Program-made: the position numbers and the translations under genes | The notes under the pieces: model-generated | Told to the model about the DNA's origin: nothing | The model's database searches: none | What the model saw: the letters and a program-made list of their open reading frames with translations, nothing else | Shown here: piece by piece, positions 1-64,000 of the stretch | Position numbering within the stretch: the first letter of the stretch is position 1 | How the letters are laid out: every line of letters begins with the position of its first letter | NCBI GenBank assembly: GCA_965655095.1 | Contig: OZ296657.1 | Coordinates: 33,790,001-33,854,000, forward strand | Direction: 5' to 3' | From: Haplodiscus bocki | Lineage: Eukaryota | DNA length: 64,000 bases

Positions 1-910
1 CATAAAGATGGAGATATATCAACCAATATTGGTAAGATTTATCAAACAGAAATCGGTACTACTGACTCATCAATAAAACGCATGCTTATTGATAGTCTAG
101 TAAATGTTGATCATAATGGAAAAAAGCACACCATCCTCTTGAACTAAAGTTCGCTTCTTGTAAAACATTGAAAAAAACTAACAAGAAGCTTGGGTTCCGA
201 ACTCCAACTAAAAAAACTAAATGAGAAACCAAATATCAATTACGCCACTTTTGGAGGTAATGACGCGATTGTTACAATCAACACTTTTTATCTATATATA
301 CAAAGTATGTCCCATCACCAAAACAACAACAAAACTTTAGTGAATCCATCAAGAAAAGTTTCAGTTTTTCTTTTGATTCTTGGGTGACTGATGGAAAACC
401 AGTTAACACTGGCAATGAATATCAACTAGATAGAAGATCAACATCGAATATCAACTTTCCATTACATCTAATACCCGCACATCAAAAAACGAAGCGTGAA
501 AATTAGGCAAGACGTCCAGGTTGGTTTAAAAAGCATGTTTTGATAAAGTTGACGTGAGAAAAAACCTTGCGGGGATCGATGGTATTAGGTATCCAAAGGA
601 TCCAATCGGAACGGATAACTCGGAAAACAAATACTTAGACCAATATAGAGGTCTCAAGTTGTTTTACAAGGAAAACAATGGAGAATCAATATTAAACTAG
701 TTTAAAAGTTATCTTGATATGAAAAGTATATATCCTATTCAAGTTATTGATCTAAGATTTCAAATTGATTATGTAACACCAAAAAAGTTAAGTCTTTTTG
801 AGGAATTTGAAGCCGCTCCTGAACACACCATTTTGTTTTTAATTTTGATGAAACACACAAAAAAAAGAAAATGGTTTCAGATGGAAAAATAAAAAAGGAA
901 TTGTAGTTAA
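1..910 (+). pseudogene. C-terminal part of probable Polinton major capsid protein
   Basis: Fragmented frames VTINTFYLY, IDGIRYPKD, YLDQYRGLKLFYKE, YPIQVIDLRFQ. Lies directly upstream of the protease, as in Polintons. Assignment is by recalled similarity. Confidence 0.55.
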
Positions 911-943
911 TTGAGAGTTAATGCTCTGTGGATTACCAATCCA

Positions 944-1344
944 ATGAAAATCAATACTTAGTTTAACAGATTTCGTGAAAGAAAAACAATTAAAGAAGAA
1001 AACTATGACCAAAAGTGAATTACAAAGAGTTTATATCTTTCCTATATATCCTAGAGATTCAGAAATAACCCATAATAAAGGAATTGTAAATGCTGATAAC
1101 GGACAATTGGTTGGTACTCATTGGACTTGTTTTTACAAAAAAGGTAATAAGTGATTACTCTGATTCGTTTGCTGGTCTTTCGCAATGAATTTCTGCGACA
1201 ACAGTTACCAAAGTCTTTGACCAACCATAACGTTAAAAAACAAGATATAAATAGTAGTTTATGTGGTACATAGTTTTTATAATTTATCTATTTAATAGAA
1301 AGAATGATGTATTATGATGGTATTTCAAAAATCTATTTTAGTTA
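944..1344 (+). pseudogene. Adenain-like (Polinton PRO) cysteine protease
   Basis: GTHWTCFY (catalytic His, 1113-1136), DSF, and QDINSSLCG (oxyanion Gln and catalytic Cys, 1241-1267); internal stops. Confidence 0.85.
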
Positions 1345-1351
1345 AAAAATT

Positions 1352-2660
1352 ATGCCGAAAAATGTAATTGGCGGCACATCAGTGAATACTCAAAAAGAAA
1401 AATGGTCCATCCTTATTTGTACAAAAACCTTATCGAAGAGCCAATTATATCGAGAATAATATAAAAGATATTAACCTACATAATCAAAATAGAAGTAAAA
1501 GTCTAAAAGACCCCATTTCCATCAACAAAACTGCTTCAAAAATTTTTATTGATAGTTTACTTAACGATCCAAGTGTGATAAAAAACAATGCACAAGTTGA
1601 CTTCATTGATAAAAGTTTCCGTAAGGTCCGATTTGTTAAAGTAAACAGTAGGCCAGCAGTTGGAGAACATTTAACATCAAAATATTATGTTGATCAAATT
1701 TTTTCTAACAGTGTAGAGAAATCATCATTTTTAAGATTAGACCCTAGTGAAGACTTAAAAATTGATGAACAACTTTTCGAAAATCTCAACTCTGCTTTAA
1801 CAACACCGACGACAATAATCGAAAAATCAAACGAAACCTACTTCGATTCCTTATCCGAAAACGATAGAAAAAGACGCGATATTTCTGTGTTATTCAAAGA
1901 TCAAGATAACGAGTTTGATTATAGAAGTTAACAAAATCAGATTTGTTTACGTTTAATACAAGTCCTAGTTCAGATAACGAATTCTCAATTTAAAAATATG
2001 TTGATGATGAAATGAACAAAACTTGTTTTTTCAGAGCTGATCAAACACTACAAAACTATCTCAAAATCTCGGTTGGAAAGGATGATTGTAATCATACAAA
2101 ATATGAAACAGAACAAATAGAAGATACAACTTTTTTTAGAACAAGTAATGCTGGAGCGTTGTTTCTGCCTCGATGGAAATTGGAGTGTAATGGTAAAAAA
2201 ATTGGTGGTAGAGCATCAAAATTGATGAAGGCAACAAAAACAATCAGTCCAACAGTCAAAACCAGAGCTACTCATATACCACAAAGAGGAGATTCTTTCA
2301 TCTATGTTGATACAAGTGGTCATAATTGTGGCTAAAATGTTTTTGGGAGTTTTGAACGAACAGATTTTATACGAAACGGTAATATTACCATTTATTAGAA
2401 TCGATAATCAAACCCGAGTAACATTCTCAGACTAAAAGGAGGATTTCGAATTCATTAACCGTTACCTTACGGTCAATGGTCTTCTGATTATTTAAATGAT
2501 AAAAAAAGTAATTATAGAACAAATTCAAACAATTGGACTCCATTAAACTTAGATTTTGCAGAACCAAAATACGGTATCAAACTAGTTTACAATCAAATAG
2601 ATACAACGTTAGCAGACATGTGTTTAAGTAATAATGTGATCACACAATCAGTATATCAAA
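1352..2660 (+). pseudogene. Polinton uncharacterised protein with repeated K-x-Y-V-D-type motifs (possible fibre/structural protein)
   Basis: ORF fragments 1575-1931 and 2012-2335; recurring SKIFID / SKYYVD / ETYFD / KYVD motifs. Confidence 0.4.
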
Positions 2661-3127
2661 TGGACCATATAAATCATTTTGAAGATTTGTATGAATCTAT
2701 TTTTGAATGTAGAAAAATAGTGTTATGATGGTTTTTAATGAAAAAATGATGTTGATATATTAAAAGAATGTGGTTTTTCGAAAACCTGAAATTAATCGTC
2801 TTCATTCAGAATTTTAAAAAAAATTACTTGAACAAATTGACGGATACCTTGACTGTATCAAAAATGAGCAAGAGTCAATTATCGAGACATTTCCTAATAC
2901 TTAAATGAAAAACTACTTTCCAACACTGTTCGAGGATATGCGACACGAACGTAGTTTATTTTTACTACTAACTTTAACAAATCCAAATATATGAAAACAA
3001 GCAGGGTTCATAGATTATGAAATGAAAACATTAAAAAATCTAGCTCCAGATAAGCTTCACAGTGTATGTACTTTAAAACAAAATGTTGCTTTGCTTTTAA
3101 TCGATAAGTATTTTCTTTTTAATAAAC

Positions 3128-3745
3128 AATGCCTTATCCAAATTTGAATATTGACCCAGAATTGCTTAAAAATGAAACAAAGGATGATGAATAAAAAGGC
3201 CTCAAATGTAAAACTGAAACAGAAGATCATGAAAACATTTGAAATGTCTTAAAAATGATGATGAGTATTATAGGAAGTGAAAAAAAATTAAACAAAAAGA
3301 AAGTATTAATATTTATCACAGAACTTTTATTTATATGCATCAACAATAACTATCAGTACATTATCAATCGCTAATCCGAGTGTACGCAATATCATATTAA
3401 GCAGCACAACTTTATTAACATCGATTGCTAACTTAATCACGAACCATTATATTTCAAAGCTGAAAATAAGACAAAATAAGTTACGAGATTGGATAAATGT
3501 AAATATGTTACTTTATGAAAAGACATCAAAACATCCAATGATGCATGAATAGATAGTTGAAAAAGAAATTTACGGAATAAAAAAGATTTATAATCTTTAT
3601 TTGGAAAAGACAACTGATACTTGAAGAACATTCAGTTCAAAGTAGATGTATTTGTGTAAATTTGAAAGAAGAGAAGAATCAATTTCGTCAAAATAAAAAA
3701 CCAATGTTGATCATTTTTTAGCCCAGTTGATGTGAATAATAATAA
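3128..3745 (+). pseudogene. Polinton small membrane/coiled-coil protein
   Basis: MPYPNLNIDPELLK start; hydrophobic segment ISTLSIANPSVRNIILSSTTLLTSIA; frameshifted. Confidence 0.4.
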
Positions 3746-3899
3746 TAATATAAAGGGTAACTTGTTTACACCTAGAAAGAAAAAAAAACTTAGGAACCAA
3801 ACGCTCCCCCAGAAGAGGATTTTTAGTATGAAAGCGGATTCAAACAAAAAAGATACTGCTTGGGAAGACGATACCTGTCAAAGACTCACAACGTAGTAG

Positions 3900-4428
3900 A
3901 ATATGAGAAAAAAATCCTAAAACAAAAAAATTGAGAAAGTTAGACAAGGAAAATTTGGTATTTGTGGTCGTAGTGAATAAAAAACTTTTACTAACCAAAA
4001 GAATGAAGGAGAAGAAGAGGAATAGAAAAGGTAAAATTAAACAAAGTTCACCTATGTCAACTTCGGTGCGGTCCAAAATGAATAGCAAAGCTCATATTCT
4101 CAAGGTACATGATATGTCTCCGAGTGCTAAATGTAAATGTCAAAGTCAAGGGCTTTTTCTCCTACACAATTTCAACTGGAAAGAGCAGGATTTAAAAACA
4201 ACGAGGCTATAATTTCAAAGTGAGTCAAACAACTTTGAATAAATTTCTGAAGCCGGCTCGCAATGCAGCCGCACCCTTTACCGGTCTGGCTGTAGCTGCC
4301 AAAAGTAAAAATCCTCAAGTTGGGTAAGCAACGACTACTATCTTAAACTCAATAAGTCGTGAAAAAATACTGAGTTCAACAGACATGCATGATCACGGTT
4401 TGCGTCTAAAAGTTATGAAAATCCTTTA
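3900..4428 (+). pseudogene. Polinton basic (core-like) protein remnant
   Basis: K/R-rich frame (KEKKRNRKGKIK), then KFLKPARNAAAPFTGLAVAAKSKNPQVG ... SSTDMHDHGLRLKVM. Confidence 0.35.
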
Positions 4429-4448
4429 AAACAAACCTAATTAAACAT

Positions 4449-5098
4449 ATGAGCAGCTCAATTTGAGATTTATTCGACTATCCATTAGTTAGAAAATGTT
4501 GTGGAGGTTAAGTGATTTGTTCAAAATTTAAATTCAATAAACATAAAAAACAAAAAACGGGTTGAAACTTGTTTGAAAATTTCGTCGAAAAAAATATTTT
4601 TAAATAAATCTGCAAAACTTTTTTAAAAAGCAAAGGATTGGCAAAAAGCAACCCTGAAAATCCAAAACTTCCTAATAATAAAAATTATTGAAGAAACTAG
4701 AGGAAAGAGAAATAATGGTCAAAAAAAGAAGAAAAATAGATAAAACTTTCGCTTGATTGTAAACGCATGGAATAAGATTTAAAAAGCAATAAGAGGTAGA
4801 TCAAAATCATTTTCTACAATAGATATATTAGGAACGGACAATGATAACTATGAAAAAAGGATTGAATGTCAGATGACGCTGGAGATGAATTGGTCAAAAA
4901 TTGAAAGCAATCATGTTAAAACAACCTGATTATTCGAAGTCTCCAAAGATGAGGATTTTAACGGAGCTTTCAATTGGATTAAAACTCAAAAATTATTGAA
5001 GCGAATTCATCAGAAAACGAACTGAGTTTGATTTCTTAGCATACAGATTACAGTTTAATAGATCTTATCATGTTCTGAAGCTCAATGAAGAAGGATAA
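4449..5098 (+). pseudogene. HNH / endonuclease-VII-like nuclease remnant
   Basis: IDILG...IECQMTLEMNWSKIESNHVKT...AFNWIKTQ resembles the MxWxN..IDHxxP...FNxxNxQPL pattern of large-DNA-virus HNH nucleases. Confidence 0.55.
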
Positions 5099-5099
5099 C

Positions 5100-5946
5100 A
5101 TTAGAACGATCGTTGATGAATTATACCGTCCTCCACCTAAGAAAAGTTATTCAAATAAGGAATTAAAATGTAGTCACATTGATGAAAAATCGAGTATTGA
5201 TCTGTTAGATTTAAACAAACTCGAAACATTTAACCAATAGAGGATTCAGATATAGCCTAATAGTTATTGATAATTTCCTTAATTATGTTTGGACAAAACC
5301 TTTGAAAAAAATATGGTCAAACATTATCAGATGACATTTCAAATTTTCTGAATACTTCAAAACGACCACCCGATATAAAATATTCTGTTCGAGGAAAAAA
5401 ATTTCATAACAAAAGGTTACAGAACTTCCTAAAAATCAAAGATATACAATTTTTTTTCGTTATTCTGATAAGAAGCCTGCTGTGGCGGAACGATATAATA
5501 GAACATTAACTTTTCCATTTAAAAAAACAGCATTCGAAGAAGGAAGCGCTGCTTGGATATCTGAACTTCTATCTGTCATCAAACAATATAACAATTCAAT
5601 CCACAACTCAACAAAATTGATACCCATAGCAGCATCTAAAAGATTAAACGAAAAGGTAGTATTTGACAATCTCGAGGAAAAATGATAAAAAACAAAAACC
5701 TCAGTTTCAATTAGGAGACATAGTTCATACAGCAGATATTTGAAAAAAACTTTCTCGAAAAAAAATCTAACCGGTTGGTCTTACAATTTGTACACAATAA
5801 CTAAAATCATACACTATAAAGTTTCATCATGTAGAATCAACTATTTACATGAAAGGTACAATGAAAAACTTATAGGGTCCACAAAAGTAACTTTAGGTGG
5901 AAACAATCAAGTTATGAACAGAATAAATTTTTTTCAGAGAAAATGA
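5100..5946 (+). pseudogene. Polinton retroviral-like (rve) integrase
   Basis: SIDLLDL, GFRYSLIVIDNF, RGKKFHN, AERYNRT, YNNSIHNSTKLIP, FQLGDIVHTA, GWSYNLYTI motifs. Confidence 0.9.
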
Positions 5947-7559
5947 TAATTGATGGAATTAACTGCAGAAGAAAAAATTGAGAGGTATGCTAAACAATGC
6001 ACACATTGTACACAGAACACATTACCACCATATGCATGCGAATGGACTTGTTGCTCATGTTGATATATTGCGAATAAACGAAAAAACGAACTAACAAAGA
6101 ACCAATGCAAAAAGTAACAGACTAAAAAATGCTGAGGAAAAAAGATTTTGTGTGTTTGTATTGCTTATATAAAAATTATGAAGATAGTAACTGCAGGGAA
6201 ATTTTTGAAGTTTTTATCAAGAGTAGAAAAGAACAGAAAATAAATTTTGAAAAAAATACTCGAGAACTATAAAAAAAATATTCAGATTTTCAATGATACG
6301 ACTATTATGTTAACAGCAAAAGTATTTGTAAAAGTGGACCTGATAGTATTTGAATAAAGAAATGGATGCCATGTTATGATAGATATTATGAAAGCATAAA
6401 CTAAAAAATTACCATTGAGCGTTTTCGCCGCTCTAAAAGAAATATCTGAAAAATAATATTTATGTAGATGTAAGAGATGAAAGATATATTATTCATGCAA
6501 CAGAAAAAACTTTATTAGGAAAACGAAAACCACCAAACTCTTTGAGAATTCTATATCAAATACAAAAGGAAACAAAAGTTAGAAAGAACCAAAACATATC
6601 AGAACAGAAAACAAACAATCAGAAATCAAACCTTCTCCAAAACGAAAATCAAACGAAAAACAAAAAAACCTTAAAAAAATATTAAATATCCAAGCTGCAA
6701 TCAACGTAAATGGATTGAATTTGATAGAAGATGTTTTTTTGTCAAAATTGTGAACTTATTTTTATTAAACAAAAACATCAATTAGATAAAAAGAGTACTC
6801 AAACAGGACAAGATTTTTTCTACGAGACTGTCTGATGCGAACAAAAAATCAGGGAGATATTTTTCTATGATGAGTAAAAAGTTTCAGACAATGGAATGTA
6901 TGATTGAGAAGTTTTGAAGTTTAGAAGGGAAAACAAAAATATTTATCAAGGTATAAGTGTTTATTATGATGGAATGAATTATTTGCGACAAAACAACACG
7001 TTTCAACTTGAAGAGGATCCTTTTGATAAAAATGCTCAAGGTACAATATTTATCATGCATGATATACTAAATCTAATGAAATTTATACAGAACAAACCAC
7101 AGGTTAAAAGTGAGAATATAATTTTTTATGACTTGTATAATACTGTTATTGGAAACTTGACTGAGGAGGAGAAAAATCAGGTTTCATAAAAAAAATTTCA
7201 AAATTTCTGAATTGTACAAAAAAAAGGACGCAAAATGCAAATGGTCCACAGATGTGAAATTTGAAATAGTGATATTCACAGAGCATCATTTGGTAACTTT
7301 TTATAATCAAAGAAGCATTTGAAAAACTTAGGACAAGAGATTACGATTACACCAGACTGGTTATTCCAAGAACCTAATGAAAAAGTTAACAATCCGGCCG
7401 GCTAGCACCAGCATATTTTTCGCCCAACTACAATAGTTTTGATCAACTTTTGCAAACGGTTAAAATCAAAACTAGTGTTTTGATATTAGTTTTCAAACGA
7501 GCTTTACAAACATCAGTTCGACCAATGATTTCTGTTTTTTATGCCAAAAGGTATCACTA

Positions 7560-8260
7560 TTTTCCGTTGAAAAACTTTTGTCTCCGGGTGCCGAGAAAAT
7601 TCGTCGAAGAACCTTTCTATGTTTCAGAAAAACTCTGGTAACGAAAAATGTTAGGGATAAGACAGGGGGCGGTAATCAATATTTTCTGTAAAAATTGTAT
7701 TGTCTCACAGTACCGAAAAGCTTCGTAGGGGAACCCTTCGGTGTTTGAGAAAGCTTCAGGTATCGAAACATTTTATGCTTCAGAGGGTTAAGTAACGATT
7801 TTCTGTCTAATATTTTTTTGTCTCGCAGTGCCGAAAAACCTCGTAAGCGAACGCTCCTTTGCTGTGTTTCAGAAAACTTCCTGTAGCGAAAAAGTTTATG
7901 GATGAGAGGGAGGGAAGGGGGGAGCGAGTATCGAGATTTTCTATCAAATATTTTTTGTCTCACAGTGCCGAAAAAAGCCGTAGGGGAACCCTCTAGTGTG
8001 TCTCTAATATCGGGTAATGGAAAATTTTGAGCTTCAGAGGTTCATGTCACATTTTTCTGTCGAAACTTTTCTGTCCCACAGTGCCAAAATTTTTTGTTGT
8101 GGAACCCTTCTGTGCTGTGTTTCAAAAAATTTCTGGTAGCGAAAAAGTTTTTGGATAAGACGGGGGAGTATCAAGAGTTTCCGTCAAAAATTTTTTGTCT
8201 CACAGTGCCGAAATTTTTCGTAGGGGAACCCTTAGTGTTTCACTAGTTTCGTGTATCGAA
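7560..8260. repeat. ~120-bp tandem repeat (about 6 units) inside the HINE
   Basis: Recurrent tttgtctcacagtgccgaaaa...gtaggggaaccc at ~7577, 7700, 7818, 7954, 8070 and 8194. Confidence 0.85.
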
Positions 8261-8288
8261 AATTGTTAGGGATAAATCGTAAAAATTT

Positions 8289-8358
8289 TGGCAGGGCAGT
8301 GACTCGAACCTCAAACCTAATAGTTGAGAAATTTGTTGTCCTAACCCTACGGCTGTCA
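8289..8358 (-). ncRNA. tRNA-derived (SINE-head-like) segment with Pol III A/B boxes; not a functional tRNA
   Basis: Minus strand reads gacagccgtagggttagg...ttctcaa...ggttcgagtc...ctgcca (A box, B box, CCA-like end); acceptor stem pairs poorly. Confidence 0.5.
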
Positions 8359-11300
8359 TTTATTTTTGAAGAAGAAGAGGTGGCAATTTTGGTGTGAAAA
8401 AAAAGAAAAACGATCCTACTAAATGAATACTTTTCCTTGTATATTACATATAAGGCGAAAAATATTAACATACCTAGAAGAACATGTAACCCCAAAACTT
8501 TGAATTGAAAAGCGAAAAACAATATTGAAACAGATGATAAAGGCTGAAAAAAAATTAACTAGAAATATGATTAATCCATATTACTTAACCGCCAGAATAC
8601 TGAATGTAGCTTTTACTATCACTCTAGATAGCCATCATATTAATCATATGAAAGGAAAAATAACCATTAGGCCAATTTTATTTACAAAATCAGAAAAATG
8701 GTGTTAGTGAAATAGTTAAGGAAAGGATTAAAATTTTTGCGACTTCAAAAACATAACATAACTTGGTGTATCAAGTAGCAATTTCAGCACGTTTTGGTTA
8801 GCAAGATCCAGGTAATCAAGTATTGGATGAAATTGAATTATACAATAACTTGAATTTGAGCAAACATTTAGGAGAATCTTTTATTGATAAAATTGATGTT
8901 AAATCTCAATCAGAACAAAAAATTCAAAATCCAAAATCAAAAAGTAGTGAATGGGGATTTTATAATTTTAATTCGAAGACAAAAGAATTCTTAGAAACAC
9001 AGAAAAGAATGGGTCAAAAAATTTGAAAATTCCGTTGAGACCTTCACTTATATTAAATACTGGAAACGCCGATAAGTATTGTTTCCTTCGGTCAATATTA
9101 GCTAGTCTACATCCTTGTAAAAAGAATCATCCCAGCAAAGTTTCATTTTTAAGACAAAATTTTATTGAACTAAACAATGATGGATTTGATTTTACTATAG
9201 ATTCAAATGTAGTGAAGTCCATAAATTTGAGAAATTAAATTATTTATCTGAAAACATGAATGACTTAAGTTTTTATCTAAATCAAAAAGTTTGGAAACAT
9301 GAATCAATTCCCATTGAAATCAGTAAAAAGAAATGCGATAAAATTTTTGACTTGTTTTTTTATAGAAAACTTTATGTTCTCATTAAAAATTACATAGGTT
9401 TTTTAGGTAAACATGAGTCTAAGTTTGTTTGTAGACGTTGTTTGAATTGTATTTTGAGTAAAAATGTTTTATTGAAACACAAACAAAGATGTGAACTACA
9501 AGAAATAACAAGTATCAAAATACCGAAAGAATCTCATACATATTGGAAAAAACACTTTTATTTGAATCCAATAACTTTTAGGCAAAATGCAGATTTTGAA
9601 GCTGATAATGAATTTGGTAATTCTGATAAAGGAAACAAAACAACTAATCCTTATAAACACAATCCTGTATGTAATGGTTGTTATATAGAATCTGAATTGC
9701 ACATTGTCTAGAAATTGGTTACTATGAATCTCTTCTAGGTTTTGATAATGTAGGTTGGTTTGTGGATGAGGTTCCTAAAATTAGAAATTAAATTGCCCTT
9801 TTTTTAAAAAACGCTAAAAATGATATCATATTGAGTAAAGAAGAAGAACAACACTATAGAAATATGAATATTTGTCGATTTTTTGAGGAAAAAAATTTCT
9901 GATAAGGTTAGTGATCCTTGTCACCTAACAGGTAAATAAAGACCAGCTCATCAAAAATGTAATATTAATGTTAAACAGTAACAAAGTAATTTTATCCCAT
10001 TTGTATTTCACAATTTCAGTAACTATGATTGTCACCTATTCTTTAAGAAGTTATTCAATAAAAAGAATGATAAAGTGAAACTTGACTTTAAAGCTAAAAC
10101 AAACGAAGAAGTTATTTCAATAACATATGAATGTTTTAGACTTATAAATTGTTTTCGATTTCTATCAAGTAGTTCAGACCAATTAGTTAAAACATATATT
10201 GACGACAATCATAAAACGCTTGAAAATTTGGAACAAAATTGTTGGAGACGATAGTATATTGAATACTAAAAATAAATTAGAAACATTGATTAGTGAGGAT
10301 AGAACTGTTGAAGATGCCAAAAAAAGATTTTCCAGATGAAATTGAAAAATCAGAAGAACCTTTAAGTAAATATAGATCAGGAAATGATCCTAAAAATTTG
10401 AGAACAGAATTTCCTGATAAATGGAATTATTTATAAAAGAAATTAGCCTATCCTAAAGAAAAACTGAATAGTCTTGATGAATTTCAGAAACCAGTTACCA
10501 ACCTAAAAAAGGAAGGCTTCTTCAGTAAATTGAAAGATAAATATCCGAAAGATTATGAAATTGAACGAACTGAAGATGTTTTTAAGTTATTCGATATTAA
10601 TTACCGAGATCAAGTAGGGAAATTACATTTAAAAAAGTGATGTTGTTTTGCTTACATGTGAGTTTGAGAAACTTATAGAAGTATCAATTGTTGAATTTGA
10701 TATCAACTCCCTGTACTTTGTGAGTTTACCTGGTGATATTTGGTTGTGTGGCTCAAATTATACTGGTACTAATTAACAAACACTTTCCGATAAAGAATTA
10801 ATTGCGTTAATGGAGAATCCTATACGACGAGGCATTTCATCAGGAATGAGTGATCGTCATATAAAATCAGATGATACGAAAAATATATTATGCATTCATG
10901 CTATTATTTTGTATGGTTGGGCTATGAGTGAATCTCTACCTTATGATGAAATTAGATGTATAAGAAAAATCAATTGAGAAGATATATTAAAAACTCCTAA
11001 TGAAACGGATATGGGTTATTTCGTTGAAGTTGATTTAAAAAATCAAGATGAAATAAAAGGGAAGCCAAAATTTTTTCAGTTTTGCCCTGAGATTAAAGTT
11101 AGTCCTCAAGATAAGATTAGTGAAAACATAAATGAAATTAAATCGAGTACTTATACACAAACTAAAAAATTAGCTTGTTATTGGACTGATAAAAAGAGTT
11201 GTTTGTTTCGTTATTGGATGTTGAATTTCTCTAATAGACATGGAATGATAGTTGATAAAGTTCTTGAGATAATTTCATTTAAGGAAAGTTAGTGGTTAGA

Positions 11301-14300
11301 AAAATATATAGTTTTTAGTACTCAAAAACGAAATCTAGCAGCAAATGATTTGACAAAAGGCTTCTATAAATTACTCATTAATGCCTTCTATGGAAAAACA
11401 ATGAAAATTGGGACAAGAAGTATAAAGCTAGAATTGATTAGAAAAGATTATGATGAAAAATTTATCAAACAGCAATCAGAAAAAACCGTTAATGGTATTC
11501 ATGAATCATATACAACTTAAGATAGTTACACATTTAGACAAAATGAAGTTCCTATAGATAAGCCAATTCAATTAGGGTTCGCAGCATTAGAATTCAGTAA
11601 ATCAATGTTGTATGAAACACAATATGAAAAATTACAATCATATTTCGGAGAAAAAAATAAAAATTACACTATATGGCTACTGATAGTTTCTTCTTGAGTA
11701 TAAATACTAAAAAAAGTTTTTCAACAGTTGAAAAATCCCGATGATATTTTTGATTTCAGTAATATGAGAAAAAATCATGAATTATGTTTAACTGAAAACG
11801 AAAAAAATTTGGGAAAATTGAGAACGGAAACTCTTATAAACGTTCTTATAAATGAATTTTTTGTTTGGAAAGTAAAGCATACTCATTTAAATGTGGAAGT
11901 GATAACAAAAGAAAAATTGAAATGTATTTTAAAATCTCAATCGAAAAGTTGTAAAGTTGAAAAATTTCACAAATGTCTATTTGGTGGAAAATATAAAAAG
12001 AAAATGATAAGGATATAACTCGTTCAATAATTCATGAAATGTATCTTCAACTAGTATGTAAATCTGCACTATCTTCGTTTGATGATAAACGATAATATGT
12101 AAATGTAATTAAAAGTTTACCCAAGAATTGAAACGAAATTGTGTACTCATTCGGAATAATTTTACAAAAACTCCACTGGCCAACTTTCTATTCTACTTTT
12201 TCAAGCAAATCCAAGCGAGTATTCCTGGCAGAGTTTCCCCTTGATCTGGTCATCTTTTCAAACCTCAAGATTTAGACAGTTCCTCTCGGAGCATCATAGC
12301 TTTGCACGACAAAGACAGTGGGACGTTGGCTAGTAATGAACCACAAACACTATGACTATGTAATCAAACACAGCCCTATTTTTAGTCAATGTCACTTTTG
12401 CATGAACCAGTCAGCTAAAGGAGACGAAAAAGTGAGTAAAACAAGTTTCTATACATACATTGTGTTATGTCGACAATGATGGTATTGGTAATTTTTCAGT
12501 CTCTGTTACAATGTAAATGTGCACGTGCAATATTTTTATCAATTCTATGTTTGGTGGAACTATATGTTGTTTGATATATTTCTCGTTTATGTATGCCTCA
12601 AAATGGGTTGATGCATGTGCCGCATGCGCGGTTGGTGTCGAATGCGATTGTTCACAACATTGATCCAAAACAATCGTTCTGAATTAAGTTAAATAATTAC
12701 CTCAGTCAAAAACGATAAAACGATAGCATGCCTTATTTTTCGAAAGATTATTGTTCACACACATCTATCAGAGATGATGTTGTTTTGTGAAGGTTTTTTT
12801 AGACCTGGTTCGTACGGCGCTGTATATCTTTAGATTGAAAACATTAGGGAGCAAAATTGGCTGTATGCAGCAAATTACACTCCCTGTAAATATATCTTCG
12901 CCTCTTTTCGACAAAATGAAAAAACCCAACTTGCAGATAATGTGGTGAGCTAAACCACAAAAACAAACCTTCAGTCAGCATGGACATTTAAAAAATATGG
13001 GTAAGCTACTGAAAGGCTGCACCGGTTCAGGGAGACGAATCTTGCCTCTGCACAGCCAATTTTCAACAGAGTGTTGAGATGAGCTTTTAAGCGGTTGGAC
13101 TGTGTTAGGGAGCAGGGCTTCAATCGATGACGTCCGGGGCAGGCTTTTGATACGTTTCGTTAGATGAGCTACCGAGTAAATGGATTGTGTCATTGAGCAC
13201 GACTCTTTTTGTTGTTCTGCAGAGAGGTAGTAAGAGACGAAAAATAATATCAACGTGTTGGACGAGAAGGTTAGAAGTATCCAGAGCTGGAGAAGTTGTT
13301 CTTTAGGAGAAATAATACTCTTTTATATCATAATCAATGACTGTTGCAATTCAGGGAAAATGCAGCCAAGTAGAGAGCAGATGATCCGTCATTAACTGCG
13401 AAGTTTCGTTATGTTTTCATTGATCGATGTTATTGCGCTTCATTTGAAAAATTGTTCCGGGTTATTACTTGAGTGGAGTTATGATTAGATATTATCAATT
13501 TTTTCGGTATCGATTTTCAGTTTGCTGCTACTTGATTAGACATAGATAAAATCAATATATTTGAAGAGTTGCAATTGACGTTTATGAAGTTTTGTCGAAT
13601 TAGGTCGGGAAGCGGAGAGTTGAGATAATGCAGCCCCGAGAGTCACAATACCATGCTGTTTTCAGGGTAAACGACCCAGCCCTGAAAATTGTCAAGCTCC
13701 AATCTCACGACGCAAAAAAACGCCCCGAGCTTTCTCAGAAAGTAAAATTTTGTGGAACACCCGGCATCTTTCCAAGCCTCGTCTTAGAGGTGTATACGTT
13801 CGTAAATGGGTGATAGACTGGGTGGCTTTGTGGAGAAATAGTCAAAACTTGGATCAGAGCCATGGTCCGCCAAAAATTCTTGAGACGATAAGATAACAAT
13901 AGAATGTAACAAAAAGCTCCCAAAAATGTGTACACCAAACAATTCCGGGAAGGCAAAAACCAAAAAAAGTATATAGATGAGACACCTTTTATGTTATCCA
14001 AAATATTTACGGAGAAGCAAATAACAAAAATTTCGAGGAAAATTTTCAAGATTTCAGGGAAAAGTAGAAAAAACACGTGCCGGAAGTATTTTTAATACTT
14101 TCACTTTTGTGTTTTCTGACAGAATTATGGATATTTTTTCGGAAAGTTTTTCGTGATGACCCATTTTTGCGAACACCAATTTTTTTAAAGGAAGTTAAAT
14201 AACATTTCCATAAATCCCCTGATGCTTGGCAACAAAACTACCGGAGAAAATTGTAATGGAGAGTCCCAGGTAATATACAAAGTACCACCGCGTCTTCAAG

Positions 14301-15349
14301 AAAAATTGGCATTACGAGGTATAAAATGAGTTATAGGGGCATCGCCAACTTTGGCCGCTCTCGGCCTGTTTGTCCTCAATCTACAGGCATTATTTTAAAA
14401 GTGTGAACTATTTCGGTAACCTTTGCTTGGTTGAAAAGAGATTCTTGAGAAAAAATGGGAAATAGAATCTAATTCAAAACGCAACATAATATATTTACTG
14501 AACACTGTATGCTGAAAAGTCTAAATAAAGGTAAAAACTGAACAAGCCGCTGCCGTTCAAATTTTGCTCAAACTTAAAACATTGCATCATATATTGAATA
14601 TTCCGTCAACCATCAAGTTGAAACAAATTGTGCCCATTAAACCAATACTCACAGAAAATCACAAAAACAAAACACGTCAGCAATCAGGTTTATAAAACAC
14701 AAACTTCAAATCCGGCGGGGCTTGTTGCTCTGGGATAATCTTTTTATGGTCTTTCAAAGTCTTGTACTGTGTTATATTTTCATTCTTCTTCCAGTTTAGA
14801 CGATTTCTGAAGCATTAAAATCTGGTCGAATTCAAGATGCAATCAAAGTACTTTACAACACTTCGAAATTTTAGAAATTAGTGTTGAAGCAACAGTGAAT
14901 GAAGTACATGGTGTGCTATTGTAATTTAACTAAGGTCGTTTTCAAGTACTTAATTTGCATCTTGTTTTTCAGGACAATTACATTGCACTGTTTTTTCTGC
15001 TGATTATACTTTAAGTAACAAGTGCTGAAATTTACCTTTTCCATTTAATGAAGCATTTTTTGAACAAAAACAAGTAATCATAATCCTCAGTAGATGTTTT
15101 CGGAACACCAGAACAATCAAACTACAAATCTGTTTCCGACTTGAGTATTTTTCAATGACTTCACTAACTTGGTTCACTCTTTGCTCCTTCCTATTGCTTG
15201 TAATAACTTTCAAAAAGATTTCAAACTTTACCATGCTTATATTTAGCGTTATTTCGCAGCCATCCAAAAATGAAACTTTTTGTGTTAAAACTGATTGTCA
15301 ATGATAGTTCAAAAAATTTTTACGAGTAGCAAATGTTTGTCTGTAAAAA

Positions 15350-18300
15350 CTGCGAAAAATTGACTAAGCTTGTGCGGTGGTAAACCATAAAAATAATTAT
15401 TTTAATTACTCCATTTCACCGTATATATCAAACGGTTAAGTGCATAAACAGAACTGCACCGTTATTTCGAATGCGAATGTTCGTTTACATGTTCAATTAA
15501 TTGGTACAATTGTATTACATTTACGCTTCTGGCTAACTACTCAAATTGCTCTTACTATTGAACACAAATTAAACAACTTATATTGTCATCGTCAATTCAT
15601 GGGAACAGAACATGGCGCAGTAAGGAAGATCAGACGATGCCAGACGTCAATACAACCAGATCATCATCTATTCCCGTATTCAGTATGGCAAATGCCAACG
15701 GAAAAAAAGCGGAAGCGGAACTATGGCGGCCAAGCTCCGTAAAATTTCTCAGAACGACACCGAGCGAAGATGTCCATGAAGTCACATCGCGACAAACTAC
15801 TATCAGAATTCGAAAAAAAAATGAAACGATGCTGAATTTGGGGAAACAATCAGAAAACCATTCAAGTTATTAATCAGTAATTGTAGAGTAAAACCTGTGC
15901 AGATTTAGAAATCACAGAAATTGTCATCCGATTCGAAGAATGGTTTATGGGAACGAAAACAACAACACATCATAGCAGAACAAAACTAATTGAAATGCAG
16001 TTCAATGAGAACCAGACACCGAAAGAAAACGCATCAGACCTCGAAATTTGCCGACTCGAAAGCATCAAAATAGAATAACTATAACTATCAAAAATCCGTT
16101 CAAATATAACAAATAAAGAATTGAAGAAAAAATTGGAAAAACCCAATCAAATAACAACAGAACTCCCTCCTGCCTAGAAGACGGGATGACATATAGAACT
16201 ATAGAAAAAGAACAGAAGTCAAATTAAAAACCCAAACGTTACGAAAGAATCAAGGGAGAAAAAATATATAAACAGGAATTAAAAAAGATACCGAGACAAA
16301 GTAATTAAACTGCCGATATTTTGGACAAAAAAGTGGAAACCGGATTCTAGTTGTCCGACAAAGGAAGCGTCATTCGGAAGTTGCGGAACGGGAGGACCTT
16401 CAGAGAAAATGTTCAAAGTAAATTTGATACGATTCGTCAGGGAAGTTGCCAATGACAACCAATTACAAAACCACTATACAGGATGATCACAAACTCAATC
16501 GTTTCCAACAAAACACCCAAAAATCATCAACAAAAATTTTAGGAAAAACAAAATTTGGACTACACGAAAAGAGTTAAATTCATTTGTGACGCCGAATGAC
16601 CGACAAAAATCAAATCAAATAAATCGAGGAAAAATTGGAAAGACTGGAGAAAAGAAATCTGGATGTAAACAAAAAGCCAAGAGAGTGTACAACAATGTGA
16701 AAAAAAAAATACAAAAAAATATGATGAATGAAATGGTGATACCAATCACTAAGTACAGCATGTGGCGAACTTGGTTTTATTTTTGGATGGTAATCTGAGA
16801 ACATCATTTCACGTGAAAAAAAGAAATGCAAACCAAAGTAACTGCTAAAAGGCAAAACGATAAGAAATGAAACTGAAATACAAAGATACTTCAAAATTTT
16901 CTTCCAAACTTACCATTAAAAAAATTGGCGTGCAAAAAATGTCGAATTCAAACCTACCGCGCAAACTACAAAACAGAAAGCAAAACAATCCGTATTGATT
17001 AAAAAGAACCCAAAGGTTAGAAACAGAAAACAAGAAAACTCCCACTCAGGTCACACTGAAAAGGCAACGGATACGAATTTAGGAAATTTATCCCACCGGC
17101 AGTATTAACACTAAAAGGATAAATTATTGAACATCTTATTGACTTCACGAAAACTAAATGACAATTGCGTGAGAAGAAAAGCAGAGATGCTGAATCGAGA
17201 GAGTTGCTTCATGGAATTTCCGTAAAAATATCGAAAGACAACAACAGACTTCCGATTATTTTTGAAATATAGGATTCACAACACGTTCACTGCGCTCACC
17301 GGCAAGTATATTTATCAAAAGAAACACAAAAACTGAGTTTCGCAACGGTTGCGGATGACTTTACAATCCACTAGAGATTAAAAATGGGATTTTATGGGTC
17401 AACCGAAATACCGAGAATGTTTCATTGAGGTATTCAACATTGAAACACTTACTTGGCTTGACAATTAATAGATAGTCTCAAGCAGCACACCCGAAGAAAT
17501 CCTGAAAAAAGATGGACAATACAGTAACGAAATCTGAAAAAAAAACGTATTCACAGTCGGTGATATTCACAGTCGAAGCACTACCGAGAAGAAAGCGGAA
17601 AATGGTCCGAGAAGAAGTTTTAATGGAATCAATTCAATGAGTGACAAAAGAGAAATCCTTGAAAAATTCCCGAACCGCCTAAAAGAAAATAATTGAAATC
17701 GCTTTTGCGAGCAAGCATATCAACATTTTTCCAATATGAGACACATGTTCATCAAACCAAACATATAACTGTTAGCATGTTACAGAAAATGGGAATGGAC
17801 GGACGAAAGGAAAACAACTTTCAACTGAAAAAGAAATTCTCAATGTACAAAAACATTTACTCAACCAGCCTTTTCTTCACCCTTTAACAAAAACTGCGTA
17901 ACTTCTGATGCCGAAACGGATTGACATAGATTCATTCTCTGGTACTAAAATCTTGACAGAGATAAAAATCGAAATGGTTTTGTGATGGAAGAAAGTAGAA
18001 TAAAAGTCGCGATAAACTAGTTGAAATTATTAGCTGGAGTTTAGCATTTGACTTATTAGATTTATCAACTCTGGAAAAGAAGTTATTTTAAATAACCAAT
18101 CACCAAGCATTAGAGCCCTTACTAAAACGGAATTGAGGACATGAACAAAATAAGCAATGCAGTGCCCAAACAACAAAATGGCTAGAGGACCGATTATGAC
18201 TTTTTGATTGAGAATTATAAAACAATCAGAAACATCATGACAATTACTTTTTATTTGTCGTGGAATACGTTATTCAATTCTACTCCAGAACATAAATAAA

Positions 18301-20080
18301 AAAGTAAGCTAATAGCATCATTATAAGGAGCGCACAAATACGGTGGCCTATATATGAAAGCGAAACATTAACTCCCATGAGCCAATCAAACTCGCATATG
18401 GATTGCAACCCATTCGAAAAAACAAAACCACAAACAACCAGCAGCAACCAGCCGTTAGTATTACAGAAAAACCTTACCAAACAATAAGATAGTTGGAAAC
18501 GACCATTGTTATAACATTTTATCCGATCAAATAAATACCTATGGCTGACACAAAGAGAACTTGCCGTTCGAATCTCTCTTTTATTACTGCAATAAGTTTT
18601 TTGGCAGCTGCTTTGCAAAATTTTCAGTCCCCATTGCAAACTAATCAGATTGTTCCATCGAATGAAATGGAGAAAAACAAGGAAAGTGAAGGCATACCCT
18701 GAAGACTCACCGGTTGCAGAGATGACTGAATAATTCTCCGTTTGATTGTAACTAACTACGCCACGAGAATTATCCATTATAACCACCGAACATACATGAC
18801 AGCAAAATTGCTTACAGCAACGGGCAACAACTTCCAAAAATCTCATTCGAGTGAATAGAGAAAATAACAGAAAATATCGCTCAAAATTTACAGTTGGCTC
18901 TGAAAAAATTTGAACGTCTTTTCACACAATTTCATTAAAATTGCCGGTCGAAAACCAGTTGGGGCAGAAACTTCGCGAAAAAGTTTAAAATGATCATGGT
19001 GAAAATGAACTTGCACGTGATTTTTTCATGGTCTCATAAAATATCAGTCAAAGACAGGCAATGTTTCGCCTGTGCGTGTTTCGACGAAAACAATAACCAT
19101 CCGATCATTTGGTGATTTAGAGAAGGAAGAATGTCTCAGCCAAAAGCATTAACGGTGCGGTCAGTTCGTTTAGTGGGTGAGTAAAACATTTTTTTTGAAG
19201 GAAAAAGTGCAAACAAAAACAACGGAAAACAAATTGAAGAAGCACTCCATTGAAAAAAATGACAAAACAGATCATACGATGCTCACAGACAAAAAACGCC
19301 TTCACTTGAAAAGTTGGTATCAAGGCCTGTTTTGCAACCAATTAATTGTCAACGGTGAAAAGGACCAAAAGATTCAAGAACTCAGTGATGGATCCCCGCT
19401 GGCTGTAACTTTGAACTCAACCACCAAAACCTACACTAGGCAATGGTGCACCAGCAGAACGAATGCACCAATACTCCCTATGAATTCTCATCAACTAAAA
19501 GACATATTGAAGACGAAGTACAATTGTTCAACCACACAAGGTCACCAAGAAAAGAACCACAAACAATTGACGAACAACCAACAATTTTGGAGGCATCTAT
19601 CGGAGAAGAATGTAAGGATTTGAAAGAACCGAAACAAACTCTGGCAATGAAACATAAAACACAAAAAACGGAAGGTTTTAGAATACCTCATCGGCTCCTG
19701 AGAATGCAGTAAAATACTGCGGTTTTCCACACTCTACTAAATTTATTTTGATTGTTAGCAGGAACACTATTTGCTACACAAAGGGATGAAGATATCCTAT
19801 ACAAAAGCGCCTGGAGTTTTTTCGAGGACGACAAAAAAATGGAAATAGGTGGAAGCTCTAAGGAGGGGAAAGAACAATTTTTAGGTAGAGGATTGTGGAA
19901 GTAGACCGTAAAACGAACAATCAACTTAAATACTCCATTTTTTAGTATATATCAACAAACGGTGAAAATGATAAACAAACTGTATCGTTACTATCGAATG
20001 TGACTGTCAGTTTACATGTTGATTTACCCATATTTATGCCTATTGCTAAAAACTCAACTTGTGCTTACTTTTGTATACAT
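15350..20080 (+). mobile_element. Ancient, heavily decayed Ty3/Gypsy LTR retrotransposon
   Basis: Diverged LTR pair (tactccattt..gtatatatcaa..tcgaatg..gtttacatgtt at ~15407-15570 and ~19931-20075). LTR end ...ACA followed by PBS tggcgcagt at 15613. PPT aaggaggggaaag at ~19860. Faint RT (GFYG) and RNase H (ELLA, HQAL) remnants. Confidence 0.7.
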
Positions 20081-20463
20081 TTTTAATCTTTTTTAATATG
20101 TTATGTTGTATTCGCCCATTCTTTGATTCTTTACGGTTTTATGTTTTCATTCAATTTCCGATCTTGAAAATTCCAATGGTTACCATTTTGGTCATTAGGG
20201 TGCTTCAAGTACTGCTTCAACAAGACCACGTATTTCAATTTTGGGTATTTTGGGCTTCAGTATTTTGGTACTTTGGGTGCTTTGACATGTACTATTTTGG
20301 GGTTAGGCATTTTTGAATGTTTGTTAACTTGGCTCGGCGTGTTTCCAGGCTTGTGTAATTTGGGTTTTGATATTCTGCGGTATAACCATAACAGAGCTAC
20401 CGGCTAATTGCTCCACTGTGGTCGACTTCAAAAATTCGGTTCTATGAATCAAAAAATTCATGA

Positions 20464-21033
20464 CTAAACCTGTGGATCACTTTTTGTTTCTCTTTCGTCA
20501 TTGGCTTCTCTTTGGCCATTAGAGTCGGCGTTTTGCTCGCATTCATCAATTTTTTCGGTAACGGAAACCTCCGTGGCGGCATCAACTTTATCGATTTCTC
20601 CTGCAGGTATTTCATGGTAATCGATAGAGCCAGTTTCTATCATCTCACATTTTATTTTAGCTTCCAAGTCCACGTCAGCGCAATTCTTCATTGGGGGTGC
20701 AGAGAATACCGGAGGGAAATAGAAATCTCCGGGAAGATAGCGCACGGTATCAGTTTTTGCACCTTCCTTTTCTTCTTCTGTCATAGACAAATAATTAGGC
20801 AATGTGAAGGAAGCAGAAGAAGAGGTGCTTGGAATGTCCCAATTTGTGTCTGAAGTCTCAAAAACAGGCTCCTCTTTGACGGTCCCCTTGAATCGAGTCA
20901 GGAAGCCGAACTTCTCAACTCGCGCTCGTAAAGTACACATTTCTTGTAGATATCTCATCTGAGTCATCGCATGTTGATATCTAGATTGAATTATTTGGGA
21001 GTAGCGGTTGGGTTCTGCAACTTTTTCGCCGCC
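20464..21033 (-). CDS. ZCWPW1: ZCWPW1/2-like terminal exon (post-PWWP helix plus acidic tail)
   Basis: Acceptor atctttcag in phase 0 with ORF 20464-20967. RARVEKFGFLTRFKG matches the ERVxxFGFxxRF segment that follows the PWWP in ZCWPW1. Confidence 0.75.
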   Translation of the reverse strand, partial: GGEKVAEPNRYSQIIQSRYQHAMTQMRYLQEMCTLRARVEKFGFLTRFKGTVKEEPVFETSDTNWDIPSTSSSASFTLPNYLSMTEEEKEGAKTDTVRYLPGDFYFPPVFSAPPMKNCADVDLEAKIKCEMIETGSIDYHEIPAGEIDKVDAATEVSVTEKIDECEQNADSNGQREANDERETKSDPQV

Positions 21034-21189
21034 CTGAAAGATATGAAAGACTCATCATTTCCACAAAATCTTGAAACCTTATGTCAAAATAGAGACGGTT
21101 CCATTATAGCATGAACACAAGTCAAAATAATGCGAAAGCGGCGATCGAATCTAAAATTAAAAGACTTAGTACACTCATTTGGGGAGTCT

Positions 21190-21829
21190 TGTCGGACGAC
21201 GTGCCGGCTGCGCTAGAATTAGCACTGGTACTCGCTCTTGGAGAAAGCTTTGCTTGATCAACACTCGACATCCCTTGGATCAACCGAGTCAAATCCTCCA
21301 GCTGTTTAGTCAAGGAAGTGATGTAAGTCTCAATATATTCGTGAACCTCTTCTTTAGTCAGGATGCGTGCTTTGGATTGAGAATCGACGTTGTCTCTATG
21401 AGCATTTAAGCTGTCGCATTTTTCGGACATGCTATTTTCAGTCATTCTGCCATTTTTCAACGTGTCGTATCTGTTGCTGATTCTTAGCTCTCGATGCGTA
21501 TTGAAAACTGGCATGCAAGTAACGCACACTTGAATATACTTTTCGATGGTTCTTGATGAATTCTTTGTGTAATTTACCATGCATCCAAATGTTACTGTGA
21601 AGCCAAACAAAACTGTCTGTTTGGTAGCGGCAGTGCTAATGAGTTTCTGCGTGTAATCTGATGAACCGATTGCGCTAAATTTGAGTTAAATATTGGTGAA
21701 TTGGCGTGGTGATGTGACCGATGGTAAGACGCATTTCCAACAATCGTGCTATACTATACAGTGCTATTTAATCAACTAGGGTGTGAACGCAAATCCACCG
21801 CAAATTTTGATCGCTGTAATCATGTAGCA
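21190..21829 (-). mobile_element. Probable solo LTR in the ZCWPW intron, containing an ORF that runs to its 3' end
   Basis: TG...CA-type termini (tgtcgg at 21190, tgtagca at 21829). Frame MTENS...LTKQLEDLTRLIQ...GTSSD ends at the ...GACA terminus. No TSD found. Confidence 0.45.
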
Positions 21830-23220
21830 TGATATTCAGGCAACCTTAGAGCAATAGATTTGCAAAAATTCACTATGGAGGAACCTATATAAAATACAAC
21901 GTAGATATCTATGTAAAAACTGCATGAACTGAATATTCAAAAATATTAGGTATTTCACTAGTTAAAAGACCCTAGGGGTCGTCATGGCAGTGTAATATAT
22001 CATTTTTTGCGTCTCTATTTTACATCAAAGTTCATCATTTTATTTAGCTTTGACTTTCCTATAAACTGTTAAAGCTACTCTTTTGTTAGTTCATGTGTTT
22101 CTTAAATTAGATGTTTTCAGATAAAATTAGGTAGTGGTACAGTAACATTACTTCATTATAGGTAATATAGATAGGCAGTACGACAGTTTAGATTACTATT
22201 TACATAGTTTTAAAGGAAAACTGATGAAGTCCAAAATCATAATTTAAGCCTGAGGTTGTGGTTTTCATCCTTTGGAAAATTGTTTGATGAAACGGAAAAG
22301 TTGAAAACAGCTTGTAAAGGTCAATCTGGGTGATTTTTATCTTTCCAACGCGAAACAATGAAAACTTACTTCGTGGCAATAGTCAATGCAGAAGAGTTTC
22401 ATCACCTGGATGAAAACCGAAGAAAGTCTAAATACTTGCTACCGGATTGTACGTTTCTTACACTTTTGGTAGGTGAACCGATGAATTTTCATTGATAATT
22501 ATTCTATTCTATTATGGTTTACTTACTCATGCTCGTTCTTTTTACAATGAGAGTTTTGTTTATACTGCACAGAATAGACTATTGGGTTGAAAAGATCAAA
22601 CGGATGTTCTCCGATGAAAAAGTATTCCGGCTCATTTGTGGCTTTGTCTTACTCCAATCTGTTGGGCCGCTTCAGAGTGCACTTGTAATGATTTTTAGAG
22701 TTCCGGTTGGAGCTGACCGGTGTCTTTTATATCTGTACTATCATATTTGTCCTTCATCGGAATTTTTCATTGGCATGGTTATGTTTCAGCACTTGGGTGG
22801 TCGAAGGATTGTAATACTTTTATCGGCTCACTAATACTTTCTAAATAATACATATGGCCGTTCAAATATTACATAGTCTCATTCATACAAGAGAGAAGGG
22901 AAGTAATAGTGCATGATTGCATAATACCGTTATGCAATTGGTGGCTACAGAACTTGCAGTCAGATCTTGGTAATAATAATTGCTTCATACTGTAACAAAG
23001 CGTAGTTTTAGGGATATGAAGATATCTTATATTTCCTTCATGTGGGCATGACAGGGTTGTTGAATTCAAATGAATCGTCAAATGCAAACTACTCGACAAA
23101 AAGTAAAATTGTCGACAAAAAATCTCGAGACCATGAACTGAACAGTCATTAAAGGAAATCGTTCAGCTCACGTCATGATTTATAAATAAAAAATTTATAC
23201 TTTGAAAACTAGAAACTAAC

Positions 23221-23487
23221 AAGAGTCTTTATTTTGTGTGTTTTCACCCAAAGTCTATAAACTGGATCTCCCAGCAAGGTGACGTGATATCCGATGGGAA
23301 TCAAAATGTTGCCGTTTTCATCGAACTCGTCCATTCTTTCAAGACTCTGCAATGCGCAGTGGGTAAGATGGTTGGGATCGTTCTCCACTAGAGCTGGCCA
23401 CATAGGCCTGTCTTCCATCTGAACCAGAACTAAAGATCCTGAAATGGTTCTGGTTAGCAAAACTATATATCGTAAAGTTCGGCAATC
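23221..23487 (-). CDS. ZCWPW1: ZCWPW1/2-like exon C (PWWP domain)
   Basis: GSLVLVQMEDRPMWPALVENDP...YHVTLLGDPVYRLWV; acceptor tttgtttag, donor gttagt; phase 0/0. Confidence 0.85.
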
Positions 23488-23964
23488 CTAAACAAAAAAT
23501 TGTATTCAAATCTTGTTTATAGCGTGTGAAACTAAAAAAGGGAATGTTTGAGTGGAGAATTACACCAAAAAATGAACTAACCCGGAGGGTATCGGTCACA
23601 TATCTGCAAGAAGTCAGAATTATTGAAAGGCACGTGATCTTCAGCAGTTGATATTTTTGGGCTGAAATTATACTACTTTAACTGTTGTTATACGCTTTTC
23701 TCTAACGTTTACTGTACGGAATTACAGAAAAAAAATGCATCTCCTAATTCGTTTGTCGATTCTGATGCTCGCTTTGTTAGAATAGGTAGGAAAGTTTGCA
23801 AGTTTTCTTGCTACGCATGCAATACAAAACTTCAGCAGAGTGTCAATTAAACAAGTTTGTCACTGTAGAAAATTTTGACGTTTTGTCAAATTTTACTAGA
23901 GGAACGAGCTTGAAGGTGGTAAATTATGGTAATCATCATTGATAGCTTCGGAAAATAAACGCAC

Positions 23965-24071
23965 GTACTCTTGTTCATCTTTCTCTTTCTCATCTGTCTT
24001 TTTCGCAGGTGTACAAACCTCCTGTAAACCTCCATCAATGCATTTCCACTCTGGTGGTAGACTTGCAACAT
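23965..24071 (-). CDS. ZCWPW1: ZCWPW1/2-like exon B (C-terminal half of zf-CW)
   Basis: Acceptor ttcttttag, donor gtgcgt. Encodes (D)VASLPPEWKCIDGGLQEVCTPAKKTDEKEKDEQEY; phases match both neighbours. Confidence 0.75.
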
Positions 24072-24538
24072 CTAAAAGAAAAATCTAATTTTTATCTGAA
24101 GCGTTGAAAGTTGGGCCTCGTTTTTCAATTTTTACAACTTTTTACCTATTTAATCGAAAAAAAATCTCTTTTTCAAACATTGCATCAAATCCATCAGATT
24201 TTAAGATAAATATTACAACAAGAACGTAATCTATCTAAAACCCTGGGTTATCATGAGATGTGTTAAAATAGTGCAAAATTTACTTGAAAACCAGAAATAT
24301 TTAATAAAACGAATAAAATATAGAGCTTCAACCGAAAAGTCTGGTAACGTTCGGATAATTTTTGTAATCTGAGTGAGCCATTGTCGTCGAATTGTGAATA
24401 GGTTTCGTTATTAGAAAGTGAACGAGTAATCATCAAAAAAATGAGAAGCTCTACCATTTGTCTCCCATTGTGATTGATGCCGCGAACTAGTTTCAACATT
24501 CAATTTTTAAACATTCCAAATTTTCATTTTAATTGAAC

Positions 24539-24760
24539 CTGTTGATGAATCCAACTGTCTCCAATTCAAACAGGCATTGCACTGAATTTCAATTGAATCA
24601 TAAACAGTTTTCTTGGCTATTGAATTACTACTTCTGTGAAGGGTTCTTTTCTTAGGTAAACACCTTGATGACTGGCCATCACTTTTTTGTTTACGTCTTG
24701 CTTCGTATCTGGGACCTCGAGGTCTAGCCGAGAACTCTTCTAGAGTCAAACCTTCAGGTG
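24539..24760 (-). CDS. ZCWPW1: ZCWPW1/2-like host gene, exon A (N-terminal half of zf-CW); upstream exons not identified
   Basis: Acceptor ttttcttttcag and donor g|gttcaa; encodes ...SIEIQCNACLNWRQLDSST; phase 1/1. Confidence 0.75.
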
Positions 24761-27373
24761 CTGAAAAGAAAAGACACCAGGAAAACATTTTCAATGATAA
24801 CCATTTCTTTGGAAGACGTCACAAAAACGTGGCAGCTCTAGAGCTTGCGATGCTATTACTTTAACCGACTTAACGTTAGAACTGTTGTAAGCAACTTGTT
24901 AGCAGTTTCAACAGATTAGAATTTCAAATAATTATTTGTTGAAAATCTCTTTAACGAAAAACCTTTACTACATCTTACAAAAAGAAAATAGATTAAAACT
25001 CGTACAGCTTTAAAAATATCATCAACATAGCGCTGTGAGCTAAAAAAAAGTCTGCTATATACGGATTAGCGATGTACTGGCCAGAAGAGGAAACACAGCG
25101 GTAAACGATATAAAAGAAAATGCTGGCATTGTTCGAAATTGTACTTAAGGCGAAGTATTCGTTTTCATTGGCAGAAATAATGAAGGATACTTCGGCACAA
25201 CCCAGTTTGAAAAAGCTGATTGAGAATTTCGACGAAATGAGCAAGGAGAAAAGTAGTAAGTCTCCTGTTTTTGTCGTTTGGGAAATGAAAGACTTTCAGA
25301 TTTCCAGCTTCCAGAAAAGAAAGAAACATCAGCCTTCAGATATGACAGTATCCACAAACTCGAAGAAGGTTCTTCAGAAAAAATGCCACGAATGCTATGA
25401 TGTATAAAGAAAAGAGCTCGAGATAATTTTTTTTCACGCAAACAGGAAAAAAGTGATATAAATTGCAACACTTTTCGGACAATTTGAATGATTTAGCAGC
25501 CGAGTAAGAATCTGGAGCGCAAACACAAAGTCTAATTAATTCACGAAATTTTATTCTTAATACGAAAAGTATTGCAGTAACAATAAAAAACTTTGAACTA
25601 CTCCGAAATCAGATCCAAGCGAAAAGTTGACAACTCGCAGTTGCGTATAAAGAGGGGGTTCATCAAAGAGTGGTACCGAAGGAGTCGAAAAAATTGCAAA
25701 ACAAAATCAAGATAGTTTGTTCAATCGCAAACGCGAAAGGAAAAAATGTCTGCAAAGCGGATTTGATTTTACCCAAAACTACCTCCAAGTATGCAAAGCG
25801 CTGAAAAAAAGGTACAGTATTACTGGGAATACGCAAGATGCTGTGGAAAAAGTAATGAAAAAGTGGTAATAATGGGAAGTTTTACATCTCGAAACAAAGA
25901 GCAAATTTCGTTGAAGAAGAGTTTTCTGACAAAATTACAAAGAGGAAGCTGATTATACTGTGTTAAACATTATGGGGAAAGCAACGTTCGTTTATTAAGT
26001 CAGTTGAAAGTGATGAGCAAACCTGGATTGACCCACATCGGCCCTGCTTGTACGGCAGAAAATATCCATTGAGTGTCCGTTGTTAGTGGCCAGCTATGAC
26101 CTAACCGACAAAAAGTTGCTGAATTTCACACTTTTCGCTCTTGAAAATTTGCACAGCGTCAAAAATTTAGTCAAAGGACTATTTTGGTACAATATTGACT
26201 GCCTCAGAAAATCATTAATTCGAAAAATACAGGTTTATGGATCTGCTCAAAAATGGTTTTTTATCATTGGTATCGCAGAAAAATTGCGGACGAAGGTCAG
26301 AAAGTTTTCGTTGAAAAAACGTGTTTTCACATTTTTGTGCCGGTTGTACAGGTGAAAAATATAGTATCTGCCTTCTTAAATGACGGCAATTTTGGGATAT
26401 TTGAAATTGACCCCTCCTTTTCGTCGAAAGCACGATGAGAACAAAACAAAAAACCAACTGTAAAAACTATCTATGCGATTTTCGAACTTTTTCTGATTCG
26501 GAGACCCCTATAATAATTTTGCTGCGGGGAGAAAAAATTTTGGATCAAAAATTGCTATTTCTTTGACCACTGCCGGCTTCAGAGAAGTACATCGAGTTTA
26601 ATATAGGGCCATTACAGTGACTAGTTCATGTCAAAGTTATTCGCAAGAAGAATAAAAAGGCAGAGTGTCCAGAAATGGCGTGAAATATTTTGTGGTGAGA
26701 GATTTTCGGCCACCGCTAAAACACTGAGTTGCATTAAGGAGAAAAAGTTTCAAGGCTCGAGGACAAAAGTCCGTCGATGTAATTTCAAAAAGAAATTGAT
26801 AAATGTATAAGATTTTTCTAATTTGAAACAATTTAGATCTTATCTGCATGCTGTAAATAGACAAACTGGTCTCAGTTGTACCTGAGTTATGCTATCCGCT
26901 TCAAAATAGACAAAAAGTGAGAATCGCCGAGCTAAACTATCAGAAATGGTAAAGAAAATGAGTTGACCTATTTCGAAAGGAAAATGCCCTAACGAAAAGT
27001 TTACAATTCACTCAAAAAAGGTTTGGTTAGAGGTATAAGACAATACAAAAATAGTAAATGGGAAGCAGCTGGTTTTGCTTCATTTTTTGGCAGTTTGTGT
27101 GGTGGTTTCAGTAATTTCAGATCATAGACCGGAATTGAGTGTATTGAGCAGTTATAAAAGAAATTTAACATTCTCTAGAAAATAGAGGACGCGGGTCGAT
27201 CGCCTATTGTCACTAGGATACAAAACTAGGCATGAAGCGGTTGGAACGCTAACAATGGCGAATCGTTGGTCGAGAAATCATAACGAATTAAAATGAAACG
27301 AAACGGCAGGCAGCATTGAAAGAGAAGTGAGATTGAGGGAAAGAATGAATGTGAAGCGGAGGGCGCACAAGCA

Positions 27374-27570
27374 TCCCAGTGCTTGGCGTCTTGGTTTTCT
27401 TCCCAAGATCTTGTATATTCTTGAATTTCTTGCCAAGATCTTGGATTTTTTCATTTGTTGCCAAGATCTTGGATTTCTTAGATTTCTTGCCAAGATCTTG
27501 GCAATTAATCTTGCCAAGAAATCCAAGAAAAATCAAGATCTTGCCAAGAAATCCAAGATCATGCCAGTGG
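27374..27570. repeat. Palindromic minisatellite/foldback element built from CCAAGATCTTGG units
   Basis: About six ccaagatcttgg-type palindromes, with orientation flipping around ggcaattaatcttgcc (~27500-27515). Confidence 0.75.
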
Positions 27571-27847
27571 AATTCAGAGAAGAAAATCACAGTTGTTTCT
27601 ATAACTCTAAACTAGGTTTTAAATATTTTTCTAGTTATGTAGAACTGAGACATTCTTTGACTCCGTTTCCTGCATTTTGCAGATTTAACAGAATGTATTA
27701 GTTGACTCCGGTCAAAATTCACAACAACATCCAAACGGAACATGTAAACTAGAGAACATGTTCCTCAAGAACACTTCATAGGCCATTGCAGGCACCATTT
27801 TTTAAAGTTTCGTTTATGGAGTAGTTTTTATAGAAATTCAAAAAACG

Positions 27848-28090
27848 TTTTCAGAACGTTCTACCTGTTGTTTTTTTTTGATTCAGTGATCTGAGTCATC
27901 TTTTGAATGCAAGAAGACGTGACTGCAACAACAATAGCAATTTTGGGAAAGAAGAATTCAGAGAATGCAGTTTTTGTTGGATCTAGGTTTCTGGCACTCG
28001 GTGGGGGAAGCTTGGACAAAACTTTTTCCAACGCAAAATCGTTTTATTTGTATACCTGCAAAAGATCGAAAAAATCACACATTCTGACGT
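27848..28090 (+). repeat. ~240-bp direct repeat, copy 1 (copy 2 at 29098-29340)
   Basis: ttttcagaacgttctac...gagtcatcttttgaa...gaagcttggacaa...aaaaatcacacatt in both copies. Confidence 0.9.
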
Positions 28091-29097
28091 TTCTGTCCAA
28101 AAGAAAATCGTTATTCGGATGCTTTGAAGTACTTTCAGCAAGAATCTGATTTATCCGCTATCTTTGCTAGTGGAACGGTGGAATTTGGCAATTTGGGTTT
28201 TCTAATCCAATTGTAGAATATGGTCATATGATACGTTTCTCAAGGCTATCATTTACTCATGACGCGTCGTCTTGGGAGAAAAACATTTTGTGGCCGTTCT
28301 AATGCAAACAAAAAGCACACATATCATCAAATCTTGGCGAAAAACTTTAAGTTTTTCGGATGAGCTGCTTGTTTGTTGTGTTTCATTGATTTGACCCGGC
28401 TCTTGATTGCAGAGACTTGATTTTAACTTCGATTTCAGTTCTGGGGAAGAAGAATTCAAAGAATGCACTTTTCAATTGGTGATACGAGACAATCATGAGA
28501 CAGTGATTTACCTGATTTTTGTATTTCAACACCTATGGAAGAAACGCATCTAACAAAAAGTTCGGCACAATCTTCTCCATTTTTATTCAAAACATCTGAA
28601 CTAGTTTTCAAATTTGGACTAGCAGTTGATGGTTCCCGTCCACTCAGTTTGGATAATTGTTTGAGAAACAAACGTTTGTTTTTCAAAAAAAACTGTCATT
28701 GTGTTAGAAAACTGCAGCCTCTTCTTAAATCGAATAGTATAATCAACTTTGTGTCGCAATTTATTGTATTCATTCAATTTTAGTTCATTTGGAGAAGAAA
28801 ATAACTCACGATAAAGTTTTTTTCTCTTTTTGAGTAAGTTTTTGATGGAGTTATCAAACCAAGAACAGTTTTTCCGTTTATTCTCTACCTCAGAGTGCTT
28901 CGTTTACTCATCAATTGTTTGTTTGAGTATTTTTACTAAGTGATTGCCATCATCGTTAACACAATCACTCGGGAAGAATGATAGCAACTTTTTTCGAAGC
29001 ATTCAAAAAGTTTAATATTTTCGGCGGGGCTGTAATGAAACGGAAAAGTTTTTGGAAGAGTCTGTCTGATAGAACTTCGAGCAACGGAAAAAACAGC

Positions 29098-29340
29098 TTT
29101 TCAGAACGTTCTACTTGTTCGTTTTTTTTGTTTCGGTGATTTGAGTCATCTTTTGAACGCAAGAAGACGTGTCTGAAAAGTCAAGAGCGTTTTTGGGAAA
29201 GAAAAATTCGGAGAATGCAGTTTTTGTTGGAGCTAGGTTTCTGGCACTCGGTGGAGGAAGCTTGGACAAGACTTTTTCCAACGCAAAGTCAATTCATTTT
29301 TATACCCGAAAAAGATAGAAAAAATCACACATTTGACGGT
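29098..29340 (+). repeat. ~240-bp direct repeat, copy 2
   Basis: Aligns by eye to 27848-28090 with scattered substitutions. Confidence 0.9.
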
Positions 29341-29539
29341 GGAAGTTTGGACCAATATTTTCGTTCCATTATGTTTATTTTTGGCCTCCATTCTATTTCA
29401 ATTTATTTTTTCTTCATTCTTTTTGGTCAGGCCAAGTTGAGATTCAGATAAAAGCACACGCAAGAGTAGCCCCTTTTTTGAGTTTTCAAGGATAATTGCT
29501 TATAAGATATCTATAGATCTTGTATTACTTTGGCGGGCA

Positions 29540-29632
29540 GGACAAAACAGCCGATTTTAATTGAGACAGAACAGCCGATTTCGAAAATGAGACAAAACAG
29601 CCGATTTTAAAGTGGGACAAAATCGCCGGTTT
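29540..29632 (+). repeat. Short tandem repeat, ~25-bp unit x4
   Basis: gacaaaacagccgatttt repeated. Confidence 0.85.
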
Positions 29633-30109
29633 TGTAAAAGAGCGAACTGTCATCAAAATTGTTTCCCTGATAGAAGCGTCTTGGCCTAATTATCGATAAT
29701 TAGCAATTATATTACCAATTACTAATAGAAACTGAAATACCACTAAATGCAATTTCCTTTAATGTTTGCTGGTGTGAAAGCCTAGATTGCAAGCTCGACG
29801 GCATCTCGGTGAGAAAAACTGTGTTCCTTTGCATCGAATGAACGGACTTGTTATATTCAAACGAGCGTCTCTTTATTCCCAAAGATGTCCCTAAATCGAA
29901 TTTTCAACCCTCACATTTGCTAATTCCCGGTGGAGATGGATTGTTGAGAGCAGTAGCAGACACTTGGTACCCTGAAAAAACATGGAGAATTATTGGGAAT
30001 TGCAGAAAATTTCTTGAATGTACTAAAGTAAGCGAAGGAGTAGCATTACAGGTTTCCCTTAGAAAGAAAACCAAAAATTGTTCATTTGTCTCAATTGATA
30101 AACAATCAG

Positions 30110-30314
30110 GGATCTTTTCTGTTAATTCCCCCCCTCCCACAATAGAAGCTCAAAATTTAACTCCCCCCCCACCCACGCAGAAGCGAACTTGTCTCTGATT
30201 GGCTAAAATTCACTCGTGCGTGAGTGAAAACATTACGCCGCTTACTATTTCGCATAACCATTTGGGTGGGGGGAGTTAAATCAGTGGGAGGTGGGGGGAT
30301 TAACAGAAAAGATC
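30110..30314. mobile_element. MITE with ~30-bp TIRs and an 8-9 bp TSD (Mutator/hAT-like)
   Basis: gatcttttctgttaattcccccc / ggggggattaacagaaaagatc; flanking aacaatcag / agcaatcag. Confidence 0.85.
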
Positions 30315-30541
30315 AGCAATCAGTTTCGCGAGAAGAGATGTCTTTGAAACAACCGAAAACTAGGAAAGTAACTGAGTTTTTAACGAATTACACTGCTTTA
30401 TATGGAATTCCAAGAGAGGCAAGAACAGAACATGGGATAGATTTACGAGTGGTCGTTTTAATAAAGTTTGGAGTAAACAATAAAAAATTGTTAAATTTAT
30501 AGTCTATCCAGAGAAGCATCCACGAGGTAATATAAGGTGGA

Positions 30542-31153
30542 TGTCGTGCCGGTTACCCGAGGGGCTAGCTGACGTGTTGTCAGGTCTCGAACCGGTCACT
30601 TCGCTGTTTCCAGCGGATTCCAACTCAGTCCGACTTACCAATAGAGCACATAATTCCTCTACTCGATGGAGAATTGGATCAGTTGCCTGTTCGATTCACT
30701 CATTAACCGACTTGAGCGTTATTTCACTGTTGGAGAACTCGTTCTCATGAGAGTCAATTTCAGGTTCTTCTCTCAGTCTTAAATCAATTGTGTCTGAGGA
30801 GCTGTTGTGCGTTTGAGTACCGGCTTCGGTTTCGTTACTCGTTAACTATGAAAAGTGGTAGTAGACATAATATTATGAATTAACTATTGGATATTGGAGG
30901 TGATGCGTATTTAAGATTATTGTAAATATGGAAGCAGTCGAGATTCTATATTTACAAACTAGACATGTCAGAGTGACGTTAGCGTCAAGTGCAGAGTTGA
31001 ATCGAAGAATAATATCTTTATGAAAGTGAGAGAGGTTGCGTACGCAGCAGTGTTACACGAAGTGTGTCGTTGGTTGTGCTCAAGCAAGGGCTGTGCTTTT
31101 AGTATCGTGGAGGAGCTGTGGCCTAATTGCGGACACACTTAAGTTACGTAACA
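30542..31153 (-). mobile_element. Probable solo LTR with an internal ORF reading to its 3' end
   Basis: Minus-strand termini TGTTACG...CGACA. Frame ...IEQATDPILHRVEELCALL...SPSGNRHD ends at the terminus. No TSD seen. Confidence 0.5.
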
Positions 31154-31584
31154 ATTTGGGTGATTCGAATTAGAGCTCACATTCACACCCGTACTTCACA
31201 TTATTGGCTAGCGCCAATAATCTTTTCAATTGAGGTATTCTAATACCACAATTTGTTTTTCAATTGATCTATATGGTTTTGACGTGTGATGTTGTGATAA
31301 GCTCTCTAATTATATCGTATTTTAAATTCATTGCCAAAAACACTAATTGGCGTCCATGGTATTTATTGCTTGCTTGATTGAATTGAGTTTAAATAATTGA
31401 TCGTGTATTCATAGCACTGAATTAACAAAAACTTAAAATAATTCAGGGAATACGTCTAGCTCACTTTAGATTTATTCCTCTGCTTGTTTAAATAAATTGC
31501 ACTACAGTTAGGTCTGCTAAAGCTTACTCTCCACTTTGCACTATTGCAGCGGTGAATAATGGACATCCGAAAGTCAGGTGTGGT

Positions 31585-31945
31585 ATGGCTCACTCTCGAT
31601 TATGAATTCTGATGATGTTCAATTTTGAATGCGCTTTGAGTGATGTTTATGCCGGCTCACTTTAAACGATGAATTTCATGAATGTTTAATCAAACTGTAC
31701 CTTGGATTGAGGTGTATGTTGGCTCACTCTAAACAATGAATTTCAAAAATGTTTCAACTAATTGCGCAGAAGTGATCCATTTTACGGCTCGCATCCAATT
31801 GTAGAAAAATTTTTGGGGGATGCGGTTGAGTAGCAGTCTGATGATGCGTGGTAGAGCTCATTCACAATAAATGCTTTCTTTTTATGTGAAAGAAATGCGC
31901 TTTAAAGTGAAGTGTATTGCGACTGACTCTAAATTATAAAAACGA
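31585..31945 (+). repeat. Degenerate ~67-bp tandem repeat
   Basis: ggctcactctaaac...gaattt recurring at ~31587, 31654, 31721, 31786, 31855 and 31923. Confidence 0.65.
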
Positions 31946-32539
31946 TGAAGTGCAAAATAACTGCCGTAAAGTAGTGTGTGCTCTACCTCTTTTCTCAATG
32001 AATATCTATTTTATGGATCATGGTGCTTAGCATCAATAGCGTTAATTGAGGCGTGCTTTTTTGTCGATTTCCACACTTATAAATGATACATAATCGCGTC
32101 CATGTCATTGGGAGACGAAATATTTTTACATCTTAGCTTTTATATTGAGTATATGATTGTATACATTGCTGCTTATGTTTTTACATTTTAGATAATGCTA
32201 AATAGAGCTAGATGCTTCATAAAAAAACATAAGCTAAGTGCATAAAATAGTTTTTTAATGAGTATTTCCTTCATACGAGCATGATAGTGGAGAGATTGAA
32301 ACCAACTACAAATGGGTTATAAGTGGGTCATAAATACATAAAAAATTTCGATATTGTTCCGGTTTTGCCACCATACAAAAAACATGGAAGTCATAGGAAG
32401 TCATATATGGTGATCTATCGAAACATTAAAGTCAAAGAATGTCACATAGAGGTCCATGATAACAGAACAAAGTCATAAAAAGACCATTATGTTGTGTGAT
32501 TCAATGCAAGTCTTACATTGTACCATAGTATGGCCATAC

Positions 32540-32900
32540 TATGGAAAAGCATGCGCAAATTTCATACGATTACGATAATGTATCCTAATGAATAAAAATT
32601 TGAGTTGAAATACTCATGAAAAACATTAGATTACAGTGTGAAGTTCAAAACTTCTGGCAATCATATGACTGGGGAACATAATAAAAGCCATCTACGTTCA
32701 TTTTTGGTTGTCTGGAAAGAAAAAGGAAATCTTGTGAAATCCCATTCCCAAAAAGTATAGTCTAAAGTGATGTAGTGTTGGACAAACTAGGACAAAGCTT
32801 TAAGTCTTTCTTTCCTAACAAAAACGTGGAAATTTAAATTCTGAAAGATTCCGACGGGCGTTCCCATTGGCAGGTCTTGAAGTTTTCAAGAGCTTTTAAC
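32540..32900 (+). repeat. Dispersed repeat; inverted homolog at ~51500-51860
   Basis: gtgtgaagttcaaaacttctggcaa and ggcaggtcttgaagttttc match the reverse complements ttgccagaagtttcgaacttcacac and gaaaatttcaagacctgc. Confidence 0.7.
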
Positions 32901-34289
32901 TACTCAAAACTATATAAAAAAGAAGTTGAAAGTTGTTTGTCGAAAAAAAATTCAAGAAAAACATGAAAATCATTGGATGACCATACAAAGTACCATTAAA
33001 GTCATTAACTGGCCATGCAAATTTATGGCTGACCTATTTTCCATACTAAGACCATAGAAAAAAAAACAGGAAACTAATGGCATGAACATAAGCTTTTTTG
33101 TATGGCAGTTTATGGTGCATATTATGATTTGCATGTCACGTCAACCCGGAGTCAGAAAAACTAATAAATTGCCAAGTTTACAAATCGTCTCATGGGCAAT
33201 AGTTTTTCGGAGTCCACTTTGGCAGCAAGTCAAAAATATTTGAGAGAGTAGTAAGCCGAGCACATCATCAAATTATTCCACGAAGGAGCTTTAAGGCCAA
33301 TGGTTTTTCAGAGTATATGCGGCTAATGGCGGTGTTAGGGATTGGTTAGTTGAGTTATCTGACGAACTTCTCTTCTGGTAAAAGCAGTGGTAAACAGATA
33401 AAAGAGGGCTCAGTACTCCTTAACAATTGTATTGCAGTTATCAGACGCTAAGATGGAAGCACAACAGTTGTTCAACACCAACACAACTGACCCTTTCGAA
33501 AGAAAAGTCAACAAATTTCGGACAGATGATCCTTAATCAAATCGCAGCAACGAAGTGAGCACCACTGAAGTAAATTCTAAACTTTGCAAGGAGATGAAGG
33601 AATCTGTAACCAACTGACATATTCAATCGAGGAAACATAAATAGGTAGATAACTTGAAAACCTCTACAATCAAAGCAGAGGTTGAAACTGAAAGAAACAG
33701 TAGAAAAAAACGAGAGCTAGCAGATTTGCAGTGAACAAGTTGAGACGTACATTGAACAAACAGTTTCACTGCTTTTTTAAGTCTCTGGCGCCACCAAACG
33801 GCTTTGTTTTTCTACCTAACTAAAATTGTGAATGTGTTTTCCAAGGTTGACTTGAAGAACCTGCAATGCCAGATGACTGGTTGCGAAAGATTATATTTCG
33901 AAAGATTTCGTCCATATTGCAATAACTTTAGATAACTACTCTTCACTAGACAATAACTAGAGGCGGAAGTTGTTGTGGTAAGAAAAGAACTTGGGATAAT
34001 ACCAATAAATCAATAGGAAAACCTGTGAGAAAAACATGTCAAACCTAGAAACGCACTTCATACTGGTTTGTTGTTGCAAGCAGCAATACCAGAAAAAAAC
34101 TATAGCTGTTCTAAATGCAGCGGTGGTTGGAGGCCATTTTGCATATACTTACAAATGAGTAATGTGTGATAAAACTCTCAGAAAAACTGATGAAAATACT
34201 GCGAATGGTCTAACATTGAAAAGTATTTAGGAATCTTGTTCTCTAAAATCAGACGTGTTTGCTGCAACTAAACGGCAGAGCAAGCAAAG

Positions 34290-35100
34290 AACGTTTTTAG
34301 ATGAAATGTACTCAAAATTTGCAAATATAAAATTGGTTTCAACAAGGCAATTTTAGGACTATTGGATGACAAACGTAATGAGTCTCGATTTGCAAGATAA
34401 ACTTTGGAACACAAAACAATAGAGGATATCGATACCTCGTTGTGGTTGTTGATAAATTCAGTATGTTTGGTTGGACAGTAGAAGTAGAAAAAATGTTTCT
34501 AAACAAAAGAGGACGAGCTTTCAGAGATTCTTTCTACATCGAGGACGTTTCAGGTAATTGAAACCGACCATGAATTCAAAGATTCGTGGAAAATATTTCA
34601 CCAATGCAAAGAATAGGGATTCTAAACGTTGGGCGTTACGTGTCTAAAGGAGCTGGGTTTGCTGAAAGATTTAGGCGAAGTCTTAGAATTCCCTTTGAAA
34701 ACATGTGTTTCAGGGGCGAAATGCTAACGGGCGAGCTAAAAAGCAAGCAATACCTGAAAACTGTAACAACACAATTCATCAATCAATTAAAATGACTCCG
34801 ATTAAAACAACATGCAAAACGAATGCAAAAAAAGTTAGTTTTGATATGCATGTTATTAGGAATATTGAAACCTAAATTTCATAAAAGAGATTTAATTAGA
34901 ACCACTGGTAGAAAATTTGAACTGCAAAAGTGATACAACTAATTGGAACACTGACATGTTTTTGTTGGTTCATACTAACAAATATACTTTTACTAGATAT
35001 CGATTAGATAAATAGCCGGAGTCTGATAAAAAAAAAGCTCATAAAAAGTCAAAAATAACAACGGGTAAAAATAGAAGTGTTATGAAGAATATCCTTTCAA
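34290..35100 (+). pseudogene. Second, older Polinton-type integrase relic
   Basis: FLDEMYSK, AERFRRS, NTIHQSIKMTP, KPKFHKRDLIRT and SDTTNW parallel the integrase at 5100-5946. Confidence 0.7.
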
Positions 35101-36242
35101 AGAAAAATACTTAGTACAAGATATTCACTGGTAATAAACTTTAAAAAACAGGTAAAATGGAAAATTCAGGATGCGTATGTTCTCAAAAGAACCAACTTGA
35201 TAATGGAGACCACATGGACACATGAGCAATTGCCTGAACGATGATTTTTTTAAAAAAAAGTTAGAAACTATTAGAAATTTTAGAACACAAAGGAATGAAA
35301 TAATTTGAAAGTTGGACGATTGAGTTATATACATCTTGCTCTGAGATTGCCTTACACAATTATATCTATACACGCATAAAAGTGCTGCAAAATGTTTTGT
35401 GAAATGCTTACCAAGCAAGGAATGAATTGATGAAATTAACTAAGGGGAATTCAGTGGAATCGAAGGCAAAAAATTGAATGTTTCGAAATAACTTTCTCAT
35501 ATATTGAATAGGTGGTCGTAGTCATTTTTAATTCTTCATACCGATTATGAAGTCTCTTAAGATGAATCACTTCATACTCCAGATGAGGAGTTCATTGATG
35601 ATGAAGATCTCTTCTAGTGCAGCAGAAAGTTGGAGCGGTAAAAATTCCTAATAACTGGTGGTCTATCAATTTAATTTAACTCTCGCTGTAGGACTTAAAA
35701 TTCTTTCCTAGCAAGGTACCAGCAGCTATCTGTCTGGTTTGGAATGGTTTTCGAAAAACTATTGTTATATCCACAAGCAGCGAAGCATTACCGATGATAA
35801 TCTGCCGCTTTTTTATAGCTTTGTTCAGCATAAAATGGCGTTTTGTAATCAATAAAGAATAATTCTTCAATCATTTTATTGAGCTTCTGAAAATAAAAGT
35901 AATAGAATCAGATTGTTATGAAAAAAAACGAGCAGAAAGTACCAAACCTTTTCACCAGGGATGCATCCACAAATACAAGAAGCGTTAATTCAACCCAAAA
36001 ATGTGCGAGAAGAATCAGTTTTCCCAAATGTTCTACGAAAGAAATGTTATTTTTTGCTCAAGCTACTTCCCGACTAGTATCGGTGAGGAAACGATTCTTG
36101 TCAGAAACAAACTAAAAGATATCATGCACCCTTCAATCAAGACGTTGGCACTGTTTTGTTCAGTCATCGCAGTTCGAAAAATGATTCCGAAAAACAATCC
36201 CTCAAAAAAATTGAGATTGATAAGCTATACCGCATTACTTAC

Positions 36243-37620
36243 TATCGCGTTACGCATAACGCTCTAACGTTAATTAATTAAAACATGATTGACTAATGAA
36301 AGCTAACCTTTTGAGGGACTGTCGTTTGATATATAAAAGAAATAGAAAAGCTGAAGAAAATAAATAAAACAATGGAGTTGCATAAATAATTTTTTACAAA
36401 AACTCTAACGCGAGCTTTTTTCCTATTGGCTCCTGCTGCGACAAGCAAAAATCCATGACTGCTACAAGCCTTTTTCCTATTGGTTGCATGAAACGGCAGC
36501 ATGCTGTTATTCTGGAGTCGATCTGGGAAACGGACTTGATCATAACTCGCTTTCCCGCTCAGCGGACGGGACTCCTTACTCCTCTTCTGACTTGCCTTAC
36601 CTTTTTACTTTACTCTTCTTCTCCCTTTTACTTGGAAAAGTTATTCTAAGTCCAACTCCCTTTCTCCCTTTTTCCTCTTGGACGAAAATTTTCTGAATCC
36701 AATTCCCCTTATCTTTCCTCTGGGACAAAAATATTCTAAGTCCAACTTCAATTCCACAAAATTATTCTAAGACAACTCCAAATTCTGTCTTAGCTGCAAT
36801 TTCATTCGCACTTCGCAAAATTATTCTAAGACACTTCCAAATTCTGTCCTAGCCGCAATTTCATTCCCACTCCGCAAAATTATTCCAAGACAATTCCAAA
36901 TTCTGTCTTAGCCGCAAATTCACTCTCATTTCACAAAATTATTCTAAGACAATCCTAAATTCTGTCTTAGCCGCTACATCATTTCAATCCTACAAAATAT
37001 TCTAAGTCCCAATTCTTCCTTACTTAGAAAAATTCCCCTTTCCCTGCTTATTTTACATACTCTTGCCATCGGAGTATAAACGGTCTCCACTGACGCTAGC
37101 TTCGGCATTGGCGTGTGCGGGTTCCGTGGATGAACTTAGGTTCTGAAGCTTGAGTGGATCTTAAATACGCACGAACCCTCACGAGGTTCTTAGGCAAAGA
37201 GAATTGACGTTACTCATAGACCATTCTCAACTCGTCTGCTTCCATGGTCTTTAGAATTTATTCTAAATTGCGAGTTATGGATTAAGAACGCAGAAACCGT
37301 CCATCCTTGATTTCCTTACTTCCATTCCTTGCATTGATTTGATACTTCCTACTCGATTCCTTCGCAAGTCAGGCCAAAAAGAGGAGAGTCCCTGAGTTAT
37401 CAGGAGATCATCCAGCTCCATCAACGGTAACCGTTAGTTAAACAGTTTCCTAGTTCAGACTGAGTAAATCTCTCTGATCAATTTTGACGTTTCATAAATC
37501 CCTTCCGCATTACGCGCTAGACAAACCACTCGGTTTGAAAGAAAGGGAGCTAAGAGAACATCATCAGGTTGCCGCTAAAACGCGAGCTTTTACCTGAGTA
37601 ATAGACAGAAATTAAACCAA
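36243..37620 (+). repeat. 5' LTR plus leader (LTR 3' boundary and PBS not resolved)
   Basis: Homologous to 48356-49612; TATA-like tatataaaag (36329) and gtataaac (37075); CCAAT-type ctattgg boxes. Confidence 0.7.
36757..36992 (+). repeat. 59-bp tandem hairpin array in the LTR (4 units; 2 units in the second LTR)
   Basis: Units at 36757, 36816, 36875 and 36934, each containing ctaagaca-N11-tgtcttag or a one-mismatch variant. Confidence 0.9.
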
Positions 37621-37639
37621 ATCAAACCCCGCCAATAAA

Positions 37640-38748
37640 TCGCCGCCGGAGATGGTGAAGAAATCCGAAATTTTCTTCATCGCATCAAGAAAACTGTGGA
37701 AAAAGGATGGCCAGACGATATGGAAGGAATTGCCCCAGCAGACCGTGGCGCTGAAAGAGCAGCTCAAGGACGACAAAGAAGACAGAGATACATCGACTAC
37801 TCTCTAGAAGGACTCAGACCGAGATATCTACAACGAAAAGCACAGGAGTATCTAATGGAAAACCCGAATGCTACATGGAATGACTTCTCAACGCGAATAA
37901 TTCAGAGGGATGTGTCCTTCCAAGTCTCTTCTAACTTTTTAAACGATGAAGAACAAACCAAAGCTCAGATGGCCACTCTGGGCCAAGAGATGAAGAATCT
38001 ACGATCAGAATCACAAGAACACCGAGTCAACGCCGTAGAGGGAAGCTCTCGAACAGTAGATCCAAATCAAAAAGGAAGACAGAATGCTACACGTTTTTGC
38101 AACTATTGCCGCACAAACGGACATACTCCAAGTTGGTGCCGCAAGAAGATACGGGACGAAGAACTGAAACGAATTGAAAACGAAAGAACTGCCGAGAAGA
38201 CAGTCACCTTTACCCAAGACTACAACAAAAAACGAGGACCAGATCATGGATCGCAACAATGGACTAGAGGTCAGGATTTCCAAGGGAGAAATAACAATTA
38301 TAATAACGACGGATTTAGAAGTTCCCCAAATAATTATCAAAATTTCTCTCCAAGACCAAACTCCGCATATGGGAATAACCGCCCAAACAATGGAGGATCA
38401 CTTGATCAACTACCAAATCAATCATTCAATGGAAACGATGGAAATAGATCCCGAAATGGATCCTTCAACAATCAGAATGGAAGCTGGCGGAACAATGGGA
38501 ACTTTTTCCGTTCTCCATCAAATCCAAGAAGAGATCTCTCACAAAACAATTCCTATCGCCCACCAGGAAATGAACAACCCAACAACTTTGCGTTTCGCAG
38601 ATCTGACAATCGACCTACAGCACACTTTACACCCTATGAACAGAAATTTCCGCAGAACAATAATCAGACATCATCTAATGTGGTTCGTTTCACCACAACC
38701 GATGATACCATAAACGAATTATCGGATCTTTGCCCGTTAAACTACTAA
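37640..38748 (+). CDS. gag: gag (apparently N-terminally truncated) with CCHC zinc knuckle and N/Q/R-rich tail
   Basis: CNYCRTNGHTPSWC (CX2CX4HX4C) at ~38098-38139. The open frame starts without an ATG at GDGEEIRNFLHRIKK. Confidence 0.85.
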
Positions 38749-38794
38749 GGTCTCCGAACTTGAACACTGACACATCTCGGAATTCAAGACTTAG
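38736..38794 (+). promoter_or_regulatory. Putative -1 ribosomal frameshift signal (G TTA AAC plus downstream stem)
   Basis: Heptamer is in gag phase, one codon before the TAA; pol lies in the -1 frame. Complementary pairs tccga/tcgga, cttgaa/ttcaag and ctaag/cttag follow. Confidence 0.7.
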
Positions 38795-39614
38795 CCTCAA
38801 CATCTTCTACTTCGCCACCGGAGACACTCAAAAAGATACTGGTTTAGAGATCGAATTCATGTTAGACACAGGAGCTTCTTGCTCAATCATCAATTACCGA
38901 ACATTTTGGGAAATTTGCCAATTACAGCACCCAATAACTATACAGAAAAGTACCAAAGTGACAAAGACTTACTCCGGACAAACAGTTCCAATGATCGGCT
39001 ATGCGACTATCACTTTTAGTTATGACCCAGATGGACAATTTATATTCCCACTAACAGTGTGGATCACTGATATGAGGACTCAGAATCTCCTTGGCATGGA
39101 CTTCTGCCAAAAACAGGTTTCTGGAATCCATTTTGATCTACCTGGGATCGAGATAAGGAACCCTCCTAAGTCAATCTGTTATGGCAGTTTCCACCAAAAC
39201 AAATCTTGTCCTCATTTATCACAAATCTTGACTATTAGAACCCTTCATACGATGCTTATTGATGCTAAGAGTGCCCGTTGCTGGAAATATTCGCCTACAG
39301 ACACTCATATACACTTCCCACCAAGCTCTACGTTTCAACCAAAACGAACTGCTGTGGCTACTGACCTGTTTTTCATAAATACTCTATGCACTCGATCTGA
39401 ATGTAACCTTCCAATATTGATGGAAAACAACAAAAATCACCAGATAACGCTACCAAAGGGACGTATCGGATTCTCTTCTTTTGACGTGGTTGATCGAGAC
39501 GAACCGAAATGCCAAATACGAAGTCCCTATGAGTTAACAAACGCTATAATCTCTACCGATGAACGATACAATGATTGTTTTCTCTTGCATTCAACGGTTC
39601 AAGCTCAGATTAGT

Positions 39615-40060
39615 GACGACTTTCTACAGATCACCTATGGTACAGAAGATTCAATTTTCCAACAACCTAATTCAATTGGACATTGCATATCCGCGGACGC
39701 CCGAATGGGTAAAAGTTTCGCTGATTTTCTTTCCCACAGAATCCCTGGTCTTAGATCAACCTGCCGAAAAGCAAAGCTTTTCATGCGACAAGTCTTCCCT
39801 TTTTGGGATTCAACAGGACAACGCTATATCTACAACTTGGTGACTAAAGGGAGGTTTTGTGATAAACCCAATTTACCAACACTGTCTAAAACATTAGAAG
39901 CAATGAAAATTCATGCAGGTACAAACGGTGTTTCTACTATCGCAATACCCAAACTTGGTTGTGTCCTAGATCAAACGAATTGGCAAGTGGTTGTAAAACT
40001 ACTTCGAGATATCTTCGCCTATGCTGACATATAAAATTGTAGACTATACTCTCGAAGAAA
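39615..40060 (+). other. TARG1/OARD1 (Poa1p-like) macrodomain within Pol
   Basis: SIGHCISADARMGK, YIYNLVTKGRFCDKP and IAIPKLGCVLDQTNWQVV are the hallmark motifs of the TARG1/DarG-like macrodomain class. Confidence 0.9.
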
Positions 40061-43000
40061 ATGGAGTTCACGCACTGTCCGCCAAAGGCGACGCTGAGTT
40101 CTATGCCGACGATGAGATAGAACGATACAGTGAAGAATTTCTCCTAGAGAACCGTGAGCTAGAAACAGACTTTACTAAAGATTCTAAATCCTGTCAACCA
40201 ACCTGTGACGAGCAATTTCCAGTTCTCCGTGAGAAGGTTCACAACAACCGACTCATTGATCATTATCTTCAATATCAGCCAAAAGAACTCAAAAACTACG
40301 TTAAAGAATTCGACTTCCAGTATTCAGACATCACTGACGAAGAAATGGTACTTTTGATTGACATGATAGTTGACGACGCGATGTTTATTCTCAACATAAA
40401 TTCGATGTGGGCAAAACCCGTCAGAACTTTCATGCCACACTGAAACCCAATGTTGAACTGAAACGAGAATGACCTATCAATGTTCCCCTACACCTGAAGG
40501 AAAAGCTAGAAAAACTCCTCACACAACTAAAAGACGCAGATATCATTCGCGAAATGGGTGACAACAACGAGATGGGATCATTATTTGTGAATCCGATCAT
40601 CCTAATGCCTAAAAACGATTATGTGAAATTAGTGATTGACGCGAGATACCTTAATTCAGTGACTGATCTTATAAACTACTCCTGGCCCTTAGAACCAGTG
40701 CAGATGATTATGACCAGGGTCAATGGCAAAAAATTCTCAGTAAGCGACCTTTCGTTTGCCTATCATCAAGTTCCATTGAGCCCAGAAACACAAAAGTTAA
40801 CTAGTTTCATCATTGGTGGAAAACAGTACACCTACACATGTGGATTTTATGGCTTGTGCGGACTCCCAAACTTCTTCAGCCGATTAATGACAATACGTTT
40901 TGACCCACTTATCAAGAAAGAGCAAGCAATCACCTACATTGATGATACAATAATGCAATCACAGAACAAGAACGAAATGTTCACAGTTATCAACGAGTAC
41001 CATACCCTTCTTCGGAAGGCAGGTCTTAAGGCAGCACCCGACAAAACGTTCTTCTTCTTAAAGAAAGTTTAATTTCTTGGCCATGTTATATCCTCAAAAG
41101 GAATCCAACCCATTGCGAAACGAGTAAAGGATTTAAAGGATCTTAAATCACCTGAAAGTAAACGAGACGTCATGAAAGTTCTTGGATGCCTTGGATTCTA
41201 CAGTTGCTATATTAAAAACCTCCATGTGGATAGTCAGCCCTTTTATGACTTAATTAGGGATTCGACCCCTTTCCACTGGACACACGAACACGAAAAATTG
41301 TTCCAAACGATCAAGGACAGAATTAGCGAAGACACGATCCTTGCTGTACCCTCCAATGATTATCCCTTTCACATTCACGTAGATTCATCGAATGTTGGAA
41401 CGGGCTGTATCCTAATCCAACAGTTTCCTGAGGGAAAACGAATAATCTCCTTCAACTCAAGAATTTTCGACAAAGCTAAACAGAAAATGTCTACTCTTCA
41501 TCGAGAACTTTGTGGAAAAGTCTCAGCCTTACAAACCTATGAACACTATATTATTGGATCTCCTTTTCCCATATATCTATATTGTGACCATAAACCATTC
41601 CTGTACTTATGGAGACGTAAAGGACAACTATCCCATCGGTTCTTCAGGTACCAAGTCATCATAACGAAATTCCAAAATCTCAAGATTATCTGGACCCCAG
41701 GATCAAATCATGTTTTCCCTGATATCTTAAGCCGAAACGTAACAGTCGAAGAATACCAGAAACATCAGCTACAACTTAAGAAAATACCTAGGGACATAGA
41801 ATTCTATGACGAACATGGCTCTCCAGCAACATATCGAATTCAACAGGATGATAATCCTAACGACACTTGCAATGACTTCTACCCAATCCATTGCCAACAA
41901 GGAATTGATAGCAAGGTACTCCGCTTGCATAATGATGGTGAAACTTTTACACTAAATAGTCTGATTAACGAGTTTCCTTCAACACCAATACAATCTGCAG
42001 CCGATTGTTTCCGATTAGGCAGAACATTCAATCAATTCCGACGTTTGCGTCTACCCTCAACTCAATCTTTGAACTCGGTAGAAGCCTCTGAACCTACTTA
42101 TAGTTCGATAAATTCATTGAACACTAGCGAAGATGATAATACATTCGAAGAGACCTATGATAACGAAGGCGATGCCGCCGCTGTTGACGATGAGGACAAC
42201 CTAATATGTGAAATGAACACACACGCCGACCACTACAGATTGTGCAAAGCCAAAGCAGCTCACGATGCTGTCTCAGGAAAATTAAACGCTTCCTTAGTTA
42301 AGAAACCACTAACAGTTAATGATGCACCGCATTTGGAAACTAAACCTTTAATTGCTAAACTAGATGATGTTGCTAAAACAGTTGATCTTGACGTATCCAC
42401 GATCCTGGCAGAATAAATTAAAGACCCAGTGCTTGGAACAGTTAGGTCATGGATCCGAAAAGGAATTTCACCCGAACCTAAAACTCCTGAGATTCAACAA
42501 ACAAAGGGACTCTTGAGATAATGTCAAGATTTCGATCGACTCTTAATTGAGGAAGAAGGACAACTCTTATGCTACAACGAAACTACTGACAAACTAGGCG
42601 ATGAAAACCTACGATTTTGCCTACCTTTATCCCTATTCTTAGCATGTTTCAGACTCGAACATTACAACGAAATGGGTGGAAACATGGCAGCCGCAAAGAC
42701 CTATAACAATGCAAAACGATTCTACTACTAGCCTGGCGTGTTTGATTGGATATGAGCGCTTACCGCTGATTGTCTCACTTGCCAAAAAAACAAACCGAAG
42801 CCTAAACACAGGAACGAAGTACCACTAGAAGAATGGCAAAACGAGACTGTCCCGTTCCGAACAATTCACGTAGATCACAAAGGACCACTTCACCCACCAA
42901 GTAATCGAAATCTTCATTGCCTCTTGGTCATCGATGCATTCTCTCGATTCTTAATGGTATACCCAGTTACTAACACGGGTGCTCAAGCTACTACTTCCGC

Positions 43001-44220
43001 CGTCGAGAAGTGGATTCATTCCTTCGGAATCCCTCAATCTATTGTGCATGATCGAGGTGCGGCTTTCATCAATACCGAATTCATTAACTGGACAAAAGAA
43101 TTGGGAATCACTTTACGACCTAGAACAGCACATTCACCTTGGACTAATGGCAAAATTGAAACTCAAAACCAACATATCGCCCGCTATTGCCAAAACTTCT
43201 TGAACGACGCTGAAACAATTGGTCTTCCTTGGCACCTAAATTTGCTTTTGCACACAACACAAGTGTTAACTATATAACTGGGAAAACACCTTATGAAATT
43301 GTTTTTGGTACCAAACTTCAGATCCCTATGTCTCTCAAACCTGGACTTTACCGCAACAAACACAAAATTTGCTGTTCTGATTTCTGCAAAGACCTACCAT
43401 CTCATTCACATAGTAAGAACAATTTAAAGAATCAGCTACTAGACAATGTTCTTCGACCACAACTTTCTCACGCCCTCCTGGAACGAGAACGCGATTTTCA
43501 AAAGAATCTACTCTGCTACTTTCGAAAGATGCCGCGAGCAAACAGCCAGATCACATGCCTACAGAAATCGATTCAAACCAGGACAACACTTAGAGATAGG
43601 ACAGAAGGTTCTCCATGAAAATCATCGCCAAGGCATTTCCAAGAGCCAAAAGCTTCAACAAAGACGACTCGGAACTTTCACGGTTATAAAATGAGTAACT
43701 AAAACAACCTACCAAATTCAAGATGATAAGGATCCTATGGTTCTGAAGAGCAAACTATTCTCCTCTCAGCCTTACAACAATTTACAAAATTTCCGCACTT
43801 CAAAAACACACATCCTTTAACTAGACACTTAGTCATGGAACTCATCCGTCAGTGTCAATCTTCGATCTCTGAAGATCAGGCAACAAGCCCAAAACGCAAC
43901 AAAACAAACCACGATTAAAGATATCCAATGGTTGAGGTGAGTTATTTTTACATATTGAATTTGGCACTTTTTTGGTGATACCGGTTTCATTCCGGCACCT
44001 TTTATAAAATCTCGACGTCGTTTTAACAGTAGTGGAGCTACTACTATAAAATTTTAGCCCCCACTTTGTGTTAGTGCCCACAAAGCGCCGGTTTGATATT
44101 ACGGCATTTTTTAATAGCTATTCCTCTGAAAAAATAGAGTGAACTTCCACTGGGAAACCCCGTGACGACGCTATTTTCCTTTTTTTTAATAGTTATTCCC
44201 TCTGAAGTAACATTCCAGAG

Positions 44221-46407
44221 ATGGAACGTCCGCTGCAAAGTTCAGCGACGACGCTATTTTTCTTTCAACTCCTCGTGTTTTGTTCCGAGGTTGGTTACAC
44301 TTTAGTTCCAGATGCAGACCAGGTTGCCCCAGCTCCTAAAGTGTCTCACTTCGACTGCAGCTCAATGACAGAAAACTCCCTTTATGCAATCAATCAAGTA
44401 CGGCCGTGTCACATTACACCAGAAGAACTGGAAGTCAGCAAAGCCACAATTACACTTTACACCAAACACTTTCGGAAAGAACTTAATGCAACAAAATGCC
44501 GAATACAACACCAACGCGAGAAGTGGCACTGCGTACATAACGACCATAGTAGCATTGACCACACTATTGCTGGAATAACCAGTGATTTGATTATCTCACC
44601 AGAACATTGCCGAACTCTTGCAAAAGGAGCCAATATCAATTTACAAGGCGACTGGATTGGCGCTGAATGGGACACAAAGACTCCTGTTGTTAAAGTTTCT
44701 GGTGATCCGTCAGGCTCAAATAGAAATCATTGCAAAACGAGAGGCTGGATTTCAAGGGATACCTTCATCATCCACATGCAGAAGACAACTCTAAAAGTCA
44801 CGATGGAAAAAGGAAAAGTGTTATGTGATATGGGATTGATTTTACCTTGCGCTTTAGAAGAACTTGGTTGCGAAACAACTTCACTCGACCCATATGCCTA
44901 CACCTGGGACTACCCTGACAATTGGTTGCTTTCCGTCCTCCGAACAGAAGAAGTCAACATGGTTAAACAAGACACAAAAGACTACGTCATTAGCGGGAAG
45001 GACTCTACGTCCAAATTTGTGTTTGAAGTTAAACATAATCCACAAAAACATTGCGGGAAGCCTACACCTATTTATCCGACAAATTAAGACTCTTTGTATA
45101 TGGCCCGACTTAGTGAAGGTTTCGACAAGAACACTGGAAGAAACCTTGACCGTGAGAAGAACGGCGCAACTAAAATTCTTCAGTAATTCGGACCGAGAGC
45201 GAAAAATGACTTTGGTCAACTCTATGCGCATAACCCTCAATTGGAAGGCACTCAGTTACAACAAGCAGACAACCCGAATAGCTACTTGAACATGGATTAC
45301 GAAATGCACCTCGGAACCAAGATAGACTATCTGTTCTTCCAAAGTTCGAGACTCCTCCAAGCGACTGAAATACAGCTACTACAGAACCAATGTGAACAAG
45401 AGCGCACCCAGATTTTCACTAATCTGATGCTCGCTCTCGACAACCCACGGTTACCAGGCTATATGCTAACAGGGAATAGATCTATGTTCCTAGAAACAGA
45501 CGGCAGCCTTGCCTGGCTCTATCATTGTCCGAAGGTCCACTCCCCACTCCATACGATGAATCAGTACTATGATAAGATACCCATACTCTACGAAGGTGAA
45601 ATTCGCCTCGTCGACCCAATTACACGACAAACTTATCCTGACGCTGTTCCACAGAACTGCTCAGATCGGATCCAGAACCTCTTCCAACTTGATATGGATC
45701 AAGAAGATTCCTGGTACACACTCACGCCTGGCATAGTACACCAGGACAGATCCGCTATCTTTGGACCTAAGAAGATAACACCGATGTCTGCGCAGTCTCT
45801 CACTGGATCACAGGATGCCGGCATGTATACAAGAAACGAACTTCGCGGATTCTGGGACAATATTCTCATTAATGCAGCTTCAAGAACCGCGCTAAAAAAG
45901 TTTTCCCAGAACCTGATTATTTACTCTACTTCTCCGGAAGGATCTGACGGATTCCACTATTACACTCCCAGAATTGAATTTTATGTGGACAAAATGATAT
46001 CCCGGAATGCTTCAAAGACCGGTTCATGGACACGTTTGGACCTGTTGCATATGTACTTGAACACTGCGGGATTTATTTCTCTGTGTTTTTATTTTTCAAA
46101 CTCATAATAGACGTTGTGGTTATGGTAATACGCCACTTACAAATCTCTAGAATGACCGGTGCATCGCTTGGGTTCGGTAAGACCCTTCTAAGCGCCTCAT
46201 ATAACATCTTCCTCATGTCAGTGTTAACTTCAATGTATGATCCACGCACGCCTACACTCGCCGCGGTAGAAGAAGAAAGAAAAACTCTCTGTAACGGAGA
46301 AGAGTTACATGATATGAGAGACACTCCTACGAAAAAGGAGGAGCATATTTATCCTGTCATGAACCGGCTCAATTTAACCAAGCCGTGACACCAATTTCCC
46401 CCGTTTA
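44221..46407 (+). pseudogene. env: env-like glycoprotein, chuvirus-G-like / class III fusogen
   Basis: Signal peptide MERPLQSSATTLFFFQLLVFCS. Cys pattern HFDC..RPC..TKCRI..WHC(V)HNDHSS, then heptad LQATEIQLLQNQCEQER. C-terminal TM CGIYFSVFLFFKLIIDVVVMVI. Two stops (45085, 45184) and frameshifts near the 3' end. Confidence 0.8.
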
Positions 46408-46456
46408 ATTTTGTCTTACTTTTTTTAGGCCAAATTACACTCAATCCTTCCACCTT

Positions 46457-47052
46457 GTGACGATTCTCTTTCAGTCATCTCCGACCCAGAAGAAGATTTC
46501 CGACCCTTTACGCCCTCAGGCTTGGACCATCCTACTAACTCTGGCATCACTTTCCTATCTCCTATCTCTTCTCACTCACAGATACCCTCTAACCCAGCTT
46601 AGCCTGATGAGCCGCAATCTCTAACCTTGCTATCGACTAGTCAGCCCCCACCTATACACCAAGACGACGCCCCTCCTACATTAATTGGCTCACAAATCCC
46701 AATTTCTTCACCTGAAGCTAGTCCTTCCGAAGACAACCAAGAACTTCCCCCACTTAGTTCCTTTCTCTCTGACGTTCGGCCCCTTCTCTCCAGGCCTAAT
46801 CAACTCAAACTTCAACCTGATCAATCTGTTCTTGGACGCCAACACCGTCGTGAATATTACACAAATCATGCCCGCAGAACAAAACGACCCCGCTTTAATC
46901 AACAATTACAATATTGCCTCAAACCAGAGTTCTGCAAGTGGGAAAAAATATTTTGGGATGGCAAGCGTCAAGAATATACAATTCAGAGCACATCTCTCCC
47001 GTCTCAACGCCTGGTAGTACCGCCACAGGCAATCACAGCACTTCCTCACTGA
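46457..47052 (+). pseudogene. Accessory ORF of unknown function (Pro/Ser-rich, basic NLS-like RRTKRPR)
   Basis: Frame of ORF 46627-47052 extends upstream through one stop. Its TGA overlaps the next ATG (TGATG 47050-47054). Confidence 0.5.
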
Positions 47053-48314
47053 TGTCGCTAAATCCTCTTGCACCCGTTTTCCTTCCTCCTCCTCAACCTT
47101 CCTCTGACCCACCTATTTTGTTGTGCAACCCTCCTACAATGGGTATTCCCTTGGCTCAATTAGTTTGCGGAATGCTCCCACAAACTCTTCCCTCTCATGC
47201 TCCTTCTACCAACCAGCACATTGTTGACAACACTCTCCTCTTACCTCTTCTCCAGCCGACAACTCAGTTTTAGCCGGACGCAGCAGTTCCCCCGCCAGCC
47301 CCTGGAACCACTTGAATACAGAACAAATAGACAGGCAAACATTACGACTCATTCTACTCCAATTACAAAATGATTTTGCCTTACTGCGATATTTACTCTT
47401 CTCTAACAAGGAGTTCGCCGCTAGACGCTCTGCTGCCAGTCCTTTACCTAACCCTAAGCCTAACCCTACTTCCACTTCTTCTGCTCTTCCACATTGAGGC
47501 CCTCGTGACCCCACACTTCATCGTCTTACCCCGGTGGGCGCTGTGGGAACAGCCAAAACAAGAACAAACGATACTACACACACCAATTCTCAGCCGACAC
47601 CCAACTCGCACGAAGCCCCTTCGATCAAATTGCAGAACCTTACATCAAGATTCTCCAAATTAGAAAAGTTGTTTGCCAATGAAGTATCAAGTTACACATC
47701 CATCACTGCGGGAATCCACTCCCAATACTTTTTCCTATACGATAAACTTCGCCAGCTCGAACCTGGACATTCAGATGTCATTATTTGGAAAATCCCAAAT
47801 CCCCTCAGTGAAGTTTGTATTTGACTCCGCAAAAGTGGCCCGACCATCATCAGATCCCCTCATCGAACCAGCTACAAGTTTCAGCAGCCCCATTTTCAGG
47901 ACTCACCCCCATGGCTATAACTTCTTCATCAAACTCTACCCGTATGGTATTGGACCCGCTACGGGTAAGTGCGCTTCGATCCTATTCACACTTTTCCCAG
48001 GAGACTATGACAATCTTCTCCAATGGCCCTTCACAAACATCATCCATATTGGTATTCGAGACCAGCTGGACCCAATGAACACCTGGATGAAGACAATCAA
48101 ACCCGATCAAGACCCAGCTTACAAGAAGCCTACAATGACAACAAAAACTGGAGTTGCAACAAGCCTAATTAATAACTTTATTCCCCACTCCAAACTGTTT
48201 AGGGAAACTGAAGGTTCTCTAATTGATGGTGCGTTCTTTATTGAGATTAAATTTTCTGACCCGCTTGTGCTGGAACCTCACACGCAAACTTCCCTCCTTT
48301 TCCCTTTTCCGTAG
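47052..48314 (+). pseudogene. Accessory ORF: PAM2-like motif + Pro-rich + coiled coil + TRAF-type MATH domain (no RING)
   Basis: VIIWKIP..SFSSPIFRTHPHGYNFFIKLYPYGIG..SILFTLFPGDYDNLLQWPF..IRDQ..AYKKP..NFIPHSKL..FFIEI is TRAF-C. Removing a 7-bp duplication (aaatccc 47790-47803) restores the frame. Confidence 0.88.
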
Positions 48315-48340
48315 AGCCCCTCACTCATTTTCACTTCCCT

Positions 48341-48352
48341 TTGAGCGGGGTG
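48341..48352 (+). promoter_or_regulatory. Short polypurine-tract-like site before the second LTR
   Basis: ttgagcggggtg immediately precedes agttatcgcg, where LTR homology begins. Confidence 0.5.
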
Positions 48353-49612
48353 AGTTATCGCGTTACGCATAACGCTCAAACGTTAATTAATTAAAACATG
48401 ATTGACTAAGGAAAGCTAACTTTTGAGGGGTTGTCGTTTGATATATAAAAGGAATAGAAAAGCTGAAGAAAATAAATGAACCAATGGAGTTGCATAAATA
48501 ATTTTTTACAAGAATTCTAACGCAAGCTTTTTTCCTATTGGCTCCTGCTGCTACAAGCAAAAATCCTTGACTGATACAAGCCTTTTTCCTATTGGTTGCA
48601 TGAAACGGCAGCATGCTGTTATTCTGGAGTCGATGTGGGAAACGGACTTGATCATAACTCGCTTTCCCGGTCAGCAGACGGGACTCTTACTCCTCTTCTG
48701 ACTTGCCTTACCTTTTTACTTTACTCTTCTTCTCCCTTTTACTTGGAAAAGTTATTCTAAGTCCAACTCCCTTTCTCCCTTTTTCCTCTTGGACGAAAAT
48801 TTTCTAAGTCCAATTCCCTTATCTTTCCTCTGGGACAAAAATATTCTAAGTCCAATTTCAATTCCACAAAATTATTCTAAGACAATTCCAAATTCTATCT
48901 TAGCCGCAAATTCACTCTCATTTCACAAAATTATTCTAAGACAATCCTAAATTCTGTCTTAGCCGCTACATCATTTCAATCCTACAAAATATTCTAAGTC
49001 CCAATTCTTCCTTACTTAGAAAAATTCCCCTTTCCCTGCTTATTTTACATACTCTTGCCATCGGAGTATAAACGGTCTCCACTGACGCTAGCTTCGGCAT
49101 TGGCGTGTGCGGGTTCCGTGGATGAACTTAGGTTCTGAAGCTTGAGTGGATCTTAAATACGCACGAACCCTCACGAGGTTCTTAGGCAAAGAGAATTGAC
49201 GTTACTCATAGACCATTCTCAACTCGTCTGCTTCCATGGTCTTTAGAATTTATTCTAAATTGCGAGTTATGGATTAAGAACGCAGAAACCGTCCATCCTT
49301 GATTTCCTTACTTCCATTCCTTGCATTGATTTGATACTTCCTACTCGATTCCTTCGCAAGTCAGGCCAAAAAGAGGAGAGTCCCTGAGTTATCAGGAGAT
49401 CATCCAGCTCCATCAACGGTAACCGTTAGTTAAACAGTTTCCTAGTTCAGACTGAGTAAATCTCTCTGATCAATTTTGACGTTTCATAAATCCCTTCCGC
49501 ATTACGCGCTAGACAAAGCACTCGGTTTGAAAGAAAGGGAGCTAAGAGAACATCATCAGGTTGCCGCTAAAACGCGAGCTTTTACCTGAGTAATAGACAG
49601 AAATTAAACCAA
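48353..49612 (+). repeat. Second (shared) LTR plus leader
   Basis: Copy of 36243-37620 with two fewer 59-bp units. Confidence 0.8.
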
Positions 49613-49631
49613 ATCAAACCCCGCCAATAAA

Positions 49632-50740
49632 TCGCCGCCGGAGATGGTGAAGAAATCCGAAATTTTCTTCATCGCATCAAGAAAACTGTGGAAAAAGGAT
49701 GGCCAGACGATATGGAAGGAATTGCCCCAGCAGACCGTGGCGCTGAAAGAGCAGCTCAAGGACGACAAAGAAGACAGAGATACATCGACTACTCTCTAGA
49801 AGGACTCAGACCGAGATATCTACAACGAAAAGCACAGGAGTATCTAATGGAAAACCCGAATGCTACATGGAATGACTTCTCAACGCGAATAATTCAGAGG
49901 GATGTGTCCTTCCAAGTCTCTTCTAACTTTTTAAACGATGAAGAACAAACCAAAGCTCAGATGGCCACTCTGGGCCAAGAGATGAAGAATCTACTTTCAG
50001 AAATACAAGAACGCCGAGTTAACGCAGTAGAAGGAAGTTCTCGAACAGTAGATCCAAACCAAAAGGGAAGACAGAATGCTACACGATTTTGCAACTATTG
50101 CCGCACAAACGGACATACTCCAAGTTGGTGCCGCAAGAAGATACGGGACGAAGAACTGAAACGAATTGAAAACGAAAGAACTGCCGAGAAGACAGTCACC
50201 TTTACCCAAGACTACAACAAAAAACGAGGACCAGATCATGGATCGCAACAATGGACTAGAGGTCAGGATTTCCAAGGGAGAAATAACAATTATAATAACG
50301 ACGGATTTAGAAGTTCCCCAAATAATTATCAAAATTTCTCTCCAAGACCAAACTCCGCATATGGGAATAACCGCCCAAACAATGGAGGATCACTTGATCA
50401 ACTACCAAATCAATCATTCAATGGAAACGATGGAAATAGATCCCGAAATGGATCCTTCAACAATCAGAATGGAAGCTGGCGGAACAATGGGAACTTTTTC
50501 CGTTCTCCATCAAATCCAAGAAGAGATCTCTCACAAAACAATTCCTATCGCCCACCAGGAAATGAACAACCCAACAACTTTGCGTTTCGCAGATCTGACA
50601 ATCGACCTACAGCACACTTTACACCCTATGAACAGAAATTTCCGCAGAACAATAATCAGACATCATCTAATGTGGTTCGTTTCACCACAACCGATGATAC
50701 CATAAACGAATTATCGGATCTTTGCCCGTTAAACTACTAA
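49632..50740 (+). CDS. gag: gag, second copy (same N-terminal truncation)
   Basis: 350-aa ORF nearly identical to 37696-38748. Confidence 0.85.
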
Positions 50741-50965
50741 GGTCTCCGAACTTGAACACTGACACATCTCGGAATTCAAGACTTAGCCTCAACATCTTCT
50801 ACTTCGCCACCGGAGACACTCAAAAAGATACTGGTTTAGAGATCGAATTCATGTTAGACACAGGAGCTTCTTGCTCAATCATCAATTACCGAACATTTTG
50901 GGAAATTTGCCAATTACAGCACCCAATAACTATACAGAAAAGTACCAAAGTGACAAAGACTTACT
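50722..50965 (+). pseudogene. pol: Truncated pol (protease N-terminal half), second copy
   Basis: LDTGAS present; homology to copy 1 stops after gacttact (50965). Confidence 0.9.
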
Positions 50966-53059
50966 TCTGCTACTATCGCTAATGCGTGATTCATTTTCCA
51001 TTAGCGCAGTTGTTTCTTTTCCCATTTGATTATATTTGCTTCCCCGGATGACTGAATAATTGATTATTTCACTTTCAATTTTCCCTCCATCGCTCATAAA
51101 GTCCTTGCTTTGAACTTACGCAATTTTTGTTCGCGAGGCCTGCAAGGCACCTGAAAGTAGATCAATAAAAGCCCCTGAGACTTATTTCCATTAAACAAAA
51201 CAACTGCTGCGGCGCCACCGCTGTATTGATCTAGCTAACAAAAGGAACGCTAATCACCTGCAGCACTAATCGAGAGAGAAAATTAGAACTAGAAAAAGAA
51301 TTAAATTCAAGCATTAGTTCTACTCTCCGCATGCCCGTAGTAATATAGCGTTCCCCCTTACCCCCTCGCGACATTACTTTCATTGCCAATATATTCTGCT
51401 AGAAAAGAAATTCTTTTTGAAAAAATATTTACCCAGTAAGTTTTAAAGGACGTCTGAACTGTGCTTCTGTAACGAAAAAAAACAAGTAAAGATTAGTGAG
51501 TTCTGAAAATTTCAAGACCTGCTACTGGGACAGCGACTTTCAGAGCTCTTGTCAAGAAAGAAAGACTTTGTAACTTTGTCCGAGTTTTCGCAACACTATA
51601 TCACTGCAGGCAATACCTTTCGGAAACGGCCTTTCACTACTTCTCTCCTATCTGATTCGAGGCAAAAAGTGAACCTAGATGTTTAATATTTTGATCTATT
51701 TATTATGATCCTCAGTCATACTTTTGCCAGAAGTTTCGAACTTCACACTTCAAGGCAGTGTTTTTGTTTTCCATGAGTATTTTGAGTCAGATTCACGCTC
51801 ACTAGAATCTAGAATACGTTATCACAATCTAACAAAATTCGCGCAATCTTTTCCGTATTTTGGCATAAGATCCAGTTTATGGCTTGCATGGAATCGTCAT
51901 ATAATATGTTTTTTCAATGAATTGCATGTTACTATACCCTTCTATGGAACTTCAGCAATGAACTGTCCAATTTAAAAAATTAACTGATAAATATTAGCTA
52001 TAATCCCAACAAGTCTTTACCTCCTTACTGAATAGCTTTCTGGAAAAATTATCCATACTTTCTGGACTGGCAGCTCTTTATTCATTGGGTCAACAAGATT
52101 TGTGTGAAACTGAGAGTTCACTTAAATGGCTTGTTGGCAGACAGCTGGTTTTTGAGGTGAACATTCTCTCACTTCTTGAAAATTTTCTCACTCAGAAGAC
52201 TTGGTCGACTTTTAAGGAAGGTTTTACGAAACGCATTGCAAATAGTAGACGAGCCCATTTCAACTCATTCAGAACCACACTTCAAAGGTTCTCGGGAAGT
52301 TGTTTTGCACATTTTTCGGCATTTTTAAAGTTTTGAAATGTAGCATTTAATTAGAAGAAGAAGAAGAAAAAGAAAAAGAGTTTATTTCTCTATCAGTAAA
52401 AATACAGTACAACAATTTATCACGGAAACAAAGTTATAGAGTAAACAACAAATGGACCACACGGGACTTTTTTTACTGTGGCCCACAAGACCAAATATTC
52501 ATCAATTCAACGAAACCTCAGTCAAGCCAAGTCAAAACATGATAATAACGAGATAACACATCCCAAAAAAATATAACACAGAAATGGTCAATTTTTTTTC
52601 AGTATTTCAGTTTTTCAGAACCTTTTTGCAAATTGATAGCAAAAAAACCCAAACAGAGACCTTGGCCAACATTAATTGCATTTTGAAATCAGCACGGATT
52701 TTCAGCTGAACCGATTTCTGTCAGAGATAAATCCGAAAAACTCACTTAGCAAATAGGAAAGCGAAAAAAATCGGAACATTTTTGCCCATACCCTACACTT
52801 GCTTCATTTTCTCCCGGGCCCTGCCAACCAAAACCTCTTCCCTCTAGTAACACCGCCTTGTACCGATAGACCTCTGATAGTTCCATCCACTGGACATGGA
52901 CCGTCTAACTTAGCTCAAACAGAGTGGGGATTGGTTGGCAGAACCACTACGAGAATACGAGGTGAAGCATAAACTCAAAGAATATGAAAAAAAAAGATGA
53001 AAGTTCATCGACAGTTTTTAACAGACAAAGATGTAGTTGACCAGACCACTGTTCCCTAG

Positions 53060-55830
53060 AATAAAAATGTTTTCTATTCGACGCATAAATCATTGAATTC
53101 ATTTGAATTCAAGTTTATTTCACCGGCTTTGATTCTTTTGCTAACCAAAAAGTAAAGTGAACAATTTCGCAGCCCTATACATCAGTGAGTATTTGTGAGG
53201 CCTATAGGAGGCTATTGGTACCACAAGATGAGGAGCGTTCGAATGTCTCACTTTTCTTCTAGTGCAAGCATATTAAAACAAATTTTTAAGATAAGGTTCT
53301 GCATGCATGCTGGAGAGAACCTATACCGAATTTTAACAGCTCAATAATGAAAAGCTCAAGAACCCATAGTATTTGAATTTTCACAAACAATGCGCTAATG
53401 TTTTCGCTAGATTTCTGAAAAACTAAGGCCCCACTATTTTCGTTGAATTATCAAAACTTCCGATAAACCATTTGGAGAGCAACAGTCAAAAATTAAAAGT
53501 TCGTATTAGAGGAGCGCCGTAATGTTCAACTTGTAATAGCCAACGAGCGCGTGTTTAGGCACATAGTGTCTCATACTCGCAACAATGCCGCACTGGCGTC
53601 TTAACTTCAAACGAAACTCGCTAAAAAAAGAATGAAACCATAATTTTGAATCTGAAATCACTCCCAAGTTTTTGCTTGACTTTTGCGGAAGAAGCACAGT
53701 GTTATCCTTTTATAGGAAGAACTGGCAGCCGTTTTTTTTCGGTGTGTCCATGTATCGGGTTTTGTCCACATTATGAATCAGTTTATCCGTTGGAAAGCAT
53801 TTTCGTAGTGGAGCTACGTCTTTTGCTAGTTCTGAATCTGATCACTGAAGTCCAAGAGTTGAAGGATCGTATGCAAAAGGGAAGGTTTCTGAAAACAAGC
53901 ATACGTTGAGTAGATCCTTGATCAAAATGAGAAAAACAAGTGGACCAGGTTTTGAACCATATTGCTCTCCACAACTTTTTTTCCTTTTTTCTGACAGGAC
54001 TCCGTTGAGGTCTACTTACTAGCAGCGACAGGAAAGATAGCTTTTAAACTGTTTCTTAGACAAGCCGGATAATCCCTATGCTTCCATTTTCTTCAGTAGG
54101 ATACTGTGGTTCAATGTATCTAAAGTCTCCTGCAGATCTAGCAAAAGTGTGCTAACCTCTGATCCCTTTTTCCTCCTACGCAATTTTTTTAATTTGATCG
54201 CATCAATGGTTTTGCGATTTTTCCGGAAGCCAAATCGCTTGCACTAGAATAAATTGTTCAATTCGGTGAAATTGTTCACTCTGATGTAAACTTCCGTCTC
54301 AACAATTTTACCGATGGCTAGGAGTGAAGAAATTAGCCTATAAAGAGTTAACTTCTCGTTCGATCCTTTTTTATAGAATAGAATGACGTTCGCCACAGCT
54401 AGTTGACCAGGAAAGACTCCTGTAGGGAATGATTATTATATCAATTTGACCAATGTTCCGCTAATAGCATGAGCTATAGACTTCAGAATTACAGTACAGC
54501 GTTTGATGAATGCTTATTTGCAAAATTCGTTAGAATTTTTGAAAGTTCGTCGTCGTTTGTTGAATAAAGTCATATGCAGAAGTCAAGAATAACTTGACGC
54601 ATTAGAGGCTCTTTCATTTCGGGTAGAAAGGACACTAAATTTTTTTCCATTTTCAATGAAGTAATCGTTGAAGGCAGTGGCTATCTCTGTCTTGTTCACT
54701 ATTCTATCTCCTTTCCTATACTGTGCTGATGTTTTCCGAAGTTTTCCGAACTCCTCTTATGATTTCGGGAAACCTATAATTTTGTTTAGAATCACCAGCA
54801 AAACTTTCACATATACCAACTGAATTATTCAAACTAGCTGAACCTGACTCCGCTATGCACACTTTCACGCAATTCTTCAAACTTACAAAAAATGTCTATT
54901 CTTACCGGTTCTTAGCCCATCTCTGTGGGCTCGATTTCGATTGCTAATGAACTTTTCAAGTCCTTTAGTAAACCAAACGGATTTCGCCATTTAATGATCA
55001 CGGGATTCCTGCATTAGAGCAAATTTATCCGAAGTTTCATTCAAACTTTGAATAAAATGTCGCATTTATGGTATAGAAATTATAGGCAGACTAAAGGCCA
55101 ATCGACTTAAATTATCCATAAGAACGAAATTCAACCTTTCAATTTTCTGGGTTTTTCAAAAATGCTGCTTTCTATAGAATACACGTTCACTTATTGCTAC
55201 TGATTTTGACGGCATGATATTGACAAAAGATAATGATCCAAAAGGCGTTGCACTGAAGACATAATTTTCAAAATTCCTTTTAATCATGTGATCGAGACAT
55301 GTTTTTGACTTATGTGTTGCACGTGTTGCATCCTTATTCAAAATCATCGATCCATTACCTTGTATTGTATCTAAACACTTCCGCGTTAGGTTATTGGACT
55401 TTAGAGTATCAATGTTCAAATCATCAAAAACTATCATAGGACGTATGCCGGAACGTAGACTCTTTGAAAACAATTTGAAATGTTCAACCAAAACCATTTT
55501 GACTTTTCTTGGTGTGGTGCAAAGGACAATCACGATAAACACCACTAGCTAAATTGTGGCACTAAACTATCATCAAATGGACGCTGAAGTTTTCTAATTG
55601 AATTAAATTCCCCGCAAAAGTGGAGCCTACCACCATCGCCCTTTTTTTCTGGAGTTAACTGAGCATCTGTTATACGTGTTTATGAAATAGCACCATGGTT
55701 CATCGTCAACACGGAGCCGGGTTTGTGTTGAATCTATAACATGTGCTGGTGACTCAACATTACTGATGAATGCTTCTATTTCTTCGTAATGTTTGCTTCG
55801 GGAACGGGAATTAATATGCAAGTTATCAAA
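53060..55830 (-). pseudogene. LINE ORF2 (APE endonuclease + RT)
   Basis: LHINSRS, DDLNID, TRATHKSKTCLDHM (APE). LLDLQETLDTLNHSILLKKME, QGST and KNLGVISDSKLWF (RT). Confidence 0.8.
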
Positions 55831-55949
55831 GTTAGATACTTCAGTGATACAACTCGTTTCAACGTTTTTACTGACCGACTTCGTTCCCCCTGATCCTTGA
55901 TTGCTCGAGAAACATCCCTGTATATCAAAAACAGACTGCCCCAACATAA

Positions 55950-56797
55950 AACTTCCATCGTACAATCCTCTGACGCTGTGCAGTTTCGTTTCGTTGTTCT
56001 TCTTGAAAAAGATAGTACCGTCTCTTGTCCACATGTGGTCCCTTTCGTCGTCTGATTTCAAACATATAAAAATCGAAGACTCCGTAAAGTTAGGTCTTCA
56101 AAAATTTTGATAGGTTTCACATCTCGCAGTGTTCCAAGGTGTTTTTTCTTCTGCAGCATCTCTATTTGAGCTATACGTCTAAAAAACTTGACAATGATTG
56201 TGCGCTCCTTGCTTTGGTTCCAGCTTGGCACACGATGGGCAATTGGAATGTCCTATAAAGCGACACTGGTGTCCACTTTTTCGACTAGTTGAAGGACTTT
56301 CTGCATTGACTGCGAATAGCTTTCGCTAACTTTGCTGTGGCTGCTTTGGTCTTCCTTGACACCCGCAATTCTGATAATATCCCGCCTATTGCAGGATTCA
56401 ATCAGCTCAGATTCAGACATTGTTTCCAATTTACATCTTTTTTCAGCACTTTCACCTTTTTCACTGATAACTTTCTCAACCTCGGTTGATATCTGTTTAA
56501 TAGCCTCATCAACTGCCTTGTTTTTTTTGCTGTTTTCCACGAGATTGTTTTGATTCTGCCACTCATTTCTGGCATTAATTCAAATATTGCACTACTTTTC
56601 GTCGCTTCCACAAGGGTTTGATTGCGCATCTGGCAAGTTGTTGGGTCACTCATCGGGCTATATCCCTCTCTGAATCGCTTTCTGTCAGGTCTGATAGGCG
56701 TCTTTGAATCATCATCTGTCCGACTCTCTGAAACTTCCTTAATTTCAATTGATTCTAGCGGCTCATCAGCTGATTTCTCTTGTGTTCCATCGGCCAA
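55950..56797 (-). pseudogene. LINE ORF1 (coiled coil + RRM-like + CTD)
   Basis: NRRDIIRIAGVKE, IPIAHRVP, TIIVKFFRR, IFEDLT and WTRDGTIFFK motifs. Confidence 0.8.
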
Positions 56798-58150
56798 CTC
56801 TGAAACTGTTTAATATGTTTATCACAACAATTAGACTCATTGTCACAACAATTGTCAGTTGTCGCATTAGTTCTAGAAGGTAAATAAAAATGAATTCGAG
56901 CATATCTGATGTAGATAAAGTTCTGAGGGCACTAATAATTTTTTGTCACAACAAGCTGAAGTGATGCGGTTTCTGTTTTTCGGCAAAACTTCTTAGGTTG
57001 AGTATGCAATCACTGAGGAAAAGCCGATGATTTTCATGAGTGACTACATATTGAACTACTTGAACAATGAGGAGAAGCAAAATTTCGAAGCAATAACAAA
57101 ATAAAATTTGATCTACATATTGGCAAAAGGAAATTTCCAACAAGAATTTGTGGCAACAACAATTCCCCAATTGATTACATAATTTAGGTTTAACAAATTC
57201 CGATCGATTCCCACCTAGTACATGTGTCCGATTCGCCGCTCAGACGTTCGAAAGGAAAATCAGTCGATCACAATGCAACGTGAACTTTAAAGGAAGTAAC
57301 GCTGCATCAACCACCAAGTTAACTATTAAAAATTTATACGACGACAAATCAAAGTTTCGAGTAGAGGATCTAAAACGATTGGTTTGTAACGGCAATTTGC
57401 ATTATTTTCCAACCAAGATTGTGCTGAAGGAAAGTGAAGTTAACTGTTTTTAGTCGGCTTTTTATTTTAGTCAAATGCCGATATTACAGTGGTTTCTTCT
57501 GTTATTGACATAATTCGGAATATATTGAAGACGTGTGCACCGGAGACGTGTGCATTACATTGAAATTTTATAATGTACAAGGTACGCCAATTGTTCACTG
57601 AGAAGATTAGTTGAAACAGGTTTCAGATAACTCAATTCTTTTCAAAACAATTTTAGCACAAACAAATCACTATATGAACTCTGTAGCATGCAAAAAATGG
57701 TTTTGAGAACGAATATACTCACGTAATTAGAACAAAGTCCGTTTGAAAGGCTCTTTTGGAAAACGCTAAACATCAAGTTTTTTTGTAAAAAGTACAACAA
57801 ACAATGATTCCATTTTAGCTGCATATACATCGAGCAAAGTGCCTATAGATTTTTTTGGCACTCCAAACAGTGGAAAGGACCAATTGATTACGACACTAAT
57901 CAGGGAAATTGAAAGCATGTGTTAGTAACGAGTTTTTGTTTCAATTTTTTTTAGCCAATTTTTACATTTGCGCAATACCAGAAACACCTACGTTATCGTT
58001 GTATTTCTTTTTTAACGCTTCTTTCAACGAGAGATAATTATAGGGACATTAATTTTCTCAGTTAATACCGTGTCGAACTTGATTGATTTGAGATGAAAAT
58101 GAATTTGGCCGCAACTTCTTTGCCTAACTGTCGAGGTCAACATAAATAAA

Positions 58151-61100
58151 AACAAGACGGGAGGGTAGCACCGGCATTTGTTTTGCCCAATTACAAAACT
58201 TTTGCAAACAATTGAAAAACGGGAATACTGTTTTGAATCTAGTTTTCAAAGGTTATCCACAGACATCAATTCCACCACTGGTTTTCACAATTCCTGATTT
58301 TATCGATTTATCAGGGTTCCGAAGAAAAGTACAGAAATCGAGGCATTTTTCTAAACCACCTTCTGAAAACTCTGAAAAAAGCCACTACAAGTCGCATTTT
58401 GCAAAGTTGAGCCGATGAGAGTACGAATGCAGGGAATTAATTTCCGAATAATTTCCGAGTAACCTTATGCACAGATAAAAATTTCCATTAAGACCTTGAT
58501 GGAAGAAGTCCAGTTGGTAGTTTTGGAGACAGAAGAGGTGGTATCTCGAGAAGAATCACAGAATCAAAAGCGTACGCAAATTTTGGAATTCTCAGCCAGT
58601 CAAGTTTCCGCTGAGAAAAATAAAACATAAAGTTTCTCACTTGAAAACTATTCAAAACCTAAAACTTTTACATTCACTTCTTGATGAAAAAATGCAGCTA
58701 GTATCTCTGGAAAAGAATTCTAAAGAAAAACCATCATAAAAACAAAAATTCTGTCAATTTAAGCTATCAATTTTTCACAGAGTTTTTGAAACAATGAACA
58801 TTGAATTAGTTTGTACAAAAACAAAAAATGTGGTTGAGACCTTAGAAGAAATCCTGACAGTTGCTTTTGAGGAAACCGAGTTTGAACATCATGACGAATC
58901 AGACGACTATTCAGATTTTGGCTAGTGTGGCCCATCAGACCTCTGTTGCAAGGAAATAAATGCATTGTTTGGTAATCAAATAATTATCACCATTTGAAAA
59001 AAAATAGATTGGTACCCTGACAGACGATATATAGCCAGTAGCTTTGGAGAACGAAATGTTTGATTCTACTTGAAAAACGGAACTTTTTACACTTTCTGGC
59101 CATTTCGTTCCTTAATGTTTCCAAAGTAACAAACGTTTCTCAAAAGAAATTTGTTGAATAATGCTCAAATATTGCGGACTTGTTAGGAGCTAGATGTGAG
59201 AAATTTAGCCGTTTGTTCTGAAAAGATTCGAATTTGATTATCAACCCAAATCATACGAAAGTGATTTTTTTGCCATATTCTGCCCATCAAGTCTGCTTTC
59301 GAGGAATTAATTGCAACAAATGACATTCTTGTTCGTTTTTACGAGTGTTTCAAAAATTTGCTTGTTACATTGTCAAATGGAATGCAGGTATTGGTTTTCG
59401 AGAGAGGCAGGTTTCTTTTCGGGAACATCAGACCATTTCCCAAATTCGGCTCCATCGTTCCAGTAAGCTTCCGATGCGTGGAGTTTCTACGGCAACATTA
59501 TCATTGAACGATGTTTTGCAGATGAAAGAATTGTTGGTTAAGACCTTGATAGAAGATGTTGAGAAAGGTTTTTGAAAAAAGTCGAGTATGTTGATCGAGA
59601 CGATTCTCACAATTATGCAACTTTGGCAAATTTCACGTGCCAGGTATCCCATCCGACGAGCCGAACGCAATATTGAACAGTCAAACTCCATGTTACCCAA
59701 GAAGTAATGAAACATCAACTGAAAGATTGACTGAAGAAATGTAGCTGATGTCCTTGAGATTTTTGGGTTTAAATATCGAGAAAAATAGTCTCGTTCACTT
59801 CTTGGCTCAGTCATTCCAAAAAAGTTTTGTTGAAAAACTGGCATCGATGATATTGTCAATAAAGGACTTTTTGGGTGGTAGAAAATTGTTTATAGAGACA
59901 ATGACGGAAGTGGTAAAGTTGGTCGTTCTGAAGAAAGCTTAGTTTGATTATCAAGGTTGATTATACGTAAACGGATGTGTTGCTTCATTGAAGAGTTCTA
60001 TTGGAAATGTCAAATGGCAAAACAAGTTCGCATTGAATACCTTTTTAAGTGGCGACAAAATTTATGTGAGATGTTGACCGAGGATAATTGATAGATAGTT
60101 TTGAAAAAAAAACTTTTGAATTTGATTCAGAAAAACACCTGTCTAATGTTTAATTTAGCAGAATCGATACTTTTTCCGGATACCAGATATTTAAAGGGAT
60201 GTACTCCGATAGAAAGAGACCTTCTGCAAGTGAGATTAAAACTGATGGAAGAAGCTCAGTTGGTCGGTTTGGAGGAAAATGACTTTGAATGTCGAGAAAA
60301 TTAACTACCTTATGTTTTTCAAGCCTGGTCTGACTCTAAGGATCAAACAACGTACAACAGGACGTATTGCCAAAAAAATGTTAGTGGATTGCTTTTCCAG
60401 TGTTCGAGGTTTGAGGCCCACACAGGAAAAAAAATAAAGGTACTCAAGGAGTCTTTTCGGGAAAAAACAATTCATATTTTATTAAACGGAATTCCCTTTA
60501 CAGAATGAAGATAAAATTTTCAGATAATTGAAAAGTATCGAAGGTTCCAAATCTTCTTTTCCATTTTGATACAAGTTAAAACACGTTGAGTTGATTCATT
60601 TATGCAGCAAAAGGGAATTTTTTTCAGAAAGCAGAAGAACCCCAAAGTACATCGAGAAGAAAACTGTTTTGTGGTACAAAAACGAATTAAAAGATTTATA
60701 AAAGTTTAAGGAAAGAAGAACCCACCTTGAAATTTTGGTGCGTTTTAAATTAGAGCTACCTATTTGCGATGACACCGCATATGTGGGTTATACAAGATAC
60801 TATTAAAGTTGCAACACGAAGTTTGCGGGACTTTCGAATTTCTGGGAAAAGACTGCACTACTGAACTGACTATTTTCCTTTTGGTGATTTTATGGACCTA
60901 AACTAAACTGAAAACAGCTCAAGGTTAATGGTGCTCATCTGTGCGGCGTGACATCTTCGGTAAACTATTGAAGGGTATCACAGAAATTTGTCAAAAACTT
61001 TTTGTTTCACAGAACCCAAAAATTCGGAAGGTGGCCCTTTTTGTTTATCTGGAAGTTTCTATTGTTTCTGAAAAATTTGGTGATGAAGATTTGTCGGGTG

Positions 61101-61910
61101 CAAGAATTTTGGTGAAACATAGAGTCGGGTATCACAAGAAGCAGTCGAATTTTTTTGTCCCTGAGAAAAATTTCGTGACGGGGCACTTTCGGTGTTTCTA
61201 AAAGTTTCTGGTGTCGATAAATAACGCTTAGTCACCTTTGTCGTCAATTTGTTTTCTCTCACAGTACCAAAAAAAAATCAGAGGGAAACCCTTCTGTATT
61301 TATAAAAAAAAGTTCTGGTATCGAAAATTTTTATGCATGAGAGTGTGTATCACGATTTTCCGTCTAAAAATTTTTGTCTCTTAGAACCGAAGTTTTTCGT
61401 AGAAGGGACCTTTTGGTGTTTGCAATTACCTGCTTGTGTTTTGCATAAATTGCTGGTGCATGCTTTAAAATATTTTGGCGCGAAAGCAATTCGGGAAAAG
61501 AAAGAAAATTCGTTGTTATCTTGAAAACAATGACAATATTAAAAAAAAGTACCTACAAAGTCAGCTTCTTAATTCATAAAGCTCCGACTAGAAATCGGCG
61601 GAAAACATTTGCTTTGGTCAGAGTGGAACCAAAAGAAGGCAAGAAAATTCAAAGTGGTATAAATGAAGTGAAAAAATATAGGTAAATGCTGGGATCCGAA
61701 CAATATATGTACCCTTTCGTCTTAGCCATTGTGCCTTGTGAACCATTGGAAATTGTGACAAATGTCAGCGAAATCGTAAACATATAAAGCAGGACAGAGA
61801 TTCAAGCCCAGACCTACTGCTTGAATAAAAAACTGGCAAAAATACATTGAAAAAACGACCCTACTGAATGAATAATTCTTTACATATTTAAAAATGTGGG
61901 GGAAAATAAT
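58151..61910 (-). mobile_element. Longer, older member of the same Helentron/HINE family, with ~2.6 kb of internal cargo
   Basis: Left end aacaagacgggagggtagcaccggcatttgttttgcccaa matches 7388-7430 (minus-strand end TCTTGTT). ~120-bp repeats at 60990-61420. Right end aaaaacgaccctactgaatgaata matches 8406-8430. Confidence 0.6.
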
Positions 61911-62833
61911 AATTGAAGTATAAAAAAGAATGTTTAAATGCTCCTACCACTGTGGAACGTACATGAGATCGTTTTTTTGGGAAACTGTTTTTGGTTTTGT
62001 GAGACGTAGATTTTTCCGCAAAGCGTTGTCGTTCCGCATCTATCATTACAACTTTTTATCAAAAGCAGATACTTTGAAGCCTTCAAAGGCCTCTTTAGGA
62101 AACATTCGTCTTTGTGACAATTTTAGACTGTCAAAATTAAATTGTCAGAAATGTTTATAAGATATCTGGGTTCCATCAAGCGCTTATTTTTGCTGGAGAC
62201 CTTCTTGCACGATACAGGGCAAGAATTTTGAAAAATGTAAGTAAGTAAGTGTAGTTCAAATATGGACATTACTGGTCATCTGATAAGCATTGGGATCCGA
62301 CAGAACATTATTTTTCAATTTCATTTCCGCTGAAGCTCTGTATATTAGGAGGATTGAATCTCGAAGCGAAAAAGTTGATTTACATAATGCAAAAATTGTA
62401 AATGCAAACCAAAATCAAACTGTTTTGAGAGAGCTTCCCTTGGAGTTGTAGATTGACTTGCAAATACCCTAAATGGAAGAGTGTTACTTCCAACTACGCC
62501 AACAGTTTTGAGAAACTTTCGAAGCGATGTGACGTAGTAATTTTTAAAGTAACTGGCACAACTGTTATATATTTCGCAACAGCAGAAAGGCATTTCAGGA
62601 ACTTAACAATTGGTTTCCCTCAACAATCTCCCTTTTTGAAAATCTCAACCTCCTGTTTCGCAGTTTCCTGGGCGACTTGAAACTTTTTGGATTTCTTCCG
62701 AAAAAAATTCTTTGAAACTTTTCTTGTACTCTCCCCCGCAAACATAAAACTTCCCACGTCATGGACATGCTTTAGGAAGTTCTTTTTGACACTTCTGGAG
62801 AGCACAAAATGACTCTTGACAGTCAAATTTTTT

Positions 62834-62967
62834 GACAAATTTTCCGGTAAACTGCCGATATTTTACCGGATAAGAACCAAACTTGCGGCTAATAGTAACC
62901 GCTGTTACCGCTCGAATACCGGAAACTTTCAGCCAAAATTTTGACCCAGGTAACGGAAAATTTGGAC
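62834..62967. mobile_element. Small MITE-like inverted repeat element
   Basis: aaattttccggtaaactg ... caggtaacggaaaattt. Confidence 0.5.
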
Positions 62968-64000
62968 ATAAGTGTTCGAATATGCTTCCTATAATCTGCT
63001 TCTGAGATTCAATTCATAAATGACGCGACGAAGTTAACGAAATGCGACGCTGGCTCTTGGATCAAAATTGTGGATACTGCTGACTTTGAACAACGTCTCT
63101 GGTATACTTTGGTGTAGCAAAGATCAATAATTTAGGAACATCAAAGAACAATCTGGCTGCCACAACCTAGTTGAATCTCCTTTCTTATCGTAACTTTTGT
63201 AAGCAGGCAAATTGGTACACATTGGCCCAGCTATCATATATTGTCGGACGACGTTTCGGCAGTGACTAAAACTGCGCCGGTACTCGTAGTTGGGTTAATA
63301 GTTTCATTGTTTTGGATGCACACGAGTGCACCAGTTCTGTCAAATCAAACAGTTGCTGACGGATTGGGGCACAGAGTGTCTTAATTCTTTTTTCAACTTG
63401 CTCTTTCGTAACTTGTGTTTTCATGTTCACTTTTGGAACCTTTTTAGACTAGGGTCGGTTTGGACTTCTCCCTAAGTTGCTATTTTGCTCCAATGGTTGT
63501 CTAAGTTTCACCGTTTCTCAAGGTTTTGGGAACAGACAAAACTTGCATACAAGTCTTGAAGACTCGATTATGATGATATTGGATGGAAAATTCGTCGAAA
63601 AAATTATCGCTTACAGCGACACGCAAAATGTCGACATAGAGTTAGCTATACTGCGCGTTAGCAAATTGGAGTCAATTACTCAACTGCTTGGGTCAAAATT
63701 AGTTGTTGGTCGGCGGATTTGCGTGATCACGTGGCAGATGGTAAGACGCAGTTCTTACCACTGGAAAGTGCTCATTGGCTCGAGTGCAAATATGATAAAT
63801 AACCAAGTGAAGTGCGAACGCAAACCCACCACTAGAGGCAATGATTCTTACCATGATCTGCAATTTTAACCCAATCTTTCTGAATAAAATAAATATGGCG
63901 GCAAAAGGCTAAGATTCAACTTTATTCTATGAAATTGCAATGTTCTCATATTTTTGTAGCTGCAACCTTTATCTCATGAAAAGGGAGTCTTTTCTGGGTA

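Follow-up and report, generated by a model that had tools for sequence, protein, structure and literature searches.

The window, a stretch of 64,000 nucleotides of DNA, contains an LTR-bounded insertion with more genes than gag, pol and env, and the question is what these additional genes do for the element. The initial annotation placed the unit at 36243..48352. Its start was correct but its end was not: since the LTR is about 2.4–2.5 kb long and the element reaches 51373, with TTAC on both flanks, the end point 48352 was rejected. We give a probability of about 0.5 to the reading, made from sequence, that the extra genes counter host immunity.

The window copy and its family

The insertion is a broken, deleted and rearranged member of a ~20-kb Ty3/Gypsy family (Table 1). 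The pol, env and MATH ORFs are all interrupted in this copy: pol is split into many fragments, env is cut by stops at 45085 and 45184 and shifts frame near 46002–46095, and the MATH ORF is spread over three frames. The rest of the 5′ LTR, the primer site and the leader are deleted together with codons 1–112 of gag, and segment 36871–38973 is duplicated at 48863–50965 (99.2% identity). A segment of 3.1–3.6 kb between pol and env, held by 10 of 10 other copies, is gone. In those copies it contains five or six further small ORFs, one of them antisense; the window copy lacks ORFs A, AS, B0, B and C and also the 5′ half of D. No Rfam match was found in 14.5 kb.

Table 1. Parts of the window copy and their positions in the window
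Feature	Position	Strand	Remarks
Target-site duplication TTAC, left copy	36239..36242	.	same 4 bases at 51374–51377
5′ LTR, first 1.4 kb	36243..37641	+	begins TATCGCG; 59-bp tandem array 36747–37006
gag, codons 113–479 only	37648..38748	+	
Candidate −1 slippery site GTTAAAC, gag/pol overlap	38736..38742	+	9/12 copies
Aspartic protease of pol	38841..39110	+	PF13650/PF13975, E 1e-4 to 2e-4, under curated cut-offs
TARG1/OARD1-type macrodomain inside pol	39627..40031	+	PDB 4j5q, E 8e-21
Reverse transcriptase (YIDD) and RNase H, with stops/frame changes	40473..41672	+	PF00078, PF17917, PF17919
Integrase core and C-terminal part, broken	42855..43749	+	PF00665; terminates at the 3.1–3.6 kb deletion
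Small ORF D, 3′ half	43739..43918	+	114 aa when whole, in other copies
ATG-led three codons, then predicted splice donor GAG/GTGAGT	43928..43942	+	donor at 43936, in phase with acceptor 46429
env, Monjiviricetes-type (class III-like) glycoprotein, about 728 codons, broken	44221..46403	+	PF24664
ORF E, about 207 codons, without own ATG	46429..47052	+	starts at predicted splice acceptor; stop at 46600 here
ORF F: PAM2-like motif, low-complexity linker, coiled coil, TRAF MATH	47052..48314	+	three frames here
Purine-rich tract ahead of 3′ LTR	48340..48355	+	pattern in 8/10 older copies and both young copies
3′ LTR, first part	48356..49633	+	
Second copy of gag 3′ part and protease start	49640..50965	+	within 2.1-kb duplicate 48863–50965 inside 3′ LTR
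3′ LTR, last 0.4 kb	50963..51373	+	closes CGCGACA; fits LTR end in 8/10 other copies
Target-site duplication TTAC, right copy	51374..51377	.	

The family is dispersed over all 12 large contigs and probably comprises thousands of copies. It is recently active; the LTR pairs of two young copies are 99.96% and 99.84% identical. The host genome is animal-like and 1.5 Gb in size. The primer site begins with TGG, 3 nt past the LTR, and the LTR termini are TA...CA, not TG...CA. The 4-bp target duplication is exact in two of three insertions and has one mismatch in the third.

As first annotated, gag is followed by pol in the −1 frame; gag has 479 aa and the pol frame about 1847 codons. The N-terminal part of gag, lost in the window, matches Retrotrans_gag PF03732 in other copies. 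No strong stimulatory fold was found to follow the slippery site (−3.9 kcal/mol for 70 nt). The order of pol domains, protease–RT–RNase H–integrase, is that of Ty3/Gypsy (Metaviridae), and Ty3-type integrase C-terminal families were matched in another copy. The best PDB match of the RT is the Ty3 RT (E 6e-15), with retroviral and caulimoviral RTs at 1e-6 to 3e-5, which is a ranking and not a reference phylogeny. A search of 1.84 billion proteins returned mostly fragments of the family itself, with macrodomain and RT together in none of the 157 proteins checked. The RT query returned a single metagenome contig, which at 1.1 kb does not reveal the surroundings of the RT.

The proposed glycoprotein of ~720 codons was recovered as an env ORF that matches PF24664 (E 2e-38 for a natural copy with an open frame). 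It is a separate ORF downstream of pol and is apparently homologous to class III fusogens. In the Atlas it lies next to Monjiviricetes G, herpes gB and rhabdovirus G, at 0.93–0.96 (low recognition, 1656). The single-sequence structure model of env is poor (pLDDT 34), so that the class III assignment rests on profiles. Residues 612–642 are the only stretch past the hydrophobicity cut-off, and env has no furin site, no PDB sequence match and no match in viral contigs or phage records. The family is best explained as an enveloped, errantivirus-like Ty3/Gypsy lineage that would work like a complex retrovirus.

Conservation and predicted expression of the additional genes

Macrodomain and MATH are both present in all 10 other copies read, with the macrodomain upstream and the 3′ LTR downstream of MATH in each, so that neither is a one-off insertion; these copies were chosen through MATH and therefore do not establish that every macrodomain-bearing copy has it. 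Among 86 young ORF F matches, 21 sit 11.9–12.1 kb from one of 150 macrodomain matches (0.17 expected).

The extra genes were found to evolve under purifying selection and not neutrally, with pN/pS under that of off-frame controls (0.45–4.4). Between subfamilies, the ratio was 0.07–0.09 for env, 0.10 (0.05–0.17) for MATH, 0.17 for the coil and 0.05–0.35 for the small ORFs (A 0.05, C 0.08, E 0.18); the intervals of D, B and B0 are wide, reaching 0.83, 0.55 and 0.65, and the +1 control of D is 0.45. The data show that gag, −1 pol, env and about eight accessory ORFs belong permanently to the family and are under purifying selection. From such selection it follows that the element uses these genes, but not that they act against immunity.

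The same measurements bear on the view that the ORFs are a neutral load, stem from a single capture of host genes, or have been domesticated by the host. The abundance of stops and frame changes in the window copy and its ten nearest copies fits this view, but 85 of the 86 young ORF F matches are free of stops, spacing inside the LTRs is fixed, copies lie on all 12 large contigs and the between-subfamily signal stands out from off-frame controls that are close to 1 or exceed it. We regard it as very improbable and already largely refuted.

A sister family, of which one copy was read, has the same env but none of the macrodomain, MATH or accessory genes; an unrelated coiled-coil ORF occupies the same place behind its env. 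Near relatives without the macrodomain exist as well. The macrodomain and MATH are thus later gains that were kept.

The start codon and donor GT upstream of env occur together in 9 of 11 older copies, the acceptor AG of ORF E in 9 of 11, and the overlap TGATG, which joins the stop of E to the ATG of F, in 10 of 11. The conserved donor, acceptor and stop–start overlap predict retrovirus-like splicing around env. In four contig runs from one study, their kind unrecorded, no GT–AG joint was among the 15 joints listed, with 139 more beyond the list, a result that weighs neither for nor against splicing or expression.

ORFs A, AS, B0, B, D and E matched no Pfam or PHROG family, and ORF C gave only a weak match to DUF6378 (E 0.04). 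The model of ORF A (pLDDT 66) gave no match, with a best Z of 4.2 in 48,161 PDB chains and a best E of 0.28 in viral models. Matches to KilA-N and BRWD1_N were under cut-off and were rejected. Pfam scans of gag, pol parts and the accessory ORFs revealed no BIR, BCL2-like or ankyrin domain.

The macrodomain, ORF F and their possible roles

The macrodomain lies within pol, as initially annotated, between protease and RT, and is of the TARG1/DarG type by its best PDB matches, human TARG1/OARD1 first. It differs in type from the macrodomains of corona- and alphaviruses, which are MacroD-type. The places of the TARG1 catalytic lysine and aspartate, presumably numbers 84 and 125, are retained in 11 of 11 older copies. 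The roles of the two residues are taken from PMC9967889. Between subfamilies, pN/pS of the macrodomain is 0.08 (0.03–0.18), and 0.03–0.06 for its pol neighbours; to judge from these ratios it evolves as they do, with no sign of an arms race. The host genome has 31 PARP-domain matches.

MATH ends 41 bp before the repeat at 48356, much as the initial annotation had it. The PAM2 motif and MATH, there assigned to two ORFs, belong to a single ORF F in other copies (453–496 aa, typically ~455 aa), in the order PAM2, Pro/Ser/Gln/Asn linker, coiled coil, MATH, and the two-ORF arrangement was rejected. The PAM2-like motif matches PF07145 with E 0.005 and 16.9 bits against a cut-off of 20, as a 30-aa piece only, the whole protein giving no match. 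Its positions L3, N4, A7, F10 and P12 are retained in 86, 91, 90, 92 and 91 of 93 proteins; the next two residues are variable. No RING or zinc finger was matched in ORF F by Pfam, and CxxC is absent from 120 of 120 proteins. The trimer model of coil and MATH scored 0.65 (best control 0.03; 82% contact agreement between runs; pLDDT at least 73). The pass mark was attained by 21 of 30 solved homo-pairs, 0 of 23 monomers and 7 of 16 animal pairs; since TRAF trimers are already solved, this result shows likeness only. In the PDB alignment the MATH groove word is unlike the TRAF5-type word, so that its partners need not be immune receptors. The host genome has one zf-TRAF match and one MLLE match, the latter half a domain on one exon.

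A counter-immune element could operate as follows. Genome-length RNA would be translated into Gag and Gag-Pol; the macrodomain, being within Gag-Pol, would be packaged in the particle and could there remove ADP-ribose from nascent cDNA or from viral proteins. Splicing over env would give an mRNA for protein E and then, by stop–start re-initiation, protein F. The latter would trimerise in TRAF-like manner and, since it has neither RING nor zinc fingers, may be a non-ubiquitinating TRAF-like adaptor or decoy. Its N-terminal PAM2 would dock on MLLE proteins, either poly(A)-binding protein or UBR5. The net effect, most likely, would be protection of the element's RNA and DNA and damping of host stress, immune or cell-death signalling in the cells in which the element replicates.

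The extra genes might instead serve the element's own replication: the macrodomain would clear ADP-ribose linked to repair from cDNA ends or from sites of integration, and F would be an RNA-localising or particle-assembly scaffold that binds poly(A)-binding protein through PAM2 and trimerises through MATH. The macrodomain sits in pol and is conserved as much as protease and RT, the sister family fills the slot behind env with its unrelated coiled-coil ORF, and, in the available parts of the sources, TARG1 works where DNA is damaged and reverses the ADP-ribosylation of DNA, while PAM2 hints at mRNA metabolism. However, relatives replicate without macrodomain or MATH, which are therefore not core needs, and the planarian Burro elements, as described in PMC6431247, have BIR and BCL2-like domains beside MATH, a set suggestive of signalling and cell death. 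We consider the replication role rather unlikely.

That the genes act on cell survival or on the germline or stem-cell niche, through an adaptor that blocks apoptosis or promotes proliferation, and not on pathogen sensing, is less likely still. Such a role would be in keeping with the relay of TNFR survival signals by TRAF proteins. The authors who discuss Burro emphasise apoptosis and ubiquitination (PMC6431247), but BIR, BCL2 and death-fold domains are absent from all accessory ORFs scanned here.

The counter-immune reading in its fullest form is of a still-active enveloped Metavirus that independently evolved the plan of a complex retrovirus. It would have about nine accessory genes expressed from spliced, stop–start and antisense messages, a packaged TARG1-type eraser reversing host ADP-ribosylation of cDNA or proteins, and a new PAM2–TRAF fusion that silences host defence by linking TRAF signalling with poly(A)-binding protein or UBR5. 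We hold this whole scheme tentatively, at somewhat under even odds. If it is true, LTR retrotransposons are restricted by PARPs and TRAF pathways in the animal lineage of the host. Accessory genes are markers of host measures against a parasite. With an ADP-ribose eraser in its polymerase polyprotein that looks catalytically complete, and a RING-less TRAF bearing a PABP-binding-like motif, the family opens to test the long-standing question whether protein-based innate pathways (PARPs, TRAFs), beyond small RNAs, restrict LTR elements outside vertebrates. Caution is also due in annotation, as thousands of MATH and macrodomain copies inflate counts of TRAF and macrodomain genes in the host genome.

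Comparison with known systems

The novelty initially claimed, a combination not known from described families, was overstated: MATH_TRAF_C with a mononegavirus-like env, gB-type env and macrodomain ORFs have all been published. For a TARG1-type macrodomain inside a Gypsy pol, and for a PAM2–TRAF fusion, no precedent was found in the literature searched.

Human TARG1/OARD1 and bacterial DarG are the best structure-database matches of the macrodomain and share its catalytic Lys and Asp places; the element's putative hydrolase differs in being embedded in a polyprotein. ORF F resembles TRAF1-like or truncated TRAFs in its coiled coil, MATH and trimer model, with TRAF1 among the PDB matches, and differs in its N-terminal PAM2-like motif, long linker, altered groove word and being element-encoded. 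TRAF2–6 have an N-terminal RING and zinc fingers, both lacking in ORF F. N-terminally truncated TRAF proteins can behave as dominant negatives.

Among published elements, and as far as the accessible parts of the sources go, fish epsilon-like ERVs carry macrodomain ORFs (PMC4977317, citing Basta 2009), but these are Retroviridae with the macrodomain in an additional ORF, whereas here it lies inside a Ty3/Gypsy pol. Bdelloid LTR elements have likewise captured non-env ORFs, typically on spliced messages, and have a dUTPase-like domain in pol (PMC5408684); their ORF3s are one extra ORF with esterase, exonuclease or F-type env cargo, compared to about nine in the present family. The HSV/gB-type 'ancient errantiviruses' share a Ty3/gypsy pol with a separate gB-like env, are multi-copy and recently active, and do not always retain the furin site (PMC13524379). 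The words 'macro' and 'TRAF' are absent from the main text of that paper, accessory ORF clusters of the present kind are not described in the part available, and three 8-residue words of the element are absent from seven of its text supplements.

There is also a likeness to Burro/GYPSM1, giant planarian Gypsy elements described in PMC6431247: Gypsy-like, with thousands of copies, an element-encoded MATH_TRAF_C, an env that matches mononegavirus fusion glycoproteins, and an additional domain that separates protease from RT. Burro exceeds 30 kb and has a gag–env–pol polyprotein of ~4,900–5,100 aa with BIR, BCL2-like, ankyrin and SUMO-like parts, and its MATH_TRAF_C is in the polyprotein or in an accessory ORF. 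The present family is ~20 kb long, has separate gag, pol and env in that order, and adds the TARG1 macrodomain, the PAM2–MATH fusion and the small ORFs. Membership in Burro, compared by description only, was rejected, as env is downstream and separate and BIR, BCL2 and ankyrin are absent. Taken together with Burro, the family suggests that enveloped Gypsy elements have captured TRAF domains more than once.

The window copy and its limits

On the + strand from 36243, the window holds the start of an LTR, the 3' part of gag and, in the -1 frame, pol. A profile search of pol found protease, RT, RNase H and integrase, and env matched PF24664 (Monjiviricetes fusion glycoprotein). Ty3 gave the best RT match. 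The parts named in the initial annotation (gag, -1 pol, an embedded macrodomain, env and MATH) are real. Its end of the unit at 48352 was wrong, as the LTR extends further. In 8 of ten other copies used for comparison (rows 2-11 of 40 scored MATH DNA matches) the two LTR pieces of the window are joined by ~0.6 kb that the window lacks; from LTR layout and ends in other copies, the insertion ends at 51373, with TTAC at both flanks. Of two other insertions, one shows an exact target duplication of 4 bp and the other matches in 3 of 4 bases. LTRs of two young copies are ~2.4 and 2.5 kb long and end in TATCGCG...CGCGACA. In the window and in loci L030-L033 the LTR termini are TA...CA and form an imperfect inverted repeat of 7 bp, and three bases separate the LTR from the purine tract and likewise from the primer site. 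A 59-bp tandem array in the LTR has expanded in one copy, an instance of LTR-seeded satellite growth. Diverged inverted copies of another repeat flank the element.

The window copy is dead: pol is broken into many fragments, two stops and one frame change interrupt env, and the MATH ORF runs across three frames. It lacks the remainder of the 5' LTR, the primer site, 112 gag codons and, from the region between pol and env, a segment of 3.1-3.6 kb that 10/10 other copies contain. A stretch of its 5' part is repeated near its 3' end. Because the deletion junction lies within this duplicate and the LTR starts are just 93-98% alike, the simplest history would be an old insertion, then the deletion, then recent copying of this stretch into the 3' LTR; alternatively, the duplicate may be an assembly error.

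Features of the element (window positions unless a locus is named; L029, 3' part of a young copy; L018, another copy; L037, sister-family copy)
Feature	Position	Remarks
Inverted flanking repeat	32582-32888, 51504-51808	diverged
Insertion	36243-51373	
LTR pieces, in order	36243-37641, 50963-51373	
59-bp tandem array	36747-37006; L018 1-3000	2-4 units; ~3 kb
Duplicated stretch	36871-38973, 48863-50965	99.2% identity
Domain behind protease	~39120-39600	160 aa
Direct repeat	44136-44182, 44219-44265	47 bp, 74%
Donor word inside MATH	~47961-47969; L029 7014	
End of TRAF MATH domain	48314	
Donor word, purine tract/LTR junction	48347-48355; L029 7399	
A	behind pol	140 aa
AS	behind pol; L029 613-1215	antisense, ~200 aa, deleted in window
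B0, B	behind pol, after AS	~70 aa each
C	after B	127 aa
D	after C, before env	114 aa
env	behind D	729 aa
E	behind env	~207 codons, no ATG
F	last ORF	453-496 aa; PAM2-like motif first, coil and MATH last
Sister env and 517-aa ORF	L037 566-4617	env directly behind pol

The family and its accessory region

A first look gave 5968 macrodomain, 5192 ORF F protein and 1423 MATH DNA candidates, figures that are not copy numbers. A 14-base word from the primer site was counted 2474 times and its reversed control 31 times; sister families may share the word. Of 150 scored macrodomain matches, 40 lie in pol frames of at least 1840 codons and in 5 the macrodomain contains a stop; 85 of 86 scored matches to a young F protein have no stop. 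Judged by the young-copy loci, the full element is ~20 kb long. Within two young copies the paired LTRs show 1 difference in 2389 and 4 in 2492 bases, so the family was active very recently.

The layout of the accessory region comes from L029 combined with a map of stop codons in 9 and 7 older loci. Separate PAM2 and MATH ORFs had been proposed; in other copies they are the start and the end of a single protein, F. At E <=0.001, F has 484 relatives in the database, the 120 listed all coming from ENA assemblies (68-100% identical); A has 258, those listed likewise from ENA assemblies. B0 and B are 27% alike over 50 aa (E 0.007). AS, with an acidic start and a proline-rich middle, lies where the element varies most.

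Candidate expression signals were also found. GTTAAAC, a slippery word of arteriviruses, stands at the gag/pol overlap in 9/12 copies as a predicted frameshift site; a strong stimulator behind it was looked for and none was found. Directly behind D, three codons beginning with ATG precede a predicted perfect splice donor; ATG and donor GT are both intact in 9/11 older copies (shuffled expectation, 0.03 sites per 7.6 kb). A predicted pyrimidine-rich acceptor in matching phase lies exactly at the start of E, its AG present in 9/11. Splicing across env would supply E with a start codon. The stop of E overlaps the ATG of F (TGATG in 10/11, TAATG in the young copy), as in stop-start re-initiation; B0 and B abut as stop-ATG, and C and D overlap. 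Two further perfect donor words, at the purine tract/LTR junction and within MATH (identical in 11/11 copies), make a shortened F through splicing possible. A direct repeat covers the env start together with an acceptor-like site rich in pyrimidines.

Selection and probable order of gains

Codon differences were counted by simple site counting between one young copy and older-copy pairs agreeing with each other, with intervals bootstrapped over codons; two lineages are covered, and with uncorrected transitions neutral values fall somewhat below 1. pN/pS was 0.05 for A, 0.24 for AS, 0.35 for B0, 0.28 for B, 0.08 for C and 0.25 for D, 0.09 and 0.07 for env, and 0.18 for E. F gave 0.38 in its linker, 0.17 in the coil and 0.10 in MATH; pol gave 0.03 in the protease, 0.06 in the domain behind it, 0.08 in the macrodomain and 0.01 in RT. 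Shifted-frame controls gave 0.45-4.4. The interval of D reaches 0.83, with 0.45 in its +1 frame. Over AS, a sense frame gives 0.49, as expected of a shadow, but this frame could instead be the real gene. Private changes, partly of sub-lineages, are also below 1 (0.37-0.76), the F linker excepted (1.41). F-macrodomain spacing is fixed: for 21 of the 86 F matches, a member of the set of 150 macrodomain matches is found 11.9-12.1 kb away on the same strand, against 0.17 expected by chance. With this spacing and pN/pS low against shifted frames, the extra genes first read from the window are a family property under selection. The element is real, family-wide and selected, and more complex than could be seen from the window. 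The conserved domain between protease and macrodomain has no Pfam match; in Burro and rotifer elements its place is taken by a dUTPase-like domain.

Database relatives at 74% RT identity lack the macrodomain. In the same genome, a sister family has numerous copies whose pol frames, at about 1650 codons, leave no room for it. The single sister copy L037 carries an env of the same class (38% identical), followed by a different ORF, a 517-aa coiled-coil protein with no Pfam match; no match to A-F or AS was found in this copy. Env therefore looks older, and this lineage seems to have gained the macrodomain, A-D, E and F, an order based on one sister copy and a small, unrooted tree.

Proteins and published systems

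The macrodomain, between protease and RT, was missed by Pfam; its sole PDB sequence matches were five TARG1/OARD1 entries (E 8e-21). In 11/11 older copies it retains the Lys and Asp that correspond to TARG1 K84 and D125. In the available text of a review (PMC9967889), these form the catalytic pair, and TARG1 is reported to reverse DNA ADP-ribosylation. As part of pol, the macrodomain should be packaged. The host genome carries PARP and zf-TRAF matches and one gene that looks UBR5-like by sequence; together with its size of 1.5 Gb, these make an animal host probable. A number of the PARP-domain matches fall within very long open frames (1700-2500 codons; G000 C12 72.98-74.38 Mb and others), and some of these frames hold two.

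In F, the PAM2 positions L3, N4, A7, F10 and P12 (numbered as in the available part of bioRxiv 2026.01.10.698208) are kept in 86, 91, 90, 92 and 91 of the 93 proteins, among 120, that cover them; the motif scores 16.9 bits in Pfam, below the cut-off of 20. Pfam scans and a sequence check found no RING and no zinc finger. Coil and MATH modelled as a trimer scored 0.65 (best control, 0.03), likely helped by solved TRAF trimers; the trimer mark was reached by 21/30 solved pairs, 0/23 monomers and, for animals, 7/16. The MATH groove word is unlike that of the TRAF5-type match. Env of the family matched PF24664 at E 2e-38, and its Atlas neighbours, at low recognition, were Monjiviricetes G, herpes gB and rhabdovirus G; it has one transmembrane stretch (612-642), 16 cysteines and no furin word in its sequence.

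Judged by anatomy, the element would work like a complex retrovirus. Counter-defence is the best reading of the accessory genes, with a probability of about one half; a role in supporting replication is a weaker candidate. Within Ty3/Gypsy the element is distinct from Burro and has a putative gB-class-like env.

The literature search, in the text available to it, returned no TARG1 macrodomain in a Gypsy pol, PAM2-TRAF fusion or element with this gene set, and the family may be catalogued in Repbase, GyDB, Dfam or bioRxiv supplements; the accessible parts of PMC6338049, PMC4695847 and bioRxiv 2021.11.30.470311 mention no macrodomain in a retrotransposon. Sources seen in part describe gB-type env as widespread on Ty3/gypsy (PMC13524379), macrodomain ORFs as possible in fish epsilon-like ERVs (PMC4977317) and extra ORFs as captured by bdelloid elements (PMC5408684). 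Planarian Burro/GYPSM1, in the portion of PMC6431247 consulted, has MATH_TRAF_C, BIR and BCL2-like domains, an env with mononegavirus glycoprotein matches and a giant gag-env-pol polyprotein; like it, the element described here carries both MATH and a viral-type env.

Follow-up and report, generated by a model that had tools for sequence, protein, structure and literature searches.

The closest published counterparts of the element considered here are the env-carrying Ty3/gypsy elements, 1512 of which were surveyed by Chary & Hayashi (eLife 2026; PMC13524379). In the available parts of that survey, gB-type, chuvirus-like Env proteins are found in Ty3/Gypsy across many phyla and are as abundant as F-type ones; the chuvirus-like glycoprotein of mosquito BEL/Pao elements also adjoins gypsy POL (114 arthropod elements); and flatworm elements have the order GAG-ENV-POL. 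The genome list, as far as it is available, holds no Xenacoelomorpha, and acoel names do not occur in the accessible text and supplements. These data bear directly on a first-pass annotation of this locus, which took Gypsy Envs to be of the F type only and read a chuvirus-like Env in a Gypsy element as an independent capture. The premise does not hold: because the survey describes gB-type Envs in Ty3/Gypsy, the combination is already in print and fails as a claim of novelty.

How does the locus compare? The window (the whole stretch of 64,000 nucleotides that was analysed) holds what is very probably a degenerate member of a multicopy Ty3/Gypsy family that carries env; by the operational definition of Chary & Hayashi it counts as an "errantivirus". 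Its Env is one more lineage of the recently published, widespread gB-type class and overturns nothing; what the element carries besides Env matters more.

Layout of the element and its Gypsy affiliation

The element is bounded by LTRs, spans 12.9 kb (36243-49099), encloses env and has the order LTR-gag-pol-env-ORF4-LTR (Table 1). A direct-repeat comparison within the window puts the LTR pair at 97.3% identity (20 mismatches over 744 aligned nt). The 5' LTR lacks the canonical TG at its 5' end; 59-nt tandem repeats occupy 36686-36998, and the 3' LTR has two fewer of these units. The PBS-like site matches neither of two 9-nt PBS motifs taken from the available supplements of PMC13524379. Beyond the 3' LTR, the second unit ends at 50965 and resembles the first closely in its leader (99.8% identity), gag (98.9%) and pol start (100%). 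A partial unit about 99% identical to the first lies just after the second LTR, which suggests that it arose later, as a tandem duplicate by way of the LTRs. We also note that this unit is 99% identical to the first, yet the LTRs differ by 2.7%, and that mismatches cluster in the 5' third of the LTR and at 38003-38094 in gag.

Table 1. Features of the element and of the unit that follows it, in window coordinates
Feature	Coordinates	Strand	Remarks
5' LTR	36243..37107	+	865 nt; CA at 3' end; two extra 59-nt repeat units
PBS-like sequence	37109..37126	+	putative; begins TGG, directly after LTR
gag	37639..38748	+	CCHC-type knuckle, N/R/Q-rich tail; about 110 N-terminal aa apparently missing
Aspartic protease of pol	38841..39110	+	Pfam Asp_protease_2 E 1e-4, gag-asp_proteas E 2e-4
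TARG1/OARD1 (C6orf130)-like macrodomain in pol	39624..40031	+	between protease and RT
RT (YIDD)-RNase H-integrase	40377..43751	+	Pfam RVT_1, RT_RNaseH_2, rve; broken
env, predicted class III (gB-type/Monjiviricetes G-like) fusion glycoprotein	44221..46408	+	Pfam PF24664, AlphaFold model; broken
Env transmembrane segment	46065..46142	+	hydropathy peak 2.41
Acidic stretch and YxxPhi-type motif EEHIYPVM, predicted cytoplasmic tail	46338..46361	+	from translation
ORF4	47052..48314	+	PAM2-like N-terminus, helical segment, low-complexity linker, coiled coil, TRAF-type MATH
Purine-rich tract, PPT-like	48341..48355	+	from sequence; precedes 3' LTR
3' LTR	48356..49099	+	common to element and following partial unit
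Tandem partial second unit	49100..50965	+	PBS, leader, same 5'-truncated gag, protease start

That the host element is of the Ty3/Gypsy type, as first annotated, is supported by sequence: it combines LTRs, PBS-like and PPT-like sites, the PR-RT-RH-IN order, and RNase H and integrase C-terminal domains of the Gypsy type, with Pfam matches along pol, and Ty3 RT (4ol8; E 4e-35) is the best match in the PDB. The RT-RNase H-integrase frame is interrupted by 10 stops and by frameshifts, and is 82.6% identical to that of a natural relative, P0392, whose Pol has the order PR-RT-RH-H2C2-rve-p58C/SH3 (SH3_Tf2-1 being a sub-threshold Pfam match); identity of pol to its nearest natural relatives is 83-91%. 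The gag is 33.5% identical to aa 110-267 of another natural relative, P0416, in which aa 63-129 match Retrotrans_gag (E 3.6e-4). A BEL/Pao host was considered and rejected: neither the window ORFs nor P0392 carry a BEL-type Pfam family, which we take to mean Peptidase_A17, DUF1758 and DUF1759. In a quick RT tree of 80 rows (13 of 92 matches were dropped as too short), the family makes up 44 rows and forms a clade on a long branch (1.61), apart from all named Pols, which are plant, fungal, nematode and errantivirus sequences; because the branch is long and the tree has no BEL/Pao outgroup, it is by itself no proof of Gypsy membership. Between the protease and the macrodomain lies a Pol segment of about 160 aa (39126-39605, +) that is conserved in the family and has no match in Pfam, nor among PDB sequences at E<=1; its likeness to a dUTPase is no more than tentative, and it is left unassigned.

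No tRNA and no Rfam match turned up, and 13 flanking ORFs gave no convincing Pfam match. A degenerate inverted repeat pair (32498-32821 and 51549-51895; 67%) flanks the element, a direct repeat (87%) lies at 27840-28083 and 29090-29333, and a degenerate, satellite-like family with a repeat of about 120 nt occurs at 7543-8273 and at 61246-61418, 53 kb apart. Broken ORFs at 55159-56809 (-), with a weak Baculo_FP_2nd match (E 0.019), resemble in our judgement what is left of the ORF1 and endonuclease of a non-LTR element, and an AT-rich ORF at 9190-9708 (+), with a CxxC motif and no Pfam match, presumably resembles Polinton-associated proteins.

The env gene and the fold of its product

The window env represents a real gene, in a copy that is dead. 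It opens with the ATG at 44221 and keeps one frame to about 46002, apart from TAA stops at 45085 and 45184; one frameshift lies at about 46002 and a second after about 46364, and the transmembrane segment and EEHIYPV (46338-46358) are in a different frame from the main one. When the gene is read through with X, it matches Pfam PF24664 (Monjiviricetes_fusion) at E 6.4e-28 and 97.5 bits, well above the gathering cut-off of 27 bits; the stop-free pieces match separately (E 1.7e-9 and 1.7e-18; 36.6 and 66.4 bits), and so do all 45 aligned Env relatives. Fourteen alignment columns hold cysteine in at least 38 of the 40-45 non-gap rows; the window copy has kept 12 of these cysteines and lost two. 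Intact natural relatives exist in large numbers. The nearest, P0003 (729 aa), is 94% identical to the window Env (93.6%) and is the representative of a 90%-identity cluster with 850 members; 401 env relatives were found by search, and 1005 proteins match env at E<=0.001 among 50%-identity representatives. Env relatives grade far down in similarity, to 22% identity.

Much of what had been read in the protein at first pass is borne out. The N-terminus is hydrophobic, in keeping with a signal peptide as judged by hydropathy only (Kyte-Doolittle 19-mer peak 1.61 at aa 11), and the N-terminal cysteine pattern lies where it was placed: FDC at aa 44-46, C63, KCRI at 92-95 and HC.H.DH at 103-109 (TAA read as X). 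The long helix is present in the model (48 residues, H360-407), with QCEQER (390-395) near its end rather than, as described, at it. The C-terminal transmembrane segment is likewise borne out by hydropathy, and its peak is 2.05-2.79 in all 18 Env relatives of at least 680 aa; the tail, by contrast, does not stop at EEHIYPV, since the Env of the nearest natural relative continues for about 15 aa beyond it. A YPx-hydrophobic tail motif recurs in 15 of the same 18 relatives; motifs of the YxxPhi type have a role in sorting. By hydropathy, the N-terminal hydrophobic segment and the C-terminal transmembrane segment give the protein a type I topology; by alignment, its cysteines, presumed to form disulfides, are conserved.

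The fold was approached through an AlphaFold2 model built from the 45-sequence alignment (pLDDT 72, pTM 0.42), which displays long beta-hairpins, a central helix of 48 residues and, at the C-terminus, a domain rich in beta structure. In Foldseek, herpesvirus gB fills all 35 PDB rows listed (best E 2.8e-12); in BFVD, an unnamed protein ranks first and ranks 2-9 are G proteins of xinmo-, chu- and qin-related and other negative-strand viruses (E 1e-25 to 6e-22). VIA-align of Env against gB gives Z 11.6 and an rmsd of 13.6 A over 360 aligned residues. In an unbiased structure search of 48,161 chains, gB comes first (Z 9.7, rmsd 23.4, 444 aligned); next come isolated gB domains II and IV (2.9-3.6 A) and the Chandipura and rabies G proteins. 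A profile of the Env alignment run against PDB sequences returned one match, unrelated, at E 4.2. TM-scores of the model are 0.22-0.30 to gB and 0.2-0.5 overall; low TM-scores and a large rmsd are to be expected when a hinged protein is modelled as a monomer, and these values together with the pTM make the orientation of the domains unreliable, so that the claim is limited to fold class only.

Which class is it? A class I Env like baculovirus F was considered and rejected: no F-type protein appears among the 35 PDB, 50 BFVD and 50+50 VIA rows listed. The two marks of class I are lacking as well: an R-x-K/R-R furin site is absent from P0001 and P0003, the Envs checked, and their ectodomains hold no internal hydrophobic 19-mer above 1.5 that could be a fusion peptide. 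The matches to gB and to Monjiviricetes G, with no class I fusogen listed, identify Env as a class III fusogen; PF24664, Foldseek, BFVD and VIA agree on the gB/chuvirus-G-like fold proposed at first pass, and the structure search produced herpes gB in the PDB and viral G proteins in BFVD, as the annotation had anticipated. Its narrower label, "chuvirus-like", goes too far, because G proteins of xinmo-, chu- and qin-related viruses match Env alike, at 13-16% identity. Within the limits of the model, env is shown to encode a type I membrane protein with a class III fusogen fold.

Class III fusogens are trimers that insert fusion loops into the target membrane and then refold. By analogy, an intact Env of this family would form a trimer, insert its domain-I loops into the target membrane and refold around the long central helix, like gB and rhabdovirus G. 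Such a protein could let Gag particles that bud from one cell enter another, for example in passing from soma to germline, and the YxxPhi motif of the tail probably routes it to the budding membrane. The window copy itself cannot support Env-mediated transfer because of its stops, its frameshifts and the loss of two of the 14 conserved cysteines.

How did the gene come to be in this position? Chuvirus G EVEs are common and include solo copies, according to the available part of Dezordi et al. 2020 (PMC7642597), which makes it conceivable that a negative-strand virus EVE landed by chance in an env-less Gypsy element. This is highly improbable: env sits in the canonical position and strand after the integrase, inside near-identical LTRs, it occurs in hundreds of copies, and it has diverged much as pol has (93.6% for env, 83-91% for pol).

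That this Gypsy lineage acquired a chuvirus G gene separately, in a capture of its own, as the first-pass annotation had it, deserves more weight and is nonetheless unlikely. The family RT clade stands on its long branch away from all named gypsy Pols, and errantiviruses lack a single origin in the available parts of PMC13524379, both of which would suit a capture. The same holds for P0476, a gypsy-type polyprotein whose PF24664 part comes ahead of protease and RT (env-pol order). P0476 was considered as kin of the window Env and rejected: its PF24664 part is missed by BLASTP, which gives no significant match, and by the Env profile, in which it does not rank with the top scores when set against 200 shuffles. 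On the other side, there is no close viral donor, the best BFVD matches reaching 13-16% identity and coming from several virus families; the gradation of Env relatives, which reaches down to 22% identity, fits long residence; and PMC13524379, as far as available, argues for an ancient origin with rare swaps. The spacing of cysteines in domains I-II also speaks against a separate capture, since this family has it in common with flatworm gypsy and mosquito BEL Envs: it is 11/26/41/39/7/18/43 in P0003, 11/25/41/47/7/18/49 in the mosquito BEL-51 row and 11/25/41/45/7/16/~69 in the Schmidtea gypsy C1a row (the latter two counted by eye in the PMC13524379 supplement); among the rows shown there, the cnidarian, ctenophore and tunicate ones look unlike P0003. 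Our preferred account, held with high confidence as part of the whole explanation, is that Env has long diversified within this retroelement lineage and belongs to a widespread chuvirus-G/BEL/gypsy group of the gB type.

ORF4 and the Pol macrodomain

If the Env is of a published kind, what sets this element apart? Two further modules resemble host proteins, and probably both are accessory cargo of the element. The first, ORF4, is broken in the window by a stop at 47495 and two frame changes. Its C-terminal part matches Pfam TRAF-mep_MATH (E 4e-17) and, in the PDB, TRAF4/TRAF5 (E 3e-12). The N-terminal RING and zinc fingers of a canonical TRAF E3 ligase are absent: a RING-like pattern was found in none of 120 ORF4 relatives, and in one natural relative, P0272, Pfam finds MATH only. 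What ORF4 does have, a coiled coil with a TRAF-type MATH domain after it, is the arrangement of a TRAF adaptor. Its AlphaFold model, which includes a helix at 229-269, has low confidence (pLDDT 40) and is too poor for a fold search. The N-terminal motif, which we take to be PAM2-like, recurs in 70 of 120 relatives. Some ORF4 relatives begin about 40 aa upstream, and the 640-nt gap between env and ORF4 (46409-47051, +) contains overlapping Pro/Ser-rich open frames at 46603-47052 and 46685-47017, the former with no Pfam match.

ORF4 might be nothing more than a hitchhiker in the element, either a nested insertion or an inert retrocopy of a host TRAF, and the broken state of the window copy and its poor model agree with this. 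So does the linkage evidence: env, pol and ORF4 are observed together in this window only, and a comparison of contigs of equal size, made on the best 120 of 401 env relatives, 120 of 168 ORF4 relatives and 50 family Pols with no null, finds five in common between env and ORF4, one between pol and env and one between pol and ORF4. Against a passive passenger stand the relatives, with an open frame retained in at least 168 clusters of proteins 379 aa or more in length; the position of ORF4, whose end lies 41 nt short of the 3' LTR; its collinearity with natural relatives by tblastn, with no introns; and the pattern of conservation. Median identity to P0272 is 100% for the PAM2-like 12-mer (n=82), 82% for the coil and 91% for MATH, with 66-67% for the N-terminal and linker parts; the MATH value is inflated because MATH served as the query, and the PAM2 value is not. 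On balance the hitchhiker is quite unlikely, and ORF4 is probably a selected gene borne by the element.

The second module lies within Pol. It matches TARG1/OARD1 structures (PDB 2lgr/4j5q) with a phmmer E of 7e-20, the LxTK and GCxLD segments being aligned; we take these to hold the catalytic Lys and Asp of TARG1/OARD1. The macrodomain is present in 17 of the 26 family Pols that span the region, and among the 9 that lack it, 7 show a spacer shorter by about 130-150 aa. All 17 fall in one 28-row RT clade (support 93), which suggests that the macrodomain was gained once in the family.

Why would a retrotransposon keep such modules? A tentative and somewhat doubtful proposal is that this is a complex invertebrate errantivirus whose accessory genes come from host defence and are selected for. 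The RING-less TRAF, with its coil, its MATH domain and a PAM2-like, PABP-binding start, might act as a decoy that jams TRAF-dependent innate signalling or ties it to mRNA fate, and the TARG1-like macrodomain, once released from Pol, might strip ADP-ribose marks. In this proposal selection would keep both because the gB-type Env gives the element an infectious cell-to-cell phase; a role in counter-defence is its uncertain step. If a high-copy env element carries both a TRAF gene and a TARG1-like macrodomain, this would suggest that invertebrate errantiviruses, like true viruses, act against innate signalling and ADP-ribosylation in their hosts, and an apparent expansion of the TRAF gene family in the host would, if the cargo reading is true, be largely transposon cargo.

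Comparison with known elements and viruses

With the G proteins of Monjiviricetes (Chuviridae, Xinmoviridae and relatives) and with gB, the modelled Env shares a PH-like domain II, a long central helix and a beta-rich domain IV; identity is 8-16%, and Env is encoded by a retrotransposon whereas its counterparts are encoded by RNA or DNA viruses. Anakin, a BEL/Pao element (Dezordi et al. 2020; PMC7642597), holds the same type of Env inside its LTRs, and the cysteine spacing of Anakin-type mosquito BEL Envs is near-identical to that of the window family. The hosts differ: Anakin, in the available description, is BEL/Pao, and the window Pol is built of Gypsy-type domains, with no match to a BEL-type Pfam family.

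The gB-type errantiviruses C1/C1a, in the available parts of PMC13524379, have in common with this element a Ty3/gypsy Pol, the order GAG-POL-ENV, a signal peptide, a C-terminal transmembrane segment and multiple copies, and also the lack of a furin site; the eight-cysteine spacing of domains I-II is, by eye, like that of the Schmidtea C1a, Insecta C1 and mosquito BEL rows. The env-pol order of P0476 is that of the GAG-ENV-POL elements in the same source. Unlike the elements of the survey, as far as they are described in the available parts, the window element is 12.9 kb long and has a fourth ORF, and its Pol contains a macrodomain; the accessible text of the survey uses neither "TRAF" nor "macro", and at the places shown in the supplements these strings turn up only as parts of sequences or species names. 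Should the host phylum lie outside the sampling of the survey, whose available list lacks Xenacoelomorpha, the Env would extend it. An acoel such as Symsagittifera is a tentative candidate for the host; its genome, with 36.7% GC and LTR elements making up half of it, is compatible with this without being diagnostic.

In the literature searched, mostly open-access and with Repbase and Dfam outside it, there is no description of acoel env-carrying elements, nor of TRAF/MATH or a macrodomain in a Gypsy or other LTR element. Cargo of a comparable sort is on record. In the available parts of the sources, rotifer LTR elements carry ORF3 esterases and exonucleases (PMC5408684, in which TRAF, MATH and macro do not occur) and fish epsilon-like ERVs have macro domains (PMC4977317); like ORF4 and the Pol macrodomain, these are host-like enzymes or domains carried as extras. 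The macro domains of fish, as described there, are additional ORFs of true retroviruses, whereas the macrodomain of the window element lies inside a Gypsy Pol.

Follow-up and report, generated by a model that had tools for sequence, protein, structure and literature searches.

The 64,000-nucleotide stretch of the Haplodiscus bocki genome analysed here (the window) contains, inside an LTR retroelement, an open reading frame with a coiled coil and a TRAF-C (MATH) domain, which raises the question of whether the element captured a host TRAF gene, whether that gene serves the element and, if so, in what role. An earlier note had read the frame as a retro-captured, RING-less TRAF decoy that trimerises and blocks receptor motifs as a dominant negative. 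The domain identification was borne out: the peptides quoted in that note lie in the frames 47498-47824 and 47664-48314, the domain matches Pfam TRAF-mep_MATH at E 4.4e-17, and all 28 PDB sequences matched at E ≤ 0.01 are TRAFs (best, 5.9e-13). The fold predicted by AlphaFold2 for a natural sister copy (mean pLDDT 76) has TRAF1 as its top Foldseek match (E 2e-11). As also claimed, the ORF is intronless, carries a 7-bp tandem duplication at 47790-47803, and sits within the element, about 40 nt short of the LTR; a CxxC pair was found in 0 of 57 intact copies, and no RING or zinc finger was called by Pfam.

The gene is, however, both longer and more heavily damaged than first described. It begins not at 47620 but at an ATG at 47052, approximately 190 codons earlier, and the window copy is not broken by the duplication only; it carries four lesions, the others being two nonsense codons, at 47271-47273 and 47495-47497, and between them, near 47290-47306, the loss of ~76-82 nt, which breaks the frame. 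Intact copies from family A, one of four element families, encode 446-465 aa that start with PAM2 and a low-complexity stretch, continue with two coiled coils separated by a linker, and end in MATH, the previously overlooked half holding the PAM2-type motif and the first coiled coil. The features of the gene and its element are given in the table.

Table. Features of the TRAF-derived gene and of the retroelement insertion that carries it, in window coordinates.
Feature	Position	Strand	Remark
Left 4-bp target-site duplication	36239..36242	+	Identical bases at 51374-51377
LTR, 5′ part	36243..37645	+	Repeated at 48356-49637
gag, 5′-truncated	37646..38748	+	489-codon sister gag matches Retrotrans_gag, E 9e-7
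pol, gypsy order, broken	38706..43743	+	Pfam: protease, Macro-like region, RT, RNase H, integrase
env, viral fusion glycoprotein type, broken	44221..46388	+	PF24664, E 1.8e-9 and 1.7e-18
Pyrimidine tract + AG, putative splice acceptor	46415..46428	+	Opens ORF4
ORF4, ~207 codons, broken in window copy	46429..47052	+	C-terminal 60 residues conserved
Stop-start overlap, ORF4 stop / TRAF ATG	47050..47054	+	
TRAF-derived accessory gene; pseudogene in window copy	47052..48314	+	Last ORF of element
PAM2-type motif, residues 1-12 (L3, N4, A7, F10, P12)	47052..47087	+	
Coiled coil 1 remnant	47306..47404	+	Homologous to host paralogs
Coiled coil 2 (TRAF-N)	47627..47761	+	Helix 2-43 in model of natural sister copy
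MATH/TRAF-C	47774..48260	+	Frameshift from 7-bp duplication at 47790-47803
Purine-rich tract before LTR	48343..48354	+	Read from sequence; sisters share context
Second LTR (5′ part) and tandem truncated gag/protease	48356..50962	+	99.1% to 37645-38975 over 1329 nt
LTR 3′ end, then right target-site duplication	50963..51377	+	89.9% over 356 nt to sister LTR 3′ end

One insertion of 15.1 kb (36243-51373), with a 4-bp duplication on both sides, accounts for all of these features and represents a tandem Ty3/gypsy derivative that has suffered deletions. The LTR 3′ part, the primer-binding site, and the start of gag are deleted (~2.1 kb relative to a sister copy), and pol stops at a 3.2-kb deletion, as seen against 15 sister stretches. 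Sister elements measure ~20 kb as a sum of separate pieces, are ordered gag-pol-env-ORF4-TRAF, and, in four of four cases, have full LTRs of ~2.3-2.4 kb and 4-bp target duplications. The Ty3/gypsy (Metaviridae) assignment follows from the LTRs, the target duplication, the PR-RT-RH-IN order, and env, the 722-codon sister frame of which matches PF24664 at E 1.6e-36; a search of env against PDB sequences returned no match. Identity across the compared part of the LTRs reaches 99.3% or more in seven of 12 pairs and is 88-98% in the remainder. The window insertion appears to be polymorphic: one contig of run X2 joins position 36238 to 51374, leaving the site empty, and run X4 from the same sample contains the filled junction of this heavily decayed copy. 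All four runs compared with the window have the character of DNA contigs and so carry no information about transcripts.

Several further characteristics of these elements and their surroundings were recorded. In four elements (L160, L161, L164, and L166), the LTR ends are TATCG...CGACA rather than TG...CA, and a primer-site-like stretch led by TGG begins 3 nt past the LTR. Tandem elements with a common LTR occur at ~17.65-kb spacing (L163 and L171; G000:C1:162.18-162.21 Mb). The Macro-like domain in the protease-RT interval (window ~39640-40030, and pol of L040) scores 16.7 bits against PF01661, for which the cut-off is 22. Between pol and env, sisters have a 3.2-kb spacer (L040:4900-8100), deleted in the window at ~43743, with three sense ORFs of 127-157 codons and one antisense ORF of ~210-240 codons; these have dN/dS values of 0.12-0.28 and match no Pfam family above cut-off. 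Outside the insertion, a degenerate array of ~120-bp repeats spans 7543-8239 and its flanks, and none of 12 window-flank ORFs tested matched Pfam.

The decay of the window copy is not representative of its sisters. A first look with the window query returned 4070 candidate places, 150 of which were scored and found to be 89-100% identical; 105 of the 150 are open over 440 codons, in line with the expectation that sister copies would share the ORF, and three have a stop in MATH. When this genome was searched with divergent queries, families B (B1 and B2), C, and D were recovered as well. Intact ORFs were found at 15/30 (A), 13/18 (B1), 6/6 (B2), 17/26 (C), and 6/24 (D) loci, which are best protein matches rather than a random sample and therefore bias dN downward. 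Of 34 copies, 33 have pol upstream of the TRAF ORF and 31 have env there as well (in family A, 17 and 15 of 18; B, 5/5; C, 5/5; D, 6/6). A ~1.8-kb tandem array of D-type TRAF matches lies at C4:103.37-103.40 Mb.

Substitution patterns were examined as pooled pairwise NG86 estimates, for which pairs are non-independent and no intervals are given. In the same 15 family-A copies, dN/dS was 0.05 for RT, 0.07 for integrase, and 0.08 for MATH, with values of 0.06 for RNase H (12 copies) and 0.10 for env (14 copies). By region of the family-A protein (truncated L066 left out, at most 60 pairs per comparison), dN/dS was 0.07 in MATH, 0.16 in coiled coil 2, 0.13 in coiled coil 1, 0.37 in the N-terminus, and 0.50 in the linker. 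Elsewhere, MATH gave 0.10 (B1-B2), 0.14 (C), 0.27 (D), and 0.45 (B1 alone). Between families, synonymous sites are saturated and MATH is 39-53% identical versus 85-94% for RNase H; frames retained across saturated synonymous sites make neutrality impossible. The copy comparison proposed in the earlier note thus shows, at the level of codon substitution, that the TRAF ORF is under purifying selection in four families. In the A-B comparison, env is 93% identical, with a synonymous distance under saturation, and MATH is 53% identical, hinting that env or the 3′ cassette may have been exchanged between families A and B.

The source of the gene could be traced within the host. The 1.5-Gb genome contains spliced TRAF genes, and two of them, L052 and L053, have both coiled coils and MATH in common with the elements; close to the end of MATH these host genes are interrupted by an intron, which is missing from the elements (the evidence for introns being GT-AG ends in the genomic sequence and joined orthologs). 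Coiled coil 1 of families B2 and C matches host L052 at E 1e-12 and 7e-15, respectively; that of family A alone does not match significantly (E 2.3), and its position was set by alignment. Coiled coil 2 aligns with its counterpart in the host paralogs. Phylogenetic analysis against host TRAFs placed all elements in one clade (100/100), which groups with L052/L053 and their orthologs from other records (98/95) apart from RING-type TRAFs, although both trees bring long branches together and have few outgroup sequences; no additional MATH outgroup drawn from multi-domain proteins passed the filter used. Grouping with the host canonical intron-bearing zinc-finger TRAF (L031/L050/L051) was rejected (p-AU 0.022). 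The earlier proposal of a retro-captured TRAF accessory gene is therefore well supported by its presence in sister copies, purifying selection, the missing host intron, and a single clade beside the host paralogs.

The gene was apparently captured once, from a spliced transcript of this paralog clade, and comparison with the paralogs shows a capture in which MATH and the two coiled coils were retained, whereas a zinc-finger exon and the MATH intron were lost. In L053, the large exon is preceded by one with a Met and a single Cys-rich finger remnant, recognized by eye (Pfam makes no call), and two orthologs on short contigs begin at the equivalent Met; no equivalent of this exon was found for L052. 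No RING exon was seen in the 20 kb upstream of the donor paralog, and the donor was probably already RING-less before capture. Six further loci (L054-L058 and L060) are decayed copies, with several stops, of another host-type TRAF paralog.

The position of the gene within the element points to how it may be expressed. In 36 of 38 full-length A-C frames, ORF4 opens directly past a pyrimidine tract and AG, and an in-frame Met is absent from 37 of 39 full-length ORF4 frames; splicing onto this putative acceptor can be inferred. ORF4 has in-frame dN/dS values of 0.24 and 0.13 (a value of 1.40 came from off-frame reading and was rejected) and matches no Pfam family. Assignment of its C-terminus (window 46855-47049) as an HSF-type DNA-binding domain, scored 0.89 in the atlas, was not confirmed, with Pfam matches in 0 of 6 and a pTM of 0.32 for the single-sequence model. 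The ORF4 stop lies within 5 nt of the TRAF ATG in all 72 A-C copies with a located start (80 loci examined), overlaps being spelled TAATG, TGATG, or ATGA; in family D, the stop is ~55-60 nt upstream. Between the acceptor and the TRAF start, family C has 0-2 ATGs (none in 6 of 11) versus ~8.6 in base shuffles, and family A has 2-4 versus 6.7, the shuffles not being controlled for codon bias. Given the overlap and the scarcity of ATGs, the TRAF start could be reached by either reinitiation or scanning.

The same overlaps (UAAUG, UGAUG, and AUGA) are known from reinitiation in calicivirus, influenza B TURBS, and SART1 (PMC10275272, PMC11921876). Unlike in TURBS, UGGGA in the element corresponds to Trp-Asp/Glu codons ~98 and 113 nt upstream. 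A TURBS was rejected, as TCCCA occurs in the host 18S only at 288 and 938 of 1837, outside what is presumed to be the position of the ES7/h26 helix.

The N-terminus of the TRAF-derived protein in families A-C conforms to the PAM2 consensus, xxLxxxAxxFxP, which is described as occurring in disordered regions (PMC6486636). This pattern is found at residues 1-12 in 47 of 51 intact A-C copies and in 0 of 6 family-D copies, nowhere else in A-C proteins, and not once in 97,592 six-frame flank residues. L3, N4, A7, F10, and P12 are constant across A, B1, B2, and C while neighbouring residues vary, and in five of six family pairs the similarity of residues 14-60 does not exceed that of shuffled sequences. 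The four N-terminal peptides, with scores of 19.1, 15.4, and 15.4 bits and one without a match, fall below the Pfam PAM2 (PF07145) cut-off of 20. Composition suggests that the region is disordered. Three of the four sub-families thus carry a putative PAM2 tag, a motif type that typically grips poly(A)-binding protein. Family D has neither PAM2 nor the stop-start overlap, yet its MATH dN/dS is 0.27, indicating that PAM2 is dispensable for retention; because family D forms the outer branch of the midpoint-rooted RT tree, PAM2 may have been added after capture. A search for a host PABP MLLE found none, and the single MLLE recovered belongs to an MLLE-HECT gene, L178 being an MLLE-HECT exon of a UBR5-type gene.

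The second departure from the donor is in the receptor groove. In TRAF2, hot spots are F410, L432, F447, F456, and C469, with S453-S455, R393, and Y395 also contributing (PMC6125299). TRAF2 positions were mapped onto the elements through P0282 to 1ca4. Of the 13 positions used, four (D399, S467, G468, and P470) were included on the assumption that they also belong to the groove. Host paralogs have R393, F410, and G468 in 8/8 rows and Y395 in 7/8. In the elements, the F410 and G468 equivalents are changed in all four families, and the R393 equivalent is K, R, Q, or N, with R in family B only; Y395 and F456 equivalents are largely retained, and neither elements nor donors have the serine triad. 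The groove destruction that the earlier note had named as an argument against its own reading is therefore partial, and the elements lack the hot-spot pattern of TRAF1/2/3/5-type receptor binders. Across families, identity is 0.15 at the 13 groove columns, part of which form a loop of uncertain alignment, versus 0.53 at other MATH columns, and only 0.015% of random column sets are as low; in host paralogs, the groove is at 0.81 versus 0.72 elsewhere in MATH. Within families, groove codons have pN < pS in six of six comparisons and lie above the rest of MATH in five of six. The residue comparison shows a family-specific groove, and changed specificity fits this pattern better than mimicry of the donor, with partial relaxation of constraint as something that may contribute.

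Taken together, the TRAF ORF is almost certainly a captured gene that has an accessory function in a complex Ty3/gypsy lineage with env. A groove changed from the donor and between families makes a receptor-occupying decoy unlikely and a rewired trimeric adaptor likelier, and the sequence features described above suggest, with a probability of roughly 0.45, that the main job of the protein is that of an adaptor whose PAM2 tails engage MLLE proteins. Under this model, a spliced subgenomic RNA would yield the protein through reinitiation at the ORF4 stop-start or scanning to an early AUG, and the protein would trimerise through coiled coil 2 and MATH, displaying three disordered PAM2 tails. The tails would bind MLLE domains, most likely the one in poly(A)-binding protein, the groove would hold a family-specific partner rather than a classical PxQxT receptor tail, and that partner would be tethered to polyadenylated RNPs. 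Such tethering could favour stability, translation, or assembly of element RNA, or blunt silencing.

Trimerisation, as the earlier note proposed, is plausible given the long predicted helix and the TRAF-C fold, and a heterotrimer model just reaches the mark used. Two chains of P0270 (a host-type ortholog from another record, standing in for the host) and one element chain were modelled at 0.68 versus 0.48 for the best of three controls, with at least 93% of contacts shared between runs, partner pLDDT of at least 82, and predicted contacts that include the conserved GDYD loop. The mark is reached by 51/78 solved and 2/108 mismatched microbial pairs and by 39/65 and 2/126 eukaryotic ones; because structures of like complexes exist and close relatives also reach the mark, likeness alone may explain the score.

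This model bears on the strongest alternative, in which the protein poisons host complexes by co-assembling with RING-less TRAF paralogs through the coiled coil 2 and MATH interface. Each trimer would then lack a native groove, receptor avidity would drop, and death or stress signalling would be damped in expressing cells, a dominant-negative effect achieved without occupying receptors. Subunit poisoning accounts for family D and agrees with the heterotrimer prediction, the solved TRAF1:TRAF2 heterotrimers (PMC4858697), and the one TNFR cysteine-rich match in the genome, and it could coexist with the PAM2 role. It is nevertheless a minority reading, perhaps half as probable as the adaptor, in that the model margin lies exactly at the +0.20 threshold with a stand-in for the host chain, and within-family groove constraint and PAM2 retention are left unexplained. 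A somewhat less probable scenario is lentivirus-style counter-defence, whereby the groove would be re-specified in each family for a host restriction or silencing factor and PAM2 would hand that factor to PABP-bound RNPs or UBR5, the protein being expressed from a bicistronic, spliced cassette of a complex element that has several other accessory ORFs under selection.

Two more specific readings are improbable. The original decoy, in which a trimer without RING would cover the TRAF-binding tails of receptors and so block NF-κB signalling, draws on the presence of TRAF-N and TRAF-C without RING and on the largely retained Y395 and F456 equivalents; moreover, the serine triad is dispensable for receptor binding by TRAF4 and TRAF6 (PMC6125299), and a changed groove may therefore retain binding. 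A competitor should, however, mimic its donor, the groove of which is near-invariant, and the element groove is unlike it and variable between families. Dominant negativity by virtue of a missing RING is likewise poorly supported, as the RING was probably missing in the donor already, and an NF-κB read-out is doubtful given that no Rel domain was matched in the genome, in a search without positive control. A comparably small chance attaches to a Vif-like degrader, in which the groove would grip a host restriction factor and PAM2 would bring an MLLE-HECT ligase of the UBR5 type in place of the RING. The MLLE-HECT gene is present, the UBR5 MLLE binds PAM2 and targets Paip2 (PMC11326040), and the turnover of the groove and of MATH relative to RNase H fits an arms race; on the other hand, the UBR5 MLLE binds PAM2 more weakly than PABP does (PMC11326040), no target is known, family D has no PAM2, and no site was found with pN above pS. 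Finally, neutral cargo amplified with a young element, its frames still open from recent bursts, would suit the near-identical LTR pairs and the dead window copy but is hardly credible, being already contradicted by frame, fold, acceptor, and stop-start kept among four families despite saturated synonymous sites and by a MATH dN/dS of 0.08, where an off-frame reading of ORF4 gave 1.40.

Capture of a TRAF domain by a gypsy-type element has a precedent in planarian Burro (GYPSM1), which has thousands of copies, a mononegavirus-like env, and a MATH_TRAF_C domain within ORF1 or, in Dugesia tigrina, in an accessory ORF; interference with apoptosis and ubiquitination was proposed (PMC6431247). Since MATH_TRAF_C is already recorded there, the kind is known, and the H. 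bocki element, which shares with Burro the gypsy LTR type, MATH_TRAF_C, and env, is a variant of it. Burro is over 30 kb long and is described as having a giant polyprotein, env between gag and pol, and BIR, BCL2, and ankyrin domains, none of which was found here; by contrast, the H. bocki element is ~20 kb and is ordered gag-pol-env-ORF4-TRAF, and its TRAF gene has PAM2, two coiled coils, and a host donor that can be traced. The capture was apparently independent of Burro's, judging from the host-specific donor clade in a tree that contains no Burro MATH. ORF111L of the megalocytivirus ISKNV, a fish iridovirus, is likewise a virus-captured TRAF with coiled coil and MATH, but the virus has a DNA genome, and the protein, which still has a RING-type finger, promotes apoptosis and binds TRADD (PMC3352826); a captured TRAF is thus not necessarily an inhibitor. 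TRAF1 resembles the element protein as a RING-less scaffold and forms homo- and heterotrimers (PMC4858697, PMC6125299), but it keeps the three hot spots and can act positively or negatively, while the element protein lacks these hot spots and has a PAM2 tail. The "ancient errantiviruses" (PMC13524379) are similar env-carrying, multicopy Ty3/gypsy elements with gag-pol-env and recent activity, but the main text of that report contains no mention of TRAF, MATH, Macro, or "accessory". In the literature covered, which did not extend to repeat databases, subscription papers, or supplements, no description was found of the element architecture, the traced donor, the PAM2 graft, or groove turnover. 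Searches of metagenome contigs found nothing with P0288, and the two bacterial matches to P0218 (a host or element gene) were rejected as chance coiled coils; a viral scan identified one unrelated TRAF with the full RING-zinc finger-coiled coil-MATH order (viral contig L181:8768-10471).

DNA viruses and lentiviruses are familiar carriers of captured accessory genes, whereas in the LTR elements of invertebrates such genes have seldom been traced. Here, a single genome contains the donor along with four diverged families, and shows the loss of the intron, the grafting of a domain, and selection. For annotation, the ~4,000-4,750 candidate places found per query in the first look, which are not copy numbers, could pass for a huge expansion of host TRAFs. 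What a retrotransposon gains from a TRAF domain, a question since Burro, is now testable using isolated domains and peptides. That TRAF was captured a second time, apparently independently, suggests convergence of such elements on TRAF pathways, and the PAM2 graft would connect a signalling fold with poly(A) biology.
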